This document shows, piece by piece, positions 1 to 64,000 of a stretch of DNA of 64,000 nucleotides. The first letter of the stretch is position 1. Each line of letters opens with the position of its first letter. The stretch comes from Selaginella moellendorffii. Its lineage: Eukaryota; Plantae; Lycopodiophyta. Below the pieces are notes generated by a model, which searched no databases, was not told the origin of the DNA, and saw only the letters and a program-made list of their open reading frames with translations. Made by a program: the position numbers and the translations under genes. The stretch lies in assembly GCF_000143415.4 (NCBI RefSeq), contig NW_003314360.1, forward strand, positions 594,486 through 658,485, in the 5' to 3' direction.

Positions 1-513
1 TTCACCCAACTGCCTGTATTAGTATTCGGACTCGGACTCGGGCTCGAACTCGGACTCGGACTCGGACTCGGTCTCGGTCCCGGTTTCGGACTTGGACTCG
101 GTCTCGGTCTCGGCCTCGGTCTTGGTCTCGATCTTGGTTCCATCTCGGACTCCATCTTAGACTACATCTCGGACTCTGTCTCGGGTCCATCTCGGATTCC
201 ATCTCGGACTCCATCTTGGGTCCATCTCGGACTCCACTTCGGGTCCATCTCATACTCCATCTCAGACTCCATCTTGGACTCCACTTCGGGTCCATCTCGG
301 ACTCCATCTCAGGTCCCTTTTTGGAGCCTTGCTTATTGGTTGCCTCGTGCTCACTCCTTGAGCACTTTGTTGGGAGTTCCACTCCCGCTCTCGACCTTCC
401 AAGTTAGAGCTTTTAGTCCAAACGTGTTACGCTCGTTTGGCTTTCACTTCGGCCACTACCACGTGGCACCCTTTCCGGCTCCACTTTGGGACCTAGGGAT
501 TTTGTTTCTCACA
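1..513 (-). repeat. 3' LTR (partial) with hexamer tandem array
   Basis: Near-identical to 5572-6073 and ends at the same TTTCTCACA boundary. Confidence 0.88.
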
Positions 514-3500
514 ACTCCACCACCCATAGACGAAGTTCGATGTCCTCATCGAACGGTAAACCCTTTCATAAAGTAACACCCACATGTGTTACCATTTCCA
601 TCGTTGGCACCTAGCCAATATTTGTGTATGGTTTGACACCAAAGGCTCACCATGCCTTGTCCATCCTCTAAGGAGCATAGTCTCTCCAACTTAGAGACTC
701 ATTCGACTATTTATGATGGTTCTCTCCTTCTATTGGTTCAGTTTTCGCTAAACCTATTAGAGACACCTTCTCTAACTCGATTCTCACTACTCATTCTCAA
801 GTAGTCTCAGTGTCCATTGACATAACCTTTGCACTTTGGAACTTTTAATTTTGACTTCTCAGAGTCAATTTCCTAGGTGTCTCCGACACCTTACGTTGCA
901 CATGGTGCAACTCCACTTCCCCATCCTAGGAAGTTCTTTACTTGAGGACACCTTCATCCTCTTTTCGATATCGTGCCACCTTTGGCACTAAGTTCCAGTT
1001 ATTATAATTTGTGCTAGGGCTGCCCGCAGCCCTATTATTTGGCTACCTTACTGCTCCCCCCCTTGGAGCTTCCACTTTCGCCAAATCGGAGCAGTTGAGA
1101 ATCCATCCTTGGGAAAACATTGCCTTTCCCACAATCCGTCAACACCCAACACATTAGTGTTCTCGGCCTGACTTTGCCATTTGGATTCTTTCCCCTGATT
1201 CCCATGGCTCTTTCTTAGCCACTAGTCTTTTGCTCTTATCCTTGATTGTTGCACCCAGCAACATAGGATCGCTACCTCCATTTTCGAGGTATCCTTTCTG
1301 TTCCATAGCAAAGACTCTCCTTTGCCAAGTCCGGAGGGTGTTCACCCCTAGCACGTTTCTTTAGCATTTTCTGCTGTGGGCTCTATCCATGGCCCAACTC
1401 TGTGACCCTCCCATGGGTCTCTTATAGAGACTACTTTCCTCGGACTCACTATGTCATTGTATTGACATATCTCATTTCCCTAAGGTGTCCTTCTCACTTG
1501 GTCACCTTGACCAAGCCACACCATCATCAATAGTTCCAATCAACACTTTGAACTTGGAACTTTATCCCTTAACCTCACAAGGACCTTGTCCTTGTTTTGG
1601 CCATAAGATCACATAGTGATCTAACCTTGGCATCTTAACAGGTTTGCCAATAGATACTAAGTCTTCTAGACCTTCAAGTTGTTGACCATGACCCCGGGGG
1701 CATCCCCCACACTTGGCGGTGCACCCAAGCTAGCCCTTCCGGCCAAGGGTCCATAGCAACTGAGACTGGGTGTCCCCATCTCATTCACCCCGTCCTTGGT
1801 GCCACTCGCACCAAGTGTTCAAGTTAGATATGCCGAGCCACACTAAGCAATCTAACCGTGCATCACGACTCCGGGGCATCCCCCACTTGGCGGTGTGCCC
1901 AAGCCAGTCTCCTTACCGAGAGTCCATGACCACCGAAAAATGAGTGTCCTCATATTTCAAACCATCACCGTGCCCTAGTGAGTTGGGACTTGAACCCAAG
2001 CACTAGAGGGTCGGGACACGAACCCAACCTCCATATATGCATCTACAAACGGCATCACACAAGATGCCTGGCGTAATTTATATTTAAAGCGCGCTATAAA
2101 TCACAACTTAGGAACCTAGTTCCTCCGCACTGCCAAGTCCTCTCAGTTGACAAGTTTGTGATCATGCATGGACTCCTCCATGCTTGGCCCCATGGGCCAC
2201 CCCTTTGCCTTCAACTAGGGTATCTGTTCCCCCGACTTGCCAATCTCACTTAGCAAGTTATCCGGCCACCATAACATAGTTCATGCATAAGCGTGAAAGT
2301 CCTCAATCATTGACTTTCATTCAAAGCCCTCTCTTTGAACACTCGGGAACTACTTCCCCAACCATGATAGCCTCGCCTCATGGCAAGCTTCAAGACCACG
2401 CTTCTGCTGCGCCACTTTGATTTCGCGTGTTCTATGAACCATTTACACTTGGCTTTCTAGGTATCTAGTTACTCGGAACTGTCTTTGGGAACCTTTCGAA
2501 GGAACTCTGTCCCTTTAGCTTGCTAAGGCCTCTCCTTTCGCAAGCTTTCCAATTGCCATATAGTCTAACATGGATAATTCCACATTTTAGACTTTTCATA
2601 GCATCGCGGTTGTTAATAACAACATCCTCGAGCACCCTTTTGATTTTCCACTCCCAATTTGCATAACCACCATTGGTTATGCCCTTCGATTTCTATGGTT
2701 CAGTTCCATCCCAATACTACTTGCCCTTTGGCCTCATGTGTTTCCTTTGGTTATTCTCCTCCAGACTAGGAGGATAGCTTTGCACATTCTACCATGCCTT
2801 AGCAAGTATTCATAGGGATGAACCTACTTAATAGCTTAGGGAGTGGTTCCTCAATTTGGGCATGCTCACCTTATAATCCCACACACCGGGATTACCTTTG
2901 CTACTTATAGGCTTCCATATGCCCATCACTAACCTTGCCAAAATCCCATTTTTGGCTTTGTCCAAATCGGGTAGACGGATTCCTCCTGTCTCCACAACCT
3001 TGGACGTTTGGATAACACCTCCTATCTATCATTTGTTAGGGACTTTATCCCTTGGGCCTTATCTATTGCCCTCGCGACACTAAACACCACCTCTTGGTGT
3101 TCTAGAGTGTTTAGGTGTCCCAATGATGGCTTCTTTGGCAATGAGCATTCCCTTTACAACACTAACCTACTATTTCACAGCATAAGCAATTTATCCTTCA
3201 TAAGGGTATATCTAACTTTTTTATCCCAATAAGAATTGTTAGGTAGTTGCCTTCTACTAGTTTAACGAATTATTTTACACTTTTTGCTTAGTTGCCTCAT
3301 AGTTGTCAAGTCCTACAACTCATTGCTGGTGCTTCCACACTTCCATCATTATCTGGGTCACCACACTCTAACCACATGCTTTCTAGATTAGGCTATGCCA
3401 TTCCCATTTCCATTGGGATTCCTTTGGACGGGGTTCTCATGAACCCGCCAACTTGACCTCAAGGCAGCACGCCTTGGCACCTTCGGTGTTTCTACACCAT

Positions 3501-4528
3501 CGGCTCCACGAGCCTACATTTATGACACTTCTTACTTGTGTCTAGGTCTTTTTGCCAAGACCAATATGGTTGTCTCTTATGCCAATTATTCATTAGCATT
3601 GCACCATAGTGTTTGCACCCAATTTTGGGCCAAAGTTGCTTTCTTCTGGGAACATCTTTCCCACAACTTTAGCATGGCACATTTTGCCATCAATGAGATA
3701 CCTACTATTCTCATATATGGATCTTATGATCCTCCCCATACCTCATGGGGCACCATACACCTCAGTCCAAATGCTTCAACCAATCCCTTAGGACCATTCT
3801 TTGACTCCACTTGAGTCATCCAGCATTTTAGACTTTGCTAATTCAACGACCTGCGAGGTCTTAGTCTTTGAGGTGCCAACTCGCTGAAATACAACTTCTT
3901 GTATTCAAGTCCTGCTCACAAAGACCATCTTTGCAAGTGTTCCACCGACACTTGATTTGTTCTCTTGGGGCAACCTTTTGCCCTTTAGGACCACTTGTCC
4001 ATGTGATGAGAATACCAATTCATCCTCTAAGTACACCCCCAACTCCTTAGGTTGTTCCATCATTTATTAGAGGTAGCCTCGGCTACCATTTCAAGGACTT
4101 GTGTCCTCTTCCGTATTTGACCTCCCACGGTCATCAATTCCAGTCTCAAATTTATAAGCACTTGCCTCAACTATGTGAGGATAATCTTATGACTCCTTTA
4201 TTGTTTTGGAGTTTCTATCTTTCCCGTGATCCCAACTATAGTTGTTTACCACAACTACCTTAGTCAATTTGATGAGCCAAATGCTCATCTGGATCACATC
4301 CTCAACTCAATGAGGAAAACCTTGCACTGTTCCCAAGATCCCAAAGTCGTTCCATTATTGACCCTTTTCTATCCACCACCGTATCTACAAGTTCACACAT
4401 AAACTGTAATGAAGAGCCATGTCTTCCCGACCTGCTACTCCTTAAAGATAGGCCCACTCCTCGGACCTTCCGATGCCAACACCAATGGTGATATACTTGG
4501 CCACCAATAAGAGTCGGACTAAAGAACA

Positions 4529-4540
4529 GCTCTGATACCA
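4529..4540 (-). promoter_or_regulatory. Primer binding site (tRNA-iMet)
   Basis: GCTCTGATACCA is the reverse complement of TGGTATCAGAGC and lies 3 nt from the LTR. Confidence 0.92.
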
Positions 4541-4543
4541 AGT

Positions 4544-6073
4544 TGTAAGCGACTAATTTTTCCATTCTACTTTAGTCACTTAACCACATCTCCGACCACT
4601 TGGAAAAGTCTCTTTCACAACCTCCGAAAGTCCAATTCGGGACTTGGGGCTTGATAGCCCCGAGAATGGCATCCATGCCACTCAACCTTAGCACTTGGTC
4701 CAAGTGCTCCACGTGTCCGATCCCATGACCGACACCCCAAGGTACCACCGACATATCAGCCCGTTATGCTAAGGCCATGCCCATTTACCTTGGTCACACT
4801 GGTGGTCCAACACCACCTACATTCCAATCCCGTCTCTCAAAGACTGGGTCATCCATCCATGAGTGGTCATCCCAGATCCACTCCATAACATCCTTAGGAT
4901 GCCTACAGACATGGGGAATAGCCTTCCCCAATATCTCTGTTCCAGTCCCCACCAAGTCCCTTTCTGTCCGTGGCCGTGTTCGCCAACACTGCCACTGGAT
5001 CAAGGCCCACAGGCCCGACCACTTAGTCCAACTGTCCTCTGGGACTTCCTCACTATGTGACTGTGTCCTTGGTCACCACACCAGAGGGCTACTCCTCTTC
5101 CTTTCCACAGTCTGGGACTTTGGGGCAACATTTCGGAACACCGTGGCCCTACGCGGGCCTCGTGGGTACTCTCCTCGCCTTCTACCCTTGGGTGCTCTAG
5201 CCATGGGCTTAGAGCGAGGTTCTGTTGAGCCACACCTGGTATCCAAGTAGGTAGTGCCACCCACACTTGGACTGGGAGCATCGACCATTCGATCTCCTAG
5301 GGGAACTAGAGCTGGCTCTTGAACGCTTCACCAAGCTACCCCGCTTGTCGGTCTGTATTCACTCTAGTCTTGGACTTCCCAGTGGTCAGCTCATCACCCA
5401 ACACTGGGTATGGCCTTCCTGGGCCCAACTGGCCTTTCCTGGGCCAAATTGGCCTTTCCTGGCCGGACTGGCTCCACTAGGCTCCAACCCCCACACTCTC
5501 CCTACTATACTTTTGGAACCCCCCGCAGCCACCCCCCCCCCCCCCCCCTTGGGGGATGATCGCTTTGGGCTTTCACCCAATTGCCTGTATTAGTATTCGG
5601 ACTCGGACTCGGGCTTGAACTCGGACTCGGACTCGGTCTTAGTCCCAGTTTCGGACTCGGACTCGGTCTCGGTCTCGGGCTCAAACTCGGACTTGGACTC
5701 GGTCTCGGTCCCGGTTTCGGACTCGGACTCGGTCTCGGTCTCGGTTCCATCTCGGACTCCATCTCGGACTCCGTCTCGGGTCCATCTCGGACTCCATCTC
5801 GGACTCCATCTCGGGTCCATCTCGGACTCCATCTCGGACTCCACTTCGGGTCCATCTCGGACTCCATCTCGGGTCCCTTTTTGGAGCCTTGCTTATTGGT
5901 TGCCTCGTGCTTGCTCCTCGAGCACTTTGTTGGGAGTTCCACTCCCGCTCTCGACCTTCCAAGTCAGAGCTTTTAGTCCAAATGTGTTACGCTCGTTTGG
6001 CTTTCACTTCGGCCACTACCACATGGCACCCTTTCCGGCTCCACTTTGGGGCTTAGGGATTTTGTTTCTCACA
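4544..6073 (-). repeat. 5' LTR (~1530 bp) containing a CTCGGA/CTCCAT hexamer-based tandem array (~5596-5875)
   Basis: Starts TGTAAGC and ends TCTCACA on +. Its last ~500 bp match 1-513. Confidence 0.88.
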
Positions 6074-6289
6074 ATCTTATGGCTAAAATAAGGACAATGT
6101 TTTTGTGGGATATGGGGAATATACATACATGTTCATTGATTTTCCCATCAATCTTCCCATATGGCATAAGATGCCCTAGGCTATGGATCCACTAATCAAG
6201 CATGTAGTTAATAGTATCTAAAAGCTGCTTGCAATCCCCAATAAGAACAACAACTTCCCCAACACTGACCATTAGGGATAGAGGGCAAA

Positions 6290-7170
6290 CCTGAAAAACA
6301 ATTATTAAAACTAGAAGTTAGAGATAAAATTCATGCTTACTAACCTGTTTGTGCATAGCTGTGAAGAAAAGCTCTTCCAGGTCATCATTTGTAGCTGTAG
6401 GGAGGGATGCAAAGAATGTCTTAGTCTGCCGAGAAGACTAGTGGCTGCTCTCTACAGTATGAGAAACTTATAGCTAGCAAAACCTTGGAAAAATTCAAAG
6501 ATCCCAAAGCACTAAACTTACAAGAACACTAACACTGAAATGCTGGATCTTGCTTGTGTCAAGGAGTTTCACAACCTGGCTTTTGCAGGCCACTGTCTGC
6601 TATTCTCTTGGCCTCTCCAGACTAGAAAAATCAAAAGAAAGCATCACGAGTGATTAAACAACAAAGAACATATAAGCTTAAGAAAAGTGCTCACCAAGAA
6701 GCATTTGATGATTTTGACTAATTGTTCTTGTCTCTCACGCATTGCAAAGCTGGCTGATGTCAAGGATTTGAGTGCAGTCAACGGTAATCTCATGTTGAAT
6801 TATGGCCTGCAACCACGTGCAACTCCAGAGGGTCAAAAAACATCCACATGATTGAGAGAAACTCACCACTGTCGCAATCAAATATCTCCACACTCATATA
6901 AACTCACAGAACCGATGGGTGGTCGATAGAGTGAACAAAACACTGTCTATGTGCTACCCCTTGCATTTAAAGAGAATAGAAGGTTTGTTCCAAGTCAGCA
7001 CGCAGCAAAGAACCATATGGATTCATACCTCTCACCTTGTGCTCCTTGGAAAACTTCTTATATTTCGTGAGGAGCTCTATGCTGTCATGCTAGAACCTAT
7101 CCAGACATGATCAAAGCAAAGTCAGCGACGAGATGTGGCATTTCATCCTGACACGTCAGCATGTTCTCTG
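6290..7170 (-). pseudogene. Possible spliced gene remnant, product unknown
   Basis: Repeated minus-strand GT donor motifs (CTCACC/CTTAC on +) and acceptor-like motifs at short spacing. No recognisable protein. Confidence 0.25.
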
Positions 7171-8349
7171 GAAAAGAAATAACAGAAGCGAGTCAAAGTT
7201 ATGGTTATGTAGTTGATTTGAGGATTTAGGAGTTGTATACAAAGTTGCAATTGGTTCATTAAAGTTCTGTAGTTGGCTAATGCTTATGCCATGGCTTTGG
7301 ATTTTATTTCAGTCATGATTATTAGCAAATTTGTTAGCAATTTTATGGGAGTTTTAGATTCTTGTGATAGTTTATAATCACTTAGTAGAAGCTTTAGATG
7401 TTCCACCTAATTTATTATTATTACCTTTTCATCTTTCGGAAGGGAGGATAGTGTAAGGTTTGTAAATATATATATGTATATACATATATTACCTTAGCTA
7501 GGTAATACACTAATTATACTACTATAGCATATGGATCATCTATTTAGGACTGAATTTAATCCATCCATTCTTGTATATAAACAGGGGCCTAAACCCCAAT
7601 TAATATATTTATTCCTATATCATATTGTGAATTTTCAAGAATTTATAAATATTTTATTTGAATTTCATTGATCACGAAATTCAAATTTTCTCTAGTGTTA
7701 CAATGATCACTAAGGAGTGTGTCCCAGCTTCTCAGAGAGGACAAGTGGCACCACCAGCGTGGCAATCAGGATTGGGAGATGAGTATGAAACAAGCAATGT
7801 GGATTCTCATCTCTTTTTTCTTCCTTTTCTCTTGCTCAAGCATAGATTTGGTACCAAATGTGGCTATGGTGGGGGCAATTTGGTGTTCTTCCAAATAGGA
7901 GGAGCGTGCTACTTGACCATCTTGGCTGTGAGGAACACTTGTTCATCCTTTTTCTTTCCTGGTAAGGATCAAGGACTGTGTTCTTTGGATCTTCTCTTTG
8001 TTCTAGCATCTTCTCCTTTGTTTTCTCTCTCATGTCATAGGCTGTTATGATCCGGTGCAAAAAGACAAAGATCTAGTTGCCCTAGACTATGCTATGCCAC
8101 CTCTTGAGGTTCCTCACCACCCAACCACCCCCAAGCTACCTCAAAAGCTCCACTGCGCCGCCGCTCCACTGTGAGCCCTAGGGTAGGTTAAGTCCTTTAC
8201 CCTAACATGCCTTAATATACCCTTGAGCCTCCCTTTGACCGACGTTGACCACGTAGTCAAAGCTGGTGCCTAACAATTCTTCCCCCCCAACAAAGTCTTT
8301 GTCCCAAGGACGAGTTGTACTGGTGATCACCCTTTCTGGGGAATCCTGC

Positions 8350-11203
8350 TCAAGCTCCTGGTCCATCTTCCACAGCCATATACATCAAGGAGGCATTGGG
8401 CCCGTCACTCCGAGATAGTACACCTTTCAACTGGCTGACATAAAATACCGGATGAATTTTCACCCCAACTGGCAGCCGCACCCGATAAGCCGCTTTACCA
8501 ATGCGCTCCAGCACTTCATATGGACCAACATATCGATGGGAAAGTTTATCACTCTTCCCTGTCCGTAAAGGCACCAAGGTGTTCCGCCGCTCACTTGACG
8601 GAAAGATCACTCGCACAAAGACAAGATCACCCACCTTATATTCCCGGAATTGGCGATGCTCATTGGCAAACTTCTCTACTCTATCCTGAGCTGCTTGCAA
8701 ATTCCATTTGCACACCATCAGAATCTCATCAAGTTCTGTGGCTAGATCAGTTGCCTCGGAATCAAGCTTTTCTTGAACGTTCTTACTCAAATGCAATCCC
8801 AACTCCACCGCTGTTCGAGGATGCCTTCCAAACATGGCAAAGTAAGGACTTAGCTTGGTTCCACTGTGTTGGCTATTGTTGTAAGCAAATTGCACTAACG
8901 GAAGATATAGATCCCACTGTTCTTGCCTTTGACCAATGCTACAACATAGCATATCCTCCACCACCTGATTCACACGCTCAGTTTGCCCATCCATCTGAGG
9001 ATGATCTCCACTCAAGAGTTTCAAAGTCACTTGCATAGCCTTTGCAAAGCTTTTCCAAAATCCACTAGTGAACTTTGAATCTCGATCACTAATGATGTCC
9101 TCCGGCAAACCAAAATCAGGAAAAACCTTCTCCAAGTAAACCGCAGCCAAGTTTGAGGCAGTGACAGTCTTCCGAAGAGCCAACAACCGCACATACTTCG
9201 TCAACCGATCCATTATGACCCATACTTGCTCCTTTTGCCTCTGTGTTCGTGGCAAACAAGTGATGAAGTCCATAGAGATACTACACCAACGGCTCTGAGG
9301 AATAGGTAAAGGTTGCAAAAGTCCCCCCGGCTTCTCCCGTGGCACCTTAACCCGCTGACAAAGCTCGCATGATTTACAATACTTGAGGATATCAACCTTC
9401 ATATTCCTCCAATAAAAGTTGCGCTTAATCAACTCATACGTCTTCTTCCCCCCAAAATGACCGGCCTCTGGATGATCATGATAGTAGAATAAAACTTGAG
9501 TAATTAACGCATCCACCTGTGGCAAATATACACGGCCATTGTAGTAGAGAATCCCATCCACCAATGAAAAAGGGGCTTCCATCTGGGCTCGCAAAGAAGC
9601 CACCTCAGCATCCTGAGCCTGAGCATGCTCAACCAACTGCCCAAACTCGCTGACCACCTTACTCAAATGATGACAAAATTGTGTTCGTAACGTCGTCACA
9701 TGATGAACACAAGATAAAGCATCCGCCACCACATTTGATTTTCCCGGACGATGCTCAATAGGAAACTCCCCAAACTCCATGAGTTTGACCATCTAACGAG
9801 CTTGCCTAGTGTTCAACTCCTTCTGTGTGAAAAGATACACAAGTGGTTTGTGATCTGTCAACACCACGAACACTGCACCATAAAGATAGTGCTGCCATGT
9901 CCGCAAAGCATGAACAATAGAGAGTAACTCTTGCTCATATGTGGAATAGCGTTGCTCCGCAGAATTCAAAGTTCGACTCTCATATGCAATAGGCTGTCCC
10001 TCTTGCATGAGAACTCCTCCCAGTGCATAACCACTCGCATCGCATGTCACCTTGAGGTTTCGATGGATCAGCAATGCGAAGCACTGGAGCCTCGATCAAC
10101 AATCGTTTCAGTGCCACAAAACTCTCCTCTTGTGGCATCTTCCACTCGAATGGCACATTCTTGCGTAACAACCGCGTCAACGGAATAGCCACCTCTGCAA
10201 ACTTATGCTGGAAACGTCGGTAGTAACTAGCCATACCAAGAAAACTGCGCAACTCGGCCACTGTAGTCGGTGTAGGCCAGTTTTCCACCACAGCCACCTT
10301 CCTTGGATCCGTCTTGACACCCTTAGATGTCACAATATGGCCTAGATATTCCACCTCCGACTTTGCAAATTCACATTTGCTCTTCTTTGCATAAAGTTTA
10401 CTGTCTCGAAGTAACAAAAGAACCTTGCGCAAATGCACCCTATGCTCCTCCATATTCTTGCTAAAAACAAGAATATCGTCCAAGAAAATCTCCACAAACT
10501 CATGAAGATAATGCCCAAATACCTCCGTCATCAACCGAGTAAATGTGGCCAGTGCATTCGTCAAACCAAACGGCATAACGGTAAACTCAAAATGTCCGAA
10601 GCTTGTGTTGAATGCCGTCTTGGAGATAGATGCAGCATCCATTGCAATCTGATGATATCCACTCCTCAGATCAATCTTGGTAAACACTCGTGCTTCACCA
10701 AGCTTGTCTAGGATATCATCCACACGTGGCATCGGCATCTTGTCCTTCACTGTCTTCTTGTTTAAAGCACGGTAGTCAATACACATCCGCATTGAACCGT
10801 CCTTCTTCTTCACAAGCAAGACCGGAGCACCAAACGGAGACTTACTTGGCTGAATAAATCCAAACTCAAGTAACTCCTTGACTTGTCGTTGAACTTCTTG
10901 CTCCTCCGCATAACTTAACCGAAATGGACGTCGGTAAATTGGCCGCGTCCCCGGCTCCAATGTAATCCCATGCTCCACACCTCGTAATGGAGGCAATCCA
11001 TGAGGAAGTTCAGATGGAAAAACATCAGAAAACTCATCAAGTACATCCCGTACTGCTGCTTCTCCCCAACACGTGCCTTGGTCCCCCAAGTCACGAACAA
11101 ACAGCAAGTAACTTGAAAGTGCTTTTCCATTACGACAAGCCTGCTTCAAAGATGTAGCAGAGAGCATAACAACTGGTGGTTGAATGCCCTCGCCAAACCA
11201 CAC
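8350..11203 (-). pseudogene. pol: Gypsy Pol (RT, RNase H, integrase), disrupted by frameshifts and a TAG at 9793-9795
   Basis: RT motifs MRMCIDYRALN, KIDLRSGYHQI, MPFGL, FLDD. RNase H motifs CDASGYALG and TDHKPL. Integrase HHCC (HDHPEAGH, CELC), SMDFI, ISDRDSKF, GQTERVNQ and GPY. Confidence 0.95.
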
Positions 11204-12708
11204 ATCTTTAACGCCACCATACTCCAGCGAATACGCTTAATGCTCCACTTTATCTCTGGATCCACCTTCACCAACCATGGCATCCCAAGAATGAAATCCA
11301 CACGATGGATATCCGCGAGATAAAAAGTCTCCACAAGTGTGGTTTTGCCAACCAACACTTCCAGCCCCTCAACACAAGCATCGAAATGCTGAGCAGAGGT
11401 AGCTGCACCTTCCACTGTGTATGGAAGAACTCCACGTGTGTTCAGGCGATGCTCCGCAACAAACTTTGCCGAAACAAAGTTGTCATCGCTCCCACTATCC
11501 AGTAAAATCCGCACTGGATCGCCACGGAACACGTCCTCCAGCATTAAAGCTGATTCATGCGTATCCTCGAGCTCCATCTTGTTCCACACATAGTTGAGTT
11601 GACGAGCAACGATCGAAAGTCTCTTCCTCCGACCGGAATGGTCGTTCTCGTCATCCTCATGCTGTAAAGCTTGCAACTTTTTAGTATCTGACTTACCATG
11701 AGAAGATGATTGGCCATTCTTCTTGTCCTGCTGCTTGTTCTTCAACTGCGGACAATTAGCCTTGTAGTGTCCAAGTTTGCCGCAATGATGACAACCCTGT
11801 CTATAATTCTTCACAAAGAACTTCTGCTTCTTGGACCCCTTTGCATCTGAAGTAGTCACCACCGACTTCAACTTGTGATTCTTGTTCCCATCCTTGTGTC
11901 CACGGCGATCATCACGACGATTCTTGACAGAAGGACTCCGCGAACGCTTGCGAGACTTGTGCTTGTCATTGTCAAGGCGATGAGCCGCATCAAAGAGCTC
12001 CTCCAAACTCTTTGTAGGCTGAGAATGACGCAAGTGTTGCCGCATACTCTCACTATGTAAGCCATCAATGAAGTAGGACTTGTTCTGATCTGGATCCTTC
12101 GTTAGAACACGACTAATCAAGCGAGTAAGCTTCTCAATATAGTCCCTGAGCGTCATTTTCCCTTGCTGGAAATGGCGAAGTTCTGTACGAGCATTCTCCA
12201 CGTCGTAATGAGGGGCAAAACGTAAATGGAAAGCAGCCTCAAACTCATCCAGGGTAGACACTGGTGGTTTCTTATCTGCAACACGGGACTCCTCAAGCCA
12301 ATTCCACCATCGAAGACCCGCATCACGCAAAACCATCGGAATAGCCACTAAAGCCTCTGCATCTGGAGTTCCTCTAGCAGCCAAAAACTTCTTCACATTG
12401 GCTAGCCAAGCGAGACACTCGTCCACACCACCATCACCGAAAAAGGTTTGAATCTTGAGTCGATCTACCAAAGAAGGCTTACTTGGAGCGCTACCCCGTC
12501 CAGCCTCGAGTGCCTCAACATGCCCACGCATGGTATCCATCATGCCATGCATCTCGTCTTGCATCTCTTGCTGATTTTTATTAAGGGCTCGCAGCTCATG
12601 AACCACATCTTGAATGGTCCAAATCTCCGCAGCTTTGTCGGCACCATCGTTGGCACCACCATCGATGATAGGATTCCAGCGTTCAGCTTGGTCGGCCATC
12701 GCAACCAA
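11146..12708 (-). CDS. gag: Gypsy Gag + aspartic protease
   Basis: Zinc knuckle CHHCGKLGHYKANC, protease motif ILLDSGS, and FILGMPWL. Confidence 0.92.
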   Translation of the reverse strand: MVAMADQAERWNPIIDGGANDGADKAAEIWTIQDVVHELRALNKNQQEMQDEMHGMMDTMRGHVEALEAGRGSAPSKPSLVDRLKIQTFFGDGGVDECLAWLANVKKFLAARGTPDAEALVAIPMVLRDAGLRWWNWLEESRVADKKPPVSTLDEFEAAFHLRFAPHYDVENARTELRHFQQGKMTLRDYIEKLTRLISRVLTKDPDQNKSYFIDGLHSESMRQHLRHSQPTKSLEELFDAAHRLDNDKHKSRKRSRSPSVKNRRDDRRGHKDGNKNHKLKSVVTTSDAKGSKKQKFFVKNYRQGCHHCGKLGHYKANCPQLKNKQQDKKNGQSSSHGKSDTKKLQALQHEDDENDHSGRRKRLSIVARQLNYVWNKMELEDTHESALMLEDVFRGDPVRILLDSGSDDNFVSAKFVAEHRLNTRGVLPYTVEGAATSAQHFDACVEGLEVLVGKTTLVETFYLADIHRVDFILGMPWLVKVDPEIKWSIKRIRWSMVALKMCGLARAFNHQLLCSLLHL

Positions 12709-13194
12709 TCCTCCGATACCAATGTTATGATCCGGCGCAAAAAGACAAAGATCTAGTTGCCCTAGACTATGCTACGCCACCTCTTGAGGTTCCTCACCAC
12801 CCAACCACCCCCGAGCTACCTCAAAAGCTCCACTGCGCCGCCGCTCCACTATGAGCCCTAGGGTAGGTTAAGTCCCTTACCCTAACATGCCTTAATATAC
12901 CCTTGAGCCTCCCTTTGACCGACGTTGACCACGTAGTCAAAGCTGGCGCCTAACATAGGCCCTAATGTGGCAGCATTGTTGTGAGACACGCTGGTCATCC
13001 TTCCCATCCCTACATGGCTGCTTGTCGGCATAGTGTTGTGTTGGCTCGGACGTGCTCTCTTAGAGGTCGCTCTACGAGATGCAAGACGAGGCATGGCATG
13101 CTCACTGGCATTTGAGAGCTGCTTTGCTGCCTTGGGTGATTGAGATACCTGTGAGTCACGAAAGAAAAATCGCTTTTTTTTTGTGTGCTCATCT

Positions 13195-14050
13195 AGTACT
13201 TGGTGAATGTATCTCCAGGACAACCATGGATGAAGATGAGGTTGATACAGTGGCAACACTTTTAGGCAATCTTGTTGCATACCGTGCTGCCGGTGCAAGC
13301 CAACTTGAGTTTCTCGCTGGTAAAGATTCATGGATAGAACTTGCAAGCAAGCGTTTTTATCTTTCTTTGTTTCTACAGGTGTTGCTCTTTTGAGAACTCA
13401 CAAGTCCAAGCCTCCAGTTCCCAAAGATTTCCCTCCATCTCTCAGTTCGCTGGTCATAGAAGCTGCTCTTCTCCATCCATATGCCGCGGCCGCGTACACG
13501 GTAGCTTCAAAGAGTTCTCTTGCTGATCTTCCCAAGGTCCATTGCTGGACATTGGACGCACACTGCTGCTCTTTCCATGTGTACCAGCAAGGACTCCTCA
13601 GCTTATGGAACTGCATAAGGTAGCTCGAGTTTTTCTTTCATCTCCAAGAAACAGCTAACTAAGCTTTGGCTTGTAGGAGCCTAAGTGTTGATGGTGATAA
13701 TTGGTGGCAAGGCCATGCAACTGCATTTCTTTGTGCTGCTCACCTCCCAGCCGAGGTGCTCTTGAAAGGAAGGATTCACCAGGTTTGATGTTTGTACCAT
13801 CACAAGCTTCCCACAAGCTGACTTGGTCACTCACTATTTCAGAGAAACCGAGAGACAGTCTACTTTGTGATTGAGTTGAAGGAACTCAAGTTGGTTGTTG
13901 TCGCTATTCGTGGGACTGAAACACTGGACAGATGGTCTGGGACGTGAATGCATCCTTGCTAATGCTGATTTTCAGGGATTGTTCAAGTAGTGCTCTGCTC
14001 TCATTCCCTTCTCGTTGTCAAATCCTCACTATGGCCATGCCGGTGTGGTG
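13195..14050 (+). pseudogene. Class 3 lipase (diacylglycerol lipase-like) gene remnant with short introns
   Basis: Exon peptides DEDEVDTVATLLGNLVAYRAAGASQLEFLAG, EAALLHPYAAAAYT, YFVIELKELKLVVVAIRGTET and HYGHAG. GT-AG introns of ~55-60 nt. Frames are broken and the gene is truncated. Confidence 0.65.
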
Positions 14051-14623
14051 GTAGACAGCCCCAAAGATAATCCCACACTTTCAGGTTTGGAAAGAAAAAA
14101 GGGCTTGCTCTTTGGATCATCAAAATTTATCTTTTTGACTTATAAATCGGCTACTCATCAATCTCTTTTCATTCTGACAGGGTGCTTATGAGTCTGTTCC
14201 TAACTACATCACCCAGTTTCGAGCATACTGGAAGTAGTGTTGGGATTGCAGAGTGGTCCAAGATGAGCAACAAGGGATCACGGCATTCACAGCGGGTCTG
14301 CATGGAAACTTGCAGCCAAGACTTCTTAAGAAGATATTTAGGTCTTGTCGTGAGGCATTTTCGTTTGCCACGAAGCTAGAAAGAGCGCTTCTTATCGACT
14401 TGGGGATTGCTAGAGTTGATTTCAACCAAGTCATCACCCTGTTAGAGTCACAACACTACTTCAAGCTTCACCCAGAGCTTCGACCTCCACCTTCTTAACG
14501 TGTCCAGCAACATCCCTTTGCTAACAATTCCACATCGTCTCAGGGTCCAGAGACATATCAAGAGTAGTTGGAGCAACAAGCAATTGAGGTAGCCCCTTTG
14601 TCAAGAAAAAGCAAGGCACCAGC

Positions 14624-14914
14624 TGTAAGGTACCAACTTCCCGAAGTGTCGAAGGCTAAAGGATCCCTAAAAGCACGACTAAAATGATGAAAAGTTCATC
14701 GGATGAAACCGGGTCCGAGATCGAGTCCGAGATCGACTCTCAGACCGAGTTTGAGACCGAGTTCGAGACTGAGTTCGAGACCGAGTCCGAGATCCGATAT
14801 CGGGTCCAAGACCGAGTCCAAGATCAAGTCCGAGACAGAGTTTGAGGTCGGGTCTGAGATCGAGTCTGAAGTCGAGTCCGAGATCAGGTCCAAGACCGAG
14901 TCCGAATACTAATA
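14624..14914 (+). mobile_element. Truncated LTR fragment (same family as the solo LTR at 48679-49825), ending abruptly in telomeric repeats
   Basis: TGTAAGGTACCAACT matches the reverse complement of the 49825 end. Contains the hexamer array. Stops at AATACTAATA followed by TTTAGGG. Confidence 0.85.
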
Positions 14915-14963
14915 TTTAGGGTTTAGGGTTTAGGTTTAGGATTTAGGCGCATTTAGGCATTTA
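14915..14963 (+). repeat. Interstitial telomeric tract plus degenerate TTTAGGCGC units (LINE-A tail)
   Basis: TTTAGGGTTTAGGGTTTAGGTTTAGGATTTAGGCGCATTTAGGCATTTA. Confidence 0.92.
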
Positions 14964-15007
14964 TGAACCTGCTGCAATCCGGCGAGATCGCTAAACATGT
15001 ATGTACA

Positions 15008-15735
15008 GTACCCCAGTCCGAAAGGGATCAAAACAACATTGAGAGTGCACTTTCAGAGATACTAGCGAAGCTACGAGCACGAACGCCCAGCGTTACTCTT
15101 GGGCGATCTGCCTCCCAGGTGACTCCACCGCGAAGCTTGAAGCCACCTGCTACACTCCATGACCAGCACAACTTGTCACGGAGCGCTCCACCACCAACGT
15201 GCCTCCAGTGCCAAAACAACGTCCAAACGCGATAATACTCCAACACATAGCTCCATGCAAGGTGTGAACGTCCTCCAACTTGAAGTTGGAGTGTGCTACC
15301 TTGCCTCCCACATGAGAAAAGTGCGCTACCTCATCTTCGCTAGAGTCCTAGCCCTGCAATAGGGACTAGGAAAGGGTATGAACCTCCTCCTAAGGGAGCA
15401 AAGCTCTAGAACAGGCGTTGGAGAAGAGATGTATGGATCCCATACGCGTGTACCATCGAATCAAATCCATTGGCTGCTGGTCCCAACTGTGGCAGCAGTC
15501 CTTGCCACTAGATCCAAAAATCCTCCCTTCCCAATTGTCCTAAAAGCGAGACACCATGCATGGTCTTCCAAAGAGAATCTAGAAAGCTGGGAACTTTTTC
15601 AAGTCCCAGCTACTCCAAGTCACCTCTAAAGTGACATCTAGCTCCACCAATCCTTGACATCTACCATCGCTGTCACGCATCAAGGCAAGCAAGATCACAT
15701 ATATCTTGGCAAAGAGCTCCATTTCCAGAGCTTTT
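15008..15735 (-). mobile_element. 728-bp insertion (probable 5'-truncated LINE 3' end) flanked by 18-bp direct repeats
   Basis: GCTAAACATGTATGTACA at 14990-15007 and 15736-15753. Trp-rich minus-strand peptides (MWEAR, VWTLFWHW) resemble an L1 ORF2 C-terminus. Confidence 0.7.
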
Positions 15736-18700
15736 GCTAAACATGTATGTACATTCCCCATGTCCCAAAGGGACTAATACAAAAACTGGGCGTGTTGCCC
15801 TCTCAATGATCTACTCTATGTGATCCTCCTGTGGGCACCACTGCCAGCGAATCTCGCCACCTCCCAGTCTGCCGAAGCATGGGAGCCACTTGGATCTCCA
15901 CTCCTCGAGCTGCCTCGGTTTCGCCTGCTCTTTCAGGATGGTGTAGTGAAGACATACCGCTGCAAGAGTGAGTCTCCACCACACTGCCACCACTACCAAT
16001 ATTCTCGCTTGTTGCCCATCAAAGCGACAATGGTTCCGTGCCTCCCAGAGTGCTTGCACTCCTGTTGCCCTCCAAATGGACCAGCGCTCATGGCCCATTG
16101 CCTCCCAAATGGACATCCCAACTTCAGCCCCTATCACATCCCACTTGACTCGCATGTTCCATCCGTGTTGTCCGTAGCAACGAATACGCCTCCAAGCTGG
16201 ACCAATGGCTGGACCTCTAACTCCCTCAAACTAGTGGAGGATATCCCCACACTAAGCCTCAAACTCTGGAATGTCTCCGAGTTCCTGCGTTGCCTTGAAG
16301 ATCTGTTGCCATACTTCTCTCGCCACGTCATATTCCCATAGTGCATATCGCACTGTCTCCAGCTCGCCACACTCCTTGCATCGTTGGCATGCTTCTTCTT
16401 GGAACTGCTGTCCTACTGGCAACCCGTTATTTGCCACCAACCAAGAGGTGGCCTTGACTTTCTCCTGTACCGGTAATTTCCAGAACGCAAGCGTGTTGCC
16501 CACCACCTGATTTGCTTCAACTCTTTGCTCGATCCATTTCTTCCAGAGCTTGGGGATCTCCCCTCGGGCCTCCTCCCTGCTAGTCAAGAGACCATCCCTT
16601 GCTTCCTTGATGCCAAAGTAGAAGAAGCTCATCGCTCCTCGTTTCCATGCTGCGGGGTCCCAATCCAGATCCTTGATGAGCTGTTGTCACCACCATCTGA
16701 GAATGCCATCCCCCTCTAGTGTGGCGAACGATTGAACCACCACCGATTGCTTCGGAGCCTGTCGTATTATTCGAATCCTGCCCTTGACTTCGTCGTCCAT
16801 CACCATCGGCATGACTTGTTCATCCCAACATTTTGGTCTGGAGACACAACAAACCACACCTCCACATCTTTGTCCTCCCAAGCTGGTGTTGGGGCCATAA
16901 ACGCACGTGTCCAACTGACTCATTCCCTGTCTGGCTCCACGTCCCATTTGCAGAGCCACAAAGTCTCCAGGTTTAAGACAACACCTAGGCCAAAGCTGCC
17001 CCTTCTTCGCCTCACTCACTGTTTTGATAATGCGAAGAAGATCAAGGTGGACTTTCCTTCACTGTCCCGGGTTAAGGACTTGCATATGTCTCATAGTTTT
17101 CCTCCTATCCTTGTCCAAAACCCGCACCAGTTGCTTGAGAGTTTGGAAGCCTGCGCTATGTAGCTTTCTCCAGATTGTGTAGTGGTCCTCTCTGCGTAAC
17201 GTCCTGTCATCCAGCTTGAAGAGGTCATTGAAGAATAGGGGCTGGTTCAACCAATCCTCCGCTCGCCCTGGCAATTCCCTACTGACTGGAAATGCTCTCC
17301 ATAACCTGAGAAACCCCTGGACCAGAGTGCCACCCTTGACTACTTGCTTCGGTCCCTCGGCAAAGAGCCAACGTGGATCCTCCTCCCACGGTCTTGCAGT
17401 GTTGTGCTTGGGCCAGATTGCCAACAAGTTCTGCCTAAACATGCGTCTCTAAGGCTGGTTACCTAGTTGAAGGGCCATGAGGAGGATTTTGTACCGTAGC
17501 GCCTTCACCATGTCACTCGGATCGATTACTCCAAGTCCCCCCAAGACTTGTGGACGTGTTGTAGATTGCCACGTGACCTTGGCCATGCTCCTCCCTGTGA
17601 CCAGTGCGCCTTGCCACAAATACTGATGAACCATCATGCATACCTTTCTAAGAGTGCATTCTGGGACAAGCCAAATGGAGAGGTGGTACCAGATGCTGGG
17701 CAGAATGATGCTCCTGGCTACTACCACTCTTGCTGGCAAGCCGAGTTTTCGGGGAGCCCACTTCTGGATTGACATTCGTACCCGTCGGAGCAAGGTGTCA
17801 TCCTGGAGAGCTGCACTAAACGAAGTATCAACCTGAACCCCCAAGTACCTATCATCCTCTCCTGGTTTGAGCCACTGGAAGCCGATGCCCTGTCCCCAAG
17901 ATTCAATGCTTGGCTGCCCCCAATTTATGCCCACTGATTTGTTCTAGTTAATTGTTGTGCCAGCCGTGAGGTTGAAAGTCTCCAACGCCTTCTTAGCTGC
18001 ATCCAGGTTCTCTTTAGTCGCGAGTAGGAACAAGGCAGTGTCATCTACAAATGCTCCATCAAGGAGTTCCCGAGTCACCCTTGTGGTTCCTGGAAGTTGT
18101 TGTCTCGCAGCCAGTAGGGTGAGTCCTTTAATGCGCCTGCCTTCCGCTAGAAACGTGCCTAGGGCCTCAACCATAATCAGAAAAAGATAGGGTGCTAGTG
18201 GACACCCTTGGCGTACCAAACGTCCCAGCTAAAAACTCGGTCCCGTCTCGCCATTGATTGTGACTTTGCTTGTGGCTCCTCGGTACAGTAACGAGATCCT
18301 AGCAACCATCTCTCCCAGGATGCCGATCATATGCATGCACTCCTCCAGGAACCTCCAGTCCACTCGATCGTAGGCCTTCTCAAAGTCCAACAGCCATGCT
18401 GCAGTTTGTTGGTCAGAGATCTCTGCCCATCTTTGAGCCAGCAAGTACGTCCAGATATTTTCTACGATTTGCCGCCCTGGAACAAACCCTATCTACTGCT
18501 CCCGGATGATCAACGGCATGATAGCTTGGAGCTTGAGGGTCATTGCTTTGGCGTAGACCTTGTAGGACGTGTTCAGCATGGTGATCAGCCTCTAATTCCT
18601 CAGCTCCTGCAGGTCCCCGTTCTTTGGGATAAGCGCAATCTGGACCTCGAGGATCTCATGAGGCAAGGTCCCATCACGTTGAGCATCCCACCATGCTTGT

Positions 18701-18842
18701 AGCAGCAGTGGGCCTATGGTCTCCTAGTGCTTCTCAAAGAAAATGGGCAAGAGGCCATCGATACCTGGCTGCTTGTCGTTGTTGAGCTTCCTAAGTGCTT
18801 CCCGAAGCTCCTCCAGTGTGAAGTCTGTCTTCAGTGAGTCGT

Positions 18843-20510
18843 GAAGGGGATGGCTTCCAGCCGGTCCTCCCTTGAACAGTAGGAATGGCAGTCAGGTGGA
18901 TTCCGCCTAAGCGGGAATTAAGTTCCATAGAGGTGGGAGATTGGCTGATGTGCTGCGGGAACACAGCCTTCCCAGAGGTCGTCACCATTGGAGACTACCA
19001 AACATGCATGGAGAGTGCTATCACTGAGTGGATGGGCTTTGTGAAATACACTGTCCAAGGCTTCTCCTGGACAAAGTACAGGGGGAAGATGACTACAGTG
19101 TGGACCATCTCCACAGAATGGAGGGCGAGACCCCGTAACTCCGCACTTTCTTGGAAGTACGTGGCTCCATGACAACACTCACGATCATCACCTGGAACTG
19201 CCAGGGACTCAGCTGGACCAGCAGTCAACTCAACAACAGGGCGCAGCTCAAGTCCCACATCCGTGAGATCAGCTTAGAAGGAGACATCGACATCCTGTGC
19301 CTACAAGAGCACAAAATGACAGTGGCCCCAAACTACACCTTTGGAATGAGGGGATGACTCTGGTTGAACCCGGCTATGCAAGTAGTGGCCAGACCAAGAG
19401 GTGGCACAGCAGTGGTAGTCTCAACCAAATGGTCTGCCCAGGTACGAAACCACCTTGTCTTGGTCCCAGGAAAGGCTCAGCTGCTCGTCCTGCACCTCCA
19501 CTTTGGATGGGTGGGGATAATCAATGTTTATGCACCAACGAAGAAAGGGAGACATGCAGAATTTTGGCTGAGCATGTTACAGTCTGCCCAGGGGCAAGCA
19601 GATGAATGGCTGGTCCTGGGAGACTTCAACATGGTCGAGGACATCTGTGATCGCAGAGGAATGCAGGAAACAATTCAGCCAAGTGAGCAGGAGCAGTGGA
19701 GTCAGCTCATGGATGTGTTGGGGCTCATGGACCTTCAACATGCTGCGGGATTCGCACCTCATGCTCACCCTTTTACAAGGCGGCAAACAGTTTCCTCCCA
19801 GTCGAGACTGGACCGGATTTACACCTCATCTCGCATACGGCAGGATGGGGGAAGCCTTAAAACATGGCTCGGATTTGCCTCCTCAGATCACGACCCCCTC
19901 AAATGTGTGATCTAGCTCCAAAGGGACAAAGGGACAGCAGTCCAGCGATCAATCACTTGAGCCACGCTGCGAGACCCGGTGGCAATCGGGCTTATACATG
20001 ACGCTCTTGTGCAGAGCAAGATGGGGCTGATCCCAATGCTCCTGTCTTGCTCACAGAAGCTCCGGGCACGCCAGAAGGATCTCAAAGAAGCGGCGATGAA
20101 GGACCTTAGACTGGCCAGGCAGAAGGTGGTAGCAGCACACAGGATGTTGCTGAACACGCAAAATGAGTTCAAGTGGCAAGCAGTACTGGATGAATGCAAA
20201 GCTGAGCTATGCGACTTGGAGTATGCTGCATGGAGCAAGGGCGTCCGGGCCATGGAAGATGGATGGGCCCTCAATGAACGCCTTCTCAACAAGGCTTTCT
20301 TTAGGGGAATCAGGCCAGTGACGGACTCTCCTCCCATTCTAGGACTGAAGCATAGTGACGGGCGGGTTGTCGCGGACCAACAAGGGATGCAACAGCTCGC
20401 CCAGGAGTTTTACCAACTTCTCTATACGGCCCAGCAATGGACTCCAGAGAGGGAAAAGGCGGCGGTGGAAGTGCTTGCATCCCTTCCCCGGCGTGTCCCC
20501 CATGAGTGGA
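18843..20510 (+). pseudogene. Inverted segment of LINE-A: ORF1 end plus APE endonuclease domain of ORF2
   Basis: MTTLTIITWNCQGL, DILCLQEHK, INVYAP, VLGDFN, SRLDRIY and SDHDP read on +, while the flanking parts of the same element read on -. Confidence 0.9.
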
Positions 20511-21872
20511 CATCTATAGTAGGTCCTTCGAACAGTTTGGGCTGCGAGGATGAGCCCAAGAGTGGTGGGGCGACTGGGAAGCGAATGTGGGGAGCTTGGT
20601 CTGGAGGGCGCGCCTTCAAGATCCGCTCCTGCTCTGCGGGTAACTCAAACGGCTTCTAGGAGGCCAACCTGTTCCGCTTGACTGAGCAGGCCTCCTCTCG
20701 GTGTCCAGCACACTGACAAAAGTTGCATCTAGGTTCTGACTTCTCTGTCTGGATCCTGATATACTGGCCCAGCATTGCAATCTCTGTCGGGATTTCAGCC
20801 GGGGCTGACACAAAAACTTTGAGGCGGATGGGACCTAGAACACCCTCTGCTTCTACAGTGTCGAGGCCGGCCGCTATCTGGCCAATACTTCCTTCGACCA
20901 GCTCCTGGATCACCATTGTGATCTGCATTTCCATGGGAACATCCCACAATGTGATGTTCATTGGAAAGCTCCTACCCCTGAGACGTGCCTCGTCCTCTGC
21001 CGTGAACCTCAGGATCCATGGGTGGAATGACACTGCCCAATTCTCGTCAATGAGGCCATGCATGGCCTCCTCTTGAGACCATGCCTCCTCTGTCTCAAAA
21101 ACAACTGTGTAGCAGCCCTTCCCATGTGGCAGCATCTTCTTCATGAGGATTCCCTGTCCTAGCATTGTATTGATCCAATCGTTGGCCATGCGACCTGTTG
21201 GGAACTTCCCCCTGAAAACAGCGATCAATGCCTTCTTATGGAGTTCCTCTTCCTTCTCTGTTACTGCTCTTTGCAGAGTCTCAGCCAGCTTAACAGGGAC
21301 AGCATTTCCTCTCATGTCGTTGTGGACCAAGTCACTTGCACCTTCTCCTACTGCTGCCACCTTGTGCACTTCGGCCTGACCAGGTGTTCCCCCGTTCACG
21401 TTATGTGAGGCGTTCTTCTTGTTGACATCACTGTTCCCATCCGAGGAGTGCAGCGCTTCTACCACCTTTCCACAGCCCCGAGTCTTCCCCACTCTCGACT
21501 GGGCTTTTGCCACCCGCTCAGGTGTGTCAACCTCTTGGTGCTAGTTCACCCAAGTCTCTGTTCTCTTATCTGTGGGGGCATGCTCCTCCTCAAGAAAGGC
21601 TTTAACTGTGTTTGTCCAGGCCGGGTCCTTCTTGGCAAGTGTCAGAGTTTTAAGTTTCCACCGCGTTGCCCGCTTCACTTTCTTCTTCTCACGTTTGGTC
21701 TTCCTCTTGTTGAAGGCATCATGGTCTTGGAACTGAAGTGTGCCATCTGACTATTCATCTAGTGAGCACTCCATCTCTGGCTTTGTTTCCAGCTCTCTGA
21801 GTCCCACTTCAACTGTTGGTGTTGGCGTGGTATCCACCTTGCCACCTTGCTCTTGCACCCAAGCGTCGAAGA

Positions 21873-22076
21873 CAATCCGGTGAGATCGCTGAACATGTAT
21901 GTACATTCCCCATGTCCCCATGGGACTAATACAAAAACTGGGCGTGCCGCCCTCTCAATGAGCTACTCTACATGATCCTCATATGTCGCAGCTGGACCTA
22001 GTCCTAGAGTAGAAGTGGATGTGGTCGTCTCAAGCAAATCATGTCGATGTCCAAGTCTTCTACACAAGCTGACCTT
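21873..22076 (-). mobile_element. LINE-A 3' UTR fragment (inverted copy of 22791-22993)
   Basis: Reverse-complement match to 22791-22993 and direct match to ~55023-55226. Confidence 0.9.
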
Positions 22077-23070
22077 CGAGCAAAAAGTTGAAGCAAATCA
22101 GGTGGTGGGCAACACACTTGCATTCTGGAAACTACCGGTACAGGAGAAAGTCAAGGCCACCTCTTGGTTGGTGGAAAATAACAGGTTGCCGGTAGGATAG
22201 CAGTTCCAGGAAGAAGCATGCCGACGATGCAAGGAGTGTGGCAAGCTGGAGACAGCGCGACATGCACTATGGGAATGCAACGTGGCGAGAGAAGTATGGC
22301 GACAGATCTTCAAGGCGACGCAGGAACTCAGAGACATTCCAGAGTTTGAGGCTCAGTGTGGGGATATCCTCGACTGGTTTGAGGGAGCTAGAGGTCCAGC
22401 CATTGGTCCAGCTTGGAGGCATATTCGTTGCTACGGACGACACGGATGGAACATGTGAGTCCGATGGAACGCGACAGGGGCTGAAGTTGGGATGTCCATT
22501 TGGGAGGCAATGGGCCATGAGCGCTGGTCCATTTGGAGGGCAACAGAAGTGCAGGCACTCTGGGAGGCACGGAACCATTGTCTCTTTGATGGGCAACAAG
22601 CGAGAATATCGGTAGTGGTGGCAGCGTGGTGGAGACTCACTCTTGCAGCGGTGCATCTTCACTACACCATCCTGAAAGAGCGGGCAAAACCGAGGCAGCT
22701 CGAGGAGTGGAGATCCAAGTGGCTCCCATGCTTCGGCAGATTGGGAGGTGGCGAGATTCGCTGGCAGTGGCGCCCCCCGGACTTTGTTCTAAGGTCAGCT
22801 TGTGCAGGAGACTTGGACATCAACATGATTCGCTTGAAACGACCACGTCCACTTCTACTCCAGGACTAGGTCCAGCTGCGACATATGAGGATCACATAGA
22901 GTAGCTCATTAAGAGGGCGGCATGCCCATTTTTTGAATTAGTCCCATGGGAACATGGGGAATGTACATACACGTTCAGTGATCTTGCCGATTGTAGCACC
23001 GTGGGGTGTCTTTGACGCTAAACGCTTAAACACACCTAAACCCTAAACCCTAAACCCTAAGCCCTAAACC
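22077..23070 (+). mobile_element. 5'-truncated LINE-A copy ending in (CCCTAAA)n
   Basis: Reverse-complement homolog of ~15740-16531. ORF2 C-terminus at 22492-22869. 3' UTR, then CCCTAAA repeats at 23035-23070 instead of poly(A). Confidence 0.92.
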
Positions 23071-23349
23071 AGTTTTCAAGTGTGAAGCATATGCGAAAGT
23101 GTATAATTTTTAAGTGCTTCAAAAGCTCAGGTATAACCACTTTCTTTCTTTCTTTCTTTCTTTCTTATGTTGTCACACCACACAAGGCCTCACGCATTTA
23201 CTTTGTGTGGGAAATTCTTGTTAACTTTTTGGTATTGTGGAGCAGATTCCAGCTCTTCATGTGCTGGATATCTGTTGCCCCAATGCAGGAACCACCATTT
23301 CAGAAAGTATTCTGCAAACTTGTTAAACTCAATGCATGGTTTCTCATTA

Positions 23350-26300
23350 CATGTTTGTTTGTTTAACGGGGGGGTTCGTATTTCTTAAGGTGCTGAGTGG
23401 GGCTGGCCAACACATGACCATAACCCTGTTACAAGGATCAAGGAGGTTCAAACGCCAGGAACCAGGCAGGCACGGTCCATTTCCATCTCGGTCGCCCCTG
23501 AATCCATGATCCCATGACCGGGGACCATTCCTGGCATAAGGCTTCCGTCACATCCATCTTGAAGACCGCCATTTTCCACTCCACGGCTGCAGCAGCAGCT
23601 GCTATACTGGAGCTCCAAACGCAGGCCAGCGAGACCTGTTTCGGTACGTCTTCGTTGTCGAACACCTTCTGATTTCGGCTTTTCCAGATTTCCCAGCAAG
23701 TGTTTGTTCTAAGGACGTCCCATGGGCCTCCGGGAAGGTCAGCCAAAATCCCTAGCGGGCTGGCAGTGAGACGCCATCTTGGATTGGTAAGCGCTGGGCA
23801 TGCCCACCAGCCATTTGAGTGTCTCGTACTGCCGGCAACCGCACCCCAGAGAACGCTCTCCCATGACACACTGAGGGGCCATGGTCGGATCCGCTGCAGC
23901 AGCTTGATCACAGCACCCCAAATGGCTCGGACACGGTCACACTCCCAAAGCGCGTGACGGGAGGTCTCTCTCGCCCCACTGAAGTGGCAGGCCGTGGAAG
24001 GAAGGTGTAACTTGGCCAAGAACGGCAGCCGATCTTGGAGTAGTAGCCATAGAAACGGCCTGAGGTGAGCTGGTAGCGGACCTTCCCACAGCGTGGTAGT
24101 GATCCGGTGAAAGTCATCCTCGTGAACTCCTGCCTTCTTCGCTGCAGTCTGAAGTCCCGTAGGAGCAAGCGGTGCTTGTCGTAACCAGGCTCCCCGGACT
24201 GAGTAGGCGAAAAACTCCTCATCAGGAACATCTGCCACCCCAGGCCAAATCCACCTGCCAGGGTCAAATGTGAGAAGAGCTACTGGCTGCATCTGAAACC
24301 AGAAAAAGAGATCCCACTTCCCAGGTTCCGGCCAAGAAGAGGGATCCGGGTATTTGCTGGTGTTGACAACCCGTATCCGCTCTGCTCCCGTGAAGGAGAG
24401 GACGGCCGAAATCTGTGGCGCCGTTATCAGGTAAAGTCGTCCAGGGAAGGGATCCAGCTGAAATCGAATAACTTGGCGATTCTCAGCACTGCGTACAAAC
24501 CAGATCTCTCCGCTGATCACTAACCACTACCCAGGGCGGACGGCCTGTTCGATCTACTGCTGAGAGTAGCTGGTCAGTAGCCTGGTCGAACAGCTGAAAG
24601 AAGTCGTGGAGTCTACACGGGGATACTCGTAAGTGAAACACTTGCAGCATCTCCCTGGCTTTGTCCGCGTCCAAGGCTAGTCCTGCAATTGGCACGAGCT
24701 GTCCAAACCTAGAAATCCCCACGGCCTGTAGCAGCCTAGCCGTGTCATCCAATCCCCTGTTTCCCTGTGCTGCGATTGCCTTGCCATCCACCGTAAAGAC
24801 CGCATTGAGGAAGACTGGCATAGCGTTGAGCTCCTCTATTCTTTCCGGGGGGACATAGCAGAGCTGAGATCTGATCACCTGCCATACCCAAAAGAGTTTC
24901 CCCGAGAACGTGTTGCCTGCACCCGGGAAATTCAAGACTTCCGGGTGAAGTAGCCATGCTTCATCTTGTCCCCAATCTCTGCGCGAGCGATCTCCTCTAT
25001 CCCGGTAGGATGCGTAGAAACCTTGCTCGAAGCATAAGTTTCCACGGCTGAGTGCCTAGTTGTAGGCAGCAAACCACCAGATTTGCTAGGAGCGCCCGAG
25101 CTTGACGTTGAATGTTGATGATACCAAGTCCCCCAGCTGCTCGACCAGCAGTAACCAATTCCCATGCCACTTGGCATCCTCCTCACGCCACTGCCGCTTT
25201 GCCTCGCCACATATACCTGCACAACAGTCCCGCCATCTTTTGTGCCGTTCTCTTGCCAAGTGTTCAGCAGGAAGCCAAAAACCGGACCGCTCCGAGAACC
25301 ACCTGGTTGACAACGATGCTGCGGGCGTAAAGCGAGAGCTTGCGGGACGCCAGTACTGCAGCTGAGAGCGGAGTTTCGTCAAAGCGGCTTCGTCCATTGC
25401 TTTGGCACTGTAAGTCGCGCCTATCTGGAATCCCAGATAGTGTTCTGTCTGCCCCGGCTGAAGCCATCGCAATCCCCAACAGGCTCCTCAGCTAGCCACT
25501 GTGCCCAGAGTGAGTTCAATGCCAGCCGACTTCTGCTAGTTGATCTTCGCTCCAGCTGCCACGTTGAAGAGTTCCAAATCCCGGTAGGTGCAGTCTAAGT
25601 TGGCCTGATCTGCTTGCAATATCAGTGTGCTGTCATCCGCAAACACGCTGGACACCAAGTCCTGTTTCTGGATGTGGAAGTCGCGTAGTTGAGAGTCGCG
25701 ATCCAGTAATTTCAGGCCTCCCCTCCGGTCAAGATAATATCCGAGGGCCTCGGCTACGAAAACGAACAGATAGGGAAGCAAGCGGGCATCCCTGCCTCTC
25801 CGAGCGCTCCAGCTGCAAAGACAGGCCAACCGTTCCATTGATCAGAACCTTACTGCTGGCACCTTGATACAAAGTCGCCGTCCATTGCACGAAAAGTTGC
25901 GGTACTCCCAGTCGGTGCATGGCAGCCTGAAGGAATGCCCAGTCAACTCGGTCGTAAGCTTTCTCATAATCCAGCAGTAGAAAGCAAACGTCCTGTCCCG
26001 AGTCACGAGCAGTTTCCTGGCTCAGGAGTAAAGAGGCAACGTTGTTGAACAGCTGGCGCCCAGGGATGAAGCCATTTTGCGCGTCCCTAACCACTTCGAC
26101 CATCAGCGGCTGAAGGCGGAGGGCCAGTGCCTTAGCCAGGATTTTGTATCCCGTATTCAACATTGTTATCGGTCGCCAGTTACGCAGGTAGGCAAGGTCC
26201 ACTCCCCTCTTCGGTATGAGAGCGATAACGCCGTCCATGTCTCCCTCAGGCCAGCATCCCTCCCTTCTGCACTGCTGAAGGAGCGCTGGGCCCAGCCATG

Positions 26301-29300
26301 ACCAATTAGCTTGGTAGAACTGGGGCGGCAGGCCATCTTCCCCTGGGGACTTGTCCTCTGGCAGTTTGTCGAGAGCAGCCTTGAGCTCATCAAGCATGAA
26401 CAGGAGAAGAAGCAGGCCGGCCACGTCTGCGTTAATCTGGCATGGGACATGCTGAAGGACTTCCTCTGATATCCTTTGGCACTCTGGGGTCCAAGGTTGC
26501 TCGGTGAACAGCTCCGAGTAGAATCGGGCCGCCATGATATGCAGCTGTGGTAGATCCGTGTGGAGTGTCCTGGCTTCGTCCTTAAGGCCAAACACCGGCG
26601 GTGAAGCGAACTTGGTGGTGATGGCGTTGAAGAACTCCCGGTTCAGCTTGAGTTCGTTATTGATCCAAGTCCCTTTTCTTACAAACGCTTCCATCTTCTC
26701 CTCCTCAAGCTTGTCTAGCTCAGCTTTGAGAAGCTCCTTTCGTCCAAGCCACGCGTCTTCAGGATGGAGCCGAGTCAGTCGGCACACTGCCATAAGGTTT
26801 TCCCGCAAGGCCTGAACTCGCCTGAACGCCTTTCTGCGTTTAGCCTGCAGAGAGCACCGAAGCTGGTCTGAAACCTCCTTCATGAAGTCAGCCAGCCGCC
26901 ACTGCCGGGACTCCCATAACTCGGCAAGCTTTGTTGTTCCATCTGGTCCAGAAAAAACCTTGCCTGGGATCGCTGGTTGCCTTTGAACTCCTGCTTCTCG
27001 CTGCAGCCGAATCTCAAGAAAGACGGGTCGATGATCCGAGAAGTCATCATAATCCGAAGACATGCACAGGCGTCCCCCCAGGAGAACCAGAGACAGGTCA
27101 ATGTAGATCTGGTCAAGTCGTCGTTGAATTCCTCGGAGACAAGCTTCCTGGAACGAGAAGCGGGGGTCATGAGGAAGAACCGAGTCCAGGTCCCACGTGT
27201 CAAAGACTCCGAGCTTAACAATGAGGCAATCCCATGCTGTCCGCTTCGCAGCAGTGTGATGGTCTCCATCCAACCCCCCGATTTGTCGTCGTCTGATTCC
27301 ACAAAGTTGAAGTCACCGAGAAGAATTCATCCGTCGAAGCAGTCCGGTAAAGTAGTGGCCAGGGTCTGCCAGAATTGCACTTGCTCGGCCGTCCTTGTGG
27401 GAGCGTAGATATTCAGCACTCCAAAGACCTTGTTGACGATGCAGAACTCCAGCAGCAAAGCTCGCGAAGGCACGACCACACGCGGATTCTGAACTACTGT
27501 GGCATATTGTCTGCAGGCTATGGTGAGTGTCCCACCTGACCTGCCCTCCACTGCATTCCACCAATGGCTTCCTTTGCAAAACTTACAACAAACATCAGTT
27601 CCATCCAGGTAGTGCTCCTGGATACACCAGATATCCACAACCAGGCCTGCGCTACCAAGTTGGCGGATGTGTGTTTGTAGAAGACCTTTTTTAGCTCGCA
27701 TGTGGCCGTGGGAAGGTCCTCGAAGCCCACGGACATTCCAGGTAGCTATCCTAAGCGTCATCATGACGCTCAGGGGCAAGAAAAACTTCCCCGACTGCAG
27801 CCCAGACGAACGGTTTGTAGAGCCTAAACCGTGAGTCCGGACTGGAGATTTCAACTTCCACAAGTCGCACTTCTGGAACCCGCCGAGCCTGCTTGATGGC
27901 AAACGTGTAGTCTCGCTTATCCCAGCCAAAGTGCAGCTGCAGAAAGTCCTCGATCTGGTCCTCGAGCACATCATACGTCTTGGGAATAAACTGAGGAAAC
28001 CACTTCTCCCCATGAGGTGCTTCTCTGGCTATCACGACCTGCCTTCCTGCGACACCTATCTTCATCTTGATAACATCTGGCGGTGGGGGAGGGGCATTGC
28101 GGATCACCGTCGGCCATGCCCTACACTCCCGTTGTGATCGCTGTGCTGGACCTCTCGCCTCTAGCCGGACAGGGGACGACCGAGTTGCCTCAGGGGAGTT
28201 ATGTTCAGCTGGTTGCGGAGAGCGGTGGCGTTTTCGGGTTGTAGGAGCTCGACGCTCTTGCATGGAGTCCGATGGTCGTAGGCTCGAAGACGAGTCAGGC
28301 CTCTTACGCTCGGGGTGGATCTCACGGAGACTCGGAAGGCGCTGAGATGACCTCTCTTCAGCTACCCGCTCCTCTCGTGGCTGGCACTCCCGCTGAGAAC
28401 TTCGGGACTTCTCTTCACTGAGTGGACTGTAATACCTGTAGGATCGTGAGTGCTGTTCGGGGACAGGAGGCCGCTGCACTCGATCCGGATGCTGCTCTTC
28501 TGCGTCTTGAGATCGCACCTTCGCCCGTTCTGAATCGAGGCCTTTACCAGGCGGTGATCTCCTGGTCCTGGGGTGTCGAGCAGGTTGCCAGTCTTGCTCC
28601 TGCTGTCGGGACAATGAACAATCATCGCGCTGCACCCCTGGGTGAGCCGCTCTGTAGGTCGGAGGCTGACGCTTGATGCTCAGGCACTCCTGCATGCGGT
28701 GCCCAACCACATGACAGTACCTACAAACCTGGCCTGCATGGCTGCTCTCTAGCCGCATTGTATGTCCTTCGATGGTAACTTGAAGGGGAATGTGTGTGCC
28801 TTCCTCAACCCGCACAGAGAAGTGGACATGGCCCTCCCTGGCAGTATGTCCCTGGATGTCGACAAGCTCACCGAACACCAAGGAAAGCTTACGAATGACC
28901 GGTTCGCAGAAGTACTCGGAAGGCATGTACAGGTGCACGGTGAACATGGTGCGCAACAGCAGGTCTCAGTTGCGCGACGTGAAGTTCGGCTGCCACTTAT
29001 ATATCCAGCATCGCCTGGAGCCAACCCGGATCTTGCACTTGCCAATGAGCGACTGAACCACTTGGGAATCGTTCAGCCTACCTCGTAACAGCCACAGCCC
29101 ATGTTTGGAGCCCTGCTGGATTGATACTTTAAAAATCACGCACTGACGTTTCTTCGGTAGATTAGTCTTCGCTTTAAACACAGAAACTATTCAAGGAATA
29201 AAAGATTTGTGGCACCAGTACCACGCGCTTGAAAAATGGAAGCTTGATCAATAAGAAATATTTCACAGCCTCCATTTTCCATTTTAGGGTTTTGCCGCCG

Positions 29301-29400
29301 TTAACATCCAGTAGCGGCGTATTAGCGTCTCCGATGGATCGATCGCTCCTCGCAAGGTATTCTCGCGATAATGTCAACGTTCCACTCGATCTCTTGCTCT
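23350..29400 (-). mobile_element. L1-type LINE family B, near full length, frameshifted
   Basis: ORF1 (27751 to ~29180) has CRYCHVVGHRMQEC. ORF2 runs from MTLRIATWNVRGL (~27765) through WCIQEH, SDHRPV, WRPITMLN, LLDYEKAYDRVDW, RQGCPL and VFADD to the C-terminal ORF at 23438-24520. Both ends are approximate. Confidence 0.9.
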
Positions 29401-30972
29401 AAATGCGTCCCTGCGGCATCGACTTCCAATGTTCTTTGTTTGTTTCCCCCTGTTGGGCATTCACACCCCCCTGACACACCGCCAGACCTCTCAGGTTGCT
29501 GATTTTCGGCATTCATCGCTGCAGGCGAGGGGTCTTCAGAAGCCACCGCTTTGCCTTTTTCTGCCGCCGTATATTGAGCTCGTGACGATTCGGCCATTGC
29601 TGGCATCCGGGGCATCTGTTGCTCTGTTATCCTCTCTGCTGGCGAGCTCTCCTTCCAGGGAATCACGTAAAGCGAAGGAGAGACCAGCCGGATTGGGGAG
29701 TCTGAAAGCGGCGGGAGTTCGTCATCCAGGATAGGCCCCGTGCACTGAAGCAACTTGTTGCCATACAAGACGATGGTGCCACCACCCGGAGAACAGCGAG
29801 AGCGAATGTCCCATCTCTCCGCTGGTTGAAACTCTTGCACCGGTGGGGACGAAGCTGGCGGCAGGGAACGAGTAGCAGGGCAACCTCGCCGATACCGTTG
29901 AGGTGGTTTGGGTCAGCATACTTGGAGAAGCGACTAGTCGGGGGAGTGCAGCGGGATGAGCGAGTAGCACTCCTGGTGTCGTATCTGTGCGCATGGCCCT
30001 CGCCATCCATCGTGACCAGCAAGTCCCACTGGAACCTGGGGGCCAGATAAAGGCGATATCCTCCCAGGGGCAACGGAGGATGTTGAGGAGCAGGGACGAA
30101 GCCTCTGTCTACGAGTTGCTTGAAGTACGCGTCTGCCAGCTGGTCATCAACCAGGTCGATGGGGAAGTAGCTGGTAGGGTCGTGGAGAATGTTGACCACC
30201 AGTGGCAGCAGGTCGACATGGTTGTACTGGCGCTCTGGATCGAGCAGGTCAAGGAGGAACTGGCTCGCAGATATCTGGACATAGCTCTGACAGTTACGGT
30301 AGTAGACGACGCCAAAGTACTCAACATGGCCGTGCAGCCGTCTGCGCCAGACACGGAAGATCCAGGGGTGTTGTACGTTGTCCTGATCGTCAGGCCGGCG
30401 CAGCACCCAGGAATGAACCCTTGGTTCCTCCTGACTTGCTGCCATGTCGTGAGGGAGAAAACCGCATGCCGAGAGGTCCAGCACCAACGGTTTCCGTCAA
30501 GGCAAGGCGGGTTGGTCACAGCCCTGAATTCTCTACGTTGGCAGCCACGTGAGGACCACGTGGAGTCTCCAAGGCCCACTCAGCAGGCCGCCGAAGCCGA
30601 GTGCAAACGCTTCCCTCTGCCCTGTTCATGTCTTTCCATAGCTACCAGAGCGGAGAGTTGGAGATGAGCCCTGAAAGGAGGGGGCTTTTCAACAAGCCCG
30701 AGTCTTCCGCGTCCTCAAAGCTCCGGTCTGGTCCAGCGCTCAGCGCCTCGGAGCAGGCTTTCTGGACACCGACCCAAGGGCAGATGGGCGCTTGCAGAAG
30801 GAGTGAGGGCGCGGCCTCGCACGGCGCCTAATCCCGGTGGAAACCCTGAGACCCAGAACTGGACGAGGGGCGAGGAGAGAAGTAGGTCTACTTCCGAGAG
30901 GACTAGGTCTACTGCCGAGGGATCCCAAAGCCCGTTCAGGAGCCCCCAGCCGTTGCCGCGCCATCGCCGAAC

Positions 30973-32015
30973 ATGATACACAGACACAATCCATGGAAGG
31001 CCGGAACCTACGAAAGAAGACGAGCAGCGCAGTGTGCCTATCACGCAATGCAGAACATTCCTGGAGTAGAGACATGGTATGCAAAACGAATCCTCTACCA
31101 AACAAAGGTAGCGACAGTGGCCTTATATGCCTGCGAGATGTGGAGCCCGAACATGTCTCACACTGCATGGGGACGTTTTGAGAACCAAACGAAGACTCTC
31201 ATCCAAAAGGAATTCGGGGTTTGCAGGACCGTTCCTTACACGATTATGATCTTGGAAGCCGGACTTCTTCCCTTCGAGATCTCAGCATGGAAACAGACTA
31301 TGCAATATCTCCTCAACACCTTCCTAAAAACGACGGACAAATTGGCGCAGGCAGCTATTGTAGACTCGGATCAACTAGCCAAAACGCCCTACCATGGATG
31401 GTACTTCCACCTCGCCCAATGGACATACCACTTGGGAATCAACTTTGATGACGTTCTAAACAGCATGGATGGTTTTCAGGAACGATGGATCCAGACAGCC
31501 ATAGCAACATGGCTTAATCGAAGCGCTGGCACAAAACTAGCAATCTACGCTACCCTCCTTAACTCGAACCGCCAACTGGGACAGGATTTATATCAGTACT
31601 GCAGACCCGGAACCAGGAAGATGATCGCTACCTATCGAATGGGATTGCATCGACTGCATGTTTGCGCCTCCTTTTGCAAAGCATTAGACGAACACGTACC
31701 TTATTGTTGCCCTGCGGGCGTGTGTCGAAGAAACGGAAAATCTGGTTGATCACGCTCCAATATTGGGTAGCCGCTTTCAGGTAGGTGCTGAGGTATAGTG
31801 TTTTGGACGCGTCCCCCATGAAGATTTCGAGGTTTTCGGTTTCCCAGTGGAGCTGTGGTATCAGACGACGAATGAAGTGATATGCCGGGCAGTTTAGCAC
31901 GAAATGTTGTAGGTCCTCGACTGGCAGAAAGGGCATAGTCTTGCTTCCCTGGGCGTTATTGGTTTATGCCACCGTCCAACCTCTAAACAGACTGTTGTTG
32001 TTGTTGTTGTTGTTG
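30973..32015 (+). mobile_element. RTE/RTEX-like LINE 3' fragment with (TGT)n tail and an internal inversion
   Basis: LYACEMW, EAGLLP and YRMGLHRL read on +. The continuation CLEVGRWH..RLCPFC..VEDLQHFVLNCPAY reads on - (31657-31990). (TGT)n at ~31993-32015. Confidence 0.8.
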
Positions 32016-33936
32016 CCAGGGAGAACCTGAGGAAGGATTTGACGCAGAAGCCGTCTAGGAAGGGGCGCCTGCCGTCGGCGATAGCGGCCAAGGTGAGAGC
32101 CAAAAAGCTGCCTCCGTCTTGGGTCAATCGGATCATTCCGCTCCCAAGTATATAAAGCCGTGATGGAGTTCTCCAACAGCAACAGGTTTGTCACCGCAGA
32201 GGTGTTCGATGTGGTGCATGATAATGCGCTGGTAGTGTCGGCCTCCACAAAGGAGGAGGTGAGAAAAGACCTGGAGAGCAATTCAGACACAGTTGCGGCA
32301 GCCAAGGTGGATAGCTTGAGGGAAACAAGGGTGAAGCTTATTTGAGAGCTGATGCCACTCTCTAGTGCACCATGCATCATGCACAACTGTTTCCCCGCAG
32401 CACCAGTTTTAAAGAATGTGAATCAGTTCACCTTCTCTCAAACTAGTGAACTGATTCACAGCAATGTCAGGGGATGTGGAGCAGAATTAAACAGAGTCGC
32501 AACAGCTTTGATCAATACGGGGAATGTGTTGCCAAGGAGCTATTCAAAAGCTCGTGGACTGCAACAATGGCAGGTTATGGTCTCAATGGAGAAGGGCATG
32601 CAGACGGTCTTGTGTGTGTGGGAATGTTCGGGAAGGCTTGGAAATTTTCCATTGTTGATACTCATAACTTGCAAAATGTATGGTGATATCAATTGCCAAC
32701 AGTCTAGAGAACCTCACACCTGAGTGCGCCATGCGTGCTCCTGGAGCCACGGGAATCTCTGAGCTGTTTAAAACATATATGATCTTTGTTTTATTTTTTT
32801 AATCTTTCTTTTCCATTTGTATAATATTGAATATTCTATGACATGAGTAGACGCTAAAAAATATAAAATGTTAAGCATCTGCTATAGTTGATATACTGGG
32901 TGCGGATTAATTTGCTTGTTCTTGTTGAAATCAGCACTTAAGACTCATTGGCGAATATACTTTCAACAAAAGGTCACTATCATTTTAACAAATTGAGTAG
33001 AAACACGGCATAGTATGACACCCAAATAACTCTCTCTCTTCTCTTTATGATATAGACTGCTAGCTAGAGAAATTCGTTTTGGAGATTCCAAGCTGCTGCA
33101 TTCAGCTGAGGCATCTCATCATCGCTTGTTTCAAGTCACTAGTAGAACCGAGCTTCTGAATCAAACTAGTAGAATGGAACGTTTGCTGTAGAGTATTCTC
33201 TGAAGCCCGTACAGCCAGATCGGGGACTATGTCCATGTTGCAATGAGGTTATGGATGACGAGCTTGGTCCGTTACCAACATTAGCACTTAGGTTCCAGGG
33301 GGACATCACATTGATGATCACAACAATGGTATCCCGTAAAAGACTATTTATTGTTACACTTAGTACTTTGTTTTGGACTTTCTTCGCTGCAAGATATAGA
33401 ACACAAGCTTATACAATTTCCGAAGTCCACGAAATTGCAAGTTGTGGCCTCACTGGAATTTTTTTTTTTCTTATTATTTTTGTTTTTTATTTTTTATTTT
33501 GCTAAAACCTCTTACCTCACGTATTAGCTAACGCCGAGAAATTGCAGTCCATTTTCTTCTTCACAGGTTATCAACTCTACAAGGGTACAACTCTGAACAC
33601 ATTTTCGAGCGGGAGGTTCTTCAGGACCTCCAGAGTCCAGGAAGTTTAGGGAGGCAAGGAACAAGGAATCATGCTGGTGCCATTGGTGAGCTTGTGGATG
33701 CTGCTGCTGAGCAGGGCAGAAGCTCAACAGGACCCAGAGTTTGAGCAGCAACAGCAGCTTGCAGGTAACAAGCTCCGGTCTCGTAATCATCGACTCTGGC
33801 GAGACGGTGTGGCGGAGCGGTGCAGCTGGGGCGGTCGTAGCAGAAGCCGCAGAAGAATGTGGTTCTTGGGAGCACCATCATCGGGGCGTATGCCCAACAT
33901 GGGAACCTCTAGGAGGCGCTGTGCGTCTCTAGGGAG

Positions 33937-34632
33937 ATGTCGCAGAGGGATGTAGCGTCCTGGACCGCTGTTGTGAGCGCGTATGCCTTCAAGGGGCATC
34001 TGGATTGCGCCCTGCACATCTTCGACAGAATGCCTTCCCGCTGCGTGGTGCTGTGGAACGCTATGGTCACTGGGTATCCTCAGAGCGGGTATATGCAGCC
34101 TGCAGAGGAGCTCTTCAGAAGAGCGCCCAAGCGCAATTCGGTGACTTGGTCTGTGATGGTGCACGCATATGCCCGGCTGGGGCATCTTGAAGACGCCACG
34201 ATTAGAATGCCGCAGCAGTCTATCGCCTCTTACACTTCGATCATCTCCGCAAGCGTAGAGAAAGGATTCGTGGAGAGCGCTCGGAAATTGTTCGAGGAGC
34301 TTCCCCAGTACGATGTGGTGCTTTGTAGTGCACTGATTAGTGCATATGCCAACACTGGGCACGGCAAGGAGGGCCTCGAGCTGTTCAGGAAAATGGACCA
34401 AGAAGGTGTGCAGCCCGATAAGATCATATTCGTGAGCCTGTTGGACGCGTGTGCGAATCCATCGAAGTCATCTTCAGCAGCAGAAGCCAGAACTTTGCAC
34501 AAAAGCGTGACAGAAGCGGGGTTCCAGCAAGACTTAACGGTTGGGACGGGGCTTGTGAACATGTATTGCAAGTGTTGGAAGATGCTAGAAGTGTGTTGGA
34601 AGATGCTTGAAGATTCTGCTGGCAGCCTGTAA
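33937..34632 (+). pseudogene. Pentatricopeptide repeat (PLS-type) gene fragment
   Basis: RDVASWTAVVSAYA, VVLWNAMVTGY, VTWSVMVHAYARLG, GVQPDKIIFVSLLDAC, VGTGLVNMYCKC. Frameshifted upstream and truncated. Confidence 0.85.
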
Positions 34633-35574
34633 GAATCATGCTGATCCAGCTCGTGAGTCACGCGCTGCAGAGCATGTCCTCCGACTCGAGAAAGAAAGAG
34701 CAAAGAATTCCTCAATGCATGGGTTTGGAGAGAATAGTGATTTTATTATCAAGCTGGCTGCGTTGCACACATGACATCCCATAGCGAGAAGCGAGAGGAA
34801 CTACATCTGAAGATCATGCTTGATGAGCCTCACTGAAGAGGTAATTTTTTCGTGTTTGACTACTTGGGAGGAGATCCCATTCTTGCTTGCAGGCTGCCAT
34901 TGAAGAGCTTGGAGCTACAAAGAAACTGTCTTCTTCCTTATCCCGATTGGACTAGCCACCGGCAACTAGCCAGCACAACAGCGTAAGTTACTTGACTCTC
35001 TCTGAGTATTAAAGGTCGTTGCTTTAGTCCGCAGTGGGGCCACAGATTATGTGCATTTCACTGTTGGAAATCATGCGATAGTGAGGACAATGATATAAAC
35101 GTCGAACGTTGTGGACCCAGCTACGGGTAAGGTTTTGCTCATGGAAAGTTGTTGGAGTTGGATATAGCTGGTTTCAAGCACTTGCTTTATAGTTCTGGAA
35201 GGCCATCCGAGACTGTAACTCAAGAAAGTCGGGTCAAGCAAGGTACCCTGTACGGAAACTGTTTGAAGGATACACCTGCTCCTGGCAAGTGTAACTCTGG
35301 CTGACAGGAGAGCTGGTGGAAAGGTCTTTCTGTGGAGAAACTAGCGAGCCGTCCTGAATGACGAGGAGTACAGTGAGTCACAAAACATTTTTGCTGGAGG
35401 GCGGAAGCCACTTGACGTATATCACATTGAAGACTTTCGAAGGACCAGTAGTTGATCGACATCGCAGAGTAGTGGACAAGTTCGCTACGGCTCTTCTGCT
35501 AGTATAAATTCTTTGGGGCAGTCCTCAGAATCCTCAGAATCGAAAGAAGTGAAGAACTAGAAAGCTGAAGAGAA

Positions 35575-36426
35575 ATGGAGGTTCATCGAGTGAGATTGCT
35601 GGCTGTGTTGGCTGCTCTTCTTCTCGCAATTGAAGGTAACACTTGTTTTGCATTTCCTCAGGTGAATTTCCAATTCTGTTTCTGAATTGTCGTTCTCTTT
35701 TCAGGTGTTAGTTGCGTTCGGATCCGCCTCTACAATGCATGTCCCTTCACAGTGTGGCCTGGCTGGATTTCCAACTCCGGGAAGCCACAACTAGGAACCG
35801 GTGGTGTTAAACTCGATTCCTGGCAGTCTCATGACCTCAACCCCGGTGCAGACTGGGCTGGCCGTTTCTGGGGCCGTAGAGGCTGCAACTTCGACGGCAA
35901 CGGGCGCGGCCACTGCGACTCGGGCGACTGCGGCGACAAACTTAACTGCGGCAACTCGGGTGGTGTCACTCCCGCCACCTTGGCCGAGTTCCAGCTCAAC
36001 GGCCACGGTAACCAAGACTTCTACGACGTCTCGCTCGTGGACGGCTACAACTTGCCAATGAGAATCAACCCGGAGTGGAACTGCAAGTCGGCTGGCTGTC
36101 ACAGCGACCTGAACGCTATATGCCCCAACGAACTGAAAGTCTGGAAGGATAACTGGGTGATCGGCTGCAAGAGCGCTTGCGAGGTTTTCCAAACGGATGC
36201 TTACTGCTGCAGAGGAGCGCACGACAAGCCTGAAACTTGCCCTCCAACGCCTTTCTCCAAGGTGTTCAAGGATGCTTGTCCACAGGCTTACAGTTATGCT
36301 TACGACGATTTGACTAGTACCTTCACCTGCGGTACGGGTGGGGGATACACCATAACCTTCTGCGCCAGTGGAGGATTCGAATTCGGAGCAGCTGGGGAAC
36401 AAGCTGCTTTCATTGAGAAGCTCTGA
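35575..36426 (+). CDS. Thaumatin-like (PR-5) protein, 2 exons (35575-35635, 35705-36426), ~260 aa with signal peptide
   Basis: Hydrophobic N-terminus. The 69-nt GT-AG intron keeps the frame. Motifs YNACPFTVWPG, GRFWGRRGC, PATLAEF, DFYDVSLVDGYNLPM, FKDACPQAYSYAYDD. TATAAAT at ~35503. Confidence 0.96.
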
Positions 36427-39138
36427 AGCCATAACTGGAGATACTGGCTGGCCTGGTTGCGTTTTCAGTGGAGCTGCTGAAGAATGATCATGAAGGAATG
36501 CTGGCTTTTTAAGTTTTTAAAACAGACCGGTTTTTTGCAGCAAATGCCCTTTCGCGGCATTTGCTGGAATGCTATATGAATGAGTATATTCTCGTCAATT
36601 GCATGGGTTTGGAGAGAATGGTGATTTCAAGCTGGCTGTGTTGCACACATGACATCCCATAGCGCGAAGCGACAACTGAAGATCATGCTCGATAAGCCTG
36701 CTGCTTCCCACTGAAGAGCTCACAATGCGCCGCTCCTCGACGAGCGTGTAGGTTCCTTGATCGATTTCGGCGCAATCTCCACAGATTCCGGTTCTGCTCG
36801 GGAAGCACATCAGGTACATTTTGATTTTTTCCGCAAGAACTCCAATATCTCCCGAAATCAGGAATCTCCGCGGTGTGGAGTGGATTGAGCAGCATTTACG
36901 ATCTCTGTGAGTGAATCTTCCAATCTTTTAGGTTTTGTGAAATTCCTCTTGTCCTCTTGTAGGCGATGGCAGCAGATGCTGAAGCAGGTCAGGAAATTAC
37001 ACGAAATGCGAGCCGGACACTGCACCGCCCCCTCAGATTGTTTAAGCAGAATCCTGCACTGGGAGCCGTCCTGGTAATCGTTTTGCTCTTCTGCCTTGCT
37101 CTGCTTACTCGCCCGTGAAACGCACACCGTCAACATCAAGTGGTAAATGTGAAGCAAAGGATCAATTTCAACCATGGAGCCGACAGAGGCAAAGTACCTC
37201 TTCAAATTCCTACTTCCAAGGCGCAACATGTCGTGCAGGTTATCAAAACCAGGCTCCTTCAGGTAGGCTACAGATAATTTGTACCATTCCTCTTGCTCAA
37301 TTCAGCATAATCTGTATTCTTTCACAGGCAGCTGTTGTTTCTGGAGGATCAGAAGCCCATCTTGGTTGAGCTTGATTGTCAATGTACAGCAGAGGACCTC
37401 CATACAGGTGATGACGACTGTTCAGCCCGTAGTACTGGTCCCGTGGTCCCCAAGTTTTCTAGTTTTCAACCAAATTGTTTATATGTTTGCCCAGTTTACA
37501 GAAGATCATGCTTCACTTTGAGCAACTGCAGTACACCTCCAGGTGGTCTCTTCATCTTTAATTTGACCATGCTTGGAACGTAATGGAAACTCTTTTGGCG
37601 ACTTTGTAAATTGGTTGATGATCCGGTCCTAAATTTTATAAAAAGAAGTTATTTTATTGCATTTGGTTGAAGTTTTTGATGGCTCTTGTTGTAAGTTTTT
37701 GTTTTTGACATTATATTTCACCAGCATGCACAACCTTGTGAATTTGTATTATCATGACATTGTAAAAGTAAAGCATAATTAAATTTCACCCATTGATTAC
37801 TTGTGCATGCATAATAATGTGCACCAAAACCACCTGGTTCTCCTAGCTTCCATGCACAAATAAAATCTCCATCTTCACAATAATCTGGGAGGTCACAATG
37901 AAATTTATTATTGACATAAGCAAACCTAGCTGGATCTATAGGCCTTGTATAATCACAACTTTTTGTATAATGCTGTCAATGCACATAAATAAAAATGTTA
38001 AATTAACGATGTCGATGTGGAGCCGGATGAATCCGTCAAGGTGGATCCAGCAAGCGGAATTTTCAACGAGGGCCAAACAACTTTGCGATTTGAGAGAACC
38101 TCCTGAAGTAGCAGCGCACCTCAAAATCATCTCCAAGGTTTGGATTCTGATCAATCAAGTCCCTCTCGAGGCAGGCACTCCAAAAGAACAACTTAAACTC
38201 ACATATCGTGCAAATTTACCACCGCCTGGAGAAAGTAGTTTACCATCCTCGTTTGTTATTGTCTCTAACTTCTGCTACACCATGTCTCACACTAGCAGCA
38301 CCACCAGCATGCGCAGGCCAAGAATGCGGGATGTTGGGTACAAGGGACATGTTGACAACTCGACAGTACTTAACATCTTGCCAGCAGTTCCAGGAGCTCA
38401 CGATCCAGAGGAAACAGAAATGTCAGATCACGAGTCCCTCGAGTCTACGTCCTGAAAGTTTTCGAGCTTTCAACGCGTAGAACACCGTTTTGGGGCCTGG
38501 TCAGTCGCAGCCTGCTTTTGAGGGGCTTCGTATTGCTCAAGACGGTTGGACTTGTGCATTGGGATTTGGGTGTTGCTCAGGAAAACCACCAGTTGGCGGA
38601 GGCATTGGATGTCACGCAGGGGCAGGAGGAAGCTGCAACAAATATACAACATTATCATAGCAGCAAATGGGACAACCGATAGACAAGTTACCTTCTAAAG
38701 GAATCTCAATCTGAACCTTAACGACCTGTTTTATATCAACGAAGTCTCGTCCTAAACTCCTGGCGGCTTTTTTGCTTTCGTCATCTGAGAGGCACAGCAT
38801 CAGCGTGGAACATCCACAAGACAGTACAACAAAAGCCCACCGTAGCTGATCTTCTCCACCTTGGCAGAAACTTCAGAGAAAGCCAATGAGAAGCCAAATT
38901 AAAGGAACAAACTGTTCAAACTTCCACTCTGCTGTGCAAACGACGTTGTTACGACAGTAGTTGTGCCTGGTAGATAACTCCGTCCAGAATGTTACTCTGT
39001 CGGGGCTTTCACGCCTCTTGCATCCGGAAGACAAACAAATTTAGCTTTGTGCAAAACGTTGGGCCCGGGTTGCGTCTCCTGAAAATACGCTCATCAGGAA
39101 TGAAAATTCTGCAAAATAAAACCATACCTGTTTAGAGC

Positions 39139-42100
39139 TCAGTTGAAACTACACGTGTAGGTTGAATTGAGTTCTAAATAGTGGCTCTGGCAAAGCCATG
39201 CACCTGCACCTGTATGCCATTGCAGACCACAGTACTTGCGCATCATACTCTCTATCTCCAGGTTATCTCTTGCATTGCATTGCTGCCGCACCACTTCAAA
39301 CACTTGTTCAATATCTCCTTTTGTCGGGTTCAGCTTCTTCCAGGTTTCTATATCCAAAGTCTCCCTACCCATGTTACTCCTGAGAAAGTTCAGCATCTCT
39401 TGTGTGGGAACATCTACAAGACCGTTGACAAATGAATCCACATGCAATAGTTTTGCTGCAACGTTGATCCCCATGAAGAGCACTATGAGTCCAGGGATGA
39501 GCATCGGAGCCCAGTTTTTCAGCCAGTCTTTTGGCACCTTCACTGTCATACCTTCTGTGTTGTTTACTGGGTGACTCCCCTCAGCATACTCGCAATGGTA
39601 CCGGACTCTCACCTTATGGCGTAACTCTACGTACTTCATGAACTTGTTATCCTCACTTACCAGATATGGATAGCGTGGACATTCTACTCTGAGGGAGTGC
39701 AACATTTTGGAGCTGTGTGCCAACACTTGTCTTCCCATGTTCTCTATCTTATCCAGTGTTGCTTTGATAGACTCCAAGCTTGTTTCCATGCGGTCCAATC
39801 GCTGTTGGATGTAAATGAGCACTTTTTTTAAATCCTCATTCTCAATGTCCCTTGGTACTTCTAGAATGTGATTATCCAGCGGGGGAGTGTCGTACACCAC
39901 CTTCACAAACCTTTCATAATCCTGACAGACTTTAATGAGATCAATAGCTCTCTTCTGGATGTGTTCTCTCTGCTCACTTGGTAGCAGAAGCTTACTCAGC
40001 TCATCATCTTCATTGCGGGTCCAAGTGTGGGAGTAATTCAGGCCTTTCTCCTCTGCTTCTTTTTGAATTTGTGAAAGCGGGACAGCCACTTCAGGTGAGT
40101 TCAAGTGTTGAATTCTTTGAATTTCTGGTTCACTATGTGGTTGGTGCATTCTCCTCTCAACATATCTAGTCTTCAAAACTTTCTCTTCACCAATTTCCAG
40201 CTCACCAAAGCAAACATCTAAAACACAATTCTTGATCTTCATCATCAGCTCCTCAGCCTTCATACTACCATCCTGAGGTGCCAAAAGCATGATTCCACCC
40301 ATTGTCTGTCTGTCCATGAATCTGTATCACCTCCTATCCTCACATATACCCCAAGCCTATCTTCATTGAACGATACCCAGCCACTTCCAACATCAAAACT
40401 TGGATTCTTACATTCTTTATGAAGTTTGGCTTGAATCATTGCAAAGATACCTGTCACACAACATTCATCTGTTAGTTGAAATACAATTTTAATCCTAAAT
40501 TACCTGATGGAAAGAGTTTAAACGTGACATCCTTGCATTCCAATCTCCTGCCCCAGTACTTGTACTTCTCCCCTTGTTTTCTGTCAAATGGGGCGTATGA
40601 CAGCTGGATGCCTGAAAGTGCTGGTAAAGCAACTTCTTTAGGTAGAGGTTTCCATGTCCCAGTCCAGCCATCGTCTATGGGTATCAGCACACCCATCTCA
40701 TACAGGCACTGAAAAATATATTCGACTTTGGCTTGTTCTCCTTGACAATGTTTGAATAGTTTATCTGCAACTGCATGTATGTCTTGTACCATCTGTTGTT
40801 GGCTGTTTGATGAGATATTTATCTTCTGGGGATCAATAAACAGGCTGATCACATCTCGAATAAACCACTCCACATCTAAGATGGCATACTTTGAAATGGA
40901 ATCAAAATAAACCACCTCTCCCAAGTCATGCAGGAACAAGAACACGAATTTGATCATGTTCTGCTTCTGAGCCTCATCCAAACTTGTTTTGATCTGTTTT
41001 TGATATTTCACCAGCAGTTGTTTGCCAATATCTTGCACTTCCACAATCTGCATTTTATTCTTCTTCAGTTGTATGCACATTTCTTTGGCATCTTCACACA
41101 AGCCAGGGACTCTGAGTTGTTGTGAAAGTAATATTTGTAAAGACTTTCTTAATTTGCTTTTCAAAACCTGTAAAGTCCTTGCCTTTATTGCTTTCACCTT
41201 CAAGATGTTTTCATCAATGTCCAAAATCCCCCAGTACTGCCCAATTATGCAAACCACCTCATCCACAAGTGTATCAAAGGTGACTTTTTCACTGAAGAGG
41301 TTGAGTGCAATAAACACTTTAGGCTTCCGTTTGGATGATGACGGCTTGTGGGAAGGAATAAACCTCAACCAATACACCAGCACAGTAGTGAAGTTTTTGC
41401 GGTTGACACTGTTGTCCACTCTCAATACTACCAAGAACATGCTCTTGTCGAACCCCCTCAGGAAAGAGTGGTGGAATGCATGAAACTCATACTGGCCAGC
41501 CATATCACAAATCAGCAGCTTCTGTTCAGTGTTGTTGAAGGTGAAGGAGAGGGGTTGCAACTCAATTCCAGATGTTGAAGGGTGTCGTTGGAGGCAAGCT
41601 GGGAGTGGCAAATATTTTTTGCGACTGATGTTTGTTTTGATGGTGGTCTTCCCAGCCTGAGTTGGACCACACAAGAACAGTTTTGCCATATAAGCCTCCT
41701 TGTCTGAGGCTCTAGCAGCTCGAAATATGGAATTCCGCTTCAACAGTTCACTGCATTTTGCGTCCAGGGCTTCTGATCCCTTTGTCACGTAGAGTTCTTC
41801 CAGATGGCTTTGGTAATTCCTATCTAGTGCTTCCAGCATCTGCTTCTGCATCCACATGTCCAAGGTTCCCCCGACTTCCAGGCTTTGAAGATTGCAATCT
41901 GGGTTTCCAAGAATCAAGTCACAGACCATATCCAGATTCTGTGGCGTCACCCATATGTTGAGCTTGTGTATCTTGCTTGCCAGCATTCCCTGGAATAGAT
42001 CTTCATGCTCAAATGTTCTACAGTCCAGTCGTACCAAGCTTGAGTGTCTCAGATGGGCCCCAAGCCTCGCTTGAGCATCTGGCGTCAGTCTGTCCTCTAT

Positions 42101-43605
42101 AACTAGCTCTTGAAGTGTGCGCGTCTCGCTCAGACCATCAATAAATACTTGCGGAATGTTTGTAGCCTCGAGTCTGTATGTAAAACCTAAACTTAAGCGT
42201 GTCAGCTTGTATTGTGGATTTTCAACCAGTGCTGTTCCCGCGATTGCGTAGTATTTCTCTGCAGAATCCTCCCGCCTTGGCATCCCTATTGATAATGTCA
42301 AGTCTTGAATTTTGCTGCTAGGCAGGGCCTTCATGAGGCACTCCACTCCCTTGTAACCGATGTCGTTCCAAGTGATGCACAATCTGTGCAAAGAGCAGCT
42401 ACCGCTCTCCAAAGCACCACCCAAACTCGTTGCACCTTCTTCTTCGATCCCATTAAGCTCCAGGCGCAACACACTCAGGTGAGGGAGATGGCCCCCTTGA
42501 AGAGCCTCACATAAAAGCTTGAAATTCTTGTCACCTATATGGTCATATTGTAGGTGCAGCTCTTCCAGGCTCTGCAATTTGGAACTTGCTGCTGCCCGTG
42601 CCAGAACCTCTGCTCCTCTGTCATCAAACCCTATGTCCACCAGCTCCAAGCTCCTCAGTCTAGCACTGCTGCCCGGACTAAGGTGTTTGAGCAGACCATC
42701 CAACCCTTCGTTTCCTAATCTGGTTTTGTCAGAAATCCACAGCCTTTCCAGCACACACTTGGGAGACGCCAGAGCCTTGCTTAGAGCCTCCATGGCATTC
42801 TCGCCCAATTCTCCAGCGGAGTATAGCCCTATGCCAGCAGTCGCAAGGAATAATGGGCATATTGCGTCCATCAATTTGTTGTCATAACCCAAATCTATGT
42901 GCCAGAATACCAACCGATCCAGCGGGCATGGCAGGGTTGAGATGGAGGAGCAGAGCTCTTGAAAGCTGGATAGCGGCAGCTTCACCAGGTCATTGCCCCT
43001 GTTTAAATGACCGTCACGCGATAGTGCTCAAAAATTCACTCACTTACCCTTCAATCCTAAGCCGTTTCAAAGCGGTGCTGTTGTTGCTGCTGCTCTGCAG
43101 CAAGACTGAGAACCTCATCTGAGGGGCCGAGAAAATCTCCATGGAAATCGTCAATGCCCTCCTTCAGCGCCCGCATCTCATCAATAGGGAAACCCACACT
43201 CTTCGCTACAGCTGCTATGGTAAGCTGATAGTCAAGACAATCCCCATCCTCTCCCAGAAACACAGCTGCAAACTCATTTTTCGGATTGAAATGCCTTGAC
43301 TCGTCGTCAGCAAAGACATAACGGAGCAATGCGCCCACATGGATGAGGATGGTCAGCAGCGATAAGCTGGAGAATTTGGCTTTCAACTGCAGCACCAATT
43401 CACTCACTCGCTCTGTTGATACTCTCCCTTCACTAAGAAGCTCACCCCACTCAACCTTGTGCAGCCCATCCAGCAGCACCCGCATCCCAGGAAGAGAAAC
43501 CATCAAGTTCCCTTGACTCTCTGCCAGAAATCTCTCAAACTCCTCAATTCCATAGCATTGCCTCCAGACAAGTCTATCCCGAGCCATGGACGCTAGGGCA
43601 CACAC
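39139..43605 (-). pseudogene. LRR-Roc-COR (Roco, TORNADO1-like) gene, apparently frameshifted
   Basis: Ribonuclease-inhibitor-type LRRs. P-loop KLFLCGPTQAGKTT, ICDMAGQYEF, and COR-like LHDLGEVVYF. Introns at 40451-40503 and ~42999-43047. Frame change near 40317 before the coiled-coil and hydrophobic C-terminus. Confidence 0.82.
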
Positions 43606-43793
43606 GGATCTGAGTAGCCCCTCTGGGGTTCAGAATATAAACGATTTTTCCATTCTATAATTTCTTCATTGTGAAGTGATTTGTCATGAAATAATGTTGA
43701 CGTGACATTTGGCCCAACTTTCTTTCCGCCCAGAAAGTTTCTGGACCCTGTCGCCTGTACCATCAGATTCTGAACTCCAGCATGGAATGAGTT

Positions 43794-43857
43794 GAGAATC
43801 TCTCACCTCCTGTGTTGTGTATTTTATTATACACAATACAGGAGGTGAAAGATTCTC
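43794..43857. repeat. Inverted repeat, 29-bp arms (2 mismatches), 6-nt loop
   Basis: GAGAATCTCTCACCTCCTGTGTTGTGTAT-TTTATT-ATACACAATACAGGAGGTGAAAGATTCTC. Confidence 0.9.
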
Positions 43858-44221
43858 CAGTCATCATTTTTTATTAATTTGAAATATCATATTTAAAAGA
43901 TTTACTTCAAAATATAAACTTAAAATTTTTTTAAACATAATATATTTGTATACCTCTAACATCTTTTATTTTCGAGTTTTAATAGCCAAGGTCCATTTTT
44001 TTATTGCTATAATTCCAAGGCCAGAATGTACATAAATATATGAGAGATGTGATCATTGCTCTTTTGTGGAACACCAGTCAGTGATCTTCATCAGTTCACT
44101 TAAGCCCCAGTGGGAAGATGAATTTTTATTTGCTAACATAAATTAAATAATAAAACAATCTTATTAACACTCTTGTTTGATTGGGCAAAACACACTTAGA
44201 ATATTCTCAATTAGATTATTT

Positions 44222-44305
44222 TAATGTAAAAAACTCTATTTATAACTCCAGCTTTGATGACCCAAAGCATCAAAGCTGGAGTTATAAATAGAGTTTTTTA
44301 CATTA
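44222..44305. repeat. Perfect inverted repeat, 38-bp arms, 8-nt loop
   Basis: 44222-44259 is the exact reverse complement of 44268-44305. Confidence 0.95.
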
Positions 44306-44365
44306 TAACGTGGCAAGGGTACCCTAAATCAATCGTCTTAGGGTTTAAGGTTTAGAGCAGGGAGC

Positions 44366-45580
44366 ATGGTGAGCATCATCATCAACAGGAACTTTAAGGC
44401 TCCAGGCACTAAAGGCAACGCACTTTGTGGGGAGATGATTCCCAAAAACACTGCCTCCAAAGAGCTGAAACAGGAGTTGGTGCGCGGAGGCCTATCTAAA
44501 GCTGGGGGAGTTCCCGAATGCTCTGGCATCGCTGTTCTCGAGAACGACGAGTTCCATGTCAAGGCAACTTTCCACAAGGCAAGAGCTCTTTACACAGTGT
44601 GGGTGAGGATGACGCAGCAGTGGAATGCCTGTACAAACTACTGATGGCGAACAGCAAGCCTGAGCTCCAACAGGAAGCTGTCAAGCTTCTCCCGCCAGCA
44701 AGAATGCGGCTTGTTCACTGACACCGCGGCCAAAGCTGAAGGTTTCATCAAAGGCGATGCCAAACGGCCAGGCGCTCTTGCCTGTGTCCGGGCGTTGTGC
44801 GAAACCCGTTGAAGGAGTTGTCTGTGAGAGATGCAGGCTGGTGAGCTACTGCAGTGTCAGGAGCATGGCCGGGGTTCAAGATGTCAAGCTCTACGACTTG
44901 TGTTTTGCTGCATCAGGTAATCTCTGCGGCTACTCGGGCAAGGTGCGGGTCTTGGTGAACGACAACAACGCTCAAGTGTCTGTCCAGAACTTTATGATCC
45001 TGGAACTGCTGAAGCTCTTCAGCCGAGACGCAGTAGAGGTCGCCATTGCCTTGTGGTAATCGGATGCTATGACAGACGGGTGTCTGTCGCAGCAGGCTGG
45101 GATGTTCTCAAGAGATGCGGATTTCTAGAGCACTCGGCTACAACCACTATTGCATGCAGGCTCTTTTCTGTCCTACATCGCGCTCCGCTTGTGGCATCGT
45201 TCAAGGGTGGTCTGTCCATGCTTTGGACCGACTTTAATGATAATGTCTGGAGCCTTTTGCATAACCAAGAGCAGCCTGAGGATGTGAAAGAAGACTTGCC
45301 TAGGAAGGAAATCTTTCATCAAATGGCTGTGCTACAGCAGTCTATGGTTGATCAGCCATTTGTCGGCATTGGGCAAGCGTCCTTTGCTCAATTCGGTCCC
45401 AATGCTGCAGGTGGTGCAGACGGTCCTGTCGAGAACACCATGGAAAGTCTCTTCAGCCAGCATGGTCGCAGTTTCACGTTCATTCTGGACTCCTTCTCTT
45501 TTGTTACTAAGGAAGATGTTTCGTGTCTTTCACCTAGCAACTCTTCTGCCAGGATGCTTGACTGCTTGCTGATCAGTTGA
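44366..45580 (+). pseudogene. Degenerate gene with partial MYND-like zinc finger and DUF4470-like region
   Basis: RCAKPVEGVVCERCRLVSYCS followed by LCFAASGNL..VLVNDNNAQVSVQNFMILELL. Several frame breaks. Confidence 0.5.
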
Positions 45581-46190
45581 AGGCAGTATAAAGTATAAAG
45601 TTTCACTGTATCATGACTTCCAACATTGCTGACTCCAACTACCTTGGGATGGAGAGGGTGTTAACCGCATGGGGGCCTCTTCTGGCGACCAAGGAGAAGC
45701 TTTTCCTACAAAGGATCAGAGTTTGTCGTTTATTTTATGTGCTGACTTAGCTGGATGTGCTAGCAGTTTTGAATACCTCAGAAGCGACTTCATCTCCATC
45801 ACGAAATGCGGGGTCTTGAGAAATGTGTTGAGTGTCCTCTCTTCCGAAATATCGCGTTTCCTCAGTAGCTCCATACAAAAGTGTTTCTGCTCAGCATATG
45901 GATGTGGATGAGAGTTTGGATTTTTGCGGAGGTCATTGATGAAGTCCTACCTGCACCCGACGGAACCATTTCCTGAAGACGACCATGAAGTCCTTATGAG
46001 GCAACGGACAAACGGCTCTAACGTTAATTCGGACAACTCTGATCCTCGCCTGCTACATTTCTTGTAAGTGAATTTCCCTTTTCGTTTTGGTCCTGGAGTC
46101 TTGAATTTGTTTTTCGCAGTGAAGTACACACGCAAGCGAGAAGCCGCGTACCGTGGTGGAAATTTCAGGAATTTACCTCCCTGTGCTGTA

Positions 46191-46227
46191 TAAACCCTAA
46201 ACCCTAAACCCTAAACCCTAAACCGGT
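46191..46227 (-). repeat. Interstitial telomeric tract in reverse orientation, (CCCTAAA)4 then CCGGT
   Basis: TAAACCCTAAACCCTAAACCCTAAACCCTAAACCGGT. Confidence 0.95.
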
Positions 46228-46873
46228 ACATAAAGCACGTAAGCCCACAATATGGGTTTATGTGCCATTAATATGGGCCACATGCCATATTATTAGATTT
46301 ATGCACGTGTGATTGGTAAATGCATATGTCACATCATCTTTGTTTTACCTCACACACTATATCAGGCCTAATGAACCATATCACATATGCGCACATGCTA
46401 TATATATGGAGAAGTATTATGCAAGGATAGAAATTCAATGCATGATTGTGGAGAGCAATGGCATGAAGCCACATGCTAAATAACATTTTAGAGAAAGAAT
46501 TAAAATAAAAACATGCAAACAGTATTAAGTGGACCAAGACTTAGAAGTGCACAATTGAATGAGGTATTTCTAATAAATACTTCACTCACCTCATATAGGA
46601 ATGGCTACCACTCTCAAATGGCGTATCGCCTCATGCCATCACCTCGCAATTTGTTATAACAATCCGATGAATTCATATTCGGCTTGTTCACCTTGAACTT
46701 TAAGTAAGATTTGCTAGAACAACTAAGAATTTATACTTGTTATTTGTATCATCTCAAATACAAAATACAAATACTAGGAATGGCGTAAGGCCACATGCCA
46801 TCACGCCTCCTCTGATTCAGATTCGGATTGTTCACCTTGAAATAAAATACATTAGAAACTTAGTAAAGGAATA

Positions 46874-47930
46874 TTAATGAATCTCACCTTGAACCCGGGT
46901 TATGAATGCTCTTGCTGCATCTCTTGCATGGTCTGGCAAGGTGATGGTGGCACTCTGCTTCCGCATCCAACCATGCACAACATTATCCACCAATATGCTC
47001 ATGCTGGGATCCCTTGGATTCAGCACCCATCTCTTTTCTAGGCAATCCTTCGTATATCCGGAACTTAGCTTGAACCACTCCACAGTTACATTGAAGGAGT
47101 TAGTTTCTGCGTCCTCCTCTGCATCAGTGGTGCAACGCCCCACCCATATCATTTGTTTTTTATTACTGGGTCTGACAAGCATGACCATTCCTTTGCAGAC
47201 CTGTACTGGATTGAATGCTGAATCCGGCTTCTTGTTCCTCGGCCCACAATAGTGATCCTCAACATCGTTATCTGTCACTGCATTTCTTGTTCCGCTACTA
47301 TCTGGTGCTCTGGGTTCTGGCCAAAAGGACTCTTCCAATTCTTCATATACAACCGGCCCATTTTGGATAGCAAATATAATCTTCTCCCAGTATTCGAGCA
47401 AAGGCTTGCACCTCTTAAAATAGGATTCTCCACCAAACACCAACCCCCTCTTCTAGAAGGCAATATGCTGTCTAATCCCGGCCACTATACTTTCCTGGTC
47501 TTTGAGTCCATCCGGGTGCATTGGCCGTGGGGAACCCTGAGGAATCATAGGTTCCTCAGTTATGGGATCTCTCTTGAAGAGTTCAATGCCGTCCACTGGC
47601 AGCCACACTGTGTCCCATTCTCTCATCTTGTACCTCATCACTGGAGCACCGTCACGCATGCTGAAATGAAATTGAAGACGTTTGGAGTGGCCAATCAGCA
47701 TTTTGGATCCGTCCCTGATGTAGCTTCTTACAAACCCCTTAAAGTCTGGAACCTCTGTCAGAAGTGCAGCTTCAACAGTGCCTTTGATGCAATTTTGGAA
47801 TTCATTGTAGAGTTGTGGGAGGGTGAGGACATTGGATTGCCAGAGGGACTCTGCCAGGTGACTGAACATGGCATCGACGTCTTCATGAGTGTGCCCAACC
47901 ATGAGAAAGCCAAGTGTAACCGTTTCAAAT
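46874..47930 (-). mobile_element. DNA transposase remnant (Sola-like / DUF7869-type), 5'-truncated
   Basis: Motif FLMVGHTHEDVDAMFS in ORF 47453-47902, followed after a stop by ORF 46874-47443. No termini identified. Confidence 0.55.
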
Positions 47931-48061
47931 ATGCCTCAAATATATCTCAAGAGCAAGAGACGTTGGTTAGAAGGCGGCTCAACCACAACATCGAGCAGAG
48001 AAGCTGCAGGACTGCATATTATCATAACAGGATTCTTTTTTTTTCCCTGGATGAAGCTACC

Positions 48062-51000
48062 CTAGAGCGCTGATTCGTATGTGATTGCAGCTCCTCCGGT
48101 TGACGTTCGTTTGAGTACCGCTGCTGCACCTTCCCATACTTCCTGTGCTGCCGGACATTCCCATAAGATGTGTCGCTGAGTTTCTGTGGCGCCACAGGTC
48201 TTGCAGGCTGTGTTCGGAAGATGTATGGCGACCAGAGAGGGAAGACGTTCTTGTTGGGCCAGCCACATGAAGTAGCGGTTCTTAGCTGACCAGCGCCCCT
48301 TCCAGATCTTGTTGATGCAGTGTGAGTGGTTCCTGGAACAGATCTGTTGGGCCTTTGCTTTCCGGATGAGGGAGGATCCAGTCGGCACCCTGATCAGTTT
48401 GCGGCCTAGCTTGGTCTCGTACTGGAAGAAGTCCTTGCACGTGGTTCCCCTCCAATGCCACTCTGCGGGATCCCACTTGAGTTCGTCCAAGGTTTGTTGG
48501 TGGAACCAGTAGAGGCGAGCGTATTGGTTTTCTGGGATCAAAGGATCAATGTTGGCAGTTTTTTTCTCCATTTGAATCACTCTGATCGGTTTAGCTCTGC
48601 TCATGTCAGGGAGGTCCTCGTACTCGGGGATAACGATGGGGTACAAGCGTCCGGTCTGTCCTGCCTCGAAGACTAGTCTGTAAGCCACAAATTTTTCCTT
48701 TCCAATTTGCCAGCTTACCTCGCCTATCCGTCCAACACCGCCTTGGATTTTGCTAAGTTCCCTTGCCAAGGTTCTCGCCTATGGTACCAGCTCCTACTTG
48801 GTCTCAGCTACTCACTGCACGAGCAACGGAGTGTTAGCCACCATCCACGGATTCCCAAATCACTCCCAATCCCCCTCCCCGGGTTAGACTGGACTTAAGG
48901 TTCGGCTACACTCCCCGCAAGCACAAGCAGCCAAGCACACCAAGCTTCCAGGTTCCTAACATCCTTTGGTACCACAAGACTTGATCATGGGACCCTCTAA
49001 ATCCCAAGTCTTGAGTGCAACACTTGCTTCGGGACGCCGGGGCGAAACACCGTGGCTTAGCGGCCCGGTATGGGTACCTCTCGCCCCCCACTTCCATCCC
49101 GAAGGAAGGCCCAAGCCCCTAGGCAGGGCGAGGACCAATGAGCCGCATGGTACTCAAGTGGGGCACCACTCCACTTGAGCCGGGAGCACCGCAATCGGTT
49201 TCCCTTTCGAGAGTGGGAGCTGCTCTTGTGCACTTCCTTGGATGGCCCCTCCGGCACCAGCCAAGTCCATGCTCACTCCCACCCAAGGCCCCTTAGTCCC
49301 AGTCCCAACCTCAAGTCGGTTTGGAAGCCCAACTGGAGAGTCCCTTCAAAATTGGTTCCTGGACCTCACTATCCCTACTATACTTTTGGAACCCCCTGCA
49401 GCCCCCCCCCCCTGGGGGACGCACGCTTTGGGCTTTCACCCCTTGACCCGTATTAGTATTTGGACTTAGTCTCTGGCTCGATCTCGGATCCGATTTCGGA
49501 TCCGACTTCGGATTCGGTCTCGGACTCGATCGCGGACTCGATCTCGGACCCGATCTCGGGCCCGACCTCGGACTCGACTTCGGACTCGGTCTCGGACCCG
49601 ATTTCGGATCTCGGACTCCGTCTCGAACTCGGTCTCGAACTCGGACTCGAACTCGGTCCCCGAGTCGGTCTTGGACTCGATTCCGGACTCTATCTCGAAC
49701 TCGGTCCTAGAGTCGGTCTTGGACTCGATCTTTGACTTGGTCCCATCCGATGAACTCTTTGTCATTTTGGTCATGCTTTCGGGGTTCCCTTAGCCTACGA
49801 CACCTCGGCGAGTTGGTTCCTTACATAGTCCCGATGCCATGTTGGGGAGGGTGCATACGATCGATTCATCCACCTTCCACCAACGATGGTGCTGATCTTC
49901 TTGCAGGTTTAGTTGTTCAAGGCATGCGTGTTTGGCTGCTAAAAAGGCTGTCTGGAATTTACGCATCCTGTGTTCTGAGATGGTTAATCCGTAGAAAGCA
50001 CTGATTCGGTCGCAGTTGTGGGCCGTCTGGTTGGGCTGGATCATGGTGTCTGCCTCTGCGAAGGTTCTCATCCCTGCTCTGTGCAGGTCTCTGCATGTCT
50101 GGTCCAGGCCGCGATCCTCTGAAGCTCCGAGCGTTTTACCCTTGACAGCGAAGAGTTTGCTCAGGAAAATTGGCTGCCGGTCCAGTTGTTCTTTGGTACG
50201 AGGTGGTTTACGTTCCAGCTTGCACTTGAATTGCCTCCAGAGCTTGAACAGCTTTCCTGAAAATGTGTGAGCCTTTGTCATTTTGAGTTTGGTGTCTGAG
50301 AAGAGCCATTGTTCATCTGACGCCCAGTTTTGTCTGGTGTGCTCATTCCTGTCCGGGAGGACTTTCAAAAATTGTGCTCGCAGCAGTATTCTCCATGGTT
50401 GGTGGCCAGGCATGAGCATCCTTGTGAAAATCTTGAAGAGAAGTGCCTTGCATTGTTCTTCGATGTCAATAATATTGAGGCCCCCTTCGTGCTTCGGAAG
50501 TGTTACTGACCGCCAGTTGACCTTTGCTCCACCACGCGACACGCAGGAGGAGCCTTTCCAGACATAGGTTCGAATGAGTTGGTTCATTTCCTGGATCGTT
50601 CGCCTGTCCATGTTCCAGCATGCTGCCAGGAACCAGATCGCTCCAAGCAGGATGCTGTTAGCCACCACGCAGCGTGCTGAGAACGATAGTTTTCTGCTCG
50701 CCCAAAACTTGAGTTGATCCCTTAGTTTTGTTACAGCTTTTTGGTTCTGGGGTTCTGGATCATATTGGCGTCCCACTTGAAATCCTAGGTAGCGGGTGGT
50801 CTCCTCTGTGTCCAGCCATTTGAAACCCAGCTCCGTGCCCCATGTTGGAGGTCTGCCGGGGGGGAGCCATAGTCCTACCGATTTATGCCAGTTTATTTTT
50901 GATCCCATGGCCTCATTGAAAAAGTCCAGGTCCCTTTTGACATTTGAGAGGTTCTCCGGTGATCCCTCCACGATCAGGCTTGTGTCATCTGCAAAGGCTG

Positions 51001-51133
51001 AGGATAGGAGGTCCTCCTTTGAGGCTTCGGTCATGTCCTGAAGTGCGGCGCCACAGCCTGGAAGGGGCATGCCTTTTGGACCCTGTGGTCGGGCGAGGTA
51101 GTAGGCCAGAGCATCCGCAATAAACAGGAACAG
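48062..51133 (-). mobile_element. L1-type LINE family C, ORF2 RT/C-terminal fragment, interrupted by a solo LTR and cut at the 5' side by telomeric repeats
   Basis: LFLFIADALAYYL, SAFADD, RYLGFQVG, LPKHEGGLNI, CKTCGATETQRHILWEC. The sequence switches to GGTTTAGGG at ~51133. Confidence 0.92.
48679..49825 (-). mobile_element. Solo LTR (1147 bp) with 5-bp TSD
   Basis: TGTAAG...CTTACA termini. TAGTC at 48674-48678 and 49826-49830. Shares a core and hexamer array with the LTR at 4544-6073. Confidence 0.95.
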
Positions 51134-51227
51134 GTTTAGGGTTTAGGGTTTAGGGTTTACCGGTTTAGGGTTTAGGGTTTAGGGTTTAGGGGTTTAGGGT
51201 TTAGGGTTTAGGGGTTTAGGGTTTAGG
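51133..51227 (+). repeat. Interstitial telomeric tract (former chromosome end / PLE-A tail)
   Basis: About 13 TTTAGGG units with an ACCGG interruption at 51159-51163. Confidence 0.97.
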
Positions 51228-51384
51228 ATTTTGGAATTGTGATTAGCCAAAAGCACTCCACATTGCTTGATCCAGTGGAACTCAAGAATGCTAGAGATCG
51301 GCTATGGCAATCTGAGATAAGAGGAAAAACTAGAGAAAATTTATAATGAAAATTTCACTAAAGGGAAAGGAAATACATTGGCAT

Positions 51385-51437
51385 GACAACCCGAGACCGG
51401 TTTCGTCCTTTTTGGGACTCATCAGCCGGGTGTAGTC
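51385..51437 (-). ncRNA. Minimal type I hammerhead ribozyme (PLE-A)
   Basis: GACTACACCCGG-CTGATGA-GTCC CAAAAA GGAC-GAA-ACCGGTC^TCGGGTTGTC. Intact core with palindromic stem III ACCGGT. Predicted cleavage between 51395 and 51394. Confidence 0.95.
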
Positions 51438-51952
51438 GCCATGAAAATGGTCTAACCTAGCCCCTCTTTTCCTCTATTTATACCCAGATGCCTTAAGAAT
51501 ATTCAAGAAGCTTTGAAAATATCCAACTGTTTTAGAATTTCAAAGATCTTGTGGTGGAGTGTGAGCAGGCAAGCTTGGAGGAACAGCCTCACAGACTTGG
51601 TTGTCACTAGCCACTTATCTTATATATTATGATGGTGGTATTGATTGCTATTATTATGAGTTTATTTTCTACAAATTTTGGTTTGTAGAAAATAAAATAT
51701 GAGTTTTAATGACATCTTTGTGCAAGGCACAAGATGTGATAGTCCCTTGAAATTTCAGAAAAATTTCAGAGAAGAGGTGGTGGTGATTTTAATTAGCTCA
51801 GTATATTTCCCTCAAATTTTGTTTGTAGAGAATAGATGTGAACTTCAATGACATCACTGTGCAAGGCACAAGATATAATAATCAATTGAAATTTCAAAAA
51901 AGTTGAAAATTTCAAAGACTGAAATAGGAAATAAACAAGCTTAGTGGTGTGA

Positions 51953-52270
51953 AGCTTATTCATAGCAGTATATTGTGAACGGTGATGGTGATGGATATCA
52001 GCCATGCAGCACGTCCTAATTGTTCCTTATCATGTTTAATAGCCAACCTCAAAAGTTATTTCAAAGCATCAGAATATTCCAGGAATATTCCACTCCGACT
52101 TTGCAAGAGGTAGCTTATTCATAGCAGTATATTGTGAACGGTGATGGTGATGGATATCAGCCATGCAGCACGTCCTAATTGTTCCTCATCATGTTTAATA
52201 GCTAACCTCAAAAAATATTTCAAAGCATCAGAATATTCCAGGAATATTCCACTCCGAGTTTGCAAGAGGT
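51953..52270. repeat. 159-bp tandem duplication in the PLE-A 3' UTR
   Basis: 51953-52111 is nearly identical to 52112-52270. Each unit has GAATATTCCAGGAATATTCC. Confidence 0.93.
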
Positions 52271-52294
52271 AGCTTTGGGCAAGTCCAAGGTAGC

Positions 52295-54451
52295 TTATTC
52301 ATATGGTGGGAGTCTCGCTGAAACCAAGTGGGAAGCAAGGTTTGGGGACCGTGTCCAGCATGTGATCACTCTGGGGAGTGAGTCTGATGGAACTTCAGAA
52401 ATCACCTGTTTAGGGTTTAGGGTGTTCCCCACATCAAGTGCCGCACTATGGAGAGTATAAGGCAGCTTGAAAATGAGGGGGGCCTGTAGACTATTGCTAC
52501 TGGATTTGCGTGATGGAGAGTAGAGCACATTATCTCGGTCCGTATAATGGATTGTCCGGAAAGCTTCAATAAGGAAGGCTCTTGGGTATCCACGTGCACG
52601 GAGACGAGTATAGAAAAGCTTGCGAATTGCACAGAAGCTCTCAGGGTTACTCTCTCGTAGGAGGTAATGCCGAAGTTCAGCACGAATAAAGGCAATCTTT
52701 TGGTGTCGAGGATGCGTTGAGTTCCATGGAAGATATTGGTATGCATTTAGTGGCTTTTGAAAGGTGGTGGAGTCTAGGCACCTGCATTTCTCAAAGCGTG
52801 GGCCTTTGAAAAAATGGATGTCTAGAATATCCATAGATTCAAATGAGATCACTGAGGTGATCTTTATAGAATTGCAGAGGCTTCCATAGCTAGCCAACCA
52901 GCATTCCAAGCTCTCTTTTGATCCATCCCAAATTCCGACACCATCGTCAATATATCTCTTAAGATATATTGGCCATTTAGAAGAGGTGGCCTTAAACTCG
53001 TCCTCGAGGGAACAAAGAAAAAGGCAAGCATACACCACAGCAAAGTTTGACCCCATAGCAGTGCCTCGGATTTGAAGGAAATAACTCCCATCGAACTCAA
53101 CATAATTGTGTTCAAGGATGAGTCCTGCAGCAGCCATGATAAAGCGTGCTTGCATTGAATCTCCAAAATTTCTATATACAAATTTATGGAGGCAATAGAG
53201 CCCTTCACGTGTGGGAATGCTCGGGTAGAGCGACTCCACATCAAAAGTGAAGAGGAGGCAGTCTTTTGGGAGCTGTTGTTTATGAAGATCATGAAGGAGG
53301 GTGTGGGAGTCCATAAGAAAGGTTTCCTGTTGGAGGAGAATGCCAAAAAGTTGGCGGTGGAGCCATTTTGCAAGTGGCTCCCAAATGTAGCCAACATAGC
53401 TAGCAATTGGTCTCCCACGAATTGGCTGCTTGTGTATTTTTGGAAGAAAATACAACAAACAAGCTTTACGTGGAGGTGAGGGCAAAGTGATGAGGTACTT
53501 GGCTGTGTTCTTGTCCAGCCATGAGCAAGATTTATACTTCAGGAGAAGTTCGAGGAGGCGCTCATGCATGGGTTGATGTGGAATCGACTCAACTCTCTTG
53601 TAGACAAGAGGATCATTGAGTTGGCGCATAGCCTCTTGAATGTACCACGTGCGGTCCAGAACAACTACGCCAAGGTTTTTGTCGGCTGGTTTAATCACAA
53701 TACTATGATCGTGTCGCAGCGCAAGGACTGCATCACGTCTCCATCCTCTTAGAAAAGATCGAGGTCTTTTACAACAGGAAAGACGTTGGAGAAGGTGCTC
53801 TCGAATGCGGGCAACTCGTGACTCCATGTGCCAGGAAGCAGGGGGAGGATCAAAGTTTGGGTTGGGAACCCGAAACTCTGGTATAAGACTGTTGCTGTCC
53901 TTAAACGAATGACGAAGACGGACTGAGCGTTGAAAGTCATCTAAGCATTCCATAATCTTTTTGGCCGTGAGAGGCACTGGATTAGGAATGAATGAGAGCC
54001 CAAGAGCAAGGAGGCGCTTTTCAGCGGCACTCAACATGCGAGAAGACAAATTGTGAACAGCACCAATCTCCACTCTATTTTCTAGCTGGGAAACTTTTTG
54101 ATTGCCGGCAAAATGAAGTAAAGCTTCATGCGGGGCAATCAAAGGTAGCCAGAAACTTTTGCCTTGCCTTTTCTGTCCACAGGCACTGCCGTAACTGGAG
54201 AGTGCGGGCGTTGCTGTGGAGGCGAGTTTCTTCCCAAGCCATAGCGTTGGGTTCGTTCGTGGAGTGGGGTGTTGTTGTGGTGCTGTGAGGGCTGCATCTC
54301 TTGTCCTCTGGGAGGTGAAGGTGGTTTCTGGTTCTGAGTTGGCTGGCGTTGTTGGGCTGCTGGAGGAGGTCGTGGTGTAGTCTGGCGCCCTCGGCCGCTT
54401 GGCCAGTTCGGTTGGGACCGTGGGGGTCGACCGTTTCCTCGAAACTGGCAT
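52295..54451 (-). CDS. Penelope-like reverse transcriptase, 718 aa, no GIY-YIG endonuclease
   Basis: PLE motifs HNLS..LSAAEKRLLALGLSFIP, IVIKPADKNLGVVV, YFLPKIHK..GRPI, FDVESLYPSIP, QIRGTAMGS, RYIDD, FQKPLN..YLPWNSTHP, ARGYP. The ORF ends right after the thumb region. Confidence 0.96.
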   Translation of the reverse strand: MPVSRKRSTPTVPTELAKRPRAPDYTTTSSSSPTTPANSEPETTFTSQRTRDAALTAPQQHPTPRTNPTLWLGKKLASTATPALSSYGSACGQKRQGKSFWLPLIAPHEALLHFAGNQKVSQLENRVEIGAVHNLSSRMLSAAEKRLLALGLSFIPNPVPLTAKKIMECLDDFQRSVRLRHSFKDSNSLIPEFRVPNPNFDPPPASWHMESRVARIREHLLQRLSCCKRPRSFLRGWRRDAVLALRHDHSIVIKPADKNLGVVVLDRTWYIQEAMRQLNDPLVYKRVESIPHQPMHERLLELLLKYKSCSWLDKNTAKYLITLPSPPRKACLLYFLPKIHKQPIRGRPIASYVGYIWEPLAKWLHRQLFGILLQQETFLMDSHTLLHDLHKQQLPKDCLLFTFDVESLYPSIPTREGLYCLHKFVYRNFGDSMQARFIMAAAGLILEHNYVEFDGSYFLQIRGTAMGSNFAVVYACLFLCSLEDEFKATSSKWPIYLKRYIDDGVGIWDGSKESLECWLASYGSLCNSIKITSVISFESMDILDIHFFKGPRFEKCRCLDSTTFQKPLNAYQYLPWNSTHPRHQKIAFIRAELRHYLLRESNPESFCAIRKLFYTRLRARGYPRAFLIEAFRTIHYTDRDNVLYSPSRKSSSNSLQAPLIFKLPYTLHSAALDVGNTLNPKQVISEVPSDSLPRVITCWTRSPNLASHLVSARLPPYE

Positions 54452-54634
54452 TGGCCACCTCTGCCAGTCATGGCTGGCTGGGAACCAAGCATGGTTGGAG
54501 ATTGCCGGTGCACGGGACCCCTTGAAGAAAAACCCGGGGCATCAGAATGGGTGGGAGGAGTCCCAGTAACCACATTGCGCCCCTGCTCGTTTCCCTGCCG
54601 TCCATGGCTAATGTCACGCTCGAGAGAAACATTG

Positions 54635-55353
54635 CGGTTTAGGGTTTAGGGGTTTAGGGTTTAGGGTTTAACGGTTTAGGGTTTAGGGTTTAGGTTTTAG
54701 GCGCGTTTAGGCGTTTAGGGTCAAAGGCACCCCGGGTTTAGGGTTTAGGGTTGAGGGTTTTTGGGGAGGCGCGTTTAGGCGTTTAGGGTCAAAGGCACCC
54801 CGCGTTTAGGGTTTAGGGTTTAGGTTTAGGGTTTAGGGTTTAGGGTTTATAGGGTTTAGGGTTTAGGATTTAGGCGCGTTTAGGCGTTTAGGGTCAAAGA
54901 CACCCCGTGGTGTTGCAATCCGGCGAGATTGCGGCACCACTTTGTGCAGTCCGGTTTAGGGTTTATGGTTTAGGGTTTAGGCGCGTTTAGGCGTTCAGGG
55001 TCAAAGACAGCCCACGGTGCTGCAATCCGGCGAGATCGCTGAACGTGTATGTACATTCCCCATGTCCCAATGGGACTAATACAAAAAATGGGCGTGCCGC
55101 CCTCTCAATGAGCTACTCTACGTGATCCTCATATGCCGCAGCTAGACCTAGTCCTGGAGTAGAAGTGGACGTGGTCGTCTCGAGCGAATCATGTCGATGT
55201 CCAAGTCTCCCCCACGAGCTGACCTTAGAACAGAGTCTGGGGGGCGCCATTGCCAGCGAATCTCGCCACCTCCCCGGTTTAGGGTTTAGGGTTTAGGGTT
55301 TAGGGTTTAGGGTTTAGGGTTCCGGTTTAGGGTTTAGGGTTTAGGGTTTAGGG
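54635..55353 (-). repeat. Ladder of telomeric tracts alternating with short 5'-truncated retroelement 3' ends
   Basis: Cassette fragments at ~54696-54733, ~54767-54803, ~54869-54952 (PLE-B type) and ~54976-55274 (LINE-A type), each separated by TTTAGGG runs. Confidence 0.93.
54976..55274 (-). mobile_element. LINE-A 3' end (~300 bp) embedded in the telomeric array
   Basis: Reverse complement of ~22743-23040 (last ORF2 codons GGGEIRWQWRPPD plus 3' UTR). Confidence 0.93.
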
Positions 55354-55538
55354 TTTAGGCGCGTTTAGGCGTTTAGGGTCAAAGACACCCCGCGGTGTTG
55401 CAATCCGGCGAGATCGCGGCACCACTTTGTGCAATCCACATTCTCCGTGTGCCGTTGTCGAGACGGCATGATCGAGAGCAAGTAGAGGAGGCAAGGGAAT
55501 GAATTTTCATTCATTCATGAGCGAGGGAGAGGACAAGA

Positions 55539-55591
55539 GACAACCCGAGACCGGTTTCGTCCTTTTTGGGACTCATCAGCCGGGTGTAGTC
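55539..55591 (-). ncRNA. Minimal type I hammerhead ribozyme (PLE-B1)
   Basis: 53 nt identical to 51385-51437. Confidence 0.95.
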
Positions 55592-55859
55592 GTCTAGTGT
55601 CTACCCTAACCCTAGCTCGGCGCCAACTCTACTTATATTTTGGCTCTGTCATGTGGCGCAAGTCCGTGTGGCGGCCATGCAAAGTGGCGTGGCAGCGTTG
55701 GCTCGCGAGGGTGCGAACGTAGCACAGCTGGTGTTGGTTACTCCACAGCAGTGGTAGTCGCGGAGAATGACTTCGGCGGATCGCCGAAGACAGTAAGCGT
55801 TCAGCCGGCGGGTGACGTACCTTTGACGCAAGATAACTTGTAAACGCGGCATGATATGA

Positions 55860-56680
55860 TGCATGCGTTACGTCCACAATGCTTGTGTCACTCGTACGTA
55901 CCCGGTGACGAAAAACGTGGTTCACTTTGCAGGGAATATTCTGGGAATATTCCGTCGTTGACCGTTGACCCTGCGTTGACCGTGTGTGGACTGGGATGGT
56001 GGAGGGCCTGAGGTCACTCATACATACCCGGAGTCCAGCGGTGATGCAGGGGAGAGCCATCCCGCGAGCTGTCGGCATGTGTCGCCGATGTCGAGGGAGC
56101 GGCACCGTTTTAACGGAATACACGCTTTTCCACGAGTCGTGTGTGGAGTTCAGAGTTGAAACTCACATATTCACGATCGGAAGGAAGAGCGGAATCCAAC
56201 AGTATATGCCGTTTTGACTCGGTCAACAGGGATACAGTCGGAATATTGGGGAATATTCCGTTCTGACCGTTGACTCCGCGTTGACCTGGCGTTGACTCGA
56301 AAGGGGGTGGCCTGGAGTGACTTGGGACATACCTGAAGTCCATCGGCCAGACCCTGGGAGTCATAGGGTATGCGGTGTCGGCGCGTGTGGCGTCGACGTC
56401 GTCGCATGGCACCATTATGAGATTCGCAAGCTTTCCAAGGTGTGGTGTCCATCGTAAGGAGATGAGACCAACGTAGTCACACTTGGAAAGGGGTGCAGAA
56501 TCGAATGGTGTAGGCCTCGTTGACTCGGTCAACAATCTGACTGTCAGGGAATATTCGGGAATATTCCTGTTTGGACAGTAGACTGGGCGTTGACCGGGCG
56601 TTGACCGGTGGGGGACGACCTGGGGTGACTGGGACATACCTAGAGTCCATTAGCCAGACCCTGAAGGTCATCGGTCATGC
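55860..56680. repeat. Three diverged ~308-bp tandem repeats in the PLE-B 3' UTR (boundaries approximate)
   Basis: GGAATATT-N-GGAATATTCC at 55933, 56240 and 56548, each followed by CGTTGACC pairs and related downstream blocks. Confidence 0.8.
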
Positions 56681-56695
56681 GGAGAAGGATGCAAT

Positions 56696-57405
56696 CATAT
56701 GCTTCCGTCTCTTGCAAAGTGTGGTAGAAGATGTGGCTGAGCTCGCAACGCGAGTTTAGCCCTGACCAGGAACGAACTGGGGTTCGGGAGGCATCTCCAG
56801 CACGTGATCACTCAGGGGAGTGTGTCTGCGGGAGCTTCATCCATCACCTGTTTAGGGTTTAGGATGTCCCCCAAGCCTAGCTGCATGCTGTGAAGCGTGT
56901 AGGGCAGCTTTAAGGCGAGGGGGGCCCGTCGACAAGCGTCACTAGAGCGGCGCAAGCGTGCAAGGAGAGCTTGATGTCACTGGTCAGAGGAGATGCTGGA
57001 GAGGCAGTGTTGGAGGAAGGAGATCAGGTATCCCTGGGCACAGAGGCGGTGGTAGAACCGCGTGCGCATGGCATGGAATCCATCGGCCGTGCTCTCGCGG
57101 AGGAGGTATCTCCGGAGTTCGCTGTGGATAAATGCCACTTTCTGGTGCCATGGGTGAACTGACGTCCAGGGGAGGTACTGGTAGGCATTGAGCGGCTTCT
57201 GGAACGTGGACAAGTCAAGGCAGCCTGTCTCTTCAAAGCGAGGGCCTTTGAAGAAGTGGATATCGAGGATATCCAACTCCTCGAGCGAGATCACCGAGGT
57301 GATCTTGATCGAGGGACGTAGCGTGCCGTATCCTCGGAGCCATCGTTCGAGGCCTGCTCGTGTACCTGTCCCTCCGTCATCTGTGTACCTCCGTCGATAG
57401 AAGGG
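56696..57405 (-). pseudogene. PLE RT remnant (motif C to C-terminus), degenerate
   Basis: RRYTDDG..SIKITSVISLEELDILDIHFFKGPRFE..FQKPLNAYQYLPW aligns with PLE-A. Frameshifted, with the upstream RT motifs missing. Confidence 0.92.
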
Positions 57406-57479
57406 CAATTTGTTGGTTGTGTCGAGGCACTTGTCGAGAGTGTTGAGTGTGGTGTCATGGACACGCAGAGCAGAGCCAA

Positions 57480-60400
57480 GTGCAAAGGTGACAGTGGCTG
57501 CTGCGCTGGGCCAGGTCCTGGAGAGCATTAAGGCGAGAGGGCTCGCTGCTCTGTTCCAGTGGCAAGGGCTGGCCTGGGTGGCGATTGCAAGGGATCTGGC
57601 ACCAGAGGTGGTGAGAGAGCCCGTGCCATCGGCATAGTGTCTGGCTCTGCAGTAGCAGGGCCAGTGCTGGCATGCAAAGCTGGTTTTGTGCTTCCATGGC
57701 AGATTAGGTCGATTTTTGGCAGTGTTGTGGCGATGTCTAGGCAGCTTGGGTGCTCGGAGTGGCAGGGAGCATTCCCATTGGCATCTTTGGTGATCCTTTG
57801 GTGGTGCCAAGGCAACATACCAGAGGGGGACAAAAAGCCGTTGTGAGGGATTTGCTGTACCAGACCCAAGTCAGGGGGGCTGGGCTGCGCTAGACGTCGG
57901 AAAGACTGCTGAGTGGAGATATCAAGCTAGCTCCCAAACTCTTAGTGGCCGTAAGCAGCTCCAGGTGGGGATTATTTGTGGCGCTCTGGCGGCAGAACAC
58001 AGCGCGCAGAGGCCAGTGCAAATGCCCGGCCTGGAGACATGCTGTGCCAAACCTGTGCGAGGGGAGTGAGGGGCATCGTGCCAGAGATCACAGCAGCTTT
58101 GTGGTGATGTCTGGGTGGCACAGGCGCTCTCAACAGCAGGGAGCAATCCCCCTAGCATTTTTGGAAATCCCTTGGTGGTGCCGAAGCAGCCGCCAAGGGG
58201 ACCAAAAAGCCTTTGTGGGGCATTTGCTATGCCGGACCTGAGTCAGGGGAGCTGGGCCGCACCAGACGCCAGAAAAGCTGTTGTGTGGAGATGCAGAGCT
58301 AGCTTCGAGACTCTTAGTGGCTCCAGGCAGGGATTTCTGTGGCGTCCTGGCGGTGAGGTGCAGCACAGGGGGGCCAACGTAAATGCCCGGCCTGGAGCTG
58401 CTGGGCGGCACTGGGCGGTACCAGGCGGTACTGGGCAGTGCCACGTGTCTCTGGAAGTACTGCGTGTCGCTGGGCAGTGCCGCGCGTCACTGTGCAGTAC
58501 CGCGTGTTGCTGGGCAGTGCCGTGCGTCATTGTGCAGTACCGCGCGTCGCTGGCAGTACAGCGCGTTGCTGGGCGGTGCTGACACGTGAGCTGGGCACTC
58601 GTGAGCAGCACTGGGCGGCATGGGGCGGCACTAAGCACGCAGCGGCTCTGGGCAGCACGTGGCGGCCCTGAGCAGCATGTGGTGGTGCCTGGCGCAGCTG
58701 GGCGCTGCTAGGCAGCGCTGGTGGTGCTGCTGGGCGGCAGCTGGCTGGGACACGATACTGACGGGTTGGTCTGCGACGAGCCACAGCGTTGGCGCTTTGG
58801 GCAGCGAGTGCTGGCCTAAGTGCTGGCCGTGGCGGTCGCTGGAGGCCGGCCGTGGCATGGCTAGCTGGCTGGCTGGCGCAGCAGCCGCGGCAGCTGTTGG
58901 TGTTAGCAAGCTGCGGGCTGTTGCGGTGGCTGGTGCTGCCTGCATCGGTGGCTGTTGCTGCTGGAGCAGCTGGCCGTGGCGTGCTCAGGACACAGCGGCC
59001 ATGCTCCCATAGCTTCCTCTACCATTGCCAAAAACTAAGTGCTAGGACTTAGAAATTTCTGGCAACTCGAAGGCTGAGCGCTTGAGCCGTTGGATCTGTG
59101 CGATCCGACGGTGGAAGAGAGAAGAGGCCTTTGCAGTGGCTGTTGCTGTTGCAAAGGCTTCTCCCATGGCAGATTTTGGTGAGGCACAGCATTTCTGTGG
59201 TGATCTCTGGGTGGTGTGGGCGCTCTGTGTGGCAGGGAGCAGCTCCCTTGGCATTTTTGATGATCTCTTGGTGGTGCCAAGGCACTGTACCAAAAGGGGC
59301 AAAAAGCCTTTGTGGGGAATTTGCTGTGCCAGACACGATTCAGGGGAGCTGGGCCGCAGGAAACACCAAAGAGATTGCTGTGTCGAGAAGCCAAGCTAGT
59401 TCCCGGACTCTTAGTGGTAGTGAGCAGCTCCAGGCAGGGATTTTTTGTGGCGCTGTGGCAGCGAGGTGCGGCACACAGGGGCCAACGCAAATGCCTGGCT
59501 TGGAGACTTGCTGTGCCAGACCCTGGCGAGGGGAGAGAGGGACAGCATGGCTGGTTTCTCTGGATCCAGAGCCATGCTTGGAGTTGTCCTGGCTTGATGT
59601 TGTGGCGTGGTCAAGACAGAATGCCCTGCCGTGGCTGCTCCTTGCATCTTTCTCCTCCATAGCCCAGAAAAAATCTAAGTGCTGGGACTTAGAATTTTTT
59701 ACGATTGAGGCTTGGACCACGTGGACCGTTGGATCGGGAGATCTGACGGTGGAGAGGATGCTGGAGGAGCAGAGGCGGGCATTTGCAATTGCGGTTGCAA
59801 TTGTGTCTCCCACGGCAGATTCTGGTGGATCGCAGCAGCTTTGTGGTGATGTCTAGGTGGTGTGGGTGCTCTCAATCGGCAGGGAGCAATCCCCTTAGCA
59901 TTTTTGGAGATCCCTTGGTGGTGCTGAGGCAGCAACCAAGGGGGGCCAAAAACCCTTTGTGGGGCATTTGCTGTGCCGGACCTGAGTCAAGGGAGCTGGG
60001 CCGCACTAGACGCCACAAGAGCTGTTGTGTGGAGAGGCCGAGCTAGCTCCCAGACTCTTAGTGGTGGTTAGCAGCTCCAGGCAGGGATTTCTGTGGCGTC
60101 CTGGCAGTGAGGTGCAGCGCGCACAGGGACCTACGGAAATGCCCGGCCTGGGGACTTGCTGTGCCAGACCCGTGTGCAGGGAGTGAGGGGCATCATGGCT
60201 GGCTTCTCCTGTCTCAGAGTCATGTATAGAGTTGTCTTGGTTTGCTGTTGGCACCAGGCAGTGCAGGGAGGCGCTAGGCAGGGCACAGCGGCTCCGGGCG
60301 GCGCGTGGCGGCCCTGAACGGCGTGCGGCGGTGCTTAGCGCTGCTGGGCAGCGCGTAGCGTCATGCGGAGGTGCCTGGCGCAGTGGGGCACTGCTGGGCA

Positions 60401-61970
60401 ACGCTGGTGGTGCTGCTGAGCAGCAGCTGGCCGGGACGCGGTGCTAGCGGGCTGGGCCACAACGAGCCACAGAGTTGGCGCCTTGGGCGGCGAGTGCTGG
60501 CCCAAGTGCTCGCTGTGGTGGTCGCTGGAGGCCGGCCGTGGCACGGCTGGCTGGCCGGCTGGAGCAGCAGCCGCGGCAGCTGCTGGTGTTGGCAGGCTGC
60601 GGGCTGTTGCAGCGGCTGGCGCTGCCTGCGTCGGCGGCTGCTGCTGCTGTTGGAGCAGCTGGCTGTGGTGACTTGGGCCGTGGCGTGCTCAAGACGTAGC
60701 TGCCATGCTCACGTAGCTTCCTCTCCATTGCCAAAAACCAAGTGCTAGGACTTAGAAATTTTTGGCAGCTCAAAGGCTGAGCGTTTGAGCCGTTAGATCT
60801 GTATGATCCAACGGTGGAGGAGAGAAGAGAAGGGAGCGTGAGTGGCCCTTTGCAATTGCTGTTGCAAAGGCTTCTCCCATGGCAGATTTTGGTGAAGCAC
60901 AGCGTTTTTATGGTGATCTCTGGGCGGGGTGGGCGCTCTGTGTGGCAGGGAGCAGCTCCATTGGCATTTTTGATGATCTCTTGGTGGTGCCAAGGCACTG
61001 GACCAAAAGGGGCAAAAAGCCTTTGTGGGGAGTTTGCTGTGCCAGACCCAATTCAGGGGAGCTGGGCCGCGGGAAACACCAAAAAGATTGCTGTGTTGAG
61101 AATCCAAGCTAGCTCCCGGACTCTTAGTGGCAGTGAGCGGCTCCGGGCAGGGATTTTTTGTGGCGCTGTGGCAGCGGAGTGCGGCGCACAGGGGCCAACG
61201 CAAATGCCTGGCTTGGAGACTTGCTGTGCCAGACCCTGGCGAGGGGAGAGAGGGGCATCGTGGCTGGTTTCTCTGAATCCAGAATCATGCTTGGAGTTGT
61301 CTTGGCTTGCCGTTGGCTTGCTGCTGTGGCGTGCTCAAGACAGAATGCCCTGCCATGGCTGCTCCTTGCATCTTTCTCCTCCATAGCCCGGAAAAAATCT
61401 AAGCGCTGGGACTTAGAATTTTTTACGATTGAGGCTTGGACCACGTGGGCCGTTAGATCGGGAGATCTGACGGTGGAGAGGATGCTGGAGGAGCAGAGGC
61501 GGGCATTTGTAGTTGCAGTTGCAATTGTGTCTCCTACGGCAGATTCTGGTCGATCACAACAGTTCTGTGGTGATGTCTGGGTGAGGCGCGTGCTCTCAAC
61601 AGCAGGGAGCAATCCCCTTAGGTTTTTTGGAGATCCTTTGGTGGTGCCGAGGCAGCAACCAGAGGCAGCCAAAAAGCCTTTGTGGGGCACTTGCTGTGCT
61701 GGACCTGAGTCAGAGGAGCTGGGCCACACGAGACGCCAGAGAAACTGTTGTGTGGAGATGCCGAGCTAGCTCCCAGACTCTTAGTGGCGGTTAGCAGCTC
61801 CAGGCAGGGATTTCTGTGGCGTCCTGGCGGTGAGGTGCAGCGCGCAGGGGCCAACACAAATGCCCGGCCTGGAGACTTGCTGTGCCAGACCTGTGCGCAG
61901 GGAGTGAGGGGCATCGTGGCTGGCTTCTCCTGTCCCAGAGCCGTGTATGGACTTGTCTTGGCCTGCCATT
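57480..61970. repeat. GC-rich nested repeat block (about six copies of a ~300-bp module; ~1.7-kb higher-order duplication)
   Basis: GCTAGCTCCC.GACTCTTAGTGG..AGCAGCTCCAGG-like module near 57925, 58297, 59395, 60041, 61107 and 61764. ~58690-60240 resembles ~60395-61960. Confidence 0.88.
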
Positions 61971-62133
61971 GGCGAAGAATTCCGACTTCAGTAGATTGTT
62001 GTCCAGATTTACTGGATTTTTCTGGAAACAATAGAAACAGTGTGAGAACTTAAGCTTACTTGGTGCGTGGGATGTGCTTTTGCAACCGAGCAAAGCTGGT
62101 GAGGCCCGCTCGGATGCTTTTGAACCGCAGAGA

Positions 62134-63637
62134 GTTTAGGATTTAGGCGCGTTTAGGCGTTTAGGGTCAAAGACACCCCGCGGTGTTGCAATCCGGCGAG
62201 ATTGCGGCACCACTTTGTGCAATCCACATTCTCCGTGTGCCGTTGTCGAGACGGCATGATCGAGAGCAAGTAGAGGAGGCAAGGGAATGAATTTTCATTC
62301 ATTCGTGAGCGAGGGAGAGGACAAGAGACAACCCGAGACCGGTTTCGTCCTTTTTGGGACTCATCAGCCGGGTGTAGTCGTCTAGTGTCTACCCTAACCC
62401 TAGCTCGGTGCCGACTCTACTTATATTTTGGCTCTGTCATGTGGCGCAAGTCCGTGTGGCGGCCATGCAAAGTGGCGTGGCAGCGTTGGCTCGCGAGGGT
62501 GCGAACGTAGCACAGCTGGTGTTGGTTACTCCACAGCAGTGGTAGTCGCGGAGAATGACTTCGGCGGATCGCCGAAGACAGTAAGCGTTCAGCCGGCGGG
62601 TGACGTACCTTTGACGCAAGATAACTTGTAAACGCGGCATGATATGATGCATGCGTTACGTCCACAATGCTTGTGTCACTCGTACGTACCCGGTGACGAA
62701 AAACGTGGTTCACTTTGCAGGGAATATTCTGGGAATATTCCGTCGTTGACCGTTGACCCTGCGTTGACCGTGTGTGGACTGGGATGGTGGAGGGCCTGAG
62801 GTCACTCATACATACCCGGAGTCCAGCGGTGATGCAGGGGAGAGCCATCCCGCGAGCTGTCGGCATGTGTCGCCGATGTCGAGGGAGCGGCACCGTTTTA
62901 ACGGAATACACGCTTTTCCACGAGTCGTGTGTGGAGTTCAGAGTTGAAACTCACATATTCACGATCGGAAGGAAGAGCGGAATCCAACAGTATATGCCGT
63001 TTTGACTCGGTCAACAGGGATACAGTCGGAATATTGGGGAATATTCCGTTCTGACCGTTGACTCCGCGTTGACCTGGCGTTGACTCGAAAGGGGGTGGCC
63101 TGGAGTGACTTGGGACATACCTGAAGTCCATCGGCCAGACCCTGGGAGTCATAGGGTATGCGGTGTCGGCGCGTGTGGCGTCGACGTCGTCGCATGGCAC
63201 CATTATGAGATTCGCAAGCTTTCCAAGGTGTGGTGTCCATCGTAAGGAGATGAGACCAACGTAGTCACACTTGGAAAGGGGTGCAGAATCGAATGGTGTA
63301 GGCCTCGTTGACTCGGTCAACAATCTGACTGTCAGGGAATATTCGGGAATATTCCTGTTTGGACAGTAGACTGGGCGTTGACCGGGCGTTGACCGGTGGG
63401 GGACGACCTGGGGTGACTGGGACATACCTAGAGTCCATTGGCCAGACCCTGAAGGTCATCAGTCATGCGGAGAAGGATGCAATCATATGCTTCCGTCTCT
63501 TGCAAAGTGTGGTAGAAGATGTGGCTGAGCTCGCAACGCGAGTTTAGCCTTGACCAGGAACGAACTGGGGTTCGGGAGGCATCTCCAGCACGTGATCACT
63601 CAGGGGAGTGTGTCTGCGGGAGCTTCATCCATCACCT
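62134..63637 (-). mobile_element. Terminal 5'-truncated PLE-B copy (PLE-B2)
   Basis: Matches 55354-56849 at offset 6788 with about 7 transitions. Capped by the telomere. Confidence 0.95.
62327..62379 (-). ncRNA. Minimal type I hammerhead ribozyme (PLE-B2)
   Basis: 53 nt identical to the other two copies. Confidence 0.95.
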
Positions 63638-64000
63638 GTTTAGGGTTTAGGGTTTAGGGTTTAGGGTTTAGGGTTTAGGGTTTAGGGTTTAGGGTTTAGG
63701 GTTTAGGGTTTAGGGTTTAGGGTTTAGGGTTTAGGGTTTAGGGTTTAGGGTTTAGGGTTTAGGGTTTAGGGTTTAGGGTTTAGGGTTTAGGGTTTAGGGT
63801 TTAGGGTTTAGGGTTTAGGGTTTAGGGTTTAGGGTTTAGGGTTTAGGGTTTAGGGGTTTAGGGTTTAGGGTTTAGGGTTTAGGGTTTTAGGGTTTAGGGT
63901 TTAGGGTTTAGGGTTTAGGGTTTTAGGGTTTAGGGTTTAGGGTTTAGGGTTTAGGGTTTTAGGGTTTAGGGTTTAGGGTTTAGGGTTTAGGGTTTAGGGT
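63638..64000 (+). repeat. Telomere, plant-type (TTTAGGG)n
   Basis: About 52 near-perfect units running to the end of the window, with rare TTTTAGGG/TTTAGGGG variants. Confidence 0.98.

Follow-up and report, generated by a model that had tools for sequence, protein, structure and literature searches.

A LINE and its non-coding partner that probably target the 3' hairpin of a telomeric Penelope-like element in Selaginella moellendorffii

The locus and its telomeric context

The window, by which the whole stretch of 64,000 nucleotides analysed here is meant, ends in a true telomere. Inward of it, retro-copied units of two Penelope-like elements (PLE-A and PLE-B) and of a LINE (LINE-A) form a chain, in which the RNA-sense strand is the minus strand and CCCTAAA tracts lie between the units. 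Reading inward, the PLE-B 3' ends at 62142 and 55354 come first, then a fragment of LINE-A, termed fragment (a), with a 64-nt cassette (together 54976-55274), a truncated PLE-B unit (54869-54952), two cassette fragments (54768-54804 and 54700-54735), PLE-A and a broken LINE of an unrelated family. The terminal units are arranged head-to-tail, are 5'-truncated, are separated by telomere repeats and face the centromere with their 3' ends, right beside the true telomere. The features that define this end, and the basis on which each was assigned, are as follows.

63639-64000, plus strand: true telomere, (TTTAGGG)n up to the end of the window (repeat reading)
56752-57435, minus strand: PLE-B remnant of a reverse transcriptase (RT), corresponding to residues 484-714 of the PLE-A RT (56% identity)
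55543-55585, minus strand: type I hammerhead ribozyme of PLE-B, separated from the cassette downstream by about 125 nt (Rfam Hammerhead_1)
52295-54451, minus strand: PLE-A RT open reading frame, 718 aa, with no endonuclease domain (protein comparison)

The PLE-A reading frame is 99% identical to the protein LOC112343723 of S. moellendorffii, which gives the species. Two loci of assembly GCA_000143415.2, named L001 and L002, match the DNA of the window in blocks that are 94-99% identical. Three S. moellendorffii loci were sampled in all, namely the window, L001 and L002, the last two being taken from a draft assembly of the 2011 era.

A recurrent joint, CCCTAAACCGG, was observed between the telomere tail of one unit and the truncated 5' end of the next (55272-55280, 54950-54960, 51160-51170 and others). 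The motif ACCGG is also the sequence that directly precedes the hammerhead cleavage site (ACCGGUC).

The Penelope-like elements

Telomere-associated transposons are rare in plants, and the PLEs of S. moellendorffii are the textbook case (PMC12477314). The telomeric, endonuclease-less, hammerhead-bearing PLEs of this species have already been published (PMC8557442, PMC4209133, PMC12477314). In the summaries given in PMC8557442 and PMC12477314 of the work of Gladyshev and Arkhipova (2007), the endonuclease (EN)-deficient, telomere-associated PLEs comprise Athena, Coprina and the elements of S. moellendorffii; the hammerheads are treated in PMC4209133. PLE-A and PLE-B have the same features in the same species: an RT that lacks GIY-YIG, a hammerhead of type I close to the 3' end, a 3' end of telomere repeats in reverse complement and truncated head-to-tail chains. 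No essential difference was seen between them and the published elements.

The homologues of the PLE-A reading frame carry the PLE families PF28514 and PF26215, and the closest ones are without PF01541 (GIY-YIG). The tail of PLE-A is its own and does not include the 64-nt cassette. PLE-B, on the other hand, retains only the C-terminal third of the PLE RT, both in the window and in L002. It had been annotated as a non-autonomous Penelope element, and this holds for the copies examined, which have the RT remnant only and the Rfam Hammerhead_1. The hammerhead (RF00163), with 40.5 bits, is above the gathering score of 34 and was found at three sites in the window and at six in L001 and L002. Copies identical to the one listed above are present at 62331-62373 and, in PLE-A, at 51389-51431, all of them on the minus strand. 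The upstream part of PLE-B (57900-62140) consists of tandem repeats with an alternating spacing of about 650 and about 1066 bp that are 63-94% alike, and the same structure is present in L002.

Reads of a stranded RNA run (X24) were placed on positions 62050-63630 (1581 letters). Across the PLE-B 3' region and the cassette, all first mates lie on the plus strand, and the depth peaks over the cassette. For most stranded libraries, this orientation denotes RNA from the minus strand. Among the X24 reads over 62050-63630, no loose ends or joints at the cassette were found, and what they give is coverage only. By the mechanism published for its class, PLE-B would be copied onto chromosome ends through annealing of its C-strand repeat tail to the G-overhang.

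The 64-nt cassette

The cassette copies that the initial annotation had assigned to PLE-B and to LINE-A, each followed by CCCTAAA repeats, are all present. The two last entries of the list below had been absent from it.

55354-55417, minus strand: PLE-B 3' cassette, unoccupied, made of hairpin 1 (18 nt), the small hairpin 2 and degenerate C-strand telomere repeats (alignment, fold, nick motif)
62142-62205, minus strand: unoccupied 3' cassette, of the GCAATC variant, in the most distal PLE-B unit (cassette match, nick motif)
54976-55039, minus strand: complete cassette 3' of LINE-A fragment (a) (alignment)
22979-23040, plus strand: old, diverged cassette 3' of LINE-A fragment (b) (alignment)
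14915-14991, minus strand: degenerate cassette (14942-14991) that retains an intact hairpin 1 but has lost hairpin 2, with telomere repeats (14915-14941) (alignment)
54869-54952, minus strand: very short, 5'-truncated PLE-B unit, with 20 nt of body, the cassette (54869-54932) and flanking telomere repeats (alignment)
54700-54804, minus strand: two cassette fragments (54768-54804 and 54700-54735) with telomere repeats between them, their 5' ends lying in the loop of hairpin 2

Perfect CCCTAAA repeats (55276-55353) are found beyond the PLE-B cassette at 55354-55417. When the cassette was split into a 29-mer and a 24-mer half, the window gave 6 and 5 matches, respectively, as against 0 in shuffled sequences. 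It is, as had been proposed, a real 3'-terminal module, placed just before the C-strand telomere repeats of a telomere-attaching, RT-defective, hammerhead-bearing PLE.

It had also been proposed that the cassette folds into two tetraloop hairpins. RNAfold does predict both; the fold is, nevertheless, only slightly more stable than that of shuffled sequences (z -1.1 to -2.0). Hairpin 1 is predicted in every context and hairpin 2 in isolation only, since in the native PLE-B context a longer stem (GUGGUG with CACCGC) that encloses hairpin 1 is favoured over hairpin 2. The description of most copy variants as loop changes or G-U/A-U swaps is correct, the pair changes being one-sided only (G-U/A-U and C-G/U-G). 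The expected structural covariation was not seen: among 14 cassette copies, 9 of them distinct, 0 of the 12 pairs are altered on both sides. Variation is so low that the shuffle controls for covariation carry no information. As predicted RNA structures, the two hairpins are plausible candidates; hairpin 1 is at the least a DNA palindrome that serves as a target, as discussed further below.

In the shortest units that consist of the cassette alone (54804 and 54735 in the window, 6632 in L001), the start falls within a hairpin loop, either that of hairpin 2 or that of hairpin 1. These cases, three only, suggest that cDNA synthesis often halts at the 5' arm of the cassette hairpins.

LINE-A and its non-coding partner

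LINE-A was found in the window as fragments and as one longer copy, named E2. A related non-coding element, X', adjoins the latter.

55040-55274, minus strand: LINE-A fragment (a), made up of the 3'-terminal ~235 nt and matching the intact L002 copy at 97.8% identity
22076-23068, plus strand: LINE-A fragment (b) (22076-22978), cassette (22979-23040) and four telomere repeats (23041-23068) (alignment)
21890-22084, minus strand: LINE-A tail fragment (c) (alignment)
21873-21889, minus strand: copy of hairpin 1 between tail (c) and the 5' end of E2, being the 5' copy of a target-site duplication (alignment)
15738-21872, minus strand: LINE-A copy E2, with the first ~509 nt missing; ORF1 at 20656-21513, RT from ~18822 downwards, zf-RVT at 16252-16632
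14992-15737, minus strand: X', a non-coding relative of element X with a LINE-A-type 3' end, inserted at the 3' junction of E2

The assignment of LINE-A to the L1 type is borne out by a full-length copy in L002. This copy is 6.8 kb long, its ORF1 is open and includes a CCHC knuckle, and its ORF2 of 1506 aa has the domains Exo_endo_phos (APE; 4.6e-14), RVT_1 (4.7e-26) and zf-RVT (3.5e-08), both frames being intact. Exact-protein look-ups with the reading frames of the window and of L002 gave no match, and a homologue search with ORF2 found no close S. moellendorffii copies. Outside the species, the nearest database proteins are only 28-34% identical to it. The nearest hit, P0127 (74% identity), led to a further locus, L003; its LINE belongs to a related but different family (69% nucleotide identity), lies at an internal site and is uninformative on the specificity of LINE-A. 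That family has no cassette, and its 3' end is unreadable.

Relative to the L002 copy, the E2 segment at 18843-20509, which covers the APE domain and the N-terminus of the RT, is a 1667-bp inversion with both breakpoints exact. Twin priming was considered as its origin and rejected, as the ORF1 region beyond it is in the original orientation; the segment looks like a clean in-place inversion.

The second element of interest, X, is present in L001. It is 1.64 kb long and non-coding, its longest ORF not exceeding 107 aa, and its insertions use the LINE-A site and show the same duplication. LINE/SINE pairs are known to share 3' tails, and 'stringent' lineages of plant L1 elements have been described (PMC3472496). 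LINE-A and X are like such pairs in that they use the same target site and have only the last ~45 nt in common, which are 77-82% alike and include a shared 3' stem-loop with one compensatory pair. X is unlike a SINE in its length of 1.6 kb, and no recognisable small-RNA head was found in it. This ~45-nt end, and not the cassette, is the real shared 3' module of the system, and it is through this end that X would be mobilised in trans.

Junctions and the target-site duplication

The filled site in L002 reads as the PLE-B body ending in GTGGTGCC, hairpin 1 (10025-10041), the full-length LINE-A and hairpin 1 again at 16852, after which the cassette continues to its end and gives way to telomere repeats and then to unique DNA. 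The unoccupied cassettes at 55417 and 62205 of the window provide the empty sites for comparison. Similarly, L001 has two insertions of X in PLE-B cassettes, with the same arrangement as the L002 LINE-A and in cassettes of different variant types: both hairpin copies of one insertion read GCAATC and both of the other GCGATC. The two X copies are 99.8% alike, yet their 5' joints differ by a few bases. In the window, the 5' end of E2 stands behind a hairpin 1 (21873-21889) that itself stands behind an older LINE-A tail. Four 5' junctions (L002 LINE-A, E2 and the two X of L001) thus have a duplicated hairpin 1 of 17-19 bp. The insertions always fall between ...GTGGTGCC and GCRATC. In a small sample from three loci, 8 of the 8 LINE-A and X 3' ends abut the same nucleotide, and poly(A) was found at none of the eight. 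Between X' and E2 there is no full duplication, the two being separated by GC alone. The comparison of filled with empty sites gives the classic pattern of a target-site duplication, in which the duplication is made of target sequence. It is because the insertion duplicates hairpin 1 that the cassette next to fragment (a) is complete.

The initial annotation had read these data differently. It took the cassette for a portable 3' end that is an integral part of both LINE-A and PLE-B RNAs, was acquired by one from the other, docks on the G-overhang and is copied by a PLE RT in trans. Such a reading would agree with fragment (a), which has telomere repeats on both sides; with fragment (b), which ends in the cassette and four telomere repeats beside non-PLE DNA; and with a LINE-A that lacks poly(A). 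It had been stated, too, that the similarity stops sharply at GCGATC and that the sequences upstream are unrelated. Close similarity does end at GCRATC; a weak match persists beyond it, however, as the last 24 nt of LINE-A (55040-55063) agree with the 24 nt that precede the insertion site in PLE-B (55418-55441) at 15/24 ungapped positions (P ~1e-4 for that register by sampling). X and PLE-B agree at 11/24 over the same 24 nt. The match between LINE-A and PLE-B, which fits a shared module, could also stem from an old capture of PLE-B sequence by the LINE, or from mimicry.

The 5' junctions speak against a portable module. At three of them, the 5' end of LINE-A or X is preceded by the PLE-B body and exactly hairpin 1, with no telomere repeats, and at the fourth E2 is preceded by an older LINE-A tail and hairpin 1. 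The agreement of the G/A variant on both sides of each X insertion is left unexplained by it, and LINE-A encodes an intact APE endonuclease. Nine cassettes in three loci come after plain PLE-B sequence with no LINE, and those found 3' of LINE-A or X have the same variant combinations as the plain PLE-B ones and form no separate lineage; the covariation expected of a conserved RNA module is missing as well. The filled-site/empty-site comparison has already largely refuted the portable module, which is now very unlikely. Hairpin 1 recurs at the LINE 5' junctions, behind the PLE-B body or an older LINE-A tail, and the cassette is to be read as an insertion target.

According to the preferred reading, to which a probability of roughly 0.85 is assigned, the cassette is the 3' terminal module of PLE-B, and LINE-A and X are site-specific retrotransposons that target its hairpin 1. 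Another way to account for the shared cassette is a single chimera of a LINE tail and a PLE tail, formed once at the DNA level and spread by segmental duplication of subtelomeres. Subtelomeres do exchange sequence, and blocks of L001 and the window are 96-99% identical in a different order. Descent from one chimera is, nonetheless, scarcely credible: the LINE-A copies are 5'-truncated at different points (~235 nt, 195 nt, 903 nt, 6.3 kb and full length), differ from each other by 2-10%, and occupy cassettes of more than one variant type, while X uses the same site independently.

Nick sites and the proposed mechanism

Hairpin 1 lies within an imperfect palindrome of 30 bp. The junctions are at symmetric positions in it, with the half-site GATYGC^RRCACC on each strand. 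The window holds 7 occurrences of the 12-mer nick motif GATYGCRRCACC, where 0.07 would be expected, and all of them are in cassettes. The motif is present on both strands of three unoccupied cassettes, and beside fragment (a) only the top-strand copy is left. Judging by the symmetric junctions and these half-sites, the LINE-A endonuclease may be specific for the half-sites of the cassette.

With the cassette as target, insertion may be pictured as follows. The APE endonuclease would cut behind GATCGC in the bottom strand and behind GATTGC in the top strand, so that one specificity would account for both nicks. Needing no poly(A), reverse transcription would probably start on a read-through transcript paired with the nicked site, in the manner of other site-specific LINEs. 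The duplication would then restore a full cassette downstream of the insert, and as a result read-through RNA of LINE-A or X would end in the PLE-B docking tail. Such RNAs may occasionally be copied onto a chromosome end as passengers.

Passenger copies at chromosome ends

A second step of this kind is needed for fragments (a) and (b), as neither has a 5' copy of hairpin 1; here, the read-through RNA would have been copied onto an end. On its 5' side, fragment (a) is bordered by telomere repeats and by the ACCGG joint that the neighbouring units also show, which marks it as a passenger in a telomere-primed unit. It is probably a 5'-truncated cDNA of a read-through RNA that was added to the chromosome end as a passenger. 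The earlier proposal that LINE RNA is copied onto ends by way of the cassette is thus right in so far as fragment (a) reached a chromosome end with the cassette; the way there was hitch-hiking and not a shared module.

An interstitial island was observed at 14915-23068. After its left flank come four TTTAGGG repeats, an antisense cassette, X', E2, hairpin 1 and tail (c); at 22076-22084, these are joined head-to-head to the sense LINE-A fragment (b), which is followed by its cassette, four CCCTAAA repeats and the right flank. Its layout suggests the fusion of two broken ends, each of which had first been healed and lengthened by telomere-primed retro-copies. Twin priming was also considered for the head-to-head pair of (b) and (c) and was rejected, as the 3' end of the element is present in both arms.

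It may be asked how far LINE-A depends on its host element. In L002 (10001-12244), the ORF1 frame is open for 146 codons from the PLE-B ATG, which is equivalent to 55435-55437 of the window, through the duplicated hairpin and into LINE-A. Over this stretch the two remaining frames are interrupted by 3-4 stops; inside the element, the earliest in-frame ATG of ORF1 is codon 145. The gene model SELMODRAFT_420524 also begins at the PLE-B ATG in L002, and the LINE 5' end lies ~143 nt downstream of a hammerhead. LINE-A may, then, borrow the start codon and the upstream hammerhead from its PLE-B host.

An extended reading goes beyond site-specific insertion and makes LINE-A a hyperparasite with two modes, dependent on PLE-B for transcription, ribozyme processing of its 5' end and the start codon, and also regularly spread to chromosome ends by the PLE RT by means of the regenerated cassette. 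The open frame, the nearby hammerhead and the plus-strand first mates of X24 across the PLE-B 3' region and cassette agree with such dependence, and fragments (a) and (b) resemble terminal additions. Against it, there is a single full-length LINE-A copy, upstream ATGs lie between the ribozyme site and the PLE-B ATG, and the passenger copies may be rare accidents. This extension is considered rather unlikely. Accordingly worded, it is no more than tentatively suggested that LINE-A is an obligate hyperparasite of a telomeric PLE that lands in the hairpin of its docking tail and borrows its transcription, hammerhead and ORF1 start codon, with the PLE RT carrying the read-through RNA to the ends. 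If this were true, a single plant LINE would spread in two ways, one site-specific and dependent on its endonuclease, the other adding to telomeres and independent of an endonuclease.

Comparison with known systems

Target-specific non-LTR elements of the APE type are known from the Tx1 clade, such as Keno in U2 genes, and from the R1 clade, such as TRAS/SART in telomere repeats (PMC4640811, PMC7265360). LINE-A, as read here, is like these elements in having an ORF2 with APE and RT, in using one exact point of a multicopy target, in duplicating target sequence and in needing no poly(A). Tandem and nested re-insertions are a further likeness, and so is a target that can be another transposon; Tx1L inserts in the Tx1D transposon. 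LINE-A is unlike them in its land plant (lycophyte) host and its architecture, which with the zf-RVT is like that of plant L1 elements, the likeness to the Tx1 and R1 types being one of target use and domains. Its target is also different from theirs, being a hairpin of palindromic sequence within the tail by which a telomeric PLE docks.

R2 and R1 elements are co-transcribed with the rDNA and processed by ribozymes. By analogy, LINE-A may resemble them in relying on transcription of the host unit, in having a self-cleaving ribozyme nearby and in using a read-through RNA that pairs with the target. The ribozyme here, however, belongs to the host element, being the hammerhead of PLE-B, and the dependence is deduced only from the open upstream frame.

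No relevant description of a LINE that targets a PLE, or of a site-specific LINE in Selaginella, was found in the literature searched, the scope of which left out Repbase and two key Arkhipova papers. What appeared to be a module shared between a LINE and a PLE is, on the preferred reading, really target-site parasitism, and an attractive but wrong interpretation is thereby corrected. The system that emerges is testable: an apparently intact, site-specific, APE-bearing LINE of L1 type in a land plant, a palindromic target of 30 bp with symmetric nick sites and a non-coding partner, all nested in the RNA tail that docks a PLE on telomeres. It would provide a defined DNA substrate for studying how an endonuclease of L1 type gains sequence specificity, as well as an example from nature of a retroelement that is carried to chromosome ends by another.

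Other elements in the window

Two more LINE families of L1 type are present on the minus strand at 23438-28956 and 48056-51070. They have RVT_1 and zf-RVT and are 31-50% identical to LINE-A at the protein level; the one at 48056-51070, which is broken, forms the base of the terminal chain. A Ty3-type LTR retrotransposon with LTRs of 233 bp lies at 8043-12955, and an LRR-Roc-COR (ROCO) gene is found at 40472-42985.
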